The position numbers and the translations under genes were made by a program. From positions 197,098,001-197,162,000 of the forward strand of contig OZ024741.1 of NCBI GenBank assembly GCA_964016885.1: 64,000 nucleotides of DNA. Direction: 5' to 3'. The DNA comes from Eledone cirrhosa. Taxonomy: Eukaryota. The notes under the pieces are model-generated. The model did no database searches. It was not told the origin of the DNA and saw only the letters and a program-made list of their open reading frames with translations. Of the stretch, positions 1-64,000 are shown piece by piece (positions within the stretch are counted from its first letter, which is position 1; every line of letters starts with the position of its first letter).

Positions 1-369
1 TGATGATGATCATTTGCCTGGCAGAGAGAGAGAGCGCTAGAGACCCACATGGATCTGTGAAAATGTTTTTTACTACATTTTACCTGCAAGAAATCAACTC
101 TATAACTCTTTACTTTGACTTTGCAACTCTCGCTATTTATCACTATCACTCATTCAGTCTCCAGAACACGAGAATAAGCAGATGGCAGTTTCCATGTAAA
201 AATTGTAGACCTAATGATGTCTAAAAAAAACTATTACAATAGAAACTTATCTACGAGGCCACAGGTCAACTTTTTGGTGGCCACTTGATAGTGCAAAAGA
301 AAAACTATTGGGGGGGGGGGGGGTATCAAACAACTGCTCCATACATTATATATATATATATATACACAC

Positions 370-745
370 TAAGAATAAAGGAACAAAGAGTCAGTGTTGC
401 ATCATAACATATTTAATAACATATTACATATGCTTCACTGTTGATCAGTTCGAGGAACTATTTATTATTGATTGAACCTGGCTCTGGAATCGAAAGATCC
501 TCAGATATGCCTCGGTATGTAAGATGACGAGCTTATATACCGAGGCCTATCTGAGGATCTTTCGATCAATAATAGATCGTTCCTCGAGCTAATCGATAGT
601 GAAACATATGTAATATGTTATTAAATATGTTATGATGCAACACCGACCCTTTGTTCCTTTATTCTTATAGTATTATACTCTGCTCTGTGCGAGCATCGAG
701 TGCTCACCCAGCATACTGCCTATGGACACAATTTTCTTGCACCTA
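370..745 (+). mobile_element. Foldback element (Penelope-like pLTR remnant): inverted arms ~370-523 and ~532-667 plus ~75 nt unpaired tail
   Basis: TAAGAATAAAGGAACAAAGAGTCAGTGTTGCATC... is the reverse complement of ...GATGCAACACCGACCCTTTGTTCCTTTATTCTTA. It abuts (TA)n at ~347-364 and contains a hammerhead-like motif. Confidence 0.7.
546..617 (+). ncRNA. Hammerhead-like ribozyme (type I) with enlarged stem II
   Basis: CTGAGGA at 551-557, GAAAC-ATAT-GTA at 601-612 (palindromic loop 3). Stem I is CCTAT/ATATG here and a perfect CATAT/ATATG in the inverted arm. Confidence 0.55.
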
Positions 746-749
746 TGCA

Positions 750-895
750 CTAGCAAGGAATTAAGCATGCAGTTCGGTGTCCACCAGGGCTCTGTTCTTA
801 GCCCTCTCCTGTTCATTATAGTATTGCAGGCAATAACGAAGGAGTTTAACACCGAATGCACATGGAAACTCCTATATGCGGATGTTCTCACACTT
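750..895 (+). mobile_element. RTE LINE reverse-transcriptase fragment
   Basis: Translates to GVHQGSVLSPLLFIIVLQAITKEF...LLYADV, matching the longer RTE copies at 14.4 kb and 30.1 kb. Confidence 0.9.
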
Positions 896-913
896 ATTAA
901 AATAACAGATTAA

Positions 914-964
914 AGTTTAAGCAAAGAATCGCTGCTTTCACCCTTAACAGGATCTTCTGAAACT
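914..964 (-). ncRNA. Hammerhead variant (CAGAAGA core), inverted-arm copy
   Basis: Reverse complement reads AGTTT CAGAAGA TCCT gttaa GGGT GAAA GCA gcgattctt TGC TT AAACT. Confidence 0.55.
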
Positions 965-1398
965 AAAAAAAATCAATCTGTGAACGCAGAAGTAAAGATT
1001 TCGAAAAACGTTGCAACCGAAGGAAAACAGGAAGACGAAACTTTGGTTCATGAAGAAGTTCCCTGACAATGAACGGAAATTATTATTACTTTTATGATTT
1101 TAATAACCTCTGTCATTTTCGTTCAACTAATTTATTTACATTATTCTTAACTCCGAAGCCGAGAATCATTCGGTTTTCTAAATAGAATATTAGTCTAATG
1201 ACTCCATTTACACCATAAACGTGGTTTTGTCTTTGCGTGTATTTGTTCTCATTGCTCCACATAACGATGTATTATCTTCGCCTTTTTCCGTTCATTGCCA
1301 GGGAACATCTTCATGAACCAACATTACGTCTTCCTGTTTTCCTTCGGTTGCAACGTTTTTCGAAATATTTACTTTTGCGTTCACAGATTGATTTTTTT

Positions 1399-1449
1399 AG
1401 TTTCAGAAGATCCCGTTAAGGGTGAAAGCAGCGATTCTTTGCTTAAACT
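1399..1449 (+). ncRNA. Hammerhead variant (CAGAAGA core, U4A)
   Basis: Stem I AGTTT/AAACT, core CAGAAGA, stem II T.T plus CCC/GGG, GAAA, stem III AGCA/TGCT, triplet CUU. Confidence 0.6.
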
Positions 1450-1560
1450 TTAATCTGTTATTTTAATAAATATTTGCTCTAGGGTTCTTATATATTTGAT
1501 ATATATTTATCCTTATCGAACCCTCTTTGGATTTTAGTCTTCAAATTTATCATTATTATT

Positions 1561-1748
1561 ATGGATTGGCAGTATCGGTAGAGGGTCGGACGCCATGCTT
1601 TGACGCATAGAGTTACGGCCCTTGCCATTTTGAGTTCAATCACGCCGAGGTTAACTTTGCCTGTCATCCTTACGGGGTCGATAAAATAAAGTACCAGTAA
1701 TACACTGGGTAATTGCTGGCCTTGTGCCTAACGTAGAAACAATTATTA
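1561..1748 (+). mobile_element. tRNA-derived SINE family 1
   Basis: A-box-like TGGCAGTATCGG, B-box-like GAGTTCAA, body GCCTGTCATCCTTACGGGGTCGATAAAATAAAGTACCAG, ATT tail. Its 3' end is duplicated at ~1758-1793. Many copies in the window. Confidence 0.85.
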
Positions 1749-2764
1749 TATATATATATTGCTGGCCTTGTGCCTAAAATAGAAACAATTATTATATATA
1801 TATATATATACACACATACACACATCAAACCAAAGGCCTCAGGCTAGTGTGTTGGGGGCAGACATCTCGAACCAGCTTGTACATGATAAAAAACCCAACA
1901 TATGACCAACCAATGATAACCACATACATCAATTGAACATTCAGCCCAGCATCAACATCAGTAATACAGAGCAGAAGAGTTACCAGACTCAATGATACAT
2001 GAGAACACACACCAGATGTCATTGAATTCCATAAAAATGAACAACACCACCATGCTGTTGCTGACTTAACTCCAACACTTGACCTGAACCAACCAACCAA
2101 GGTCCTTAGTAGTATGGCCCCAATAAAGAAATCAGTAAGGGGATGGTTTCCATGACTTTTACAGACCCTCGAAAACAGGTAAAGTCAATGCAGTTATTTT
2201 GAGATTTTTGTAAGCTCAAGGACAAATATGATCAGGGAGGAATTTCAAGGAGTTTGCAGCAATGGAGAGAAAAGATTGAATACAATATTTAGTGCTAGGG
2301 AAGTGAGACATTAGAGGGACAATGAAAAAAGTAGAGATGAGGATGTTGAGTGAGCTTACAAGGTATTGCAGATTACTAGCTCAGAGGAACTGAGTTCATT
2401 GGAATAGCAATAGAAGGAATAAAGAGAAGAAATAACATACTTATGAGAAAGTGGTTGTAGTGTTTTGGTTTGTGAAATCTTTGTCAATCAAGTATATGTC
2501 TTTATTTATTTATTATTTTTAAATGCAACCTAGAAAGATTATGTGTGAGCATATGTGCTGAGCCACAGAACATTCCTAAGCAGTATATTGAAGTTTTTCT
2601 TATGTAGAACCTTAATCTATGGTTTGCAGGCTTGGTAACAGCTGACCTGGGATTAAAAGGTTATTCTAAATAATCAAGTTTAAAATATCTTTATATTGTC
2701 TAAACCCATGCTAGCGTGGAAGATAGACATTAAACGATGATGATGATTGTATATATAGATGATG

Positions 2765-2970
2765 ATTTCCAATTTAGGCATAAGTTCAACAATATGTAGG
2801 GAGGGGAAAGTTGATTATATCGACCCCAGTACTTGATTGGTACATTATTTTATTGACCCTGGAAGGATGACAGGTAAAGTTGACTTCAACAGGATCCAAA
2901 CGCAGAAATTCACAACTAAATACTGCAAAACATCTCATCTAGCTCTTCACAGATTTTGCCAATCCACTGC
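2765..2970 (-). mobile_element. SINE family 1, diverged copy
   Basis: TGGTACATTATTTTATTGACCCTGGAAGGATGACAGGTAAAGTTGAC is the reverse complement of the family body. Confidence 0.7.
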
Positions 2971-2994
2971 CCTTTATGTGTGTGTGTGTGTGTA

Positions 2995-3195
2995 TTTGCA
3001 AACTTCTGACAAGACTTGTGGCTGGAGTAAAGCACCAACCAGACAGAGGGTGACCTGGTGGAGGAACAGCACAGTGGATAGAGTCATTAAAGCGAAGAGA
3101 CAGGTATGGAAAGACTGGGAAAATAGGGGTAGCAAAGACCAATACCAGGTAACTAAGAGAAAAGCTAGACAACAGGTATACACAGCTCTGAGAGA
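2995..3195 (+). mobile_element. RTE LINE ORF2 fragment
   Basis: DKTCGWSKAPTRQRVTWWRN...KAKRQVWKDW aligns by eye to copies B and C. Confidence 0.85.
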
Positions 3196-3257
3196 GGTAT
3201 CCGTTATACCTGCAGCTACAACTTTGATTTATACCTATTATATATATATATATATAT

Positions 3258-3752
3258 ATAAGGAAAAAAAATGAAATGGAAAATGCAAAGGAGTCTTAAG
3301 AATATTTATTAGGTTCCGTTTCACAGTTCTTATGCTTTTCAAAAGTAGAATTGAGATGGAGGGTTTGTGGTTTTTCTTAGTGGATTGGCAGTATTGGTAG
3401 GGGGTCGGACACCATGCTTTTCAGCATAGACGTCCCTTTGCGATCTGAGTTCAAATCCCACCGAGGTTAACTTTGCCTTTCATCCTTACGGGGTCGATAA
3501 AATAAAGTACCAGTAATGCATGGTGTCCGACCCCCTACCGATACTGCCAATCCACTAAGAAAAACCACAAACCCTCCATCTCAATTCTACTTTTGAAAAG
3601 CATAAGAACTGCGAAACCGGTAAAGGAACCAAATAAATATTCTTAAGAAGACTCCAGTTGCATTTTCGATTTCATTTTTTTCCCTTATACTTTCACTCGT
3701 GTAAGACATCTCGTTTTTTTTTTTCATTTTGAAAAAAAAAACCTCATTTCCT
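3258..3752 (+). mobile_element. Foldback element (Penelope-like): arms ~3258-3418 and ~3518-3689 enclosing a SINE, ~63 nt tail, flanked by (TA)n
   Basis: Clear ~160-bp inverted repeat. SINE family 1 occupies ~3379-3520. (TA)n on both sides. Confidence 0.75.
3590..3625 (+). ncRNA. Minimal hammerhead with U3-A8 core (TTGAAAA)
   Basis: CTT TTGAAAA GCA taagaac TGC GAAAC CG GTA AAG, then AATAAA. Confidence 0.6.
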
Positions 3753-3894
3753 AATATATATATATATATATAACTGAAAATATTAGCAATTGTTCAAATA
3801 TGTAAGGTCAGTATGAGAGATCAGATATTATAAGGTTTAGTATTTAGTGATTGAGTTGTTAATTATATCTATTTCAGGTGTAGAGAGGTATGTT

Positions 3895-4200
3895 GCTCTG
3901 TCAGTTAATGAGTGTTCCAGTTATTTGAACAACAGAACAGTCAGCTTATGAAATTAATGTTCAAGTGGTTGAGCATTCCCCTGAATTGTGTACCTTTAAT
4001 GTAGTTCTCAAGCAGATTCAACATAGCATAGTGCATGACAAGGCTGGCTGGCATTTTAAATCACGGGTACAACAGCTAATTGGACTGAAGCAATGTGAAA
4101 TAAAGAGTCTTGTTCAAGGACACAATGCAGTCAGGGAATTAAACTCATGATCTTACATTTGCAAGCTGAACACCCTAACCTCTAAACCACACACCTTCAC
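3895..4200 (-). mobile_element. tRNA-derived SINE family 2 (CORE-like segment)
   Basis: Reverse complement has a tRNA-like head, TGTCCTTGAACAAGACTCTTTATTTCAC and TGCTCAACCACTTGAACATTAATTTC. Related copies lie near 24.55-24.8, 43.4-43.5, 57.4-57.6 and 59.46-59.69 kb. Confidence 0.7.
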
Positions 4201-5489
4201 TGTTCAGGTGTACAGATATATATTTGTTTATTTGTGATACAGCTATGTCTTTGTAAGGTAGTGTATTGGCATTGCTGTAAGAGCCATTGGATAGAATCAT
4301 CATCATCTTTGTGGTAATTATTCTGGTTCTCTGTTGGCCCTTTGAATTATAAGTATAGTCCATCTATCCAATTTCATTCACAAGGGATGGGTCAACCCAA
4401 GACTATGGTAAACGTCATTTGTCTAAGATGCCATGCAGTGGGATTGAATCCAGAATCTATCAACTAAAGTGTACTCAATCATTCGGTCATGTTGCACCCA
4501 CAGCCAACAACATGTAAATATGCTAAATGATTATTTTATACATTTTGATGATATTTCCTCTAAGATTATAAAATTTTGAGTTCCATAAAAACATGTACGT
4601 GTTACTGAACAATTACAACCACAAAAATATGTTACCTAGCTGAACATAGGAACCACATTAATGTCATGGTTAGGTAGTTAACATTATAGAATACAACCAG
4701 CTGTAAAAACAAATAAACGAAGTTGAAAAATTATGCTAACATAAGGTGATGATTCAAAGTAAGACATTATGAGAAAGTAAGATACTATTTTTTAAAAACT
4801 TTTCTCCAAAACAAACAGTGATATATAAGAAAAATATAAATTCTCACTAACTTACCACAGCATATCCTTAAAATAGAGCAACATTTAACAGCTGCTGAGA
4901 TATTTGGTTGATATTTAAATTTTAGATGAAAAGAAATTATTGGAGATAAAAGTAAATTCTTAACATTTCAGTTAATAGATTTGCCTATCTGATTATTACA
5001 GTATCAAGACAGACAGTGTACACAGATGTAGTGACAGGCCTGATTAGAACACACTGCTGGCTAGGAAAGGATATATAGACATGGGTCTGTCATCAAGGAG
5101 GAAGTGTGGGGAGCTGAATGATGAAAAATAATGATGATGATAGTGATGTTAATGAGGTATAGAGATGACTATTGTATTTGTATTGTAGGAATACAAATTA
5201 CAGTAACAAATACACTCCTTTCCTTTAGCTAATTTGAGTATTGAAAGAAGCTAAATATTGGGGATTGCAGCTGAAGTAAACTGGGTTCTGCCTGTTGGAG
5301 AGTATTCTCTCATATTGTTCAGGTGTATATAATTGTCATAGTCATGGTGGTGGTCTGTGTGTGTTTGATGATTTCTTTATATATATAATAAATTTAGGAA
5401 AATTAACAAAGAAAAGAATGAACGTAAACAAGGCAAAACTGAAAACAAACATTTTGAAGGTGAAATCTTAAAAAAATAAGGTCGTCAGC

Positions 5490-5689
5490 NNNNNNNNNNN
5501 NNNNNNNNNNNNNNNNNNNNNNNNNNNNNNNNNNNNNNNNNNNNNNNNNNNNNNNNNNNNNNNNNNNNNNNNNNNNNNNNNNNNNNNNNNNNNNNNNNNN
5601 NNNNNNNNNNNNNNNNNNNNNNNNNNNNNNNNNNNNNNNNNNNNNNNNNNNNNNNNNNNNNNNNNNNNNNNNNNNNNNNNNNNNNNNNN
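5490..5689. other. Assembly gap (200 N)
   Basis: Run of 200 N. Confidence 1.
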
Positions 5690-7995
5690 AAATAAATAAT
5701 ATCAAAATTTCATAAATTTGATATTATGTGAGATAATTATGTAAGATGAAGTCTTTATTGCGAAAATATAATAGTATATAGAGAATAATGCAAATGCTAA
5801 AGGGTTAAGGAGTACTTTGTGAAACATTTAACTCTGTAAAATTGAGGATTGGTGATAGCTGGAAGATGATGACACTTGATGTAATGAGAAAGAGCATCAG
5901 TCAACTCAGGTCTATTGTGTTTACTAGTGGGGATTGGTTTCACTCAGTCAAAATATCCTTGACATTGAAGAATAGTAACAGCAATTCCATCAAATTGGGT
6001 TTACAGTGGCTTTCATTGTTATTGAAATGGTGAGTTTGATAACCTTGCAAGGTTAAGAAGCAAATAACAAAAACAACTTGTATTTAAAACATATCCCATA
6101 TCAAGTTATAATTCTGATAAAATTTTGACTTAGCACAGCAAACTAACAAAGTTAATGTTACTTATTCATTAGATAACCAACTAATAATTCTTGAAACAGT
6201 ATTTTGCTGTTCTCTATCACCATAGCTAAATGACCTAAGCCAGAGAAACTATGATGCCTTTGCTAGATACATTATAGCCAAAAGTGTAACATAACCACCT
6301 TAATCAAATACACCTCTCCTTTAGCATTGTAGAGATACAAATCAAAACTGGCATGAAACCAGATTGTGTGTGTGTGTGGAAGAACATTTTCCAGTCATGC
6401 AGTACTTTGTCTGAATAGGTAGTGATTCTATTCTAGAAACCAATTATAAAAGAAATTTATGATTAAAATGAGAACAATTTATAGCAGGAAAAGGAAAATT
6501 TTTCTGGTCTTCTTTAGAGAAAGCTAATTCTGCATTTCTAATTGACTAAAAAGGTAGGTGCTTTTTCTCTACTTTTAATTAGGTACTCCATTTTTCTTAC
6601 TTTCTAATATTTCCTGTATTCTAGAAGCTATAATTAATGGAGAACACATTCTTTACTTTTAGTTTTTAACATTTCATGTCTGCAAATAAAATGTCAGTAA
6701 CTTAGTAATTATTGATGAAATATTTGCAATGGAACAGCTTCTGAAACAATACAGTTTCAAAATTAGTTTATCATGTTACTCTTCTTTTGTTTCAAAAATC
6801 CTTTTCAAAATCTTAGAATGATTTACTTTGTTTTAAAGGATATTGTAATAATATAATATTACAGTTAAAGATACTAAGTGACAAAAAATAGATCACAAAT
6901 TTTTGACCTACTTTATGGCAAAAGTAAACATTTTATATGGTTAGAATTAATTGCTATATGGTTATTTACACAATTGTCAGAACTAAAATGTTTTTATTCT
7001 GTTATACTTTTGCTGGTTTCAGTCACTTGATTGTGGCCATTCTGAAGCAAAGTCTTTGAAAGTTTTATTTGATTATATAGACTCAAGTTCATCACCTGGT
7101 ACTTATTCTATTGACATAGGAGGAAGATAAAAGATAAAGACAACCAGATATAAAAGGACATAACTGAGATGATTTAAAATATCACAAGGTGTTTTCATAT
7201 GACACCAATTTGTTTGTTTAACCATTCTAATATATGCACACATAACCGACTGATGGCTTTAGATAACACAAGACTATGATAGAGGACATATACCCAAAGT
7301 GTTCTACAGCAGGATCAAACTTAAAACCATGTTGTTGTGAAGCAAAATTATATAGAGAAATAATTCATTTGCTGCATGATTTCATATGCAATTTCAACTT
7401 TGTACATTTATTCAGGGAGAAATACATTTACATTTAAACATTCAACGTTTTTATTTGAAAAATTCCTCCTTATAAATCTCAAGTGTAGCAATATATCTCA
7501 AAGATAAATCCATTATAATTATTTGCAGAAACAGATTGCTTACATATATTTTGAATCACCGGTAATAAAACCTCAAATCTAGCTGAATAATTTATTCCAG
7601 ATGTTCTAAAGTAAGGTGCTGATAAGAATGACGTTTTTAAGTTCTTGTTTTTTTTTCTATTTCTCTGTATTTTACACAATAATGACTATGTTAAAACATT
7701 TATAAGTATATTATGAAAGTTGAATAATTAAGATACCGAACAAGGATCCTATGTACCAAACCTTTCTGTAAATATTGCTGTTGTTCCTTTCAACAAACAG
7801 AACACATTCACTTATTCTCAGTAAAACCGAACAAAGCTATCATTTTTGGATTATGTCCAAAACTAATTGATAGGCTTCAGAAAATTCATCTACTTGTAAA
7901 ATATCTGATTCAACTGTTATAACAGCTATACACATGGAACTATGCAAACATGATAGTGAGGAAAATGATATTAGAATATTTTAAATAACTGAACA

Positions 7996-9206
7996 TCCCA
8001 TAACTGGGAAATGGTCGTGCTCGGTGTGTAGGAAAGGCGTAGGTAGAAACTCCATTTTATGTCCTAAATGCAAAGTATGGGTGCATAAAAGATGTAGTGG
8101 GATCACAGGTAAGCTAACTAAGAACATAGATTTTACATGTGGCCGGTGCTCTGGTGCAATAAGTAGCAGCAAGTGCCCACAAACTACTAGCTCTTTCAAT
8201 TGCGCAGAGGGTTCTATAGAAATAGTGGACAGCTTCCGTTACCTGGGCGATAAAATCAGCAGTGGGGGAGGGTGCTCTGAAAGTACTGTAGCTAGAGTCA
8301 GAACTGGTTGGAAAAAGTTCAGAGAGCTTATACCACTATTAGCTGCTAAAGGGTTCTCACTAAAAATGAAAGGCAGGTTGTACGATGCCTGCATACGAAC
8401 AGCAATGCTGCATGGCAGTGAGACCTGGGCATTGTGTGCAGAGGATATACGCAGACTAGAGAGGAACGAAGCTTGCATGCTCCGCTGGATGTGTAACAGT
8501 AATATACGTGAACGGCAAAGCATAAACGAACTAAGGAATAAATTAGAGATAAGAGGGATCAGATGTTGTTTACTCGAGAGAAGGCTACGTTGGTATGGAC
8601 ACGTGATGCGCATGAAAGTCGATAGCTGTATAACAAAGTGCAGGGCAATAAAGATAGACGGTAGTCACGGAATAGGCAGACCTAGAAAAACCTGGGACGA
8701 GCTGATAAACTCCGACATCACACACTTACACCTCTCCAAGACAATGTCACTGGACCGAGACCTTTGGCGGTACTCAGTAACAGAGAAGACCCGCCTTACC
8801 TAAATATATAGTAAAACCTACTCCAGCCAGTAGGCATCTCTAACAAAATACACCCCGTCCCACCACCCCCACCCCCACCCGATCCACACCACCCCGTTCT
8901 ATGTAAAGTTATGTTGGTGCCGCGCCATCGAGGCCGAAACAAATGAGATCGTGTAGGTGTCACGACAAAAAACACACAGTCCACGCTGTAATGTGGCCGT
9001 GTAGGCAACACGGTAAAAACCTCCCAGACCCACACTGTAAATGTGGTTGGTGTTAGGAAGGGCATCCAACTGTAGAAAACCTGCCAGACAGTCCTATGCG
9101 AGCAAGACAATCACTCTTGCCTCAAGTGGGACTACCCCCGTCCAAACCCATGCAAGCGTGGAACACGGACGTTAAACGTTGATGATGATGATGATGATGA
9201 TGATGA
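7996..9206 (+). mobile_element. RTE-clade LINE copy A, 5'-truncated (ORF 8024-8803, 3' UTR, (GAT)n tail)
   Basis: PHD-like CxxC...CxxC..WVH.RC...CxxC, VDSFRYLGD, LHGSETW, RRLRWYGHVMR, GRPRKTW. (GAT)n tail at 9181-9206. Confidence 0.95.
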
Positions 9207-9392
9207 CATCAAGCTAGTCAAATGTATTGCATTAAATAACTGAAAACTATAGTAATAACCAATGTTTTTCAGTTGTACATTCTTTTTTTCTGTTCCATTA
9301 GAATATGAATATAATTCACCCACAATCATACCTAGATCAATTACTAAGGTATTAAGGTTGTTGAAGAACTCTTCTAGATAAGAAAGCTGACA

Positions 9393-9405
9393 ATACATAC
9401 ATACA

Positions 9406-9437
<32 letters not shown>

Positions 9438-9476
9438 CATACATACATACATACATACATACATACAGACAGACAG
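9393..9476. repeat. (TACA)n/(GACA)n microsatellite
   Basis: Direct reading. Confidence 0.95.
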
Positions 9477-9714
9477 AGGCCGGTCGTTGAAGAAATAGCA
9501 CCACATGTTCGGCCGGCTCCCTGTATCAGGAAAAGAAAATCTTTTTCGGAGAAATTATTGGATTCTTTCAAATCCTCAGGTTTTTTTCAGGAACTTTCAA
9601 TGTTTTTATGGGATTTTACCATCCGAAGAGCTCAAGCTATTATAACTGATAGTCCTCAGTGAAACATGTATAAATAAACCTGAATCAACTGAATATAGCC
9701 TCTGATCTTTTATT
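9477..9714 (+). mobile_element. Probable Penelope-like 3' fragment with degenerate hammerhead (9623-9670)
   Basis: CCGAAGA GCT...AGT GAAAC AT GTA, then AATAAA. Ends at (TA)n. Stem I is poor. Confidence 0.45.
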
Positions 9715-9729
9715 TATATATATATATAT

Positions 9730-10104
9730 ATATAATATGTTGAGAAGGTTACACACCAGAGAGAGATATATAGTGCGTTATCAATAATACAGGGAAAAAA
9801 CCACCAGTGTATGGAATCTATAACCTATGAAAGGCAGACTATAGACACGATAATTAAAAATATAAATTAAAGCGTAAATAAATACCTTTATAACTAAATA
9901 ACACACGTACAAATCCAAAGATATAGGTTATAGATTCCATACACTGGTGGTTTTTTCCCTGTATTATTGATAACGCACTATATATCTCTCTCTGGTGTGT
10001 TACCTTCTCAACATATTATATTTTAAAGGGCTCAGGATCTCTTCCCCTTTGAGCACATTATTTACAGGGAATAACGACGGCCTATGCCTCCGTTAATTTA
10101 TCGT
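9730..10104 (+). mobile_element. Foldback element: arms 9730-9828 and 9924-10021 plus ~83 nt tail, between (TA)n tracts
   Basis: Near-perfect ~98-bp inverted repeat with the same architecture as the elements at 0.4, 0.9 and 3.3 kb. No hammerhead seen. Confidence 0.7.
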
Positions 10105-10557
10105 TATATATATATATATACAGACCCTGACTCTTCTCTTTATGCAATTGGAGGTGACCTCTTCTCTCCTACTCATCACACTATACCTGCCATACATCCA
10201 TAAAATCATATCTTCATTCTCTCTCCTCCCCTCCTTTACATATACATGTTTAATCATGGTTGTTTTTGTAATTTATTTTTGTTTGCATTGTTATTGTTAT
10301 TGTTGCTTATCTTTAAGTTTTCTAATTTTTCACTGAGTGTAAAACATTAGCAAAGTTGATGAAAAACAAGGGAAGAAGATTATATTTATATCACAGCAAG
10401 CCTTGCAAATATTTCATTGTCTGAACAGTCTAATGCAAAGGGGGATATGCCGAAAAAGCCAATCCATTTTGCAGGGTTCATTCATATGGATGGTCACCTC
10501 TACCCCAATCAAACTAAGTAGGGAAGTTGTTCTGAGGCAAAGGACATTAGATATTTA

Positions 10558-10737
10558 CATCGGTAGAGGGTCAGACGCCATGCTTTTGCAGCAAAGAGTT
10601 ACGGCCTTTTATGGTCTGAGTTCAAAACCTGCCGAAGTTAACTTTGCCTGTCATCCTTACAGAGTCGATAAAATAAAGTACCAGTAATACACTAGAATAA
10701 TTGCTGGCCTTGTGCCAAAAGTAGAAACAATTATTAT
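10558..10737 (+). mobile_element. SINE family 1
   Basis: CGGTAGAGGGTCAGACGCC...GAGTTCAAA...GTCGATAAAATAAAGTACCAG...GTAGAAACAATTATT. Confidence 0.85.
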
Positions 10738-12175
10738 AGGTCTGAAAAAAAAAAAACCTAGGGAGAGCAGCTTTAAATTTGTCAGCTTACAATCCTCAAC
10801 CTGCCAGGTGATGAGGCCTAGGCTTGACAGAGAATTCATGTGGCTGCTACTTACAAATGAGAATTGTTTCTTTTTGAGACATATAATTTTTAAAAAATAT
10901 AAATGGAAAGGCTCCCATAGATATCTCCTATTTAAAAAGAAGCTATCTTAATTTAGAATACATAAATTTGACATGTCTAAAGGTGATGCCTTTTACCTCT
11001 CACCCAACCCATATATCTCTCATTCAAACTCTCACACCATCCACCCCTTGCCTTTTGCTTTCAATCTGAATTCATGTTAACATGAAAATCACAGTGAAAA
11101 CATGATTGCTGCTGCTGCTACAGATGATGATGAATAGTATTGTTGACACTACCTCCTTGAAGTGCAAGTAAAACATTAGATTTCTATCTCTGCCATTATA
11201 GTTTCACAGACTTAATTTCTACAACGTTTAATTGTATTCAGAATTAAGACACCATAGCCTTGGCAAGCTAACTGTTTACATATGACAGAGAATGTGTAGA
11301 AGCAGTCAGTTGACACAATACCTGAAGATAGCCCAATTGAAAGAGTTCTGAAGGAAGAGAGGTACACACAGCTGATTAGATAGAGAGATATGTAACTGTC
11401 AGAAGAGATTAAGAGAAGTCTGTAAACCTTAAAATAAAAACAAATCAACAAGATACAAGATGTTGAAAACACTAAACTTTCTTTAGGGATAATTATAAAA
11501 CAACATTATAAAAATGTTACTTCAACTAACTACCTTACTTTCAAATAAATAAAAAGTGAGTTTGCACATTGATACTAAATGATGTTGCTAAGAACTACAA
11601 TAAAAAAAAAAGGGGTTCAAATCATGTTATAAACCTGGCTTCAAATAAATTAAATATTCTATTTGTGAAAAGTTGTTTTATTTCCATATCCCAAGAAAAG
11701 GTAGGAAATCACCCTGACATTGAAGAACGTGTGGTGACCCGAGAGGAGGACATTAGTTGTATTGATGAAGGATACCACCTTATTTGATATACTAGGCAAT
11801 GAAATAATTTTATAATTTATTTATGCTTTCATACAATGATTTTAATTGATTGTAATTGTCCTTCAAAGCAACTTTATAGTAAAAAACAAAAATTAATATA
11901 AAGTTAAAAAAATGTACATCCATTTCTTATTAGAATTTTAAAATCATATCGTAGCTTTTTAACTGATTAAAATTATAAAAATATTAGCTACTTTGTTAGG
12001 ACTTAATCTTTAATGTGTTAACCTTATTTCTGAAAGTAGCTTAATCTGTATAGAAGGATTGGCAACAAAATTTCAAGTAGATTTTACTCAGTTATTAATT
12101 TGATGTCTGATACAGTCATAATGGGCTTTACAACATAATAAAAAATAACTACCAAAAGAGTAAAAGAATACTCAC

Positions 12176-12280
12176 CAACATCAGGACTAGTTGCAGTAAC
12201 AGTAGGTAAATCACTAGAACCTTCTGCACCAATTAAAACCTCATTTTTTGGTAAATCCATTTCCGCCTCTTCACCAGCAC
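12176..12280 (-). CDS. Probable internal coding exon of an unidentified host gene (105 nt, phase 1-1)
   Basis: Acceptor ttttattttgcAG, open frame (G)AGEEAEMDLPKNEVLIGAEGSSDLPTVTATSPDV, donor G|GTGAGT. Length is divisible by 3 and the sequence is non-repetitive. Confidence 0.7.
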
Positions 12281-12869
12281 CTGCAAAATAAAATGCAGAA
12301 ATATGTACAATATTATAAAAAAAGATAAAGCAATACACTGAAGATAACAGGATACATATAGGTCCTTATTTTTTTAAATTTAATCCTTAAGCTATTTCAA
12401 ATGAAAAACACTTCTCTTTAGTTGAATCAATGACCGACATCCTCTGTAGTGCTGGTTACAATACAAAATCATGCTAAAAAGGGTTGAGAAGGCTTTTCCA
12501 TTGTGTCAAGGGTACTTCACTCTTGGTGGAGACATAGAGGTGCCATCCTGACACTGTATGACAAGCCTTTTAAACTAGAAGCTCATCTGTCTCCAAGTTA
12601 AAACATAGCTGATTTCTTTCAGAGAGAGAGAGACAGAGAGAGGGTGGGTGTAAGTGAGGAAGAGAGATAGGGAGGAGAGGAGGAAAGAGAGAATATTGAC
12701 CCCAGTACTGTACTGGTATTTTATTTATTGACCTCAAAAGGATGAAAGAGCTGGAACAAATACTGAAGCATTTTTAATTTGACCAATTTCCTAGATAGAC
12801 TACATGAAGGTAAAGTCTTCAATGGCTTCACAGGTTATAGAACTTCTCTTCACCATCCATATTGTTTCC

Positions 12870-15800
12870 TATAGACAATATTGTGACGGCTATGATGAAA
12901 TCCATGGACGCTATGGGTTTGGTACTAGAAATGAGGAAGGCTCCAGAATCCTGGAATTCTGTGACGCAAATAACCTAACAATCTGTAACACTAACTTCAA
13001 AAAACGAGACAATCACCTGATCACCTACAGATCAGGGGAACATACCAGCCAGGTAGATTATATCCTTACCAGAAGACGTGACAGAGTGACTGTTGTAAAC
13101 ACTAAATCCCTCCCCCATGAAGAATGCACCTCCCAACATAGACTGATAATTAGCGACCTCATAGTCAGGACGAGACGGACTCAACAGCAGAAGTGGACTA
13201 TCCTCAAGAGAAAAATATGGAAGCTAAAGGACCCCACAGCCAGAAATAAATTTCAAAGCATATTACTTGATGCTTTCGACAGTAAGGAAGAGCATTTAGA
13301 GTCGGACAATATAGAGGGACAGTGGGAATTCCTGAAAGCAAACCTGCTGATGGCGGCAGACGAAGTCTGTGGCCGGAGCAGGCCTATAGGCAGGAGGAGA
13401 GTAACATGGTGGTGGAACAGTAAGGTGGAGGAGTCGATTAAGGCCAAACAGCAGGCTTGGAAAATATGGCGGGATGGGGGAAGTAGAGAAGACTATCAAG
13501 TGGCCAGGAGGGAAGCTAGGAGACAAGTGTACTTCGCAAGAAGGGAAGCAGAGGAAAGAAAGTTCAAGCATGTTCTACAACGCGAGGACCAAAAACGTGA
13601 GGTGTTCAGGATTGCTAGGCAATGTGTCAAGGAAAACCGTGATATTGTTGGGGAGAAGTGTGTACTAAATGATGATGGCGTACTCGCCATCACTGACGCT
13701 GATAAGAAGGTCGCTTGGAAGTGTCACTACGAGAGGCTACTAAATGAGGAGAATAAATGGGAGAAGGATAGTCTCCCCCAGATCGATCCAATAGAGGGAC
13801 CAGCAGTGTTAGTTGAAGGTAGTATAATAAGTAAGGCAATCAAAGATATGAAGACGGGTAAGGCGGCTGGGCCTTCGGAAATAGTTGCTGAGATGCTGAA
13901 GGCCTCTAGAACGGTGGGACACACCATGGTCACCCGGATAGTAAACCAAGTCATACAGAATGGGGTTGTTCCGAAGGACTGGCGTAGCAGCATCATCATT
14001 AACTGTTACAAGGGTAAAGGAGACGCCCTAGATAGGAGTAACTATAGAGGGATTAAATTAATCGACCAGGTCATGAAGGTCACGGAAAAAGTAATAGTGC
14101 AACTAATCAGAGAGAGAATCGATCTAGATGAAATGCAGTTCAGGTTTGTGTCAGGCAAAAGTACCACAGACGCTATTTTCATTGTACGACAACTACAGGA
14201 GAAGTACCTAACTAAAAGTAAACCCCTATACTTAGCCTTTGTCGACTTGGAGAAAGCCTTTGACAGAGTCCCCCGTTCCATTATCTGGTGGGCTCTTAGA
14301 AAACTAGGTGTTGACGAATGGCTTGTGAGAGCTATACAAGCCATGTATAAAGAAACAGTGAGCAAGGTTAGAATTAACAACGAATATAGTGAAGAGTTTA
14401 GCGTAAAAGTTGGTGTCCATCAGGGCTCTGTTCTTAGCCCCCTACTATTCATTATTGCTCTTCAGGCTATAACAGAGGAGTTCAAGACCGGCTGCCCATG
14501 GGAACTCCTATACGCAGATGACCTAACGCTCATAGCTGAATCAATGGCCGAGCTAGAGAAGAAATTCCAAACATGGAAGCACGGCCTAGAATCAAAAGGC
14601 CTTAAAATTAACATGGCTAAGACTAAAGTTCTAGTTTGTAGGAAAGAAAATAAGGTGCCGGTCCCTTCCAGGAAATGGCCATGCTCAGTGTGTAGGAAAG
14701 GCGTAGGTAGAAACTCCATTCTATGTCCCAAATGCAAAGTATGGGTGCATGTAGTGGGATCACAGGTAAGCTAACTAAGAACACAGATTTTACATGTGGC
14801 CGGTGCTCTGGTGCAATAAGTAGCAGCAAGTGCCCACAAAATACTAGCTCTTTCAACTGCGCAGAGGGTTCTATAGAAATAGTGGACAGCTTCCGTTACC
14901 TGGGTGACAAAATCAGCAGTGGGGGAGGGTGCTCCGAAAGTACAGTAGCTAGAGTCAGAACTGGATGGAAAAAGTTCAGAGAGCTTATACCACTAAAAAT
15001 GAAAGGCAGGTTGTATGATGCCTGCATACGAACAGCAATGTTGCATGGCAGTGAGACCTGGGCATTGTGTGCAGAGGATATACGCAGACTAGAGAGGAAC
15101 GAAGCTTGCATGCTCCGCTGGATGTGTAATAGTAATATACGCGAACGGCAAAGCATAAACGAACTAAGGAAAAAGTTAGAAATAAGAGGGATCAGATGTT
15201 GTTTACTCGAGAGAAGGCTACGTTGGTATGGTCACGTGATGCGCATGAAAGACGACAGGACAATAAAGATAGACGGTAGCCACGGAGTAGGCAGACCCAG
15301 AAAAACCTGGGACGAGCTGATAAATTCCGACCTCACACACTTACACCTCTCCAAGACAATGTCACTGGACCAAGAGCTTTGGCGGTACTCAGTAATAAAG
15401 ACCCGCGTTACCTAAATACAAAGTAAAACCTACTACAGTCAGTAGGCATCTCTAACAAAATACACCCCCCCGTCCCACCACCCCCACCCCATCCACACCG
15501 CCCCTTTCAATGTAAAGTTATGTTGGTGCCACAAAATCCAGACCGAAACAAATGAGATCGTGTAGGTGTCACGACAAAAAAAACACACAGTCCACGCTGT
15601 AATGTGACCGTGTAGGCAACACGGTAAAAACCTCCCAGTCCCACACTGTAAATGTGGTTGGTGTTAGGAAGGGCATCCAGCTGTAGAAAACCTGCCAGAC
15701 AGTCCACGCTGTAATGTGGCCGTGTAGGCAACACGGTAAAAACCTCCCAGCCCCACACTGTAAATGTGGTTGGTGTTAGGAAGGGCATCCAACTGTAGAA

Positions 15801-15927
15801 AACCCGCCAGACAGTCCTATGCGAGCAAGACAACCACTCTTGCCTCAAGTGGGAAAACTCCCGTCCAAACCCATGCAAGCATGGAACACGGACGTTAAAC
15901 GACGATGATGATGATGATGATGATGAT
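12870..15927 (+). mobile_element. RTE-clade LINE copy B, 5'-truncated: endonuclease C-terminus, RT, PHD-like finger; frameshift near 14750
   Basis: SQVDYIL...SQHRL (APE endonuclease end), NYRGIKL, FVDLEKAFD, GVHQGSVLSP, YADD. The 3' UTR has an ~110-bp tandem duplication. (GAT)n tail. Confidence 0.97.
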
Positions 15928-16107
15928 TATGGAGGGGTGTGGGACACAGCTGAAAAACCTTAGTATTAAATTACAAAATTTAACCCTTTTGCTATCAACC
16001 TGCCTGAAATTGCTCCTGGTTTTATGATACAGAACTTTTTATTTTAAGGTGTTTATATTTATCTAAAAACATTCATCATAATTTTATGTAAGAACATTTG
16101 TTAAATT

Positions 16108-16606
16108 ATAATAATAATAATAATAATGAAATTATTGTGTAAAGTGCTCAGGTGCACTACAACTCGTCAATATAGTACATAGAATAATACACAAATGCCA
16201 GGGAAGTACATGTTTGTATGTGTTAGCTGTAGTGTTGGCGGATCTCGGGAAGCATGGAGGCCTTAAAGGATGCAGTGTCTCGACAGCTAACAACTGATGC
16301 AGGTAGTTTGTTCCATGCTTCAGCAACTCTGAGCGTGAAAAAATGTTTCCGAAAGTCATGGGAACTGTGCTGTTTTCTTACTTTGTGGGCATGTCCACGT
16401 GTGTTAGACACATGGAAATCGAAAAGGCACTCAGGGTTGTTGTTGGCAACATGGTTAACAATTTTGTGGGTATTTACCAAGTCAGTTGCCAGGCGTCGGA
16501 GCTTCAATGAATCCATGCCCAGGGAAGCAAGGCGCTCAGAGTATGGTAGATGCCTGATGGAGGGTATTCGCTTGGTTGCACGTCTCTGAACAGTTTCCAG
16601 GCTTTT
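16108..16606 (-). mobile_element. CR1-like LINE 3' end with (ATT)n tail
   Basis: LETVQRRATK...YSERL..LGMDSLKLRR...TRGH..K...RKHFFTLRVAEAWNKLP is a typical CR1-type ORF2 C-terminus. Confidence 0.9.
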
Positions 16607-16629
16607 TATTTTATGTTTCAAATATCAGA

Positions 16630-16846
16630 TTAATAATGGTCTCTGATTTAGGGACAAGGCCGACAATTTGGGGAAGGAGAAAGTTGATTAAATCGACTCC
16701 AGTGCGTTACTGGTACTTTATTTTATTGACCCAATAAGGATGAAAGGCAATGCTAACTTCAGCAGGATTTAAACTCAGAACATAATGGGACATAACTATA
16801 TACTGCAAAGCATGTTGTCCAAGACTCTACTGATACTGCTAATCCA
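16630..16846 (-). mobile_element. SINE family 1 relative with flanking direct repeat ATCAGATTAATAATGGT
   Basis: Family body on the minus strand. 17-bp repeat at ~16624 and ~16847. Confidence 0.8.
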
Positions 16847-16866
16847 TCAGATTAATAATGGTTTCT

Positions 16867-17184
16867 GTGATGTGTTGTTTCCTTGAGCAAGACACTTTAT
16901 TTCATATTGCTCCAGTTTACTCAGCTGCAGAAATGAGATGATAGGGACTGAGGTTCCTATCATTCCACTGCAAAGTGGTTGTGGCGGTGCCATGGCAAAA
17001 AAGCACCCAGCACTCACTGTAAACTGGACGTGTAGGCGCCACGAAAAAAAAAAAGCACCCAGCACTCACTGTAAATGAGGTTGGTGTTAGGAAGGGCATC
17101 CAGCTGTAGAAATCAAGCCAGAATCAGTTCCCGTCCCACCCTTGCAAGCAGGAAAAAGCGGACGTAAAATGATGAAAATGATGA
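16867..17184 (+). mobile_element. 5'-truncated SINE with CORE-like segment and RTE-derived 3' tail
   Basis: Nearly identical to 36745-37003. Its tail matches the 3' UTR of RTE copy C. Confidence 0.85.
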
Positions 17185-17186
17185 AT

Positions 17187-17700
17187 ACTGGCACAAGGCC
17201 AGCAATTTAGGGAAGAAGAGGAAGTTAATTATATCGATCCTAGTACTTGATTGGTACTTTATTTTAATAACCCTGGAAGGATCTATGGCAAAGTTTGCCT
17301 TAGAAAGTATAGAGCTAGAACATTTACCACTAAGCATTTGTGTGGTACTCAATCTGGTGCTGAAAATATGAAATTGGTAAAGTTAATCATATTACTAAAT
17401 ATTTTAAAATAGTGGATTATTTTCCACATTATTAGAAAACCCACTGACAGTGATTTTTTAAAAATGAGAAATAAGGTAATGAACGGGTTAAACATGTCTT
17501 ATTTGGAATATTGATCTCTAATTTAGGTACAAGACCAGCAATTTTGAGGGGATAATATTGAACCCAATGCATTATGGTACTATGTTTTATCAACCCCTTG
17601 AGGATGAAAGGTAAAGTTGACCTAAATGTAATTAGAATTCAGAAGGTAATGAGCCATGACTAAATGCAGCTAAGCATTTGTCCGACACTAACAACTCTGC
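17187..17700 (-). mobile_element. Two diverged SINE family 1 copies (~17187-17340 and ~17517-17700)
   Basis: GGCACAAGGCCAGCAATTT...TGGTACTTTATTTT...AGGATGAAAGGTAAAGTTGAC motifs. Confidence 0.7.
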
Positions 17701-18647
17701 CCTCAACACTAGATTAAAAATGAGAAAATAAATTAAGTTACTGAATGAGAAAATTAATTCTATTCCAAATAGTGGTTTCTTTTTTAAATTATTAGAAAAA
17801 TCATAGATATTGTTTTTCATTAGAAATATGATAGTGTTAGACATGTTATTTAGAATATTGTTTGGAAATAGTTACTACCAGTTGCTTTCTTCATCATCAT
17901 CGTTTAACCTCCATGTTTGCATGGGTTAGATGGGTTATCATATTATAAGACAAGTCAGGTTCGGAGACCATGTCATGATCACAAGGATATGTATTTTGGC
18001 TTGGCTTCTACAGCCGGGTGCTTTTCCTAACACCAGCTATGTTACAGAGTTGAGTGAGTGCTTTTGATCATGGCATCAAAATGATGACCTTACAGGGTGG
18101 ACTGGGTGCTGAATTACAGGTACAACTTATTTTTGATATCTGATTAAACTGGAGCAAACCGAAAATATAATGTATTGCTCAAGAACATAATGTGCTACCC
18201 AGATCTGGAAATCACACTCACAAACCTGACCACAAGCCTAGCAACCAAAATACTAAGCTACATGGCTTCATTACTATTTACTAATGAAATGAAAATGAAT
18301 AATTTCATCAAACAAATAATTGATATCTTCAATACTGGTTGTTTTAATAGAGTCATAAAAGTCTGACTCAATAAACTTATCAGACTACTGGCAAACAGTT
18401 GTCAATTATATGAAAGAACTCACCACTGTAAAAAACATAGGAGCCCCTTTGCAATTGCACGCCAAATAAGTCTATGTAGTCACTAGTCTTACTAGAAATA
18501 GCAGTCAAATCTTCAACAAATCACACTCTACTATCTTGTATAAGGAAAGGACACATCTAAACTATAATAAAGGTCTGCGGGACTGCATACGGGTTTTTTT
18601 TTTTTTATCCCGTTAGTAAAATAAGTTGGATTACTTTGAATAAATAA

Positions 18648-18833
18648 TTGTTTCTACTTTTGGCACAAGGCCAGAAATTACCCAGTGCATTACTGGTACT
18701 TTATTTTATCGACCGCGTAAGGATGAAAGGCAAAGTCAACCTCGGCGGGATTTGAACTCAGATCATAAAGGGGCGTAACTATGCTGGAAAGCATGGCGTC
18801 CGACCCTCTACCGATACTGCCAATCCACCGCCC
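18648..18833 (-). mobile_element. SINE family 1, full length, with target-site duplication
   Basis: TTACTTTGAATAAATAAT at 18631 and 18834. A- and B-box-like motifs intact. Confidence 0.92.
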
Positions 18834-19253
18834 TTACTTTGAATAAATAATGAATGAATATTACATAATTTATCTACTAAATTTTGTAAACAAAAAATAA
18901 TTTCATAAAAATAAATAATTTAAAATTGACTTCTTTTCAAAGTTGCACTTCCTGTATATCGTTGCCACCACCACCACCACTTCAACTACCATATATATAT
19001 AGAAAGAGAGAGTGTGTGATGTCAACACTTCCGGTGGCGATCACTTAAATAAACATACTCATTTTCTCCTAATGTAGTTTATATATAATATCACCTTTTT
19101 TTAATGTATCATGGATTACGTTACTGATTACATAAGGCTGTAACAACGTCTTCGTTCAATTTCTGTTTATATTGTCAATTACGATTTTATTTGATCTATC
19201 ATATCTACATGTATATATACTTGCGTATAATATCAATATACACACTACACATG

Positions 19254-19292
19254 CTAGCAGAAAACCACCCGCAGGGTGGTTTTTCTGCTAGT
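19254..19292. repeat. Hairpin bounded by CTAG (Helitron-type 3' terminus, or two fused ends)
   Basis: CTAGCAGAAAACCACCC GCA GGGTGGTTTTTCTGCTAG T. Confidence 0.5.
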
Positions 19293-19502
19293 TATAGATA
19301 ATGAAGCTGTAGATAACTCTGAAAAGGTGGGATAGTTGCAACTTCATTCATCATGAGTCTGCTTGATTCAATGTTGAGTTCAAGCAGTAATATAGTTTTG
19401 AAGAAGGTCCTGGAAAGTCACTCTAATAATTAACTTCAGCCCCTAATTGCCTAGGTCATCTTTACTATTAGATAAAATTACTAATTCTGATTTAAGCTGT
19501 AC

Positions 19503-19722
19503 ATAATGGTTTCTAATTTATACAAAAAGCTAGCAGTTTGAAAGGAGAGGAGAGTTGATTAAATCAATCACAGGCCTTAACTTGTACTTTACTTTAGTGA
19601 CCCTGAAAGGATGAAAAGCTAAGTTGACCTCAATAAGATTTGAACTCAGAATGTAAAGTGCCATTACTAGGAGCCATAAAACATTTTGTCCAATACTTTG
19701 CTGTTACTAGCAATCCACTTCC
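19503..19722 (-). mobile_element. SINE family 1 relative, diverged
   Basis: GACCCTGAAAGGATGAAAAGCTAAGTTGACCTC...TTTGAACTCAGAATG. Confidence 0.7.
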
Positions 19723-20042
19723 CTTAAGCTATATATAGTAGCTTATGTGTCACTGTGCATGCCATGTTCATCAAACCAACAATGTAAATTCACCTACCAC
19801 TAGGCAGATATCTTACTTGGTTACAAAAGATTTCAGCACAGCTTGTCTTTTCAGGTACTAAACAAGATTTTTAAAAAAATATATCAACTGAAAGTTCACT
19901 GACAAATATGGCAGTACGTCAAAAGTCATTATATTGATGTTTAAAATTCTTTTTTATATTGATTTATCTGTCCAAAAGTCTCACACTTTTGCTTTGTTTC
20001 TTCAGTGAAGGAGTTTGTTTCAATAGGTTTTGTAAATGATAA

Positions 20043-20046
<4 letters not shown>

Positions 20047-20098
<52 letters not shown>
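20047..20098. repeat. (TA)n microsatellite
   Basis: Direct reading. Confidence 0.95.
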
Positions 20099-20101
<3 letters not shown>

Positions 20102-20700
20102 TTGAGGTAAACAAGACTGTAAATGTGTATACAAATTTACAAATTTTTATTTTAGAATATAGACATGAAAACATACCAAATATATATATTCCCAAGTAAA
20201 TTAAAGAAACAAATAACTTTAATCAATTTTCAAACCTCATTGCGTTCTCATCAGAAGGTATGTATATTATCTAAACAACCACAAGGAAATACAAAACAGA
20301 GTAAATTATATACCCTATCACTTATAGTAGTATCCTGAAAAGTTGTACTAATTTGCATAAAATTAGTGAACATACTATTAGCTGATAATCTGGGGGAGAT
20401 GGGGTTCGATTCCTCGTAGTGGTCAATGGCAACTTTTTCCATCTTTAAAAGTCTTCACTCTATTTTATAGCATTTCCACACATGAGCACACCATTCTTTA
20501 TGTTAAGATATATATTGAGCTGTGTGCTAAGCAGCCAAAGTATACAATAAAGTTACATGTGTATTATATACACAGATGTAACTTTATTGTATACAATATA
20601 GAAGTAACCAAGACTGTAAATGGGTATATAGATTTACACATATTTTAATATTTAGACAAATAAACATACCAAATATACGTATTTCTCTGTAAATTGAAGC
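20099..20700 (-). mobile_element. Penelope-like remnant with two diverged direct copies of its 3' end (~20100-20205 and ~20597-20700)
   Basis: CAAGACTGTAAATG.GTATA...AACATACCAAATATA occurs twice. Ends at (TA)n. Minimal hammerhead at 20217-20257 and a short hairpin at ~20541-20593. Confidence 0.6.
20217..20257 (-). ncRNA. Minimal type I hammerhead, canonical core
   Basis: Reverse complement reads CTT CTGATGA GAAC gcaatgag GTTT GAAA A TTGA TTA AAG. Confidence 0.7.
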
Positions 20701-20802
20701 GTTAGTGCCATAAAGTAACAGATGGAGTGTTAATGTCAAAGTGACAGAAACAGTAACACAAACTAAATGTCATACAGTTTTAAATTTCATCTCTCTCTAC
20801 AA

Positions 20803-21880
20803 CTTCGCCCACTTGTTCCCGAGAGGGTCATTGGGGCAGAGTCCTCAAATACTCCTTCCAGCGGGTCCTGTCAGAAGCAGCCGTCTCCAACTGATCCAGC
20901 TGGATCCCTAAGTGAGACCAGCTCATGAATGTTATCCAATCATCTTGCTCGGGGTCTACGAGTAGGTCTCCTGCCTGCTGGTTTTGCCCGTAAAATCTGT
21001 CCAACGCTTTTTTCCTGAGACATTCTAACCACATGCCCATAGTATTGGAGCTGTGATCTCTGAATTCAGAGAAGTAGCGGCTCTACCTGTAGTGACTCTT
21101 TGATCTCTGAGTTACGCACTTTATCGAGTAACGTAACTTCAAAGACCCTTCAGAGAAACACCATTTTGGCCGCTTGTATCCACGATTGTATTCTTTCGGA
21201 ATTACCCAAGATTCATGACCATAGGTAAGAGTTGGCATGAATACTGAATTGAGTTTGGCTTTTACGTCTACCTCCCTTCTGATTACCAAATCCTGAAGCT
21301 GGCGCATTACTGTACCAGCTTTTGCAATTCTTGCACTTAATTCAGCCTCCTGCCTTCCATTACTTGTGAACACGGCCCCGAGATACTTGAACTTCTCTAC
21401 CTGCTTCAGTGAAACTCCATTCACATGGAGAGTGCACTGCACAGGCTTCCTTGAGAGGATGAGTGTCTCAGTTTTTGCAGCACTGATTTTCATTCCAGCC
21501 AAGCAGCACTCGGCATCAAACCAATCCAGTGCAAGTCAGAGATCATCTTCTGCCGAGTCAAGTAACACCATGTCATCTGCAAATTCCAGTCAACTGATTT
21601 TACACCCACCAGTCATGATACCCCTTCCAACTCAGCTGTGCATGTCAATCCTGTTCATGTAAACAATGAACAGGAGAGGTGACAGTATGCACCCTTGGCA
21701 GAGTTCGACTCCCACATCGAATGGTTTCGATTTAGCACCATTTATCCGAACACAAATACTCGGGCATTTTATAGAGACATCAGGGCAGCAAGAAGCTGAC
21801 CACCGATCCCATACTCCTGTACAACATTCCACAGCAGGTCCCAAGGAATGTGATCATATGCCTTTTCAAGGTTGACAATA
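20803..21880 (-). mobile_element. Rex3/Expander-like RTE LINE, decayed 3' portion
   Basis: LCQGCILSPLLFIVYM; MKISAAKTETLILSRK...KQVEKFKYLGAVFTSNGRQE...PTLTYGHESWV. Multiple frameshifts. Confidence 0.85.
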
Positions 21881-23364
21881 CATCTTAAGGTCAAATTCTG
21901 CTGAGGATAACTTAAATACGATCCATATGCTGTAGTTAATCCAATTGATTATAACATATCTCTACAAACCTGTGACCTTGTACCAATATAAGAAACCATG
22001 ATATTTACTTTAAAGTAGAAGCACTGTTTGTAAAGCAGACTGAGAAAAAGAGAATACCTCAGTCATTTATGAGATCTATAAAATGAATGTAATGGAGTTT
22101 GATAAAGTGATCCTTAAGTTGTGTCCAAAACCTTTCTATAATTACTATGAAATAATGGGGAAGGTGAAGGGAAGTTCCATACAGTATCAGGTCATTGGTG
22201 CATCAATGAAAATTTTATCTTCATATCTTCATAGGGCAAGTATGAGTAAAATCAGGAAACTGGGGCAATTGGCAATGGTCTACATTGGCAGCAATTAGTC
22301 TATAGGAAAGTGTGTCAAAGAATACAATCTCTTCCACAAACTCTTAACTAGATAAAGTGAGTCAGTGAAAGTTAAATGTTTTAGTTCTGGATGCTGTATT
22401 AAGATGAATGTTCATGCTATTTATAATTTATTAATAACTAGAAGCTCAAGATGTGCATGTGAATTGTCAAAGAAAAACAAATATTTACACTTGAACAATG
22501 AATGTGTATAATTAAAATCATAAATTACTTTGCTGCATTTATTAGTATTAAATCTATATACAACAAATATGTTTATATATGTTGTAGATGTCATAGTTGA
22601 TAAGTGAAAGAAGCACAAAATAATATAAACAAAATTGCTTAAGTGATTATTAACGTTATCTTTATCTTGTTAGTATTTTGAGTAAAATAATTTAAAAAAA
22701 ATAATATATCTAAAAAAATGATACATACTTTTAAAAATTAGGTTTTCATTAATCTCTTTTTTCAACTTTGTTACATAGTTCTAATTTTCATTTGTATGTG
22801 TACACAATACCTGTACACAAACATTTCATAAGAAAAACCTATGTTAGTTTTCTTTCTTTTTTTTTTCTTTTTTATTCATTCATTCATTAACAAAAATTAA
22901 TAGTCACATTAAGTGAAAACCTTTCATACCATAATGTTAATTTTCAATATTTTTTTTTTTTTTTTGTGTGTGTCTATTATAAAAAGTTATCAGATTATAA
23001 ATTGACAGAGTCATTAGGACATGAGATAGAATGCTTTGCAGTATTTGTTCCAATTCTCAGTGCTCCTAGTTCAGAAACCACCAAGGTCAAGTTTATCTTT
23101 CATACTTTCGAAGTCGATAAAAAAAAAAAAAAAAAAAAAAAAAATCAGTCTAGTGTTGGGGTCGATTCTTTCTCTATATCTGTTTCTCACTTCCTCTCTA
23201 GAAGAAATTGATTAAGTTTAGACATGGAGAGTAATGGGCTCTGCCAGGTTTTAAATGACAAGGACACATTGTATGTCACTAAGTGCTCCTATGATTCCAT
23301 CAGGAATTATGCATCCATACATAAAAGTTATGACATTTAATCCCTTCAATGCTGCTAAAATGGC

Positions 23365-23840
23365 TAAAAGCTCCCAGCCCACCCTGTAAGGTAGCCAGGT
23401 TGGTGACAACAAAACCCCTAGCCCACTCTGTAATATAGCCATGTTGGTGACATGACAAAAGAGCACCAAGCTCACCTTGTAAAGTAGTCATGTTGGTGAC
23501 ATGACAAAAAGCACCCAGTCCACTTTATAAAGTGGTCGTGTTGGTGACATGAATAAAAACACCCAGTCCACTTTGTAAAGTGGTTATGCTGATGACAGAA
23601 ATAAAAGCATCCAGTCTATCCTGTAAGGTGGTTATGTTGGTGACACTACAATAAAAAGCACAAAATTCATGCTATAAATGCGGTTGGCATTTGAAAGGGC
23701 ATCCAGCCATAAAAACCAAAGCCAGAAACAGTTCTATATGAGCAAGACACAGTTACATGATCTAACTTGTCTCATGACATAACTCATCTAATACATGCTA
23801 GCATGTAAAAATGGATATTAAATGGTGATGATGATGATGA
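23365..23840 (+). mobile_element. RTE 3' UTR remnant with about six tandem ~50-bp modules and (GAT)n tail
   Basis: Repeated CCCAGTCCACT.TGTAAAGTGGT.ATGTTGGTGACATGACAAAAAGCA. Ends ATGGATATTAAATGGTGATGATG. Confidence 0.8.
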
Positions 23841-25012
23841 CTATAAAATTGCCAACTAATGTCTTTAACACAACTTCTAATCTCACCAAAAAGAATCAAA
23901 GAGATAGCAAATACAGATAAATAAAGATTTTAATAATAACATATAAAGAAAATTTAGTGTTTCTAAAATATAGCTTAATAATAACTGCCTCATCATTATT
24001 AAGAGATATACAGAGTAATAATCATTTTGACAAACCAATGACAAAGTTTCACATTAAAGGTCAGACAGATTAATAGAAAAGTCAGCAATCATAATAATGG
24101 GATAACAAAAAATGTCTACATTCATCATCATCATTTTTATGTTGACTTTTCCTTGTTGGACGTGACTTTTTGAGGCAATATTTTACAGGTGGATGCCCTT
24201 TCTAACACCAACTCTTTTAGTTGCTTCTTACGACAACAAAACCTCATCAATTATACAATGTGAGCATTTTGCTCTACTGAAACAAACCAATGCAGTTTTC
24301 ATATTACTTGGTTTTGAGCAAATTCAAGTAGTATTACATATAAATCTAGTTGAGGGACGAGATTTCAGTTTTCACAATCAGATTTTAACCCTTAGATCAT
24401 AATAGTTCTGACTTATGGTATTTATTCATCATAGCTCAAAATTACAATACTAAAATAGAATTTTGTGATAGTTATCTATATGTACTTTTTAGACCATATC
24501 TCCAGGAGCCTAGAGAGGTTCATGCACATGTCTGTGTGTGTATAGGACCTGCACTGAACTGCCTACTCATGAAATTAACTTGCAAGTGGCTGAGCATTCT
24601 ACAGGCACATACACTCTTAATGTAGTTCCTTGGGAAATTCAGTATGACATAGTATGTAACAAGGCTGGCCTTTTGAATTACAGGTATAACTTATTTTTGC
24701 CGATTGAGTCTATTTGAGAAATGTGAAAAAGTGTCTTGCTCAAGGATACAATGCACCACAGGAAACAAACTCATTACCATACGATCATGAGTTGAACAAT
24801 AACCACAAAGTCACTATTTAGCTCTAGTTTTATGGTGATAAATGGATGAAAAATTAATTCCTTTGGATAAGACACATTCTCAATTTAATACACATTCGCA
24901 ATAACTAAATGAACTGGTGCATACAAAATGGAGACTACTGTTCAAATATATACACACAAACATGCATACAATAATTCAAACATGAGATTTATGTATGGTG
25001 AATAGAATTCTA

Positions 25013-25241
25013 ATAATGATTTCTAATTTTGCCACAAGGCCAACAATTTGGGGGAGTGGGGAGGAAAGAGAAAGTTGATTATATTGACCACAGTATTTGA
25101 CTGGTATTTTATTTTATCACTCGAGAAGGATGTAAGGCTAAGTTGATGTTAGTGAGATTTGAACTCAGAATGTAAAGAGCCTGAACAAATACTACTAAAC
25201 ATTTGTCAGACTTTCTAACAACTCTACCAATTAACTGCCTT
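25013..25241 (-). mobile_element. SINE family 1 relative with probable TSD
   Basis: AATAGAATTCTAATAAT at 25001 and AATAGAATACTAATAAT at 25243. Confidence 0.75.
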
Positions 25242-26729
25242 TAATAGAATACTAATAATAAAAATATTAATCAAGTAATGAAAGTAATTCAATAAAAGAT
25301 GCAAGCTTAGCCCCACTTGCATTTAGAAATCAGATGAGTAATCTTTGTCACCTGAGGTTGGGATTCATTGAAACTATGACAGTTATAAAAAAAATTGTTT
25401 TCTTTAAGTGACAAAGCTACTCAAAATTATATTCTGTTAACAGTAATAATTTCATAGACAATGGAGACATTTAAATTCAAGAACAATTTAAAAGAATGTT
25501 ATAATTTGATGTAACTTGCTCATCAAACCTATTTAACTTTTTTTCTTTTTCTTTAATATGAAGGAAAACTGTATCATTTAGTTTGCTTTCATTGTGAACA
25601 TTATTACTGAACAATGCAGTAACTTTCCCAAAACTTAATAGCTAATAATTATATGTGTGCTAAGTTACTTTGACTTTATGCACATGACATTTTATTGAGA
25701 AAAACAAAACAAAAAAAGTTACATAAAAAAGTGTTATTTTATTGCATTCACACTTTAAGATTTAAGGGAATGAGAAAAATGAAATTCTAACTATTCTACA
25801 TGTTTATAGAATTAGTCTCCAGACATGCTTAAAACTTTTGAGCAGATATTAATTTAATCTTTTGACAAATCACAATTTCGTAAGACCAGAGTTTAACTTT
25901 TCCTTTAGCTTTATTTATTTATTTTTTTTGCTCCCTATGGAACATTGAGCAACTGGATCAGTTCATTGTTTATGTAGCAATTTTGATTAATGGAGGTGAG
26001 GTTGTTAGCTTTGTGCCCCCTTATTCCTCCCTTCTCATTCAGACCAAAAACTAACCTAGCATTTCAAAGTCAGGGGGGGGGGGGCGTAACCCTGGATAGG
26101 GGCCCATAGATGCTCAGGCAAAATTGATAGTAAGAATGTCAGTGATATACATCTATTCCTAACTCAGCAACTGACAGCCAGTTGAGCCAGGGACTTACAG
26201 TACAAACATGATGCAATATTACTGCAGATAATTTCCCCAGAAAAGCCTGACAGCTAAATGAAACTGTAACATGTACAAGGAAGCGCCCAGTCTAGAAATA
26301 CAAATTACCTACAGCATGACTAGTCCATGTGTTGATAATCTAATACATTGCTTAATCAATTATTTTATCCTTACAGTTTGTAGCTGATACTATAATGCTT
26401 ACAATTTATAGCTGGTAGTAAGATATGTAATTAATGGCTGATATGATAAACTTAAAGCATAGAAAGGAAGAAGCTTCTCTTTGGATACTTGATCTGCTCA
26501 GAGTAGCAGTTAGACCTTCTTCATCTAAATCCCTAATGTTTTGAAAATGAGAACCACTTATTTAACAATACAATCTTAAAACATATCCAATTTATTATAC
26601 CCATTCACATTCATATATATTTTTAGTAAGCAGTTTGGTTTAGTTAATTCTCTTTGAAATGTATTGATTTAATTTGATGTACAAATTTGACTAGTGGTGA
26701 AAATTTTAGCTATCATAACAATAAATAAT

Positions 26730-26890
26730 TGTTTCTACTTTTGGCACCAGGCCAGCAATTATCCCAGTGCATTACTGGTACTTTATTTTATCAACCCCGT
26801 AAGGATGAAAGGCAAAGTTAACCTCGGCGGGATTTGAACTCAGATCATAAAGGGAGGTAACTCTATGCTTCAAAGCATGGCGCCCGACCC
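26730..26890 (-). mobile_element. SINE family 1, slightly 5'-truncated, with TSD
   Basis: TCATAACAATAAATAAT at 26713 and 26891. Confidence 0.9.
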
Positions 26891-28794
26891 TCATAACAAT
26901 AAATAATGCTCATTTGAAGTTACAACACTTAACTCATAATCAATAACATTCTTATTCTATTTTATTCAGTGTTTACACTTGCAAAGAGGTAGTGCTGGAG
27001 TCACGATAAAATGATCCTAGTACATGCTGTAAAGTGGTTGGCATTAGGAATAGCATCCAGTCATAGAAAACCAAGCCAAAAGTGATGTGTACAAACAAGC
27101 TGTAATCACCTGACCAATCTAGCCTTAGTATGATAGCCCATCTAATCAATGCATGCATGGAAAATTAGACATTAAATGGTGGTGATAATGGTGATGATAT
27201 ATCCAGTGGTTCCTTACTTATGGCTTCTTAAATCACTAACAACAATGACCACACATTAGTCTTGAACAGACTTTATATATATATATATATATATATAACA
27301 CAGACCCCAATAGATCAAATCTGTTGGGATTTTGTCATGTATAAAATGAAAAGAGTTTGTACACAGACCTGCCACTTTTTTTCTTTTTCATTCTCATATA
27401 TTGGAAGGACCCTCAGTTGTGTCAAAGACATGACAACCCATCCTGTGCATTCAGTGGAATGTGAGACCATACATAAGTGTGACACAGATCCCTGGCCTGC
27501 CTCAGAGATCAGTGGCTCCACTTCAGTACTGACTTGGTCTATGTAAACCCATTTAACACTTGCTAGCAAGGAAAGCGGACGTTAAAATGATGATGATATA
27601 TTGATTTTGAAACAGAAGGAGTAGGTTATATTTTTTTCAAATATTTTGTTCACAATTATTTTGTATAACAAACAGGAAGAAAAAAATACTAAATAATGAA
27701 AATGAGCGAAATGAGAATGGAGGGGCAAACTCTACACCCCTGTCTTGGCAGTATGCCTAAGCTGTGCACCATAGTCAAGATGGTAAAAGGATTGCCATGG
27801 AGAATAGCCAGCAACACCCATTGCATCAGCCACTCCACTTCACAGTGCTCCTTTCTCAGGAAGGATGCACCACTCCTAAATTCACCTTACGATGTGAAAG
27901 ACTGGGGACCAGGGGAATGTGATGGAAACGCACGCATTATTAGAGCTGAAGTGAGTAATGTGGTTGATGAAGCAAACTAACCATCTTCTTAGATTGGGTT
28001 TAAGAGACATCCAATGTGTTTTCTCTTTGTTTGACTGGTAAATATTAAACTATATTGCAAACATTGATTATTTTCACATAAAATAGGTCTTGCTATGGCA
28101 AGTATAACAAGCCTAGCTGCATCACAGTATGATCATTTAGACGATATATTTTACATAAGGGTGTTCTTACTGATACAAATCAATATAATGTGACAAAAAT
28201 GAAGTTTGAGTATATAAAGACTGCCTGGGCAGTTGATAGGACAAAACAGTTAAGAGCATCAGAACTGATATTTATTTGATAGAAGGAAATTTGAGGTCTA
28301 TGTGAAGTAAATCTCGTTTAATTCTACTAAATCTTTCATCTCATTGGTGACTGGATAAACTAAGTACCAGATTGACATGTGAAGGAGGAGTAATTGAGGA
28401 TTAAGGTGTCGAACAGAATTGATATTTAAGGGGCTTAGATAGAAACTAATAATAAAAGTCATTCTATTATTTAGTATGACTTAAATATAAATAATAAAAT
28501 AAAAAAAATCCTGACATCAATGTTTCTGTAATAGGTTTTATTACATAACTTAATGTCAAACAATCACTCATGCTAACACACACATACACACTTATACAAT
28601 ATATATAATATATAGACCCAAAAGAAGAAGAAAATATAGACCATGGCACTGCCACCCATAAGGCAGAGGAATGGAAGATATCCAAATACCAGAGCTTGAC
28701 TGACCTCTTCTTTTTCATGCCAGTCACTTGAGACAATTGCAATCAGTATATAATTTATTTGAAATAAAATTTATTAATTACAAAATTTAAAGAA

Positions 28795-31439
28795 ACACAA
28801 AGTAAACACAAAAGCCTTCCCTAGTGAGGAATGTACATCCCAACATAGCTTAGTTGTCAGCAACCTCACAGTCAGAACTAGATGAACCTGGAAACAGAGG
28901 CCAACCTGGAGAAGAAAGATCTGGAAGCTGAAAGACCCCTCAACCAGTAACAGATTTAAAGATATTTTACTCAACGCCTACGACAGTAAAGAAGAACAGA
29001 TAGAGACATTCAATGTAGAAGAGAACTGGGAGTTACTAAAAAATAACTTACTAGAGGCGACAGATGAGGTTTGTGGCTGGAGTAAGACCTCAAGCAGGAG
29101 GAGATGACTTGGTGGTGGAACAATAAGGTAGATGAGGCAGTTAAGGCCAAGAGACAGGCATGGAAAGAATGGAAGAACGGGAGGAGCAGGGTACATTACA
29201 TAGAGACCAAGAGGGAAGCTAGGCGACAAGTATACTTAGCTAGGAGGGAAGCAGAGGATAGAAAATTCAAGCACGTTTTGCAACGTGAGGACCAGAAACA
29301 GGAGGTGTTCAAGATTGCGAGACAGTGTGTCAGAGAGAGTTGTGATGTCATTGGAGAGAAGTGTATCCGGAATGATAAAGGTGAGCTTGCCCTCACAAGT
29401 GCTGAGAAGAAAGATGCATGGAAGAGTCATTATGATAGATTACTAAATGAGGAGAATGCATGGGAAGAAGAGACCCTACCCCAAGTAGACCCTATAGAGG
29501 GGCCAGCAGTACAAGTCAGCAGCAACGTAGTAAGTAAGGCAATCAAAGATATGAAGATGGGGAAGGCAACAGGTCCATCGGGTATAGCTGCCGAGATGCT
29601 GAAGGCATCTGGGTTTGTAGGTCACACTATAACCACACGTATTGTTAACCAGGTAATACTAGAAGGTGTCATACCAAAAGGTTGGTGCAGTAGCATCATT
29701 GTCAACTGCTACAAAGGTAAAGGTGATGCACTAGATAGAGGAAACTATAGAGGTATAAAGCTGATGGACCAGGTCATGAAAGTAACAGAAAGAGTTATAG
29801 CACAGTTGATTAGGGACCGGGTGAAAATAGACGAGATGCAATTTGGGTTTGTACAAGGAAGAGGCACCACTGATGCCCTCTTCCTTGTGAGGCAGTTACA
29901 GGAAAAGTACCTAGCTAAAAGTAAGCCACTCTACTTGGCATTTGTCGACCTTGAGAAAGCCTTTGACAGAGTTCCAAGTGCTGTAATCTGGTGGGCTCTT
30001 AGAAAACTAGGAGTAGATGAATGGCTTGTGAAAGCGGTACAAGCCATGTATAGGGGAGCAGTCAGCAAAGTTAGGATTAGCAATGAGTATAGCGAGGAAT
30101 TTAGCGTACAGGTTGGGGTCCACCAGGGCTCTGTTCTTAGCCCCCTCCTGTTCATCATAGTCCTGCAGGCAATAACGGAGGAGTTTAAGACCGGATGCCT
30201 ATGGGAACTCCTGTATGCTGATGACCTCGCACTTATAGCTGAATCTATGGTAGAACTAGAGAAGAAATTCCAAACTTGGAAGCAGGGACTAGAAAGAAAG
30301 GGTCTCAAAGTAGACGAGAAAACAGAACCCAGATCCCCTCAGGGAAATGGCCTTGCTCAGTATGTAGGAAAGGTGTAGGTAGGAACTCCATTCTTTGCCC
30401 CAAATGCAAAGAATGGGTACACAAGAGATGTAGCGGGATCTCAGGAAGCTTAATTAAGAATGTAGGCTTCACATACAGCAGCTGTGCTGGGACAGCAAGC
30501 AGCAAACAGCCACAGGAAACAAGTACCACCAATCTCTGGGAGGGCTCTGTAGAAACAGTAGACAGCTTCTGCTACCTAGGTGACCGAATTAGCAGCGGAG
30601 GTGGGTGTTCAAAAAGTACAATAACTAGGGTAAGAACGGGATGGAATAAGTTGAGGGAATTACTGCAACTGCTAGCTGCAAAAGGCTTCTCCCTCAAAAT
30701 GAAAGGCAGACTGTATGCTGCGTGTATCCGAACAGCAATGTTACATGGTAGTGAGACCTGGGTGTTGAAGATGGAAGACTTACATAGATTAGAAAGAAAC
30801 GAAGCCTGCATGCTCCGATGGATGTGTAACAGTAATATACGTGAACGACAAAGCATAAATGAATTGAGAGAGAGACTGAGCATAAGAGGAATCAAATGCT
30901 GTGTGCAGGAGAGGCGGTTGCGCTGGTATGGGCATGTGGTGCGTATGAAGGATGACAGCTGCATAAAAAGGTGCAGAGCACTAGAAGTCAATGGAAACCG
31001 CGGAGTGGGGAGACCCAAGATGACCTGGGATGAGGTGATAAAAGCCGACCTTACCCAATTACACCTCTCAAAGGCAATGAAACACGACCGTGACCTCTGG
31101 CGTCACTCAGTAATACAGAGTACCGACCTCCCATGGGTACAAGCTGAAGCATATAGACAATATGCCCCCACCACAAGGTGGTCGTGGAGGTGCCATGGCA
31201 AAAAAGCACCCAGCCCACACTGTAAAGTGGACGTGTAGGCTCCACGAAAAAGCACCTAGCACTCACTGTAAATGAGGTTGGTGTTAGGAAGGGCATCCAG
31301 CTGTAGAAATCAAGCCAAATTAGTTCCTGTATGAGCAAGGCATGGTCAGCCGACCAGACACTGCCCACAACAGGACAACCCATCTAACCCATGCTAGCGT
31401 GGAAGAACAGACGTAAAACGGTGATGATGATGATGATGA
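28795..31439 (+). mobile_element. RTE-clade LINE copy C (second subfamily), 5'-truncated and frameshifted
   Basis: ORFs 29104-30378 (RT with YADD) and 30276-31238 (PHD-like finger, C-terminus). A deletion near 30310 causes the frameshift. (GAT)n tail. Confidence 0.97.
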
Positions 31440-31457
31440 AAGAAGCAAAAATATATA

Positions 31458-32645
31458 TGAGATGCATTCAAAAAGTATCCAACTTTATTTTTTTTCCAGT
31501 CAAAACTGATTCCGGATAGGCAAAATCCTTTGGGTGGGAGGTGACTCCACCCTTCCTACACATGCGTGAACATTTTGGTGATGATAGGTTATGTTGCTTC
31601 CCAGTTGTTATGCCTAGAGTACAGATGTGTAGTGTGCACTTGTCAGATTTTCATTTTCATACAAGAAGACCAAACACATTAAGTAGAGATATTGCATCAA
31701 GTTTTGCTAAAAGTTTGGTGATACTCAAGCTCAAACCATCCAGAAGATTCAGTAGGCCTTAGGTGATGACACTGTGGGCAAAACTCAGATCAAGGAGTGG
31801 TTCAATCACTTAAAATAAGGCTGCACCTCAGTGGAGAGTGAGGCATGTTCAAGAAGGCCATCCACAAACCATGGAGCTGATTGAGAAGGTTCAGTGAATA
31901 GTCATGGAATACCATTGTGTAACAATCCAGAAAATTGCTTATGAAGTGGGAATAAGCACAGGATAAGTGCATTCCATTTTAAAGGATGATTTGTGTATGC
32001 AGAGAGTGTCGGTGAAATTCATCACCAAGGTGCTTGTAGAGCAGCTGAAGCAACTCTGCATGAAAATCACTCGGGATATGCTGGACTGTGCAAACCATGA
32101 CCAAGACTTCACGAACACCATCATCACTGGTGATGAGATATGGGTTTATGGTTACAACTCGGAAACCACATTTTAGTCTTCCCAATGGAAACATCCATCC
32201 TCATCAAGGCCCAAAAAGTACAACAGGCTCACAGCAACATGAAGGTAATGTTGACCTGTCTCTTTGACTTCCATAGTATTGTGCAATATAAATAGAAAAC
32301 CAATAAGAAATACTACCTGGAGGTTACACATTGGCATCATGATGCTGTTCATCGAAAGCAGCCGGGCATGTGGGCAGCGAAGAATTGGCAACTTCACCAT
32401 GACAATGTGCCCATTCATTGTTCAACAGGTTCCCTACTCTCCCAACTAGGTACTGTCTGACTTCTGGCTCTTCCCACACTGGTGGAAATCCATAGCATTC
32501 CAGAAGTGTTACCAGCAGTGGCAGAACCGCAGGGAGAAGTGTGTGAACTCCTGAGGGGGTGTATTTTAAAGGTAATTAAATAAAATGTGAAATGTACAAA
32601 ATTGTTTTTTATGCCCAAAGGTCAGATATTTTTTAACATACCTTA
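31458..32645 (+). mobile_element. Decayed mariner (Tc1/mariner) transposon, near full length (~1.2 kb)
   Basis: QRVSVKFITKVL...IITGDEIWVYGYNSET (mariner catalytic motif), HHDNVP and PYSP remnants. Degenerate TIRs TGAGATGCATTCAAAAAGTATCCAACTTT and AAAGGTCAGATATTTTTTAACATACCTTA. Confidence 0.9.
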
Positions 32646-33287
32646 TCTTTACACCCTCACCACCACCACTTCCATCAATGCCTTCCCAGCCTAACACATT
32701 GAGCATCCTAGTGTTGTAATGAGATAGTGCTGCTGCCATGATAAAAAGCACCCCGTCAACCCAGTAAGGTGGTGGTGTTGAACTCATGATAAAATACACC
32801 CATTATACACTGTAAAGTAGTTGAAAAGTATCCAGCCATTGAAACCAAGCCAAAAATGGAGCATACAAGCAAGACACAGTCACCTGACCTGTCTAATCTC
32901 AGCACATAACATGCAAGCATGGAAAATAAATATTAAAAGGCAATGATGAGTATACATACACGTGTGTGCGTGTAGTGTGTGGATATATATATATTTGACT
33001 TTAAGATATATATATATCAAAGTCAAAGCTAAAAGTTCATAAAGTTAATGACTATTATGAGACAGTAAGTGATTGAGTGTTCAAGAATTCCTCCTAAATA
33101 GGAGGCCATTACATTCCAACATTAATTCCCAGTTGCTACTGGTACTAATTCTTTGGGCTAAGTAGGTTGGAACAATGTGAAATGAAGTGCTATATTTAAG
33201 AAAACAACATGCCACTCAGGGAATTGAAACTGCAACATTACAATCATTAACCCAACATCCTAACCACTAGGCCATGCAACATAACGT

Positions 33288-33511
33288 AATAATGTTAAAT
33301 CTTCTCCTTTGCTGATGATCCAACATTTGACATCTATGATTCACCGATTAATGGTGAAATATATTTCTTCAATGGAATATATACAAAGGACATTAATCAT
33401 TATTGCAAGGTATCTATATTCAATGTTCTTGTTAATTTTTTATATTTTACCTCCATAACTATGTGTGTTTACACTCTTTACAAATTATCCCCTGTAATTG
33501 TTTGATGTGTT

Positions 33512-33517
<6 letters not shown>
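33288..33517 (+). mobile_element. Penelope-like pLTR fragment ending at (TA)n
   Basis: Carries the hammerhead at 33305-33390. T-rich 3' end abuts (TA)n at ~33517-33557. Confidence 0.55.
33305..33390 (+). ncRNA. Type I hammerhead ribozyme, canonical core, long stems I and III
   Basis: TCCTTTG CTGATGA TCCA (29 nt) TGGT GAAA TATATTTC ttcaat GGAATATA TA CAAAGGA. Stem I 7 bp, stem III 9 bp, triplet AUA. Confidence 0.8.
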
Positions 33518-33560
<43 letters not shown>

Positions 33561-33871
33561 AATCGACTTTTAATTTAATGTTAATAAATGCTTGGATTTA
33601 CTACTTGGAATCTTTGAGCTTATTCCAAAGGTGGTATGGTGTATGCTTCTGATATTCTCAGACATGGCATCTTTAATCTAATTTTGGTAGTGTGTGTATA
33701 TATATCCAGATGAGGGACATAAAAGAAATGAATAATCAACACAAAATGCAAGTGGACTATTTATATTAACAGTTTGGCTTAAGAGGTTTCAAGATGAAAA
33801 CAATGTCATTTGCATCTGATGACATCAACGTTCTTTTGCTTTTAAACCACTGGTAATGAGGAGTTAAGCCA

Positions 33872-33874
<3 letters not shown>

Positions 33875-33922
<48 letters not shown>

Positions 33923-33932
33923 CCAAACTATA

Positions 33933-33968
<36 letters not shown>
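33875..33968. repeat. Interrupted (TA)n tract
   Basis: Direct reading. Contains a second copy of TAAGCCAAAC. Confidence 0.9.
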
Positions 33969-34846
33969 CTCTGAATCATTTTGTTGCCTGTTCATAATTT
34001 ACAGTCTCCAAATTTTTTTCTCTCCTAATCAATGACTTTATCTCATTTCATGTATTCATCTTGTATAAATCCATCTGAGATGGTAGTCTGTCCAATACAC
34101 GCACCATGCCGTCCTCTTTCTCCTTCTTCCTCTATCTGTTAGACACGCAGTGACTAACAACAATGTTTTAAGTCTGCGTGTCTGACATATATGCGTAGCT
34201 TGTGAATAAAAAATTCAAGGGGTGTCACTGGCCGTGGTGATCGCCAAACATGTTTTGTAATGTATCGTCTTATTGGCTAATTTCATCGTCTTACTGCCTA
34301 ATCAACCAACGAGAGTAATTGTTGCTCAAAAGCATCCGCCATTTTGTTTGCACGTTTATTTACCGTTTCGCTTTCAAATCTTCCTCCTGTATTTCGTTGT
34401 TTATCATCAAAATATTTTTCTCGTTTGATAAGTTATATTGTTAATTTATATATGATTTTTTAAATTTATATTAACTTTTTTTTTTCAGTTCGTTATAACG
34501 TGCTTATAATATTGGTTGTATCATATTTACTTCCATATTATTGTTCATTTTATGTTAGATTATTTTATTATTATTATGTTAGATTATTTTTTTTAATTAT
34601 TATGTTACACTATTTGTATGTAATATTTAATTTTTATTAATTCAACTATAACAATTATTATGTAAAATATATTTATTTAATATTGATTGTTTTTTGTAGT
34701 TGTTTATATTAAAAGTCTGAAAATATTTTTATACATCTTACAATAATATTTATAAAATAACAATTATATAATCATTTATAAAATAACAATTATATAATCT
34801 AATTACATTACAACGATAATTTATTATTAATATATATCATGTTTAA

Positions 34847-35270
34847 CTAGAGTTATTACAAGCGTTGCCTTAAAAAAATATTAAACTAGACCTTAAAAAT
34901 GCGCAAGCTCAAAAGAGCCACAGAATGTTATAATAAACCTTCAAAAGTGTGGGACTATAGTTGTTGCTCAAAAATATTATAATCATTATTGGCATTCTGT
35001 AGCATCCTTTATAAAAATATCACAATAAATACATCTAGAGTGTACGATAGATAATGATTACAATATTTTTGAGCAACAACTCTAGTCCCACATTTTTCAG
35101 GTCTAGTTATCTTTCTGTCTTAGAAATTGCTAGATTTCCCACTTTATATCGGTTTGACTATGAAAAAGTATGTACAAAAAATCTCCTCAGATGACTTTTT
35201 CCCATTTCATGTATTCATCTCATGTAAATTCATCTGAGATGCTAGTCTTTTAGATTCACTCAGTTATTTC
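34847..35270 (-). mobile_element. Probable non-autonomous Helitron 3' part with internal inverted repeat (~34944-34988 and ~35051-35096)
   Basis: Reverse complement ends GGCAACGCTTGTAATAACTCTAGT. 35181-35248 resembles 34021-34089. Confidence 0.45.
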
Positions 35271-35604
35271 ACCATTCCCCCCCCCCCCCCACTCACACCA
35301 ACTTAGCCCCTTAGACCAATCAAACCACAGCAATACAGACATATCTTAACTCCCTATCTGTCCTGTGACAATAACTGCTAACTGCTGCTACTACTACTAC
35401 TATCTTTTCGATTCTTCCTGGAGATTTTTTGTTTATTATGGATGGGCTGAAATGATGGAGCAACCCTAAATATAAATATGAATCTACACATTTCTAGGCA
35501 ACCATGCAAACTTTTATTTCAGATACAGAAAGCATACACCCACCCCAACCACCGCAAATGTCCAACCTCATCTTCCTTCCCTACCATTGATAGCAAAGGC
35601 CGAA

Positions 35605-36085
35605 ATTTCTGAATTGGCACCATCAACATGAGCACAATGACAGGAAGAACAGAAGAGATTGTAGAGATGCTAGAGTGAAAGAAAATTGATGTATGCTGTG
35701 TGCAAGAGGAGAGAATTGGCTAGACTCCTTGTAGGAAAAAAACAGTGCTACAAATTTTTCTGACAATGGACTGGGGGGGGGGGAGTAGATATCTTATTAG
35801 CTGACAATGGTAGATAAGGTAATCTCCGTAAATAGAGTGATCATTAAACTAAGACTAGTTCTGGATAAAACAATAGCTAGAATTATATCCACATACGCAC
35901 CCCAATCTGGGTTGTCTGACGAACTCAAAGATAGGTTTTACGAATCCATAATGCACACGATGGAAAACACTGTGATGGCTTCTACAGAGTCCATGGAGGT
36001 TATGGGTTTGGTGCAAGAAGTGAAGAAGGTATCAGGATCCTAGGATTCTACAATGCCAATGACCTATCGATATGTAACACAAACT
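35605..36085 (+). mobile_element. RTE LINE endonuclease-domain fragment, decayed
   Basis: GTINMSTMTGRTEEIVEMLE*KKIDVCCVQE; VIIKLRLV...IISTYAPQSG; HGGYGFG. Confidence 0.85.
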
Positions 36086-36595
36086 TACGTGAAGATAATG
36101 TGTATGCAACTTACTAAGGCCTAACATATGTGACGAACACGCAAACACATACACACTCATCTACAAAATGTGACGTAGTGTTATAAAATGTCCATTGACT
36201 TTAGTAGATTATCTATATATCTAAAACAGAGAATGTCTGTCTGTCTGTCTGTCCGATCACTAAAACTCGAGAACCACCCAACCAATTGTTTTTAAACTTT
36301 ACACATGTAATACTTATGGTCCTGTGAATGTTTTGAGCAAAAAAGATTTCAAATTTTCAATGCCCTACAGACCATATTAGGCGATTTAACGATCTATCTC
36401 TATAACTTTTAGTCTTTCTCTTAATAGATAGATACATAGATATAATGTTGCGCCCTTATGATATCTGTCTGTGTGCCTGGCTGTCTGCATTACAACATTA
36501 TGACGTAGCTGTGTGTGTGTATGTATATATATGTATATATAGTGTGTAACGTTTTTCGAAATATTTACTTTTGCAATCACCGATTGATTTTTTTT

Positions 36596-36646
36596 AGTTT
36601 CAGAAGATCCCATTAAGGGTGAAAGCAGCGATTCTTTGCTTAAACT
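36596..36646 (+). ncRNA. Hammerhead variant (CAGAAGA core), third copy
   Basis: AGTTT CAGAAGA TCCC attaa GGGT GAAA GCA gcgattctt TGC TT AAACT, within a fragment (36548-36665) ending in TA repeats. Confidence 0.6.
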
Positions 36647-36672
36647 TTAATCTGTTATTTTAATATATATAT

Positions 36673-37004
36673 GGAGGAACATGGCTTAGTGGTTAGAGCA
36701 TTGGCCTTGCAATCGAAAGGTTGTGAGTTCAATTCTCAGACCGGGTGATGTGTTGTTTCCTTGAGCAAGACACTTTATTTCACATTGCTCCAGTTTACTC
36801 AGCTGTAGAAATGAGATGATAGGGACTGGGGTCTCTATTATTCCACTGCAGAGTGGTCGTGGAGGTGCCACGGCAAAAAAGCACCCAGCACTCACTGTAA
36901 ATGAGGTTGGTGTTAGGAAGGGCATCCAGCTGTAGAAATCAAGCCAGAATCAGTTCCCGTCCCACCCTTGCAAGCAGGGAAAAGCGGACGTAAATGATGA
37001 TGAT
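36673..37004 (+). mobile_element. Full-length composite SINE: tRNA head, CORE-like segment, RTE 3' tail
   Basis: A box TGGCTTAGTGG, B box GAGTTCAATTC, CCTTGAGCAAGACACTTTATTTCAC. Tail shared with RTE copy C. Ends (GAT)n. Confidence 0.9.
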
Positions 37005-37009
37005 ATATA

Positions 37010-37343
37010 TATATATATAATTATATATTCGTGTAAAGATATTTGTGCATACACAATAACAAAATATAAATAAAAGTATTTATTTCGCAATAAAGTATTG
37101 ATTTTCTTCGCACAGAAAAAACCCTGGTAATCTGAGACAAAGTTTTTTTATAAGCACAAAATGTAGACACCATCCCGAGGCCGAGGTAATCCGTACTACT
37201 CTGTACTGTTATATATATATATAATTATATATTCGTGTACAGATATTTTTGCATACACAATAACAAAATATAAACAAACGTATTTATTTCACGAGGCTCG
37301 ATAAGGATAAATATATATCAAATATATAAGAACCCTAGAGCAA
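37010..37343. repeat. Stack of short element ends at (TA)n: direct repeat ~37010-37086 and ~37215-37290, plus tail of the 0.9-kb family
   Basis: ATAATTATATATTCGTGTA.AGATATTT.TGCATACACAATAACAAAATATAAA occurs twice. 37297-37343 is the reverse complement of ~1473-1519. Confidence 0.7.
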
Positions 37344-37374
37344 AACCTGAGCAACGCCGGGCCATTCTGCAAGT

Positions 37375-37526
37375 TTTAGATAAAATGTTATATTGTTTTA
37401 ATCCAAATGAAAATAAAAATTGGATGTTGTTAATCCCGGGGTCTAATACCATTACCTTTAAAATTTGATTTGATTTGGTTGAGCCGTTTGAGAATGCATA
37501 AGGCAAAAGCAGACAGACAGACAAAG

Positions 37527-37535
<9 letters not shown>
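37375..37535 (-). mobile_element. Helitron-like 5' end on the minus strand
   Basis: GAGCCGTTTGAGAATGCATAAGG...AGACAGACAGACAAAGAATTTTATATATA; its reverse complement has the TATATAAAA...GTCTGTCTG start pattern. Confidence 0.5.
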
Positions 37536-37566
<31 letters not shown>

Positions 37567-38404
37567 ATGATGGGGAGGACTTTTCAACTGTTTCAAAGAT
37601 ATGACAACCTTCCTAATGCTGATGACGTGATAAAATGCACTCAGTGAGTACAAGAACGTATGTAAGTGAGATGCAAAGTAAGTAGCTCCACTTGACTACT
37701 TCAAGTCTTGGCAGCAGGGAAAACAGACATGATGATGATAATGATGATATACAAACTTACATATATATATGAATAAATGGACTTAGTTTACACCATACAC
37801 TTCAATAATAAATAAATAAAGAATGTGGAAATCATTATACTTCGACCATGAAAGAAATTGCAGTCATATTGCACAAACTGAAATCTACTTGAATCATAAA
37901 TATAATGGAACTATTCTAAGCCAAAGAGTTGACAGAACAATTGTCTTTTTTTAACCAATCGCAATCATAAAATTAGAATCTGTTTCGCAAATACGATAAA
38001 AAAGAATGATGCTACATTTATTATATTTCTTTTCAATCTCCATGTTTTGAAGTTTGGAATATTTTCTTAATAGCTAGTTGATATACAGTTAAATAGATTT
38101 ATTTGTGTTTAACTGATAAATTAATAAGTTATGGTCATACAGTGACTGTGTCTCCATAATTGCAGTCAATAAAAAGAGTTCTGAAGCTGTTAAAAATGAT
38201 TCTATTCAATGTCATATTTTAGCTATCTCTATAATTCTTTTCATATCTTATATATTTTTATTTGGTTAAACATACAGAAAACGAGAGCAGCATTGGAAAG
38301 GACTATAAATGCCATAAATGAGAGGAAAAGGAGGGGAAGAGCAAGGACTACCAGACAAAGGAAGAAAGAAAGGGTGAAGTGGAGTGGGTGACAGACTTTA
38401 CACC

Positions 38405-38822
38405 TAGGTCAGAGCAGTGTTTCAGCTGCACCCCACAGACAAAATGGCAAAAGCATTTCTATGGACAATGACCAGTGACACACACACTGCAACAGCAACC
38501 TTGTGGGGCTCCTTCTCCAAATGGGCTGCTATCGATCCGATTTTACAGAGGAGCTCAGCTCTCTGGGGTCCGAGGATGCCTGAGGTCTCAACAGTGACTG
38601 GTGGAAAGAGGAAGCGATCCGAAAAGGTCCAGAATTTGCTTGTCTTTCTGCCCTCTGCATTGCAAGCAGTGGTATCAGGGTTTGTGGTTGAGGCGACTAA
38701 GTTGGAGGCAGAAAACGTGTCACAGCATGTCACATCCCAGATGAAGAATTTACTTCCTTCAAAAGGGAAGAGGGTAATTCCATCAAGGCACTTTCTCAAC
38801 TCTCGTACGGAACACCCAGCAT
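38405..38822 (-). mobile_element. CRE-like non-LTR retrotransposon, restriction-like endonuclease C-terminus
   Basis: LDGITLFPFEGSKFFIWDVTCCDTF...FPPVTVETSGILGP...VSLVIVHRNAFAIL resembles the PDG...WDVT..DT...ET.G...QRGNA consensus. Confidence 0.8.
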
Positions 38823-39885
38823 ACTCATGACCGCTGACAAGGTCACTTCTGTTACGTCCAACAACGAAACCCACTCATGACCGCTGACAAGGTCACTTCT
38901 GTTACGTCCAACAACGAAACCCACTCAGCACGCTCCTCTTTGCACTGGCACTCGACGACATTGCCCGCTCTGCCCAGTCGCCCTTCAATGTCTGATATCT
39001 GGGCAATGCAACCCTGGATGGCTCGGTTGAGTCGGTAGTTGAGGAACTTCGGCAAAATCATCCCATCCCTAAAGCTCCTCAGACTCAAGATCAACCTATT
39101 CAAGTCCTAGGCAATACACGTTATCTACAGTGAGGCCGAATTCCACAATGTCATACTCAGCATCCGTTCCATCATGTCTGGGGCATGACTAATGCCCAAA
39201 GACACTGCCTGCATTCTTGGCTCTCCAATTCTCTCGAAAGCCATACAGGAATGCCTGGAGACCAAGCATGCAACCTATCGATGATAACGGCGAAGTTGTG
39301 CCTCATTGATGCGCACCTGGCTTTCTTCCTCCTGAAGAATTGCTTCACTCTTCCAAAACTTTTGTTCATGCCGAGTGGTGCACCCTGACACTCCTATACA
39401 GATTACCTCGGTGAACTTGCCGCCACCATCTGATGCTGTGCAGAACTCATCTGCAATGTCAATTTTGACATCATCGGCTGGCAACAGATAAAGATCCCTG
39501 TGAGTGCGGTGGCCTGCCCATCTGATCCACGAGATCGTCAACAAGACATGACCCAAAGACTGGTGCAGGTTCTGGCCAATTGGACCAGTGAATGCCTCTC
39601 CGTCTCCCAGTATACAAATGTCCACTGTAACCGAGATGACATGAAGTGCATGTCTACCTTCAGGCAGATCAAATCTGGATTCGACCAACACTGCCTCACC
39701 TGCTCTGCTCCGCCTCACAGCCAAACAGTGGCACGTGGCTCAATTCAGTACCCTCTTCATCAACTGGTACCCTTCTTGATGATGAGTGCATTCACATCAG
39801 AGTGGCCCAACACCTCGGCTTCCATGAGTGTCAGCCACATAAATGCTGTTGTAGAGCTGACATCAACGAGTTCGGCCATTATTAT
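38823..39885 (+). mobile_element. Same CRE-like element: RT through zinc knuckle, inverted relative to its 3' end
   Basis: VQQRNPLSTLLFALAL...SPFNV*YLGNATL (decayed QQGDPL/YLDD); AHLAFFLLKNCFTLPKL; GTWLNSVPSSSTGTLLDD...CQPHKCCC...GH. Confidence 0.8.
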
Positions 39886-39988
39886 GCCCTTGCCATTCTG
39901 AGTTCAAATCCCTACGGGGTCGATAAAATAAAGTACCAGTAATGCACCGGGTAATTGCTGGCCTTGTGCCAAAAGTAGAAAATTATTA
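39886..39988 (+). mobile_element. SINE family 1, 3' fragment with internal deletion
   Basis: CTGAGTTCAAATCCCTACGGGGTCGATAAAATAAAGTACCAG...GCCTTGTGCCAAAAGTAGAAAATTATT. Confidence 0.85.
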
Positions 39989-41632
39989 TGCCACCAGAGC
40001 ACAAGCCAGTTCCTCCGACATACTACTCTCAACAACATAATGAGAAGGAGCCTCTACGCAGTTGGCTTCCCATCACAACTGGAGCCAAATTTTTTATTTT
40101 TACTATGAATTGTGAGTTATCGAATGATATATGTGACACAATTAAGATAATAAACAGATTTAAACAACTATTTATCTTGTGATATGTTTTCAAATGTATA
40201 CATCACAATAATGCTGATGAAATTTAAAAATAAAAAAAATTTTTTTCAATACTTATATTATTACATACTTCTGTTCATTAATGCTTTAATTACTGTATAC
40301 TTTTGATCTATAACTGTAATTAGGTTATGCATAAACATGAACATTTTTTTCACATATCTTCCAGTTACATGTTAATGAATGATATCTCAGGATAAAGCTA
40401 GAGAACAACAAAAATAAAATACATACCGAAGTCAATTTTTAGATTTATCTTAACATTTCATCATATGCAAAATTACTGATTAGGGAATGATATCTATAAA
40501 TTAATACATTTGGTTACTCAGAAACATCTCTTGTGCAGTAAGTCTACTAATTAGGGTGATTTTTATCAAACTTCATCATTAAACACATTACACTTTTAGT
40601 AGATAGCAACAAATAAGGCATGTTTGATGAGACAAAGACTGACTATGAATACCTACTAAATAATATTAATTAAAACAAAATAAGTAAAATTTTAATTTAT
40701 ATTGGACAACTTAAAGTAACATATTTAAGAAGGCAATTTAGTTAACATGAATGCTTTCAACATTTCACTAACAAGAGATTATAGTAGAAAAGAAATTAAG
40801 TTTTGAAAGAAAAAATGATTTCACTTATTGATAAAAGTGATTAGAACTGAAAGTGTTGAAAAGTTGTTATAGGTTACAAGAAAATCCAGTATCTGAAAGA
40901 TCATGCATGCAACATAAACATGATTGATATTTTATCTATTTTATGTTATTAGTTTAGAGATTTGATTTAAACTGTCTCCACCCCATCAAGAACTTGTAAA
41001 AATAAACTACTGACAGTTTACAAATTGATTTACAAGTTGATTTATTTTCTTTAAAAGTTCAGCAGCATCAGATTGTTATGAACTGTTTCACGTTCATAAT
41101 ATGAATGATGTTAAGTATGTAGATGCATTCATATAAAAATGCTGAAAATAATAAAAATATGACCTCTTGTGTGAGGCAATCAATATCTTGCTACAAAGAT
41201 GATAATGCATTGGTATGTATATGTAACTGAAACAAGAAACATCTACTATCCCCCTTCCTAAATGAGTCAAACTCACCATACCTCTCATTGCAAATACCTC
41301 AAAGTAATTTACAAAATCATACCTTTCTTTGTTTGTTAGTTCAACCAGTCATGAAATAATTCTAATTAGTTTTTAAATGCTCACAGCATTAAATATGTTA
41401 ACATGCACTTGACTATGTGTTTGTTTGTGCACCTACAGGTGCACAATATTATACTTCTATTTAGCGATTCTCTCATTACTACATTAGTAAGTATGGAGAG
41501 TTCAGGCTTTATAGCGGCATCTCACAAGATCCTAGTATTTGCCAGAATAATTAAAACAATATTGGTCATAATATTGCTTTTTTAACATTGTATAATTGTT
41601 TCTAATTAGCTTCATAATGCTTACTGCATTAA

Positions 41633-41856
41633 CCCTTTGGTTACCATATTTCTAATGAAAGACACTACCAATAATTTTCATTTAATCTTGAAATTTACGA
41701 ATAATTTAGGGGGATTTAGTACTAGATAAATTTATTTTTTCATTATTATATGTTTGAAACGAAGGTTCTTACATAGAATTATGAAGGAAAGCTTCTAAGT
41801 AAACATAAACACTCTAAAACCAAAGGATAGTTTCGGATGGTTTGGTATCAAAAGGG
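41633..41856. mobile_element. MITE with piggyBac-like ends (TTAA|CCCTTT ... AAAGGG|TTAT)
   Basis: TIR CCCTTTGGTTACCA / TGGTATCAAAAGGG. Related decayed copies near 15.98-16.1, 52.87-53.29 and 60.5-60.71 kb. Confidence 0.6.
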
Positions 41857-42394
41857 TTATGAATGCCAACTTAAACTTGGCTATAACAATTTTGGTATTT
41901 TCCACTGTATGTAAGTTATTTTTCAACATAAGTGTTTCAATAATGTGCAATAGAAAATGGAGGTCATATGCTGTCATACAATAGAAACTATATATTTGTA
42001 CTCATCAACACTTAACCACATAGTCAATTATTTCCACATACTCTATAGAAATATTGGTAATATAACTAATGAAATTAAATTAATTCATTTGTTGGGTGCA
42101 GGCTTATCACCAGGCTTTTGTATTCAGGGTAGCCTCAAAACATTTTTGGTGGGCACTCTAATTTGCAATAATTCTAAGGCAAAGTTATTAAATAAATTTG
42201 ACAGTGTAGCATTGAAAAGTAAGGGGTGTAGTGCCATCCAGTATTCCCCCCCCCCCCCACACACACACACCAGGAGGATCAGTTGGGTGGTTTAGACATA
42301 AGAGTAAACTAGATTAATTCAATGTGTTTAAAAAAAGATATTAAGTTTTATCCTTTGCTTCAGATTATTCTTTGATAGGTTTTGCCAACTGTAA

Positions 42395-42770
42395 GCCAAC
42401 CTATGCTGTTGACACATGGAAGAGTATCAACAGAATTGAAAATAGCTTGATACTTTCCAACAAAGATGCCTCCAAAAATTCCTGGGCAATTAGATGGCAA
42501 GACAAGATCACAACTAAGGATGTGTATTGAAGAGTCAATGCCACATGTCTGAGTCTTGTCATCAAGGGCAGAAGAATGCAGTTGGCAGGGCAGGGCATGT
42601 CCTATATGGAGGACAATATCCCAGCAACAACTGCAATCACATGGTTTCCAGCTGGTTAGAAAAGGCCAAAGATATGAAGATCCACCCTAAAAGATGACCT
42701 GTGCAGCTCTGGCACACCAAGGGCAGAAAAAGATAGAAGATAATAGTGGCTTGTTACCATGAAGCTGGAG
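42395..42770 (+). mobile_element. Old RTE-type LINE 3' fragment (different family)
   Basis: TYAVDTW...QQRCLQKFL...WQDKITT...IKGRRMQLAG..HV remnants across frameshifts. Confidence 0.65.
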
Positions 42771-42938
42771 GAACCAGATCACTGGATGTCCAGAAGCCTT
42801 TCTTAGCAAGGTTATTTAAAATCTCAGTTATAGAACATGCAGATAAAGAGATACATCATAATGTAAAAAATGTTGAATGTCACTTTTTATGTTTATTTTA
42901 GTGAAAACAGTATAACTTATCTTATAATTGCCTATCTG

Positions 42939-43036
42939 CAGGGCTGGATTTATAACAGAGCAGACTGGGCATTTGTGTATGAGGGTCCCCCCAAACCTGA
43001 AGTGCCCCGGGCCACCAAGTTCTAAATTCGGCCCTG
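42939..43036. mobile_element. Small hAT-like MITE
   Basis: TIR CAGGGCTGGATTTA / TAAATTCGGCCCTG. Imperfect 8-bp flanks CCTATCTG and CTCATCTG. Confidence 0.6.
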
Positions 43037-43600
43037 CTCATCTGGTTTGCTGGAGTTATCGAATTGTGAATTGTTTTTCAGTATTTGATTACTAATCTCC
43101 AAGAAAAAGAATCTAATAGACAGAAATAAACACAGTAACGAAACCAACATCAGTCTATCATTCAAAATAGCTTTAACAGTCAGCCTGGCCCTCAATACAC
43201 ATTCAATGTATACCAGTTAAACCATCAATCAATTTTCAGTGGTCAGCCAGCATGACCAAATGGTTAAGAAGTTTGCTTCAATCCCACTGTGTGGCATTTT
43301 GAGCAAGATTTATTTACTATAGTCTTGGATCAACCTATACCTTGTGAATGAAACTGTTTGGAGGCCCATCAAATGGACTGTATCTGTAATTCAAAGGAGT
43401 AGCCTTATCACACACAGTGTGAATCTGCCTAAAAATTATGCTATGGATGCATGTGTCTGTAGAATGCTCAGTCACTTATATGTTAATTTCATGAACAGGC
43501 TATTCCTATGATTGAAAAATGAGAACACTCATAAAAAAGCAATGAAGATCCATTCCATATCAGCCAGTCCAGCCATTCATCCACTTTCAATGTGTGCCCA

Positions 43601-46600
43601 CCTGTCATTCCATCCAATAACTATGTACCTTTCCCTGTCGTTCCATCCAATAACAAGGTACCGTTCCCTATCGTTCCATCCAATAACAAGGTACCGTTCC
43701 CTGTCGTTCCATCCAATAACAAGGTACCTTCCCCTGTCGTTCCATCCAATAACAATGTACCTTCCCCTATCATTCCATCCAATAACAATGTACCTTCCCC
43801 TGTCATTCCATCCAATAACAATGTACCTTTCCCTGTCATTTCATCCAATAACAATGTACCTTTCCCTGTCATTCCACCCAATAACAATGTACCTTTCCCT
43901 GTCATTCCATCCAATAATAATGTACCTTCCCCTGTCATTCCATCCAATAACAATGTACCTTTCCCTGTCATTTCATTCCAATAACAATGTACCTATCCCT
44001 GTCATTTCATCCAATAACAATGTACCTTTCCCTGTCATTCCAGCCAATAACAATGTACCTTTCCCTGTCATTCCATCCAATAACAATGTACCTTTCCCTG
44101 TAGTTCCATCCAATAATAATATACCTTTCCCTGTCATTCCATCCAATAACAATGTACCTTTCCCTGTCATTCCATCCAATAACAATGTACCTTTCCCTGT
44201 CATTCCATCCAATAACAATGTACCTTTCCCTGTCATTCCATCCAATAACAATGTACCTTTCCCTGTCATTCCATCCAATAACAATGTACCTTCCCTTGTC
44301 ATTCCATCCAATAACAACGTACCTTTCGCTGTCATTCCACCCAATAACAATGTATCCTCACCTGTCATTCCATCCAATAACAATGTACCTTCCCCTGTCA
44401 TTCCATCCAATAATAATGTACCTTCCCCTGTCATTCCATCCAATAATAATGTACCTTCCTCTGTCATTCCATCCAATAACAATGTACCTTCCCCTGTCAT
44501 TCCATCCAATAATAATATTCCTTTCCCTGTCATTCCATCCAATACCAATGTACCTTCCCCTGTCATTCCATCCAATAACAATGTACCTTCCCCTGTCATT
44601 CCATCCAATAATAATGTACTTTCCCCTGTCATTCCATCCAATAATAATATACCTTTCCCTGTCATTCCATCCAATAACAATGTACCTTTCCCTGTCATTC
44701 CATCCAATAATAATGTACCTTCCCTTGTCATTCCATCCAATAACAATGTACCTTTCCCTGTCATTCCATCCAATAACAATGTACCTTTCCCTGTCATTCC
44801 ATCCAATAACAATGTACCTTCCCCTGTCATTCCATCCAATAACAATGTACCTTCCCCTATCGTTCCATCCAATAACAATGTACCTTACCCTGTCATTCCA
44901 TCCAATAACAATGTACCTTCCCCTGTCATTCCATCCAATAACAATGTACCATCACCTATCGTTCCATCCAATAACAATGTACCTTCCCCCGTCATTCCAT
45001 CCAATAACAATGTACCTTCCCCTATCGTTCCATCCAATAACAATGTACCTTACCCTGTCATTCCATCCAATAACAATGTACCTTACCCTGTCATTCCATC
45101 CAATAACAATGTACCTTCCCCTGTCATTCCATCCAATAACAATGTACCTTCCCCTATCGTTCCATCCAATAACAATGTACCTTCCCCTGTCATTCCATCC
45201 AATAACAATGTACCTTCCCCTATCGTTCCATCCAATAACAACGTACCTTACCCTGTCATTCCATCCAATAACAATGTACCTTACCCTGTCATTTCATCCA
45301 ATAACAAGGTACCTTCCCCTATCGTTCCATCCAATAATAATGTACCTTCACCTGTCATTCCATCCAATAACAATGTACCTTTCCCTGTCATTCCATCCAA
45401 TAACAATGTACCTTTCCCTGTCATTCCATCCAATAACAATGTACCTTCCCTTGTCATTCCATCCAATAACGTACCTTTCCCTGTCATTCCACCCAATAAC
45501 AATGTACCTTCCTCTGTCATTCCAACCAATAATAATGTACCTTCCCCTGTCATTCCATCCAATAATAATGTACCTTCCCCTGTCATTCCATCCAATAACA
45601 ATGTACCTTCCCCTGTCATTCCATCCAATAATAATGTACCTTCCCCTGTCATTCCATCCAATAATAATATACCTTTCCCTGTCATTCCATCCAATAACAA
45701 TGTACCTTTCCCTGTCATTCCATCCAATAATAATGTACCTTCCCCTGTCATTCTATCCAATAACAATGTACCTTTCCCTGTCATTCCATCCAATAACAAT
45801 GTACCTTCCCCTGTCATTCCATCCAATAACAATGTACCTTCCCCTGTCATTCCATCCAATAACAATGTACCTTTCCCTGTCATTCGATCCAATAACAATG
45901 TACCTTTCCCTGTCATTCCATCCAATAACAATGTACCTCCCCTGTCATTCCATCCAATAACAATGTACCTTCCCTATCGTTCCATCCAATAACAATGTAC
46001 CTTCCCCTATCGTTCCATCCAATAACAATGTATCTTACCCTGTCATTCCATCCAATAACAATGTACCTTCCCCTGTCATTCCATCCAATAACAATGTACC
46101 TTCCCCTGTCATTCCATCCAATAACAATGTACCATCCCCTATCGTTCCATCCAATAACAATGTACCTTCCCCTGTCATTCCATCCAATAACAATGTACCT
46201 TCCCCTATCGTTCCATCCAATAACAACGTACCTTACCCTGTCATTCCATCCAATAACAATGTACCTTCCCCACTCATTCCATCCAATAACAATGTACCTT
46301 CCCCTATCGTTCCATCCAATAACAATGTACCTTACCCTGTCATTCCATCCAATAACAATGTACCGTCCCCTGTCGTTCCATCCAATAACAATGTACCTTC
46401 CCCTATCGTTCCATCCAATAACAATGTACCTTCCCCTGTCATTCCATCCAATAACAAGGTACCTTCCCCTATCGTTCCATCCAATAATAATGTACCTTCA
46501 CCTGTCATTCCATCCAATAATAATGTACCTTTCCCTGTCATTCCATCCAATAACAAGGTACCTTCCCCTATTGTTCCATCCTGTAATAATGTACCTTCCC

Positions 46601-49488
46601 CTATCGTTCCATCCAATAACAATGTACCTTCCCCTGTCATTCCATCCAATAACAATGTACCTTACCCTGTCATTCCATCCAATAACAACGTACCTTCCCC
46701 TGTCATTCCATCCAATAACAATGTACCTTCCCCTGTCATTCCATCCAATAATGTACCTTCCCCTGTCATTCCATCCAATAATGTACCTTCCCCTGTCATT
46801 CCATCCAATAACAATGTACCTTCCCCAGTCATTCCATCCAATAACAATGTACCTTCCCCTGTCATTCCATCCAATAATGTACCTTCCCCTGTCATTCCAT
46901 CCAATAACAATGTACCTTACCCTGTCATTCCATCCAATAACAATGTACCTTACCCTGTCATTCCATCCAATAACAATGTACCTTCCCCTGTCATTCCATC
47001 CAATAACAATGTACCTTCCCTATCATTCCATCCAATAACAATGTACCTTCCCCTGTCATTCCATCCAATAACAATGTACCTTCCCCTGTCATTCCATCCA
47101 ATAATGTACCTTCCCCCCGTCATTCCATCCAATAACAATGTACCTTACCCTGTCATTCCATCCAATAACAATGTACCTTCCCCTGTCATTCCATCCAATA
47201 ACAATGTACCTTCCCCTGTCATTCCATCCAATAACAATGTACCATCCCCTATCGTTCCATCCAATAACAACGTACCTTCCCCTGTCATTCCATCCAATAA
47301 CAATGTACCTTCCCCTGTCATTCCATCCAATAACAATGTACCATCCCCTATCGTTCCATCCAATAACAATGTACCTTACCCTGTCATTCCATCCAATAAC
47401 AATGTACCTTCCCCTGTCATTCCATCCAATAACAATGTACCTTCCCCTATCGTTCCATCCAATAACAATGTACCATCCCCTATCGTTCCATCCAATAACA
47501 ATGTACCTTACCCTGTCATTCCATCCAATAAAAATGTACCTTACCCTGTCACTCCATCCAATAACAATGTACCTTCCCCTATCGTTCCATCCAATAACAA
47601 TGTACCTTACCCTGTCATTCCATCCAATAACAATGTACCTTACCCTGTCATTCCATCCAATAACAATGTACCTTCCTCTGTCATTCCATCCAATAACAAT
47701 GTACCTTCCCCTATCGTTCCATCCAATAACAATGTACCTTACCCTGTCATTCCATCCAATAACAATGTACCTTCCCCTGTCATTCCATCCAATAACAATG
47801 TACCTTCCCCTATCGTTCCATCCAATAATAATGTACCTTACCCTGTCATTCCATCCAATAACAATGTACCTTCCCCTGTCATTCCATCCAATAACAATGT
47901 ACCTTACCCCGTCATTCCATCCAATAACAACGTACCTTCCCCTGTCATTCCATCCAATAACAATGTACCTTCCGTCATTCCATCCAATAACAATGTACCT
48001 TCCCCTGTCATTCCATCCAATAATAATATTCCTTTCCCTGTCATTCCATCCAATACCAATGTACCTTCCCCTGTCATTCCATCCAATAACAATGTACCTT
48101 CCCCTGTCATTCTATCCAATAATAATGTACCTTCCCCTGTCATTCCATCCAATAATAATATACCTTTCCCTGTCATTCCATCCAATAACAATGTACCTTA
48201 CCCTGTCATTCCATCCAATAACAATGTACCTTCCCCTATCGTTCCATCCAATAACAATGTACCATCCCCTATCGTTCCATCCAATAACAATGTACCTTAC
48301 CCTGTCATTCCATCCAATAACAATGTACCTTACCCTGTCATTCCATCCAATAACAATGTACCTTACCCTGTCATTCCATCCAATAACAATGTACCTTCCC
48401 CTATCGTTCCATCCATTAACAATGTACCTTACCCTGTCATTCCATCCAATAACAATGTACCTTTCCCTGTCATTCCATCCAACAACAATGTACCTTCCCC
48501 TATCGTTCCATCCAATAACAATGTACCTTCCCCTGTCATTCCATCCAATAACAATGTACCTTCCCCTATCGTTCCATCCAATAACAATGTACCTTTCCCT
48601 GTCATTCCATCCAACAACAATGTACCTTCCCCTATCGTTCCATCCAATAACAATGTACCTTCCCGTCATTCCATCCAATAACAACGTACCTTCCCTATCG
48701 TTCCATCCAATAACAAGGTACCTTCCCCTATCGTTCCATCCAATAACAATGTACCTTACCCTGTCATTCCATCCAATAACAATGTACCTTCCCCTGTCAT
48801 TCCATCCAATAACAATGTACCTTTCCTGTCATTCCATCCAATAACAATGTACCTTCCCGTCATTCCATCCAATAACAACGTACCTTCCCTATCGTTCCAT
48901 CCAATAACAATGTACCTTACCCTGTCATTCCATCCAATAACAATGTACCTTCCCCTGTCATTCCATCCAATAACAAGGTACCTTCCCCTATCGTTCCATC
49001 CAATAATAATGTACCTTCACCTGTCATTCCATCCAATAATGTACCTTACCCTGTCATTCCATCCAATAACAATGTACCTTTCCCTGTCATTCCATCCAAT
49101 AACAAGGTACCTTCCCCTATCGTTCCATCCTGTAATAATGTACCTTCCCCCGTCATTCCATCCAATAACAACGTACCTTCTCCCATCATTCCATCCAATA
49201 ACAATGTACCTTCCCCCGTCATTCCATCCAATAACAACGTACCTTCCCCCGTCATTCCATCCAATAACAATGTACCTTTCCCTGTCATTCCATCCAATAA
49301 CAATGTACCTTCCCCCCGTCATTCCATCCAATAACAATGTACCTTCCCGTCATTCCATCCAATAACAATGTACCTTTCCCTGTCATTCCATCCAATAACA
49401 ACGTACCTTCCCCTGTCATTCCATCCAATAACAATGTACCTTCCCCTGTCATTCCATCCAATAACAATGTACCTTCCCCTGTCATTCC
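43601..49488. repeat. 33-bp minisatellite, about 178 units
   Basis: Consensus CCTGTCATTCCATCCAATAACAATGTACCTTCC. Unit count is span divided by 33. It explains all PVIPSNNNVPS, MYLPLSFHPIT and GTLLLDGMTGE ORFs. Confidence 0.99.
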
Positions 49489-49794
49489 TTTAAGTGGAAC
49501 CTCACTTCATGAATGCCTCTTATCAACAAATCAGTTCACAAACAATTTTTCTGAATATAAAACATCTCTCTTCACGAATGGTGTCTCAAGTAACAACAAC
49601 AATAACAGTTGGCAACAAGTTTGGAGTATTTGCAGGAAAATGTCACTTGCTGTGTAATTAGTTACTATGGTGATATCTATCTCTCTTTCACACAATCTCT
49701 CTCTCTGTATTTCTCAACAATAAAAATATAAGTAAAATAAAACTATTCAACAACAGCATTTATGTTAATGAATTAAATGAATCAGATATTTACT

Positions 49795-50027
49795 TGTATC
49801 AGAATGTCCCAGGAAGAATCGCTGGACAGATTTTTACAGGCAAAACCAACCGGCAGGAGACCCAGAGATAGACCCCCAAGCAAGATAGTTGGATAACTTC
49901 CATGAGCTCGGCTAGTCTAGCTTGGAGATCCAGCTGGATCAGTTGGAAATGGTTGCCTCTGACAGGACTCACTGGAGGAAGTGTTTGAGGACTCTACTCC
50001 CCACAACCCTCTCAGGAATAAGTGGGA
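49795..50027 (+). mobile_element. Rex3/Expander-like RTE 3' end (same family as 20.8 kb)
   Basis: LEIQLDQLEMVASDRTHWRKCLRTL matches LGIQLDQLETAASDRTRWKEYLRTL. Confidence 0.85.
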
Positions 50028-50182
50028 GGAGGAGAAAGAGGAGAAGAAAAAGAAAAATAGGAAAGAAGAAGAAAAGGAGAAGAGAAGAAAAGGAGAAGAA
50101 AAAGGGAAAAGGAGAAGAAAAAGGAAAAAGGAAAAAGGAAAAAGTAAAGAAAAAAGAAAAGAAAAAGAAGAAAAAAGTAAAA
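50028..50182. repeat. Polypurine (GAA/GGA/AAAAG) low-complexity tract, probably an expanded element tail
   Basis: Direct reading. Confidence 0.9.
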
Positions 50183-51039
50183 GATATTTACTTTGACCTT
50201 AAGATTGCACCTGGAAATTTCCTCAGACACAAGCCTAGGCAAGGTGTTTATGTGAAAGACCAGTAGTATTTCCACACTACCAGTGCTGTCCAAATGAAAG
50301 GCATAGGTTAATATAGCTTGGCACCTGTGTTGTCACAACTCATTTATTCCAGCTGAGTGGACTGGAGCAATATGGAGCAGTGTCTTGCTCAAGGACACAA
50401 AATACCACCTGGTCTGTGAATTGAACTTGCACACATATACAAATTATAGCTTCATAGTTGACAATACATAAAATGCGTGCATGCACACACAGCTTATAAA
50501 TTACCATATCAGAAAAAATAACTTTTATTGTCACTTTTATAATAAAAAGTAATACAACAATGAAAATATTAAGACTAATAATCAAAATATTTGTCGTGTG
50601 CAACAGTGTATACTTAAGTAAATATACAGCTAAAATCTATATCTCCCAAATCTCCTGTAATAGTATTAACTAAACAATGACTATTCAAAAATTTGTTGGT
50701 GTAACATTTGTACTAAGATAAAATCAACAAAATTAGATATGCTATTTTGGACTGCTATTAACATTTAATATATTCCTGAATCAGAGATAAATTTAAAATT
50801 AATGTACATCTAAATTAAAGATAAATGAAACAGCAGATATGAAAGTAATGGCAAGATAAGTGTATTTTAAAAAAAACCCAGTAAAATGCATTTGTAAAGA
50901 TACATGTTAATTTTGTGTTTATAAACTGAATAATAACAATGAATAATAACAGAGGTTGCTAAAAGTTACTAATGAGAAATGACTAAGTGTTTGTAGCATC
51001 CTGGAGTATAATTTTCTTTTTCTTCGTTAGCACCATTAT

Positions 51040-51380
51040 CATCAATCATCATTTTACATCTGCTTTCCATGCTGGCATGGGTTGGATGGACTGTCACAGT
51101 TGAGACTAAATGGACTGGAGCTACTTATTTGACTTGTTATGTTCCACATTTGGTATGATTTATATAGATAGGTGCCCTTCCCAATGCCAACCACCTTATA
51201 AAATGTTCAGTGTGATTTTTGCAACACCAGTGCTACCACTTTACAAAATACACTAGGTGCATTTTATTTTGACACCAACACTACTACTTCACAGGGTGTA
51301 ATGGATGCATTTTATCGTGGCACCAGCACTACCACTTCAAAGTGTAGTACGTGTATTTTATCATTGCACCAGCACTGAAG
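51040..51380 (-). mobile_element. RTE 3' UTR remnant with tandem modules
   Basis: CATCATTTTACATCTGCTTTCCATGCTGGCATGGGTTGGATGG...GCCCTTCCCAATGCCAACCAC. Confidence 0.7.
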
Positions 51381-52345
51381 ACCCTACATTGTTTACATTT
51401 AATTGCCAAACAATGTAACCTCTGGTCTCTCAGCATGTTTACTTACAGTGCAACAGTGCTTGTACTAGTGGATAGGTTTATTGTATTATTTAATGTCAGC
51501 TTTCTGTTGTATATATAATAGGAACATTGACATATGAAATGCAAAATGAACTGTACAAAATAAATGTCTAACATTTCTATATAGAAGAAAGTGAGTTGCC
51601 AAAAATATTAGAGAACTATAATAAATGTCATTTAGTAAATAGAGTTGAACTTAACTAGGGTTAACTCAGTCTTTAATCTTTCAGAGATTCTTGAGTAAGT
51701 ACCATCAGTGACCAGTCTGTCGTTTATTTTAAACATGGTTTATCTAGGATTACATTATCTAACGAGTAATTCTTTTTTTAAAATAGCAGGGACTGCCATT
51801 TTTAACAGGTCAAGAGACTATGTAAAGTTCTCTCATTAATTCAAGAACCAAGTTAAGACTAGAATCAAGTCCATCAGCTGTGGCAGTTGGTTTTGTAACT
51901 AGTCAAATTATAGAATTATAAACCACCCATGACAGGAGGCATGGAAAACAGTTATAAGGTTAGTTCAAGTTAGGATGACCATTCCTTTTACAACCTTTTA
52001 AGAATAGCCTAGATTGTTTGGAGGTTCTCCAAACAGTCACTCAACCTATTAGAAATAACAGCCAAACAGTTTCTTTCAAATCAGCCCACCCACATTTTAC
52101 TAAAAGGACACATAAAATAATTTAATCCTAAATATACTGTTTGGAAAAAGTGATAGCTAATCATGCCTGGAATATTTTTGACCATAGGCCACCTAGATCA
52201 GGGGTGAGCAAGGGTTAAATAACAAACCAGAATAAGTTAAAATTCAAACTGAAAAAAAAAAAAACAACAAATAAACCTTATATATCTTCCAGTTTCTAAC
52301 TAAATAATAACAGCAGAAATTACGCAACTAATAAAATATCCTTAC

Positions 52346-52409
52346 CTTATGAGGATCATGATAAGAACTTTTAAAGGTGAGGTTACACACCACCAGAGCT
52401 GAAGCAGCA
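52346..52409 (-). CDS. Possible 64-nt exon of the host gene; coding status uncertain
   Basis: Acceptor ttttattttAG, donor AAG|GTAAGG. Two open frames: AASALVVCNLTFKSSYHDPHK or LLQLWWCVTSPLKVLIMILI. Confidence 0.4.
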
Positions 52410-54529
52410 CTAAAATAAAATATTTGCTATACCACAGCTAGATTGGATAATCTCTTAATGAGATATGAAGATTAATTTTTCTAGCAATAGACAGATAGAC
52501 AATTAGAGATAGAGAGAAACATATGAAATAAATAAATAAAAGTGTAGATAAATATACAGAAACAAATATACTAGATACTGCATAAGTAAGGCAGCATCAT
52601 AACATGTTTTATATTTGAAAACCTAACACTCTTATATGCAAGTTGTAATTTAAATACCATTTCTAGTTAAATCACTGACATTAAAGCATCAGTAAATGCA
52701 AAATAGCTGATCAATATTATGGAAACCCATCTGAATATGAGCCAAACTGTCTATATAAGATGATAAATGCAATTTGTCCCAGATTTTAAAATGATTTCTT
52801 CATTGACTGAAATATAATTTTATGATATCTTTATTGGCTGAAATATAAAACATTAAAAAGTGATAATGTCAGCCTTTTTGTTACCTTATTTCTAATAAAA
52901 TACACTGTATTTGAATTACTGACAAAATTGGAGAGATTTGCTAAAATTATTATTCATTATTAAGACGATATTTGTATCTTAAGAAAAGATTCTCATAAAA
53001 TTATGTTGGAAGATTTTAATTCAAATTGGAACTATTTGTTCCATAGCACCAGAAGCATTTGGAGGCAAGTTGGCACCAAAACAGTTAATTCATGAAGGAT
53101 TTGGAAGGTTTTGCTAAAATTGTTAACTATTTCATTATTAAGATGGTATTTGTAATATACCTTAACAAAAGGTTTTTGTACAAAATTATGTTGGAAGGTT
53201 TTAATTTAAAAAAGAACCCTTTAAAATGAGTGATTTTGTTCCATAGAACCAGAAGTGGTTTTGAGTGGGTTTGTATCAAAATCATTAATGTACACAAGAA
53301 GAGAATTCTTAAATTTTGAACAGGCCTCATCTCAATAGTCAATCAAGCTTTCTAACTTTATTACTTCTTTCCAAAATATGATATTTATATATTAAAAAAA
53401 ATAATATAACATATTTTTCCATGCTAATTCTATCAATTAGTAATAACTAATTAGAAAATCCTATTTGAAATTTAATTTTCTAGGTTACAGTAGATAAAAG
53501 ATATATGTATAAGATATTTCTAGCAATTTGATGCCATTTTTATCAAATATCATCATTAAATATTTTAATCGGTAAAGTCATTAAGATAAACATTTATTTA
53601 TGAAAAAGAAAAAAAAAATGATTTATCAAAATTTTGGAGAAGGGAATTGTGTTATATTGGTAAAATATTTAATTTAAAAAAAAAGCTAAATATTTTAGGT
53701 GAGAAGGGAAACCATTACACTGATGTTTATACCTTTTCTCAAGGGTATTAGCAGTGAAAAAATGAGGATGGCACACCATGTACCAAAATAACTCCTGGTA
53801 ATTTTGTAAATAAAGCATCAACAAGATTTTCAGTAAAGAGTACATTAGAGCCAATTCAAAGTCTTCAACTCAGAATTGTAAGCTATTATTCTCATTTATT
53901 GAAGAATATTCTTACAATCTTACACCAATGAACTGTACCTACACCATGATACATATTTGTAATAAGGAAGACTAGGTTATTAAAGTTGTCTTGATCATGG
54001 ACAATTTGCTATGCTTGTAACTGAATATAAGCTATCATTCCTTCTACTAGTAACCTAGCGACTTGGCTATTTATGACACAAAGCAACAAGCACAAATATA
54101 TTATTAGCTATAGTTGTGAAGGTATGTGGCTTGGTGGTTAGAGAATTGGATTCACAATTGTAAGGTTGTGAGGTTGATTCCCAGACTGCCGTGCTGTGTT
54201 ATGTACTTCAGCAAGACACGTTCTGCCAGGAGTTGCAACTGGTAGAAAGTATTAGCAATGAAAAGACCAATAGAAACATTGGTAGGAGAATGAGGTCAGG
54301 GATCGTGTCGATTGTTTAAATAGTAAAAAATTGAAATTATATCAGAGACATGACATCACCTATATTAATATGCCATGTGTGTTTGTGTGTATATATATCT
54401 ATATATATACATCCAGTATGCACCGCTGAACCCCTCTCCTCCCTCTTCCTTCTATACACCTCCCACACCCTAACACTCCACCCATATCCTAATCACCCCA
54501 CCCTTCTCCCACACCTTTACATCCTCTGT

Positions 54530-54866
54530 CCCAGTCCCCAGTTCACACTGTAAAGTGGTTATATTGGTATCATGACAAAAAGCACCCAGTCCACACTATA
54601 AAGCAGTCGTTACAGTGCCACGATAAAAGACACCCAGTCCACACTGTAACGTGGTCCTCTAGCTGTCACAACAAAAAGTACCCAGCACATATTGTAAATG
54701 TGGTTGGTGTTGGGAAGGGCATCCATAGAAACCAAGCCAGAAACAGTTCTGTATGAGTATGACACAGTCACCTGACCTGATCTGACTTGCCTTGCCTTAA
54801 ATGGGAAATCAGTCTAACCCATGCTAGCATGGAAAATAGACGTTAAACAATAATGATGATGATGAT
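54530..54866 (+). mobile_element. RTE 3' UTR remnant with four ~50-bp modules and (GAT)n tail
   Basis: Repeated CCCAGTCCACACTGTAA. Ends ATAGACGTTAAACAATAATGATGATG. Confidence 0.8.
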
Positions 54867-57800
54867 CCATCTGTAACTTTTTCCAATGTAAACACACACA
54901 TTTTCTATCACAGTCATATTGCTACAATAAGAAGTTCCTTTTCTAGTCACAAGGTCCTTGGTTCTAAATCTACATTTGTCTCTGTAAATATTTATTTCTC
55001 CAAAGTCACTCATACATTCTGTCATTTATACATATATGCTGAACCTTTAATTATATCCTAAAAATAAATTATTAAAATATCAATCTTATCTTTAAATACT
55101 TCTATATGGCAGTAATCAAAATAAACTATGTTTCTGTTATGCAAACCAGATTGTAAATTTCCTGGTTTGTATGATTATTCATATATCCTGTAACTCTGGT
55201 ATATATGGCATAGAAGTCCTGGACTCCAAAAATTAACTAGATTCAATGTTATTACAATCACTATTGACGGCACTGGTCTACTGGTATTTTGATAAAACAT
55301 GAGTTTAACACTTGCTCTATGACACTTGACACATTTTATTCCTTTAGTGATGCAGGGGTATTTCAACGATCAAAGCATCCAGATGTGATTTTTAAAAAAG
55401 CCTTATTGATTATTCAAATGTATAGAGGGTGGGTTTGCACTATTGGATTAGATTTTACTCTATACAGATAATCACTATATCCAGTTGGTTTCTACATAGC
55501 AGCGTATTATCTCCACTACTATTTGCCACAGTCACCATTACCACAAGTCTCGTTTTTCACAAATTCAAATCTTGTTAAATTCAACAGCAGTTTCATTTAA
55601 GCTGGTTACAGTCAAACATTTAAACAAAACCTAATTTTTATTTAAAGTTGATTTTGTTGTTCTTGTTGAAATTATTTCTGGCACAGTTGCTAATGCTATT
55701 GTTGTTACTGATGTGACTACTTAATAACAATAACAATAGTAAAATTGTCATTGTTGTTATTCCTATTGTCGTTGTGGCTTTTATTTTTATTGTTGCAGTT
55801 GTTCCTATTGCTGTTGTGACTATCTAAAATGATTATAATTGTCACTGAGAGTTGTTAATTTGTATATTTTATATTTTTTTCTGATTCACAAAGGTTGGTG
55901 ATTTAATGAAATGGTAGGTTAGTCAGAATATTTCTGTTAGTCTAATGAAACAGAAACATGCCTTTATTGAAAATTACTGTTTTGTGAGTAAGGAGATTAA
56001 TATAGGCTTACTAAATCCTCACACATACAGAGAAATAATTAATACCTCTGTTGTATTTTATTTTTGACTTAGCTATATATAAATATAACATGGTGGTACT
56101 TGACTGGATTAATTAATGTATGGACATAGAAGCTGGAGGATTCACAGTTTATATCCCTCATTGGAGGTGGTGTAGCAGTACACTCGTTAGGACGTCAGAT
56201 ATGACACTTTGCAGTATTTGTTGCAGCTCTCTGAGTTCAAATCCTGCTGAGTTTAACAGCTTTTCATTCTTTCACGGTTGATATAACAAACATTAGTGCA
56301 ATACTGGGATAAATGTTTCCTCTGTGTCTCTTTCTCACCTTCTCTGGAAGAAATCAGCTGCATTCAGACCTGGAGAAGGATGGGCTCTGCCAGGTTTCAA
56401 ATGCTCAAGATACACTGTATGTCCCTACAATATTTCAATGACTCCATCAAGAGATACGAGTCAACAATCACTGGCGTTATTGTTATGTTCAGAAGTAAGA
56501 CATTAAAATCTTGTTTGCTTAGCCCACATTGTTGTAAAGCTCTCAATGGAAACAATGTGATTTTTTTTAAAAAGCTTAGAGAAGAAAAGGCAGAGCTCAC
56601 AAACGTTTTGGAACCTCTGAGATTAATGGGATATAAAAAGAGGAAGTTACTCTCCGACCAAAAGCTTGGTACACATGCTTGCAACAGACTCCATTAAAAA
56701 GTACCCAAGAGCCAAGTATGGGCATTAAACCAGGCAAAAGATAAAGTCTACCATCAAAGAACAGGAACAGTTTCTCAGACAGGCTTACACACAGTTTATA
56801 TCAAACAAATTTCAATTACAAGTCTCTAATCAATCTAAGGCTAGAATGGTAGACACTTGCCTAAAAATGATGTGCAATGAGATCAAACTTAAAACCTTAG
56901 TCAGAAGTGGAAGTACCATATCATTAATTCAGCAAGTATTTCTTTAGCTTGCATTGATGTTAAAGCTGTCAATAGACAGGAAAACATAGAAGATACATCC
57001 AATTGAGAGAACTGGAAGAGAACTGTCACTTGGTGCACAAACATGTATAGAATGGATTTGACTGAATGAATAATTAAGAATGTGTTGCATGGCTTTCAGT
57101 TGGTTTTAAACAGCACTTAGAGTATGGGGACATATGTGAAATGTGGGTCCCTGACCCATCTGAGAGGTCCACTCGAGTATTGCCTTGGTCTGTGACAACC
57201 TATCAAGGGAAGATGGACGTTAAGTGATGATAATGCAAACACAACAGTAAATATCAAGTGGAAAGGAATATACAACTCTCAGAGCACAATGCAACAAGTG
57301 TTTTGGTTATAGCAGTTTGTAACAAACCTCTAGCTGTTGAATATTTCTCATTTGCCTTACTGAAGGTGCATGATTGATCATAAGCTTGTGAGTTGTACAA
57401 GACACTTTATTTCACATTGCTCAAGTCCACTCAGCATGACACTATGATTACTATCCCAATCATAGTGTCATGCTGAATCTCCCTGAGAACATTAACATGT
57501 CTGTGGAATGCTCAGTCACTTGCATGTTAATTTTATAAGCAGGCTGTTCTGTTGATCTGACGGAGGTCAAGCAACAACAACCTTACTGAATATTCAAACA
57601 TTGATTTTGACTTTCTTTTTTGCCATCTCTAAAAGAAATACAGCGAGTACATCCAATATGGTTGCTAATCATAACTGCAGATTTTCAGCTATGTATAGAT
57701 TTTATATTAAAAATTGATTTACACAAAATAGTAGTTCCACTATGGTTTTACTAATTTGAGAATGAATATATCATAGGAAAAGATTTCTAGAGTGGTTAAA

Positions 57801-59156
57801 GTGTATTGTCAGAATGGACAGAATAAAAACAACTAAACTGAGATGAAACTGGTGAATACTGGAATGTTTCTTTATTTTGCCTTTTTATGAACAATCATTA
57901 CATGTATTCTATAGAATAAAAATAGTGAAGAACAGGCAAGATAGAATGTTTTGTGGTATTCATTTCAGCAAACTGCACTCCGAGTTCAAAGCCTGTTGTG
58001 GTTCACGTAGCCTTTCACTCTTTCTTACTCCCCTTCTCTTCTTCACCGGAAGAAATCAGATGTGTTCAGACCTGGAGAAGGGTTCCCATTTAAATTTAGA
58101 TTTCTCAACATAATTTTGTAGAAGAACTTTGTTAAGTTACTACCTTAGTAATAAAATAATTCATAATGTTAATAAATCCTTCAAAACTTTTCATTGATTA
58201 ATTGAAAGAGAGTGTATGTCATTAGAAATATGATCACGAAAGGATTAAGAAAACTCCATTAGGTTAATCACAGATTAATGTAAGATATAAGGAAAAATCT
58301 TTTTACAAATTTTGTCTACAGTGAAGAAATATTTATTGAAAAATATTATTACACAAAGATAAGATTAAAATATACCAGAACCTAAACAAGAATAATCTTT
58401 AATTCAATGAAATGATAGGAAAAACTTGAATACATTTGACTTTTATTTACATTGATTGCTTGTATACATGAAGTACTGACAACTATTATGACAACTCCTG
58501 AAAACAAATGCTTCATAGATCACTTTATTCATATCCACAAGTAAGTGTTCGATTTTATAATACTTTTTGCTAATATTTTAAGTCAACATCAGTAAAAAGT
58601 CTTATACAGTTAACTGAAATTGATTTTATTTGTATGCAATTAACCATGTAATTAACCTGTGATTTTATATAGAATCTATGTTAAAATGTGTTTTGAAAAA
58701 TGCAAGTTCCATATATACTCACATATATGCTGATCTGAATATAAGCCACAAGAGTATATTATATTATAGATAGTTTTTGTTTCACAACTGAAGGCTATAT
58801 TCATTCAAAACACAAAAAATAAGAAAAACAATTTCATGTTGACAGTGAAAGTAAAACTGGTGTAATATTTACCTTCTATTTTAGCACCCCATTAATGAAG
58901 AAATTGACCTTGAATTGACCTTGAATATTAGCCGACCCCTTACTTTACTGGTCACATATTTCTTGGCTTATATAGGAGTATATATGTTCATTGGAATTAA
59001 CTGCTTATGTGAAACAGAGGACTGAAAGTTTACAGAAATGTTAGAGCAAACTAAAATACTATATCATATTTAGTTTCTTCCCACAAGATAGAGTTCAAAT
59101 CACACCGAACTAACCTTTATTTATTTCTCTATGGTTTTGATAAAGTAACTAATAAT

Positions 59157-59330
59157 TGTTTCTACTTTAGGCACAAGGCCAGCAATTACCCAGTGCATTA
59201 CTGATACTTTATTTTATCGACCCCGTAAGGATGAAAGGTAAAGTCAACCTCGGCGGGATTTGAACTCAGATCGTAAAGGGACGTAAGTATGCTGGAAAGC
59301 ATGGCGTCCGACCCTCTACCGATACTGCCA
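59157..59330 (-). mobile_element. SINE family 1 with TSD AACTAATAAT
   Basis: Near-identical to 18648-18833. Repeat at 59147 and 59330. Confidence 0.9.
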
Positions 59331-59990
59331 ACTAATAATGATAGTCACTTCAACTCAATCACTAGAAAAATTTAGCCTTATGCCTTATCAAATAAACAAA
59401 TGTTTGTAAAAGGTGAAGAGAAGCTAACAACATCAGGAATATACTCTTTTTAGTGTGAAGGCATGTGGCTTAGTAGTTAGGGTTCTCAGCACACAATTGT
59501 AAGGTTGTGAATTTGATTCCCAGACCAGGCAGCACATTGCATCCTTCAGCAAGATACTATTTCAAGCTACTCCAGTCCACTCAGCTAGCAAAAATGTATT
59601 CTGCTGGTAATTCAAGGGGGCCAACTTTGTCACACATTCTGTTACACCATCTCCCTGAGAACAACATCAAGAGTGAATGCACACTCTTTTTAGTACACTA
59701 TATCAATGTCAGAAAGTAAGAGTTATTAAACCAATTCAGTAACCAAGAATGAAGAGGGAAATCAACTTTTCTCATGAGTTAGTATTATATCATAAACTTT
59801 GCAATATATTCTTCAGCAGTGTCTTTGTAAATGTTACAAATACAAAGTTTAACATATTTGCAGAAGTTCTAAACACAGGTGTAACACAGATTCCTGCAGC
59901 AGATGGTCTGACACATTTTAATTCAGACATCATTAGAAATTTTGAGCAGAATTTGAATTTCCTGTGACCCACTAGACTGGTTAATTAATC

Positions 59991-60174
59991 GTTTCTACTT
60001 TTGGCACAAGGCCAGCAATTATCCCAGTGCATTACTGGTACTTTATTTTATCGACACCGTAAGGATGAAAGGCAAAGTTAACCTCGGCAGGATTTGAACT
60101 CAGATCATAAAGGGAGGTAACTATGCTTCAAAGCATGGCGTCCGACCCTCTACTGATACTGCCAATCCACCGCC
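59991..60174 (-). mobile_element. SINE family 1, full length, TSD CTGGTTAATTAAT
   Basis: Repeat at 59978 and 60175. Confidence 0.92.
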
Positions 60175-61849
60175 CTGGTTAATTAATGTTAGGTGGTTAG
60201 CATGTGGTGTTAGATTTAGTTTCAAGCATTTGCACCTTCATATTATCATAGTTATCAATGCAGTATATAATTCTGAAAAATCTTTCAAATAAGTTATTTA
60301 AGACAGCTTTATTCAGATATGGAAGTCTTTCATCTCTAACATTTTGATATAAGTCTTTGATCATCCCAAGGTCACAAAGTACTAGATTGCATGGACAATA
60401 GGAACACCATCTACTTTGAATAAACTCATTTCTGGAATGCATTGCTTCAAGTCAGAGGCACATGGTATTCCTCAGTCCTGAAGAAGTTAAAATAATTTTG
60501 ATACCAACCCAACCAAAACTATAAACAAAACCACTCATTTTAAATGGTTCCTACTTAAATTAAAATCTTCCAACATAATTTTGAATAAAGAGCATATGTA
60601 TAGATACTATATTAGGAATTAAATAATCACTTTAGTAAATCCATCAAAATTCTTCATTAATTAATTGGAATAGAGTGTGCTTTATTAGAAATACAGTAAT
60701 AAAAGGTTAACTAGCTGAAACGTTACCACTCAACCAAGGTTTGAGAGGAGATATCTTACCAAAGTTTAAAATTATTCTGTATTAATAAAATTAAACACAA
60801 TTTTTATCATAAAGTTAAAACAAATTCATTGGTTGAAGTTAAATCACCCTTGAGTAAAATTAATTTAACTTAAAGAGAAATACATGGATCTATGAAAAGT
60901 TAATTCAGTTTAAAGGTATATGAGAAAAATTATCTAAATCGTAATTACAAGACAAGTGTTTATGAAAAACTGTTGTTTACAGTCAAAGAACAGTTTTAAA
61001 TAACATTAGTACTTTAACACACAACCAAAATAACATTATTAGTAGCTAGAATTTCTCAATACCAACATTTTGTAGAGAAGTAGATCATGGCTTACTTATG
61101 CTTAGTTACGACGCCAACAGAAACTGTGACAATTAGAAACTCGATACTTTTTGTAGACAAACATAAATAAAATTGTATACAGAAATGCTGTTTTTCACAA
61201 ACTAAGGATCTTTTAACAATACTGGTTTTCAGCAATACAATAAAATATATACTTTGTATACTTCTGTATAAGCGTCACCTTTTTCCCATGAAAAAAAACC
61301 AGCATGTAACTTATCTATTCAACCTACAAAACTTCAATTCAAAATATGTGGTTCATTAAAAATGCCAAAAATAGATATTCAACACCGTGCATGATGTTAC
61401 CTTAAGTAGTTCTTTAAGTGGTTCTTTTTAAATAGCCAAAAATATATCTATGGATAGATAGTTATGTGATGAGTAAATGAAACATATCAAATATAACATT
61501 GAAAGAATAATATTTCTGTTAACTCTTAACATTATGTAAAGATTTAGCAGAAAATATCTACAAATGAGTTTGTTAATTCAAAAGTTTTAGTAACTTTACT
61601 AGTGGACAGACAATTGTGAAAATTTGATTTTTAATATGATGTAGTCATAGCTGTTTTATACATTTTCAAGAATGACTTTGCTAATGTGGCTTAATGCAAT
61701 ACAGGATGTTAAGGTTGATTAAAAATATAATATTACAGCATTTTATATATCATTTAGCATTTCCCCCAATAGCTAGCAACCCATAAAATATTGTTTTTGT
61801 TGTTTACATTCATATTAATCTTTCATCTGATAAACAACTGCCAAGATAC

Positions 61850-63709
61850 AAATCTCAGGATTGCCACCCCCAATGTTGGCACCCTGAAAGGTAAATCAAG
61901 TGAAATTGTGGAACTGTCAGAAAGAAGAGTAGATGTATACTGTATACAAGAAGTGAGATGGAGGAGTGCCTCTGTGAGACTAATCACAGGCAAACAACTT
62001 AGATAAACTCTACTGTATAGGAAATTACAATGGGGTAGGAGGTGTAGGCATCTTACTAGCTAAGAAATGGATAGATAAGGTGTTAGAGTTAGAGTATGTG
62101 ACAGAATCATCAAGCTTAGAATAGCTGTAGGAAATAAAATGGAAACAATTACATCTACCTATGCACCATAGGCAACACTAAATAAAGACCAAAAGGACAG
62201 GTTCTTTGAGGAAATTTTACAGACAACTTCAGGTATTGATAAAAGAGACATCATCATCCTGGCAGGCGACTTTAATGGACATGTGGGACAGTACCAGGAC
62301 AGGTTCTGTGACGTTCATGGTGCCTATGGTTATGGCTCAAGAAATGAAGAAGGATTGAGGCTCCTGGAATTCTGTGACATGAATGAACTAACCATCTGCA
62401 ACAAAATTTTAAGGAAACCAGCCAGCCACCTGATTTCATATCAATCAGGTGAACACACAAGCCAAATCAATTACTTACTCATAAGACAATTAGATAAACG
62501 GACTGTAATAAACACTAAGGCCTTTCCTGGAGAAGAATGCACTACACAACACAAGTTAGATATTAGTGACATCAAAATAAACACAAGACAAAACAAGATA
62601 CGCAAGAAAATATGGAAATGGAGGGTTTGGAAGCTAAAAGACCTTTCAGATAAATATCGGTTTAAGAAGCCCTACATGGTGCAGTAGATGAGAGGGGTAA
62701 TGAACTAGGTGCTTATAACGTAGAGCACAACTGAAAATTCCTATGTGACAATCTTTTGCAAACAATTGACAAGATTTGTGGCTGGAGTAAATCACCAACC
62801 AGACAGAGGATGACCTGGTGGTGGAACAACACAAGATAGAACCATTAAAGCCAAGAGACAGGCAAAATGGGGGTAACAGAGACCAGTACCAAGTAGCTAA
62901 GGGAGAAGGTAGCTGACAGATATATGTAGCTGACAGATATATGCAGCCCAGACAGAGGCTTAAAAGAGAAAATTTGCCAATGTCTTGAGATGTGAGGACC
63001 AGAGGCATGAAGTGTTTGACATTACAAAGCAATGTGTTAATAGAAATCGAGGTGTTGGGTAAAAATGTGTTAGAAATGATGCTGGTGCACTTAACACCAC
63101 TGATTCCCAAAAGAAAGAGGCCTGGAAATGTTACTATGATAGACAAATGAATGTAGAGAATGAATAGGAGAAAGAGAAACTGTCCCCAATTTACACAACA
63201 GAAGGACCAGCTATTTAAGTTGACAGATAGAGGGTCAAAGAAACAATTAAGGAGTTGAAGATGGTTAAAACTGGCTAAGGGTAAACTTAGCCAAAACTAA
63301 AGTGCTTGTGAGTAGAAAAGATAGGACTCTGATCCCTTCAGAGAAGTGGCCCTGCTCAATATACAGAAAAGGAGTAGACCTAAAGCTTGGATGAACTGAA
63401 AGAGAAACTGGGTTTGAGAGGAATCCGAGGTGGTGTGCAGGAGAGAAAACTGTGTTGGTATGGACATGTAATGTCCATGGATGATGACCGATGGGTGAAG
63501 AAGTGCCAGGAAATGCCAGTGAAAGGAAGCTGCAGTAGAGGTTGACCCCAAATAACCAGGGCAGAGGTGGTGAGGGCTGACCTCATATCGCCGAGTCTCA
63601 CAGAGGAGATGATAAAGAAACGCAGCGAGTGGAGAGATGCTGTGCTGAGAATGACCCGTCCAACTCGTACAAGCGTGGAAAAACAGATGTAAAAACGATG
63701 GTGATGATG
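61850..63709 (+). mobile_element. RTE-clade LINE copy D, old: endonuclease start to 3' tail, RT core deleted (~63270-63350)
   Basis: LRIATPNVGTLKGKSSEIVE...YCIQEVRW; AGDFNGHVG; HGAYGYGSRNEEG. Jumps to LGLRGIR..VQERKLCWYGHV. Many stops. Ends AAAACGATGGTGATGATG. Confidence 0.92.
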
Positions 63710-63786
63710 GGATAATTTCTGAATCCCATAATTAACTATAAGAAAACAAACTCAAATTCCTTATTGTCAAGTTGGAAACCACTAAA

Positions 63787-64000
63787 ATAATGGTTTCTAA
63801 TTTAGACACAAGGCCAACAATTTTAGAGGCGAGAAAAGTCAATTAAATCAAGCAGAGTGTGTTACTGGTACTTTATTTTATTGACCCAGTAAGGATGGAA
63901 GGCAAAGACAACTTCAGCAAGATTGAAATCAGAAAATCCGACCAAGGTTAGCTTTGCCTTTCATCAATACAGGGTCAAAAATAAAGAACCAGTTACACAC
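63787..64000. mobile_element. Two SINE family 1 fragments in opposite orientation (~63787-63935 minus, ~63936-64000 plus)
   Basis: TGGTACTTTATTTTATTGACCC...AAGGATGGAAGGCAAAG, then CTTTGCCTTTCATC...GGGTCAAAAATAAAGAACCAG. Confidence 0.7.

What the first reader, a model, noticed from the sequence alone, without database searches (positions are those of the whole stretch)
370..10104. Four unrelated foldback elements share one architecture: inverted arm, spacer, sense arm, 60-85 nt unpaired tail, mostly at (TA)n
Seen: inverted repeats at 370-667, 894-1469, 3258-3689 and 9730-10021 have no obvious similarity to each other. In each, the right arm runs ~60-85 nt beyond the point where the left arm begins. 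Three abut (TA)n and three contain hammerhead folds. Known: Penelope-like elements (PLEs) make inverted 5'-truncated pLTRs with a 3' extension, carry hammerheads, and some clades favour microsatellites. Inference: these are ORF-less products of several PLE families, or non-autonomous retrozyme-like RNAs. The similar tail length may record the priming geometry. A MITE would have symmetric ends, and these do not.
Basis: partly seen in the sequence, partly recalled or inferred. Interest (0 to 1): 0.75.

Follow-up and report, generated by a model that had tools for sequence, protein, structure and literature searches.

The report
Two-primer footprints of Penelope-like retroelements
The four hairpin-plus-tail repeats are cut-short insertions of four very abundant repeat families, three being the ends of Penelope-like jumping genes and one a protein-free repeat with a ribozyme motif, and each was likely made when the element's enzyme copied one RNA twice from two start points 64-91 bases apart; the layout is already known.

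Summary
Each foldback belongs to a family with thousands of candidate copies, and the tails are family sequence. A, B and C trace upstream to GIY-YIG or RT plus GIY-YIG frames: A and B Hydra-type (A in only 2 loci), C Neptune-type. D is a young, ORF-less 541-nt tandem unit with a hammerhead motif; no coding partner was found. Copies end at two sites, S (arm start) and T (tail end), 64-91 nt apart. Of 89 inverted pairs with both ends at S or T, 87 are S+T, 2 S+S, 0 T+T; 21 further pairs were unclassifiable. D arms share variants far above random pairing, and often neither arm contains the other. Best model: one RNA is primed twice, once on each strand of a cut (TA)n, and the cDNAs are joined at their ends. 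The 'spacer' is just the longer arm's excess (a SINE piece in C). Inverted copy, tail and two internal start sites are published; I did not find the pairing rule in print. The scan noted this before on other DNA of this genome. No bench or RNA evidence.

The parts
370..523 (-). Family A tail-less arm, starting at site S; (TA)n at about 346-363 to its left
   Evidence: 91% to family reference on the minus strand
526..750 (+). Family A sense copy: 3' end of a Hydra-type PLE, with an 18-nt deletion in this copy, ending at T
   Evidence: link to GIY-YIG frame in L316 and L318
544..619 (+). Family A type I hammerhead-like motif (core CUGAGGA at 551, GAAA at 601, predicted cut after 612); read by eye, stem II damaged in this copy
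   Evidence: 86 distinct copies conserve the motif
668..750 (+). Family A tail (S to T; 87 nt in the reference copy)
894..1079 (-). Family B tail-less arm from site S
1080..1560 (+).
   Evidence: colinear in other copies; ORF link
1399..1449 (+). Family B hammerhead-like motif with variant core CAGAAGA (U4 to A) at 1404, GAAA at 1424, predicted cut after 1444; read by eye
   Evidence: conserved in at least 90% of 84 distinct copies
1470..1560 (+). Family B tail (85-91 nt); in tandem copies it lies about 50 nt before the ORF start codon
   Evidence: L322
3258..3375 (-). Family C tail-less arm from site S; (TA)n at about 3239-3260
3376..3558 (.). SINE-like piece inside C: about 135 nt in sense, then its first ~40 nt inverted; both arms carry the same SINE-to-C junction, which occurs nowhere else in the assembly at up to 1 mismatch
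   Evidence: (families D2, D7); the label SINE rests on recalled tRNA A/B-box motifs
3559..3757 (+). Family C sense copy: 3' end of a Neptune-type PLE, with tail 3690-3753 (64 nt), then (TA)n
3587..3628 (+). Family C minimal hammerhead-like motif with U3-A8 core (UUGAAAA at 3593, GAAA at 3613, predicted cut after 3622); read by eye
   Evidence: U3-A8 variant described in PMC4209133
9732..9924 (-).
9923..10109 (+). Family D sense piece, unit 445-541 plus tail (unit 1-90, window 10020-10109); (TA)n on both sides; 2-nt overlap at the inversion junction

Best explanation
The four foldbacks are insertions of four high-copy repeat families, three traced to Penelope-like element reading frames and one an ORF-less 541-nt tandem unit, and each was likely made by a PLE enzyme priming one RNA twice. 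Inferred steps: the GIY-YIG nuclease cuts both strands of a (TA)n run; one DNA end primes cDNA at internal site T and the other at site S, 64-91 nt upstream, each at a short TA-matching patch; both cDNAs run upstream across the uncut or re-ligated hammerhead and stop early; their 3' ends join through 0-5 nt of overlap and are filled in. The result is arm, excess of the longer arm, arm, tail. D would be carried in trans, from a circular or multimeric RNA.
For: Shown. (1) Two fixed ends in each family, mostly followed by (TA)n (hits not de-duplicated). (2) ORF links: C, 17 of 30 loci found with its upstream UTR carry the ORF C-terminus (two are one place), and a 938-aa frame has RVT_1 (28 bits, just under cut-off) and GIY-YIG; B, 21 of 25 ORF-selected loci carry the B end downstream (my reading); A, 2 loci. 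(3) Pairing: of 110 inverted pairs, 87 S+T, 2 S+S, 0 T+T, 21 with a non-standard end; among 55 pairs not found with a foldback query, 42, 2, 0 and 11 (42 of 44, P 6e-11 against 0.5). (4) In 34 D pairs the arms share 73 non-majority bases in 8509 sites (8.6/kb against 1.6/kb in 2000 re-pairings, maximum 5.4), 14 of them seen only in that insertion; site 385 agrees in 21 of 22 pairs. (5) Neither arm contains the other in 12 of 34 D pairs (my reading) and in 9 of 21 A, 5 of 9 B and 1 of 7 C pairs with clean junctions. (6) Junction overlap 0-5 nt in 28 of 34 D pairs. Literature: a purified PLE cuts and extends both strands, starts RT at two internal sites that bound the tail, and is modelled as a dimer (PMC11167929).
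Against: No RNA or biochemical data for these families. Shared variants could also come from gene conversion between arms or from two RNAs of one source locus. The within-insertion similarity is weaker in A, B and C (0.924 vs 0.890, 0.970 vs 0.959, 0.957 vs 0.938; own arm best in 9 of 22, 2 of 8, 6 of 13). In 14 of 34 D pairs the tail arm is the longer one and snap-back fits equally well; in 8 more the S arm spans a whole unit and is ambiguous. In vitro, the anole enzyme showed no strand difference in start site and no homology to the target. No source locus for the SINE-C chimera was found. No coding partner for D was found. Samples are top-scoring hits plus incidental copies, not random. Hammerhead folds were read by eye: Rfam listed none and RNAfold's minimum-energy folds do not give them.
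Confidence: 0.62

Rival explanations
1. PLE products made by self-priming or snap-back: a single cDNA, or an antisense template, folds back on itself and is copied to give the second arm, as proposed for rotifer PLEs.
For: Explains shared private variants, the identical SINE-C junction in both arms of window C with no source locus found, near spacer-less hairpins such as A, and the 14 of 34 D pairs with a longer tail arm. Proposed in PMC3846280 (passages).
Against: It needs one arm to contain the other. That fails in 27 of 71 assessed pairs, including window D. In six pairs the tail-side piece starts inside the tail and there is no inverted overlap at all (L022, L244, L196, L026, L093, L049). 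Many solo copies end at S with no tail and no partner, so S is a start site on its own.
Confidence: 0.13
2. Two primers, two RNAs: each half of a dimeric enzyme carries its own RNA from the same source transcript or multimer, or the arms were homogenised later by gene conversion.
For: Fits the ORF links, fixed ends, arms that do not contain each other and, with a shared source or conversion, the shared variants. D occurs as multimers of up to four whole units in a row (L358), so one transcript can offer two sets of sites.
Against: Gives no simple reason why T+T never occurs (0 of 89) and S+S is rare (2 of 89). An ORF-less RNA recruited in trans from a pool of about 2000 candidate loci would seldom pair with its own source.
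Confidence: 0.22
3. MITEs or foldback DNA transposons with terminal inverted repeats that target (TA)n, or assembly chimeras.
For: Short, ORF-less, high-copy hairpins in (TA)n look like this (recalled resemblance to rice Micron-type MITEs).
Against: Unit length varies 111-3225 nt, ends are asymmetric, many copies are solos, three families continue into PLE frames, and D forms head-to-tail tandems. Arms differ by 1-9% and end at the same family positions in many loci, which chimeric reads would not do.
Confidence: 0.02

Closest known systems
Insertion unit of endonuclease-bearing PLEs (PMC3846280 passages; PMC8557442 passages)
   Same: Inverted 5'-truncated copy joined head-to-head, tail at one end only, partial tandems, hammerhead in the pseudo-LTR, (TA)n targets.
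   Different: Tails here are 64-91 nt against the 30-40 bp stated there; those passages call the tail optional and give no pairing count; PMC3846280 favours self-priming.
Hydra clade of PLEs, including Hydra-1_Obim (PMC8557442 section 11; supplement rows)
   Same: Family B: RW(R/K) and DKT motifs, CxCX5C linker, C-terminal GIY-YIG, CxxC..E..N..CxH, (TA)n target, hammerhead with a U before GAA as in listed Hydra rows. Family A: the same type of nuclease frame.
   Different: Distinct families by eye (no direct alignment to Hydra-1_Obim was run); long TG-rich 3' UTRs; B's hammerhead core reads CAGAAGA; A's link rests on 2 decayed loci.
Neptune-type PLEs (PMC8557442 passages)
   Same: Family C relatives: single 844-938-aa frame, GLKF and DKG motifs, RT, CX4CXXC linker, C-terminal GIY-YIG.
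   Different: Neptune versus Nematis was not tested by a tree; the longest intact frames belong to a sister subfamily 82-83% identical to the window copy, closer copies (87-94%) are broken or truncated.
Poseidon element of the green anole studied in vitro (PMC11167929, main text)
   Same: Two internal RT start sites downstream of the hammerhead bound the tail; both strands are extended; cleavage by the ribozyme is not needed.
   Different: There the start sites had no homology to the target and no strand difference was seen; here 7 of 7 assessable sites sit on a run of 3 or more alternating T/A (background 13-24% of positions) and the two sites are used one per side.
Non-LTR retrozymes (PMC7229834 passages; bioRxiv 10.64898/2026.07.22.740005 part 1 of 5 and passages)
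   Same: Family D: ORF-less, AT-rich head-to-tail unit with a type I hammerhead motif in each unit.
   Different: Unit 541 nt rather than about 300-390; dispersed copies show the PLE arm-plus-tail footprint, which the passages read do not discuss; circular RNA not shown here.
L1 twin priming (recalled, no call)
   Same: Both target strands prime on one RNA and give an inversion joined by microhomology.
   Different: L1 products do not duplicate the same RNA stretch; here both cDNAs cover the same stretch, which needs the RNA to be copied twice.

Membership tests
EN+ Penelope-like elements (A, B, C) | RT and GIY-YIG nuclease in one ORF upstream of the repeat end | tested here: met
   C. B: RT and nuclease motifs in pieces, (no Pfam hit). 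A: nuclease frame in 2 loci, RT piece in 1.
EN+ Penelope-like elements (A, B, C) | Variable 5' truncation, partial tandems, inverted copy, one-sided tail | tested here: met
   tandems L181, L322; no clear tandem seen for A
EN+ Penelope-like elements (A, B, C) | Type I hammerhead motif in the pseudo-LTR | tested here: inconclusive
   Conserved motifs read by eye; variant cores in B and C; compensatory stems in C relatives; Rfam no match; activity untested
EN+ Penelope-like elements (A, B, C) | Target-site duplication | not testable with these tools
   Insertions lie in (TA)n, where a duplication cannot be told
Hydra clade (B) | RWK-like and DKT motifs, CxCX5C linker, CxxC and CxH around E and N, C-terminal nuclease | tested here: met
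   RLRWR and DKTGNLY; CNCRNRVDC and CDIC..E..N..CKH; definition
Hydra clade (A) | Same motifs | tested here: inconclusive
   Decayed nuclease frames with a similar linker and C-terminal motifs in L316 and L318; N-terminal motifs not recovered
Hydra clade (A, B) | RT phylogeny places it in the clade | not tested
   No tree with reference proteins was built
Neptune clade (C) | C-terminal nuclease with CX2-5CxxC linker and CCHH motif, DKG motif | tested here: met
   L181 translation; these features are shared with Nematis
Neptune clade (C) | RT phylogeny separating Neptune from Nematis | not tested
   No tree
Non-LTR retrozymes (D) | ORF-less tandem unit with a type I hammerhead in each unit | tested here: met
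   541-nt unit, no long frame; arrays L006, L357, L358; canonical CUGAUGA..GAAA core; sister family at 72-75% keeps it
Non-LTR retrozymes (D) | Expressed, self-cleaving, circular RNA | not testable with these tools
   No RNA run was listed; copies longer than one unit fit a circle or a multimer
MITE / TIR DNA transposon | Fixed length with symmetric terminal inverted repeats | tested here: not met

The most novel reading that the evidence does not exclude
PLE inverted repeats are made by a dimeric enzyme that copies one RNA molecule twice, from two structurally set internal start sites, one per target strand, with short TA pairing; any RNA that carries the roughly 150-270-nt module from hammerhead to tail, including ORF-less hammerhead circles (family D) and read-through chimeras (the SINE piece in C), is inserted the same way. 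This would replace the self-priming model and supply a mechanistic, not only phylogenetic, link between animal retrozymes and PLEs.
Probability: 0.55. Interest if true: 0.6.

Novelty: new member of a known kind. Interest (0 to 1): 0.38.

Why it matters
As elements these are ordinary for this genome. Their value is as thousands of natural records of a poorly understood reaction: how PLEs make tandem and inverted repeats is named as an open question in PMC8557442. The S+T pairing rule and the shared variants give sharp predictions for the in vitro system of PMC11167929. Family D is young (98-99% identical copies), short and ORF-less, so it is a ready test substrate for trans-mobilisation of a hammerhead RNA. 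For annotation, such hairpins should be filed as PLE ends, not MITEs.

Tried and rejected
Rfam scans of the window and of 10 loci listed only low-complexity miRNA-like noise and a weak tRNA-like hit, no hammerhead (167 lower rows not shown). No PLE protein match in the window itself. Naiad origin: four short motifs of the tails were absent from the supplement of PMC8557442, and the linked frames have C-terminal nucleases. Coding partner for D: none in 50 GIY-YIG loci, 61 D loci (four carried unrelated ORF pieces not joined to D), 13 ORF 3' flanks or 20 loci of the older sister family (two carried ORF pieces apart from the unit). Source locus for the SINE-C junction: only the two window arms matched; at about 5% divergence one mismatch may be too strict. 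Unconstrained folding did not recover the hammerhead folds. L333, L273 and L317 have Hydra-type frames near an A end but were not counted as A links (different UTR or an intervening (TA)n). Literature searches found no paper stating a one-site-per-side rule; supplementary figures of PMC11167929 and the bioRxiv supplements were not seen and may bear on this.
Full report
Observation. The window is G000:C2:197098001-197162000 of a 3.0-Gb animal assembly. That it is an octopod is my recall from its repeats plus other notes of the scan; I did not test it. The four inverted repeats A (370-667), B (894-1469), C (3258-3689) and D (9730-10021) are present as described and unrelated to each other. Each is one copy of a large family: first-look candidates 3301, 5894, 5634 and 2268, of which 40 were scored each. 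Matches run through the tails, so tails are element sequence. The spacer is the excess of the longer arm (B, D), an artefact of an 18-nt deletion (A) or a SINE piece (C).

Coding links. PF01541 (GIY-YIG) gave 10,597 candidates in the genome, 150 scored. C: its upstream UTR, used as query, brought 30 loci, 17 of which carry the C-terminus of a PLE frame (L127 and L136 are one place). Relatives 82-83% identical over the C end have 844- and 938-aa frames with RVT_1 (E 2e-6, just under the curated cut-off) and GIY-YIG, a CX4CXXC linker and DKG: Neptune-type, Nematis not excluded. B: walking upstream through a TG-rich UTR reached a frame with RLRWR, DKT, CxCX5C and CxxC..E..N..CxH, the definition of the Hydra clade in PMC8557442 (section 11 read whole; its supplement lists Hydra-1_Obim with (TA)n preference); 21 of 25 ORF-selected loci show the B end downstream (my reading). 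A: two loci, L316 and L318, share a decayed Hydra-type nuclease frame upstream of the A end; L316 has the full layout (TA)n, inverted arm, ORF end, UTR, hammerhead, tail, (TA)n. D: a 541-nt unit without a long frame, in head-to-tail arrays of up to four whole units, top copies 98-100% identical. An older sister family, 72-75% identical, has the same circularly permuted unit and the same two ends. No coding partner was found.

Two ends. Against family references, 3' ends pile up at S and T: A 73 and 61 of 154 hits, B 71 and 75 of 186, C 36 and 80 of 213 (at least 66 of these are an internal repeat), D 52 and 55 of 190 (73 are internal tandem joints); 200 of 232 S ends and 213 of 271 T ends are followed by (TA)3 or more (hits not de-duplicated). 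Minor ends exist inside the tails of A (+48) and B (+43). In tandem copies the tail runs on into the next unit, about 20 nt (C) and 50 nt (B) before the start codon. Seven of seven sites whose continuation is known sit on 3 or more alternating T/A bases, against 13-24% of positions (read by eye).

Hammerheads. Conserved type I motifs, read by eye in 86, 84, 62 and 25 distinct copies: A CUGAGGA with a long stem II, B CAGAAGA, C UUGAAAA (the U3-A8 variant of PMC4209133, passages) with compensatory stems in sister subfamilies, D canonical. The predicted cuts lie 56, 23, 67 and 176 nt upstream of S, and arms cross them freely, so the template was uncut or re-ligated. Rfam and plain folding did not detect them; activity is untested.

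Pairing and template. Outward-pointing ends within 3.3-4 kb and without a (TA)7 run between them were paired: 110 pairs after one duplicate was dropped, 87 S+T, 2 S+S (both B), 0 T+T, 21 with a non-standard end; leaving out the window and the loci found with a foldback query, 42, 2, 0 and 11 of 55. In 34 D pairs the arms share 73 non-majority bases over 8509 sites (8.6/kb; 1.6/kb in 2000 re-pairings, maximum 5.4) and differ at 12.5/kb against 26.8; 14 shared bases in 11 insertions occur in no other arm. At site 385, 21 of 22 pairs agree (11 GG, 10 AA); at 339, 15 of 15 without a gap. The same trend in A, B and C is weaker. The S arm reaches further upstream yet lacks all or part of the tail in 12 of 34 D pairs and 15 of 37 clean A-C pairs, which copying one arm from the other cannot give. 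Against this: 14 D pairs fit snap-back, 8 are ambiguous, and gene conversion is not excluded. In window C both arms carry one SINE-C junction found nowhere else; a read-through RNA copied twice explains it, but so does DNA-level copying.

Mechanism. Shown: family membership, two ends, pairing, shared variants, small junction overlaps. Inferred: double nick in (TA)n, one primer at T and one at S on the same RNA, early stops, end joining. About 0.95 that these are products of PLE machinery; 0.62 for the one-RNA version.

Comparison. The inverted copy and one-sided 30-40-bp tail are described in PMC8557442 (passages) and PMC3846280 (passages), the latter proposing self-priming. PMC11167929 (parts 1-2 of 4 and passages) shows two internal start sites bounding the tail, extension of both strands and a predicted dimer, but its text uses 'inverted' only for a blocking base. 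PMC4209133 proposes circular templates. PMC7229834 (passages) and bioRxiv 10.64898/2026.07.22.740005 (part 1 of 5 and passages) define animal retrozymes and tie them to PLEs by phylogeny. Five searches found no statement of the pairing rule; supplements of PMC11167929 and of the preprint were not seen. Eight earlier notes of this scan on other DNA of the same genome reach similar readings; they are not independent support.

Verdict. Real, correctly read, and mostly known. New members of known kinds, with longer tails than reported and a countable footprint that favours twin priming over self-priming. Interest 0.38.

Noticed in passing
window 9479-9712: A fifth PLE-like 3' end with a hammerhead-like motif (variant core) that stops at the same (TA)n as D; one other copy at 75% in L140.
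   Followed up: partly
window 34920-35118: Another diverged foldback (about 74-85% between arms) with no match among the loci fetched.
   Followed up: partly
family C, about 135 nt upstream of S (window 3559): 5' ends pile up here: 28 of 36 segments in the C-query loci and 4 of 8 incidental copies. It may be the RNA start or a strong RT stop.
   Followed up: partly
window 1404-1410 (family B): Hammerhead core reads CAGAAGA (U4 to A) in at least 90% of 84 copies; activity unknown.
   Followed up: partly
L018:1501-2110: A D arm is joined directly to the tail end of another hammerhead-bearing family (also seen in L203, L250), either a nested insertion or a mixed-family event.
   Followed up: no
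window 1562-1800, 2825-2906, 10547-10745: Copies of an abundant SINE-like repeat with tRNA-type boxes (label recalled), often next to (TA)n.
   Followed up: no
window 7985-8803, 12795-15415, 29086-31238, 62172-63751: Broken LINE-like reverse transcriptase frames (RTE-like by recall).
   Followed up: no
window about 43500-49400: Long tandem array with a period near 27 nt and strong GC skew, open in several frames.
   Followed up: no
L276-L283 (C12, about 60-kb spacing): One A copy with its flank repeated at least eight times in a segmental tandem array.
   Followed up: no
L183, L184, L187, L191: At least four further PLE families with long frames (three Neptune-type, one more distant) in this genome.
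   Followed up: no

What the first reader, a model, noticed from the sequence alone, without database searches (positions are those of the whole stretch)
33288..33404. Well-formed full-size hammerhead with extended, bulged stem I
Seen: perfect CTGATGA and GAAA core, 7-bp stem I that extends past an internal loop (AATAATG/CATTATT), 9-bp stem III, AUA triplet with predicted cut after 33383, and a 29-nt loop II. Known: loop II-stem I bulge contacts activate type I hammerheads, and most PLE hammerheads are minimal rather than like this. It is the strongest candidate in the window for a ribozyme active as a monomer.
Basis: partly seen in the sequence, partly recalled or inferred. Interest (0 to 1): 0.75.

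Follow-up and report, generated by a model that had tools for sequence, protein, structure and literature searches.

The report
Braced hammerhead in Penelope-driven retrozyme
This is a shortened, decayed copy of a 550-base non-coding jumping repeat whose hammerhead (self-cutting RNA) core and first stem are kept by compensating base changes across sister families; genomic junctions that end exactly at the predicted cut suggest that a sister family cuts in living cells, but this particular copy is predicted to misfold and is likely a poor cutter.

Summary
It lies in a 5'-truncated copy (33294-33690) of a 551-nt repeat. The 'extended stem I' uses bases private to this locus. The 'perfect' CUGAUGA is most likely CpG decay of a family CCGAUGA (33 of 39 exact matches). 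Stem II opens with U·U, and a hairpin is predicted to bury G12-A14.

The family matters more. Sister subfamilies (about 2,000 motifs) carry C3-G8, U3-A8 or G3-C8 cores and compensated stem I pairs. Their loop II can pair with both flanks of stem I; the upstream pairing co-evolves, and this copy has lost most of that strand. Head-to-head insertions end at two fixed sites beside (TA)n, a Penelope signature. One insertion holds a cut-to-cut dimer of the sister family inside the predicted hammerhead cut of an RT-encoding Penelope element, a likely fossil of in vivo cleavage. Ordinary 5' truncations do not pile up at the cut. No RNA data; cleavage untested. The scan noted similar features in other repeats of this genome. 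Verdict: new variant of non-LTR retrozyme.

The parts
33294..33690 (+). 5'-truncated copy of the 551-nt non-coding repeat (family A); 5' junction could be 33286 with a 5-nt deletion; single arm, no inverted partner
   Evidence: 15 substitutions in 375 aligned bases against the in-script family majority
33288..33294 (+).
33294..33303 (+). Remnant (10 of about 26 nt) of the upstream strand X' that pairs with loop II in intact copies (PK1), or alternatively with a downstream strand Y
33305..33311 (+). Stem I, 5' strand (8-9 bp in the family, 7 bp here)
33312..33318 (+). Core box C3-A9, CTGATGA here; family majority CCGATGA; sister subfamilies TTGAAAA/TTGATAA (U3-A8), GTGACCA (G3-C8), CTGACGA
33319..33322 (+). 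U10.1 plus stem II 5' strand CCA
33323..33344 (+). Loop II 5' part (X), partner of X'; carries a G-to-C change at 33324 in this copy
33340..33358 (+). Predicted inhibitory hairpin TTCACC/GGTGAA that buries G12-A14
33346..33352 (+). Loop II 3' part GATTAAT, predicted pseudoknot (PK2) with 33392-33398
   Evidence: sequence; (conserved, no compensatory change)
33352..33359 (+). Stem II 3' strand TGG, U11.1 and GAAA box
33359..33382 (+). Stem III, 9 bp with 6-nt loop; both arms contain the palindrome ATATAT
   Evidence: 99% of cells paired, no compensatory change
33383..33384 (+). Predicted cleavage site (AUA|C); the homologous site ends rearrangements in sister family B
33384..33390 (+). Stem I, 3' strand (family G at 33391 is C here, breaking the eighth pair)
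33392..33398 (+). ATTAATC, predicted PK2 partner directly 3' of stem I
   Evidence: sequence
33517..33557 (+). Internal (TA)n, expanded in this copy
33579..33583 (+). Approximate position of the family's second fixed 3' end (inferred second RT start site)
33686..33707 (+). Main fixed 3' end (GGTAG, to 33690) followed by a short TG/TA target run

Best explanation
The stretch is the type I hammerhead of a 5'-truncated, about 4%-decayed copy of a 551-nt non-coding repeat that was likely copied into TA microsatellites by Penelope-like enzymes; the hammerhead likely cuts in the lineage, but this copy is predicted to misfold and is likely a weak cutter on its own. Shown by sequence comparison: family membership, truncation, a three-state 3-8 core pair, compensated stem I, two fixed 3' ends used one per arm in head-to-head insertions, copies longer than one unit, and rearrangements ending exactly at the cut in sister family B. 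Inferred: in intact RNA the strand 5' of stem I (X') pairs with the 5' half of loop II. This would tie stems I and II together and occupy the TTCAC bases that otherwise bury G12-A14, while GATTAA pairs with the strand 3' of stem I. Cleavage would be slow or protein-assisted and would give unit-length RNA that may circularise. Most insertions were copied from uncut or circular RNA, and rarely the RT jumped onto (or a ligase joined) a cleaved end. Later pairing of X' with downstream strand Y would switch the motif off. The window copy lost 16 of about 26 nt of X' and gained its canonical U4 after insertion.
For: Family and truncation. Core: 33 of 39 CCGATGA; of the first 100 of 267 matches listed, my hand count gives 55 G3-C8, 36 C3-G8 and 9 others; U3-A8 in the larger sister family. 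In 36 chosen copies the 3-8 pair holds in all (UA 16, CG 11, GC 8, UG 1), two stem I pairs show double changes (14 and 16 sequences), and two of four central PK1 pairs do (4 and 3). RNAalifold recovers stems I-III unprompted. Cognate X':X duplexes average -17.1 against -13.05 kcal/mol for swapped ones, permutation p = 0.0009 over 8 related subfamilies. Two fixed ends: 18 of 28 (A) and 39 of 51 (B) head-to-head pairs use one end each, none uses the same end twice, as in the two-site internal initiation of PMC11167929. L117: a 1,136-nt B dimer runs from cut-2 to cut 0 and splits family Z at its predicted cut; Z also lies 3' of a 1,096-aa RT/GIY-YIG ORF. At the B cut 3 long jumps and 2 short duplications among 12 insertions; no long jump among 4 matches at +23 and one local rearrangement at -19. 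Window copy: G12 paired 1.00; 0.09 for the family A majority when X is held paired.
Against: No cleavage assay and no RNA data. No junction at the cut was found for family A itself (0 of 13 matches; A is much smaller than B, so power is low). 5' starts are not enriched at the cut (9 junctions there, 18 at +28, 3 at -22; flat histograms over 172 and 90 arms). The count of pairs with double changes (5) does not exceed shuffles (209 of 500), the 36 sequences were picked as nearest to their cluster majority (36 of 108), and relatedness inflates the covariation score. PK2 and stems II-III show no compensatory change. Holding X paired does not free G12 in family B (0.80) and leaves the A hammerhead fold at 5e-4 in a model without pseudoknots. 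In B, loop II can instead fold as a long stem II. A 20-bp PK1 and PK2 joined by a 4-nt linker may not coexist. The L117 chimera is one event, shares TA microhomology, and rests on the assembly alone. No autonomous element homologous to the unit was found in 30 PLE loci.
Confidence: 0.68

Rival explanations
1. One reading: this copy is a stand-alone, monomer-active hammerhead switched on by a loop II-stem I bulge contact.
For: Canonical core boxes, 7-bp stem I, 9-bp stem III and intact PK2 strands. U10.1·U11.1 occurs in active natural hammerheads (PMC3088659 section 8; axolotl HHR_Amex2 in PMC7229834).
Against: The extension is private to the locus and does not form in the MFE; G12 is buried with probability 1.00; U4 is likely CpG decay.
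Confidence: 0.1
2. X':X is the off-switch, not the brace. It traps stem I's 5' strand and the core in a hairpin loop during transcription, and the active form has stem I extended by X':Y plus PK2. Losing X' and regaining U4 could then make the window copy more active than its parent.
For: In the nested MFE of the family A majority X':X displaces stem I. RNAalifold and the circular folds prefer X':Y together with stems I and III. X':Y is stable in all 8 subfamilies.
Against: With X':Y formed, the TTCACC/GGTGAA hairpin still buries G12 in family A (1.00). X':Y shows no cognate preference (p = 0.23).
Confidence: 0.17
3. The hammerhead of family A is catalytically negligible (C4 core) and the element spread without cutting; its fold is kept only as an inherited RNA scaffold for the PLE protein.
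For: C4 in 58 of 80 copies. U4C considerably lowers activity in vitro (PMC3088659 passage). Hammerhead mutants do not affect PLE insertion in vitro (PMC11167929 passage). No family A junction at the cut.
Against: The same passage reports that U4C still allows viroid infectivity. Close relatives keep U4 and swap the 3-8 pair compensatorily, and family B shows cut-site junctions. This rival concerns family A only and is partly compatible with the best explanation.
Confidence: 0.25

Closest known systems
Metazoan non-LTR retrozymes with type I hammerheads (PMC7229834, parts 2-3 of 6 read; bioRxiv 10.64898/2026.07.22.740005, part 1 of 5 and passages read)
   Same: Non-coding, low-GC repeat with one type I hammerhead per unit; direct tandem dimers; stable predicted circular fold (z -4.0 and -2.9 on 30 shuffles); co-occurs with PLEs; U·U at the base of stem II as in axolotl HHR_Amex2.
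   Different: Unit of 551-567 nt against about 170-400 nt reported; at most about 2 units per insertion among the loci seen; 9-bp stem III; 29-37-nt loop II pairing with both flanks of stem I; three states of the 3-8 pair; circular RNA not shown.
Penelope-like element pLTR hammerheads (PMC4209133, parts 1-2 of 4; PMC8557442, passages and section 11; PMC11167929, part 1 of 4 and passages)
   Same: U3-A8 core variant known from Schistosoma PLEs; inverted 5'-truncated arm; (TA)n targets as in Neptune, Naiad and Hydra; two internal start sites giving a one-sided tail; insertion mostly from uncut RNA.
   Different: No ORF; not a minimal dimer-type motif; no G10.1-C11.1; tail about 105-140 nt rather than 30-40; genomic junctions at the cut, whereas PMC11167929 found no reads at its cut.
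Pseudoknot-stabilised hammerheads (PMC3088659, passages and section 8)
   Same: Base-paired contact between loop II and a strand flanking stem I; short stem II; U10.1·U11.1; U4C and U3-A8 occur naturally.
   Different: Two pairings, one up to about 20 bp, on both flanks of stem I, which would form a four-way junction across the distal ends of stems I and II; a whole G3-C8 subfamily, which the passages I read know only as an engineered partial rescue (PMC8495972, PMC11167929, PMC3884650).
Type-SGC non-circularly permuted hammerheads (PMC10085705, passages)
   Same: [quoted passage not shown]
   Different: Block order here is C-G-S, ordinary type I; not permuted.

Membership tests
Type I hammerhead ribozyme | Core boxes C3-A9, G12-A15 and U16-H17 in C-G-S order with stems I-III | tested here: met
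Type I hammerhead ribozyme | Conserved 3-8 Watson-Crick pair | tested here: met
   C-G, U-A and G-C across subfamilies; 36 of 36 chosen copies paired; 91 of the first 100 listed
Type I hammerhead ribozyme | U4 and a 10.1-11.1 pair | tested here: not met
   Family A majority has C4 and the subfamilies aligned have U·U; both are described natural variants (PMC3088659), so this lowers 'canonical', not 'hammerhead'
Type I hammerhead ribozyme | [quoted passage not shown] | tested here: inconclusive
Type I hammerhead ribozyme | Site-specific self-cleavage | not testable with these tools
   Only indirect genomic junctions in sister family B
Non-LTR retrozyme | Non-coding repeat unit with one type I hammerhead, tandem copies with two motifs | tested here: met
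   No long ORF in six frames; direct dimers 546-571 bp apart in family B; arms longer than one unit in 9 of 85 (A) and 9 of 48 (B)
Non-LTR retrozyme | Unit size about 170-400 nt | tested here: not met
   551 and 567 nt; a descriptive range, not a mechanism
Non-LTR retrozyme | Expressed as linear and circular monomers | not testable with these tools
   Needs RNA data
PLE-mobilised element | Inverted 5'-truncated arm, one-sided tail from two RT start sites, (TA)n target | tested here: met
   Arms on both strands in 16 of 60 (A) and 19 of 27 (B) loci; 18 of 28 and 39 of 51 pairs use the two ends
PLE-mobilised element | Homology to the pLTR of an autonomous PLE | tested here: inconclusive
   None in 30 of the 150 listed GIY-YIG loci; physical chimera with a PLE 3' region in L117
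Minimal dimer-type PLE hammerhead | Very short palindromic stem III | tested here: not met
   9-bp hairpin, although each arm holds the palindrome ATATAT
Type-SGC hammerhead | Blocks in S-G-C order | tested here: not met
   Order is C-G-S (definition from PMC10085705 passages)

The most novel reading that the evidence does not exclude
An animal retrozyme superfamily uses a type I hammerhead in which a long loop II pairs with both flanks of stem I, forming a four-way junction that doubles as a folding-order switch (on while nascent, off once strand Y is made). It has tuned its core through C3-G8, U3-A8, G3-C8 and C4 states, and its cleaved ends are joined in trans to the cleaved ends of autonomous Penelope RNA. 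That would give a natural G3-C8 hammerhead lineage and direct genomic evidence that retrozyme and PLE hammerheads both cut in vivo and meet in the same RT complex.
Probability: 0.3. Interest if true: 0.75.

Novelty: new variant of a known kind. Interest (0 to 1): 0.52.

Why it matters
Whether Penelope-associated hammerheads cut in vivo, and whether retrozymes are copied by PLE enzymes, are open questions in the papers read (PMC4209133, PMC8557442, PMC11167929). This family gives testable handles: two fixed start sites that can be tried with a purified PLE protein, a chimera that predicts two exact cut sites, and a natural series of core variants in one structural frame, including G3-C8, which I found described only as an engineered rescue. 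It is also a caution for genome scans: a single copy can look canonical through CpG decay and flank coincidence while being a crippled member of its family. Rfam misses the motif.

Tried and rejected
Rfam at gathering score on the window and at E<=5 on four loci: no hammerhead match on the motif. No RNA holder listed, which says nothing on expression. Contigs of the listed runs did not cover the L117 Z-to-B junction; a hole proves nothing. Pile-up of 5' truncations at the cut: tested and not seen. Autonomous parent: blastn, tblastn and covariance model R1 on 30 PLE loci found none. Coding reading of the repeat: short open frames with stops, rejected. Permuted (SGC) wiring, prompted by earlier notes: rejected. 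A host exon at 31800-32570: it reads as a broken mariner-like transposase (motifs recalled). The pattern was too loose to use (control counts 1898 and 1842). X':Y co-evolution: not significant. Paper searches found no natural G3-C8 family, no such double pairing and no cut-to-cut chimera. The library lacks most subscription papers, and Lünse et al. (PMC5785218), which describes PLE hammerhead variants, was not held and not seen. I read no supplements; those of PMC3088659, PMC4209133 and PMC8557442 hold alignments that could contain these variants.

Full report
1. Observation. The sequence shows a type I hammerhead layout at 33305-33390: stem I TCCTTTG/CAAAGGA, CTGATGA, U, CCA, a 29-nt loop, TGG, U, GAAA, a 9-bp stem III, and AUA with the predicted cut after 33383. 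CTGATGA alone is common (7 found, 10.5 expected), but the whole layout arose in 0 of 300 shuffles. Rfam does not detect it. The MFE does not form the hammerhead: TTCACC pairs with GGTGAA and buries G12-A14. The constrained hammerhead fold lies about 10 kcal/mol above the ensemble and G12 is paired with probability 1.00 (nested model, pseudoknots not scored).

2. It is one copy of a repeat. The window lies at G000:C2:197098001-197162000 of a 3.0-Gb genome. A DNA search scored 40 of 1,819 candidates and returned copies 90-95% identical from about 33294 onward. The other 29 copies aligned continue upstream with a different shared sequence or other flanks, so AATAATG is private; the junction is 33294, or 33286 with a 5-nt deletion. 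The unit is 551 nt, circularly permuted in partial tandems. The window copy ends at 33690 and differs at 15 of 375 aligned bases; 4 of its 6 CpG sites are decayed, including the one that gives U4. Genome-wide, 33 of 39 exact matches read CCGATGA. In aligned copies C4 stands in 58 of 80, and C-to-T there (21 of 80, partly a U4 subfamily) matches the next CpG (21 of 85). Family A therefore spread with a C4 core. It has 236 exact matches to a 3'-end pattern.

3. Sister subfamilies. A stem III pattern has 1,957 matches with one mismatch and 1,522 with a free loop. Most belong to family B (567 nt, 68% identical to A; 1,298 exact 3'-end matches) with core TTGAAAA or TTGATAA, that is U3-A8. A third group, D, has GTGACCA, that is G3-C8: of the first 100 of 267 matches listed, I count 55 G3-C8, 36 C3-G8 and 9 others. 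A tree built without the core columns separates B, E, D and A and needs at least two double changes of this pair. On 36 copies chosen as nearest their cluster majority (of 108), the 3-8 pair always holds, two stem I pairs are compensated, and stems II and III are 97-99% paired without compensation. The number of compensated pairs does not beat shuffles (209 of 500), and cell-based scores are inflated by kinship. RNAalifold returns stems I, II and III by itself. U10.1·U11.1 is shared with several other hammerhead families of this genome, some next to PLE ORFs, and is a described natural variant, as are U4C and U3-A8 (PMC3088659 section 8 and passages; PMC4209133 parts 1-2; PMC7229834 part 3).

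4. Loop II. Its 5' half (X) pairs with the roughly 26 nt just 5' of stem I (X'). For one copy per subfamily the duplex beat all 200 shuffles in 7 of 8 subfamilies (13 of 200 in the eighth), and cognate pairs are more stable than swapped ones (-17.1 against -13.05 kcal/mol, p = 0.0009; the subfamilies are related). Its 3' half GATTAA(T) is complementary to (A)TTAATC just 3' of stem I and is nearly invariant. Together these would close a four-way junction over stems I and II (inference); the 4-nt linker in A makes full coexistence doubtful. X' can instead pair with a downstream strand Y, extending stem I, without cognate preference (p = 0.23). X overlaps the 5' strand of the inhibitory hairpin. 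Holding X paired drops G12 pairing to 0.09 for the A majority but not for B (0.80), where loop II can also fold as a long stem II. The window copy keeps only 10 nt of X', has a G-to-C change in X, and has lost the eighth stem I pair.

5. How it moves. Arms on both strands occur in 16 of 60 A loci and 19 of 27 B loci anchored on the 3' end, and most ends abut (TA)n. In head-to-head pairs one arm ends at the main site and the other about 105-140 nt upstream: 18 of 28 for A and 39 of 51 for B (two of these from one segmental duplication); no pair uses the same site twice. This matches internal initiation at two sites, which leaves a one-sided tail, shown for a purified PLE protein (PMC11167929, part 1 and passages), and the inverted arrangement and (TA)n bias in PMC8557442 (passages, section 11). 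The genome has many GIY-YIG PLEs (150 scored of 10,597 candidates), but none of 30 loci examined shares sequence with the unit.

6. Does it cut? Ordinary 5' starts do not pile up at the cut (9 junctions there, 18 at +28, 3 at -22), so most templates were uncut or circular, as PMC11167929 found in vitro. Ends tell differently. In L117 a 1,136-nt dimer of B runs from cut-2 to cut 0 and sits between GACCTA and ACCAAC of family Z, whose own hammerhead layout predicts a cut exactly there; Z also lies 3' of a 1,096-aa RT/GIY-YIG ORF with a CX4CX2C linker. Both arms of that insertion show the B-to-Z junction and end at Z's termini. Among 13 matches (12 insertions) where the B cut is followed by two non-family bases, 3 are long jumps, 2 are short duplications ending at the cut, 1 is a 3-nt deletion and 6 are substitutions. 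Controls at +23 gave 4 small indels and at -19 one local rearrangement. Z's cut also ends duplications and deletions (no control). RT jumping onto a cleaved 3' end or RNA ligation would both explain this, and both need RNA ends at the cut (inference). The numbers are small, TA microhomology is present, none of the 13 is family A, and the chimera rests on the assembly.

7. Comparison. It works like a metazoan non-LTR retrozyme mobilised by PLE enzymes. It meets the sequence-level criteria except unit size; circular RNA and cleavage could not be tested. It is not a minimal dimer-type PLE hammerhead and not type SGC. Stem III may have arisen by duplicating the ATATAT palindrome seen in dimer-type families of this genome (inference). 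In ten paper searches I found G3-C8 only as an engineered partial rescue (PMC8495972, PMC11167929, PMC3884650, passages) and no report of this double pairing or of a cut-to-cut chimera; the paper most likely to hold precedents (PMC5785218) and the supplements were not seen. Earlier notes of this scan report U3-A8 and C4 cores, pseudoknots, paired end points and cut-site junctions in repeats of this genome. They are unchecked AI notes and not support; look-ups by sequence found no note on these families.

8. Verdict. A real hammerhead in a probably crippled copy. The family is a new variant of a known kind with several testable twists. Interest 0.52; most novel reading 0.3 likely, worth 0.75 if true.

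Noticed in passing
window 959 (-), 1404 (+), 36601 (+); L125:8749: A second hammerhead family with a CAGAAGA (U4A) core in all 7 distinct copies grouped, U·U at 10.1-11.1, a 5-bp stem III and a possible GTTAA/TTAAT loop II-tail pseudoknot. In L125 it ends the 3' region of an ORF with a Hydra-like endonuclease.
   Followed up: partly
L222:1400-1520, L123:6420-6510: Family Z hammerhead (TTGACAA core, 4-bp stem II, 5-bp stem III with a long loop, only 2 bp of stem I visible, preceded by CAG). Its predicted cut ends 29-nt duplications at 4 loci and starts deletions at 2, among 10 matches; 850 matches to the general pattern. No control site was run.
   Followed up: partly
L240:1521; L246:1504; L248:1503: Other junctions at the B cut: joined to the last 43 nt of an unrelated repeat (987 pattern matches); an inverted arm of another hammerhead family joined to B starting at its cut; a fold-back with both arms starting at the cut.
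   Followed up: partly
many loci: At least ten further type I hammerhead families, several with U10.1·U11.1 or long stem II regions and palindromic stem III; some sit just 3' of PLE ORFs (L124, L125, L127).
   Followed up: no
window 33157-33276: A different, common short repeat directly upstream of the element (about 68-75% identical to copies in other loci); SINE-like by recall.
   Followed up: no
window 31800-32570 (+): Broken mariner-like transposase remnant (motifs recalled, no family scan).
   Followed up: no
window 34150-34350: G+C-richer stretch with CCAAT-like and CCGCCATTTTG motifs, possibly a promoter; not tested.
   Followed up: no
window 43601-49488: 33-bp satellite, 179 copies, 92% matches, strong C skew.
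   Followed up: no
window 7985-8803, 12795-15415, 29086-31238: Broken LINE-like reverse transcriptase frames of one family (RT motifs recognised by eye).
   Followed up: no
window 370-667, 3318-3617, 9730-10021: Inverted repeats of about 100 nt with 84-94 nt between the arms; possibly head-to-head insertions of other elements.
   Followed up: no
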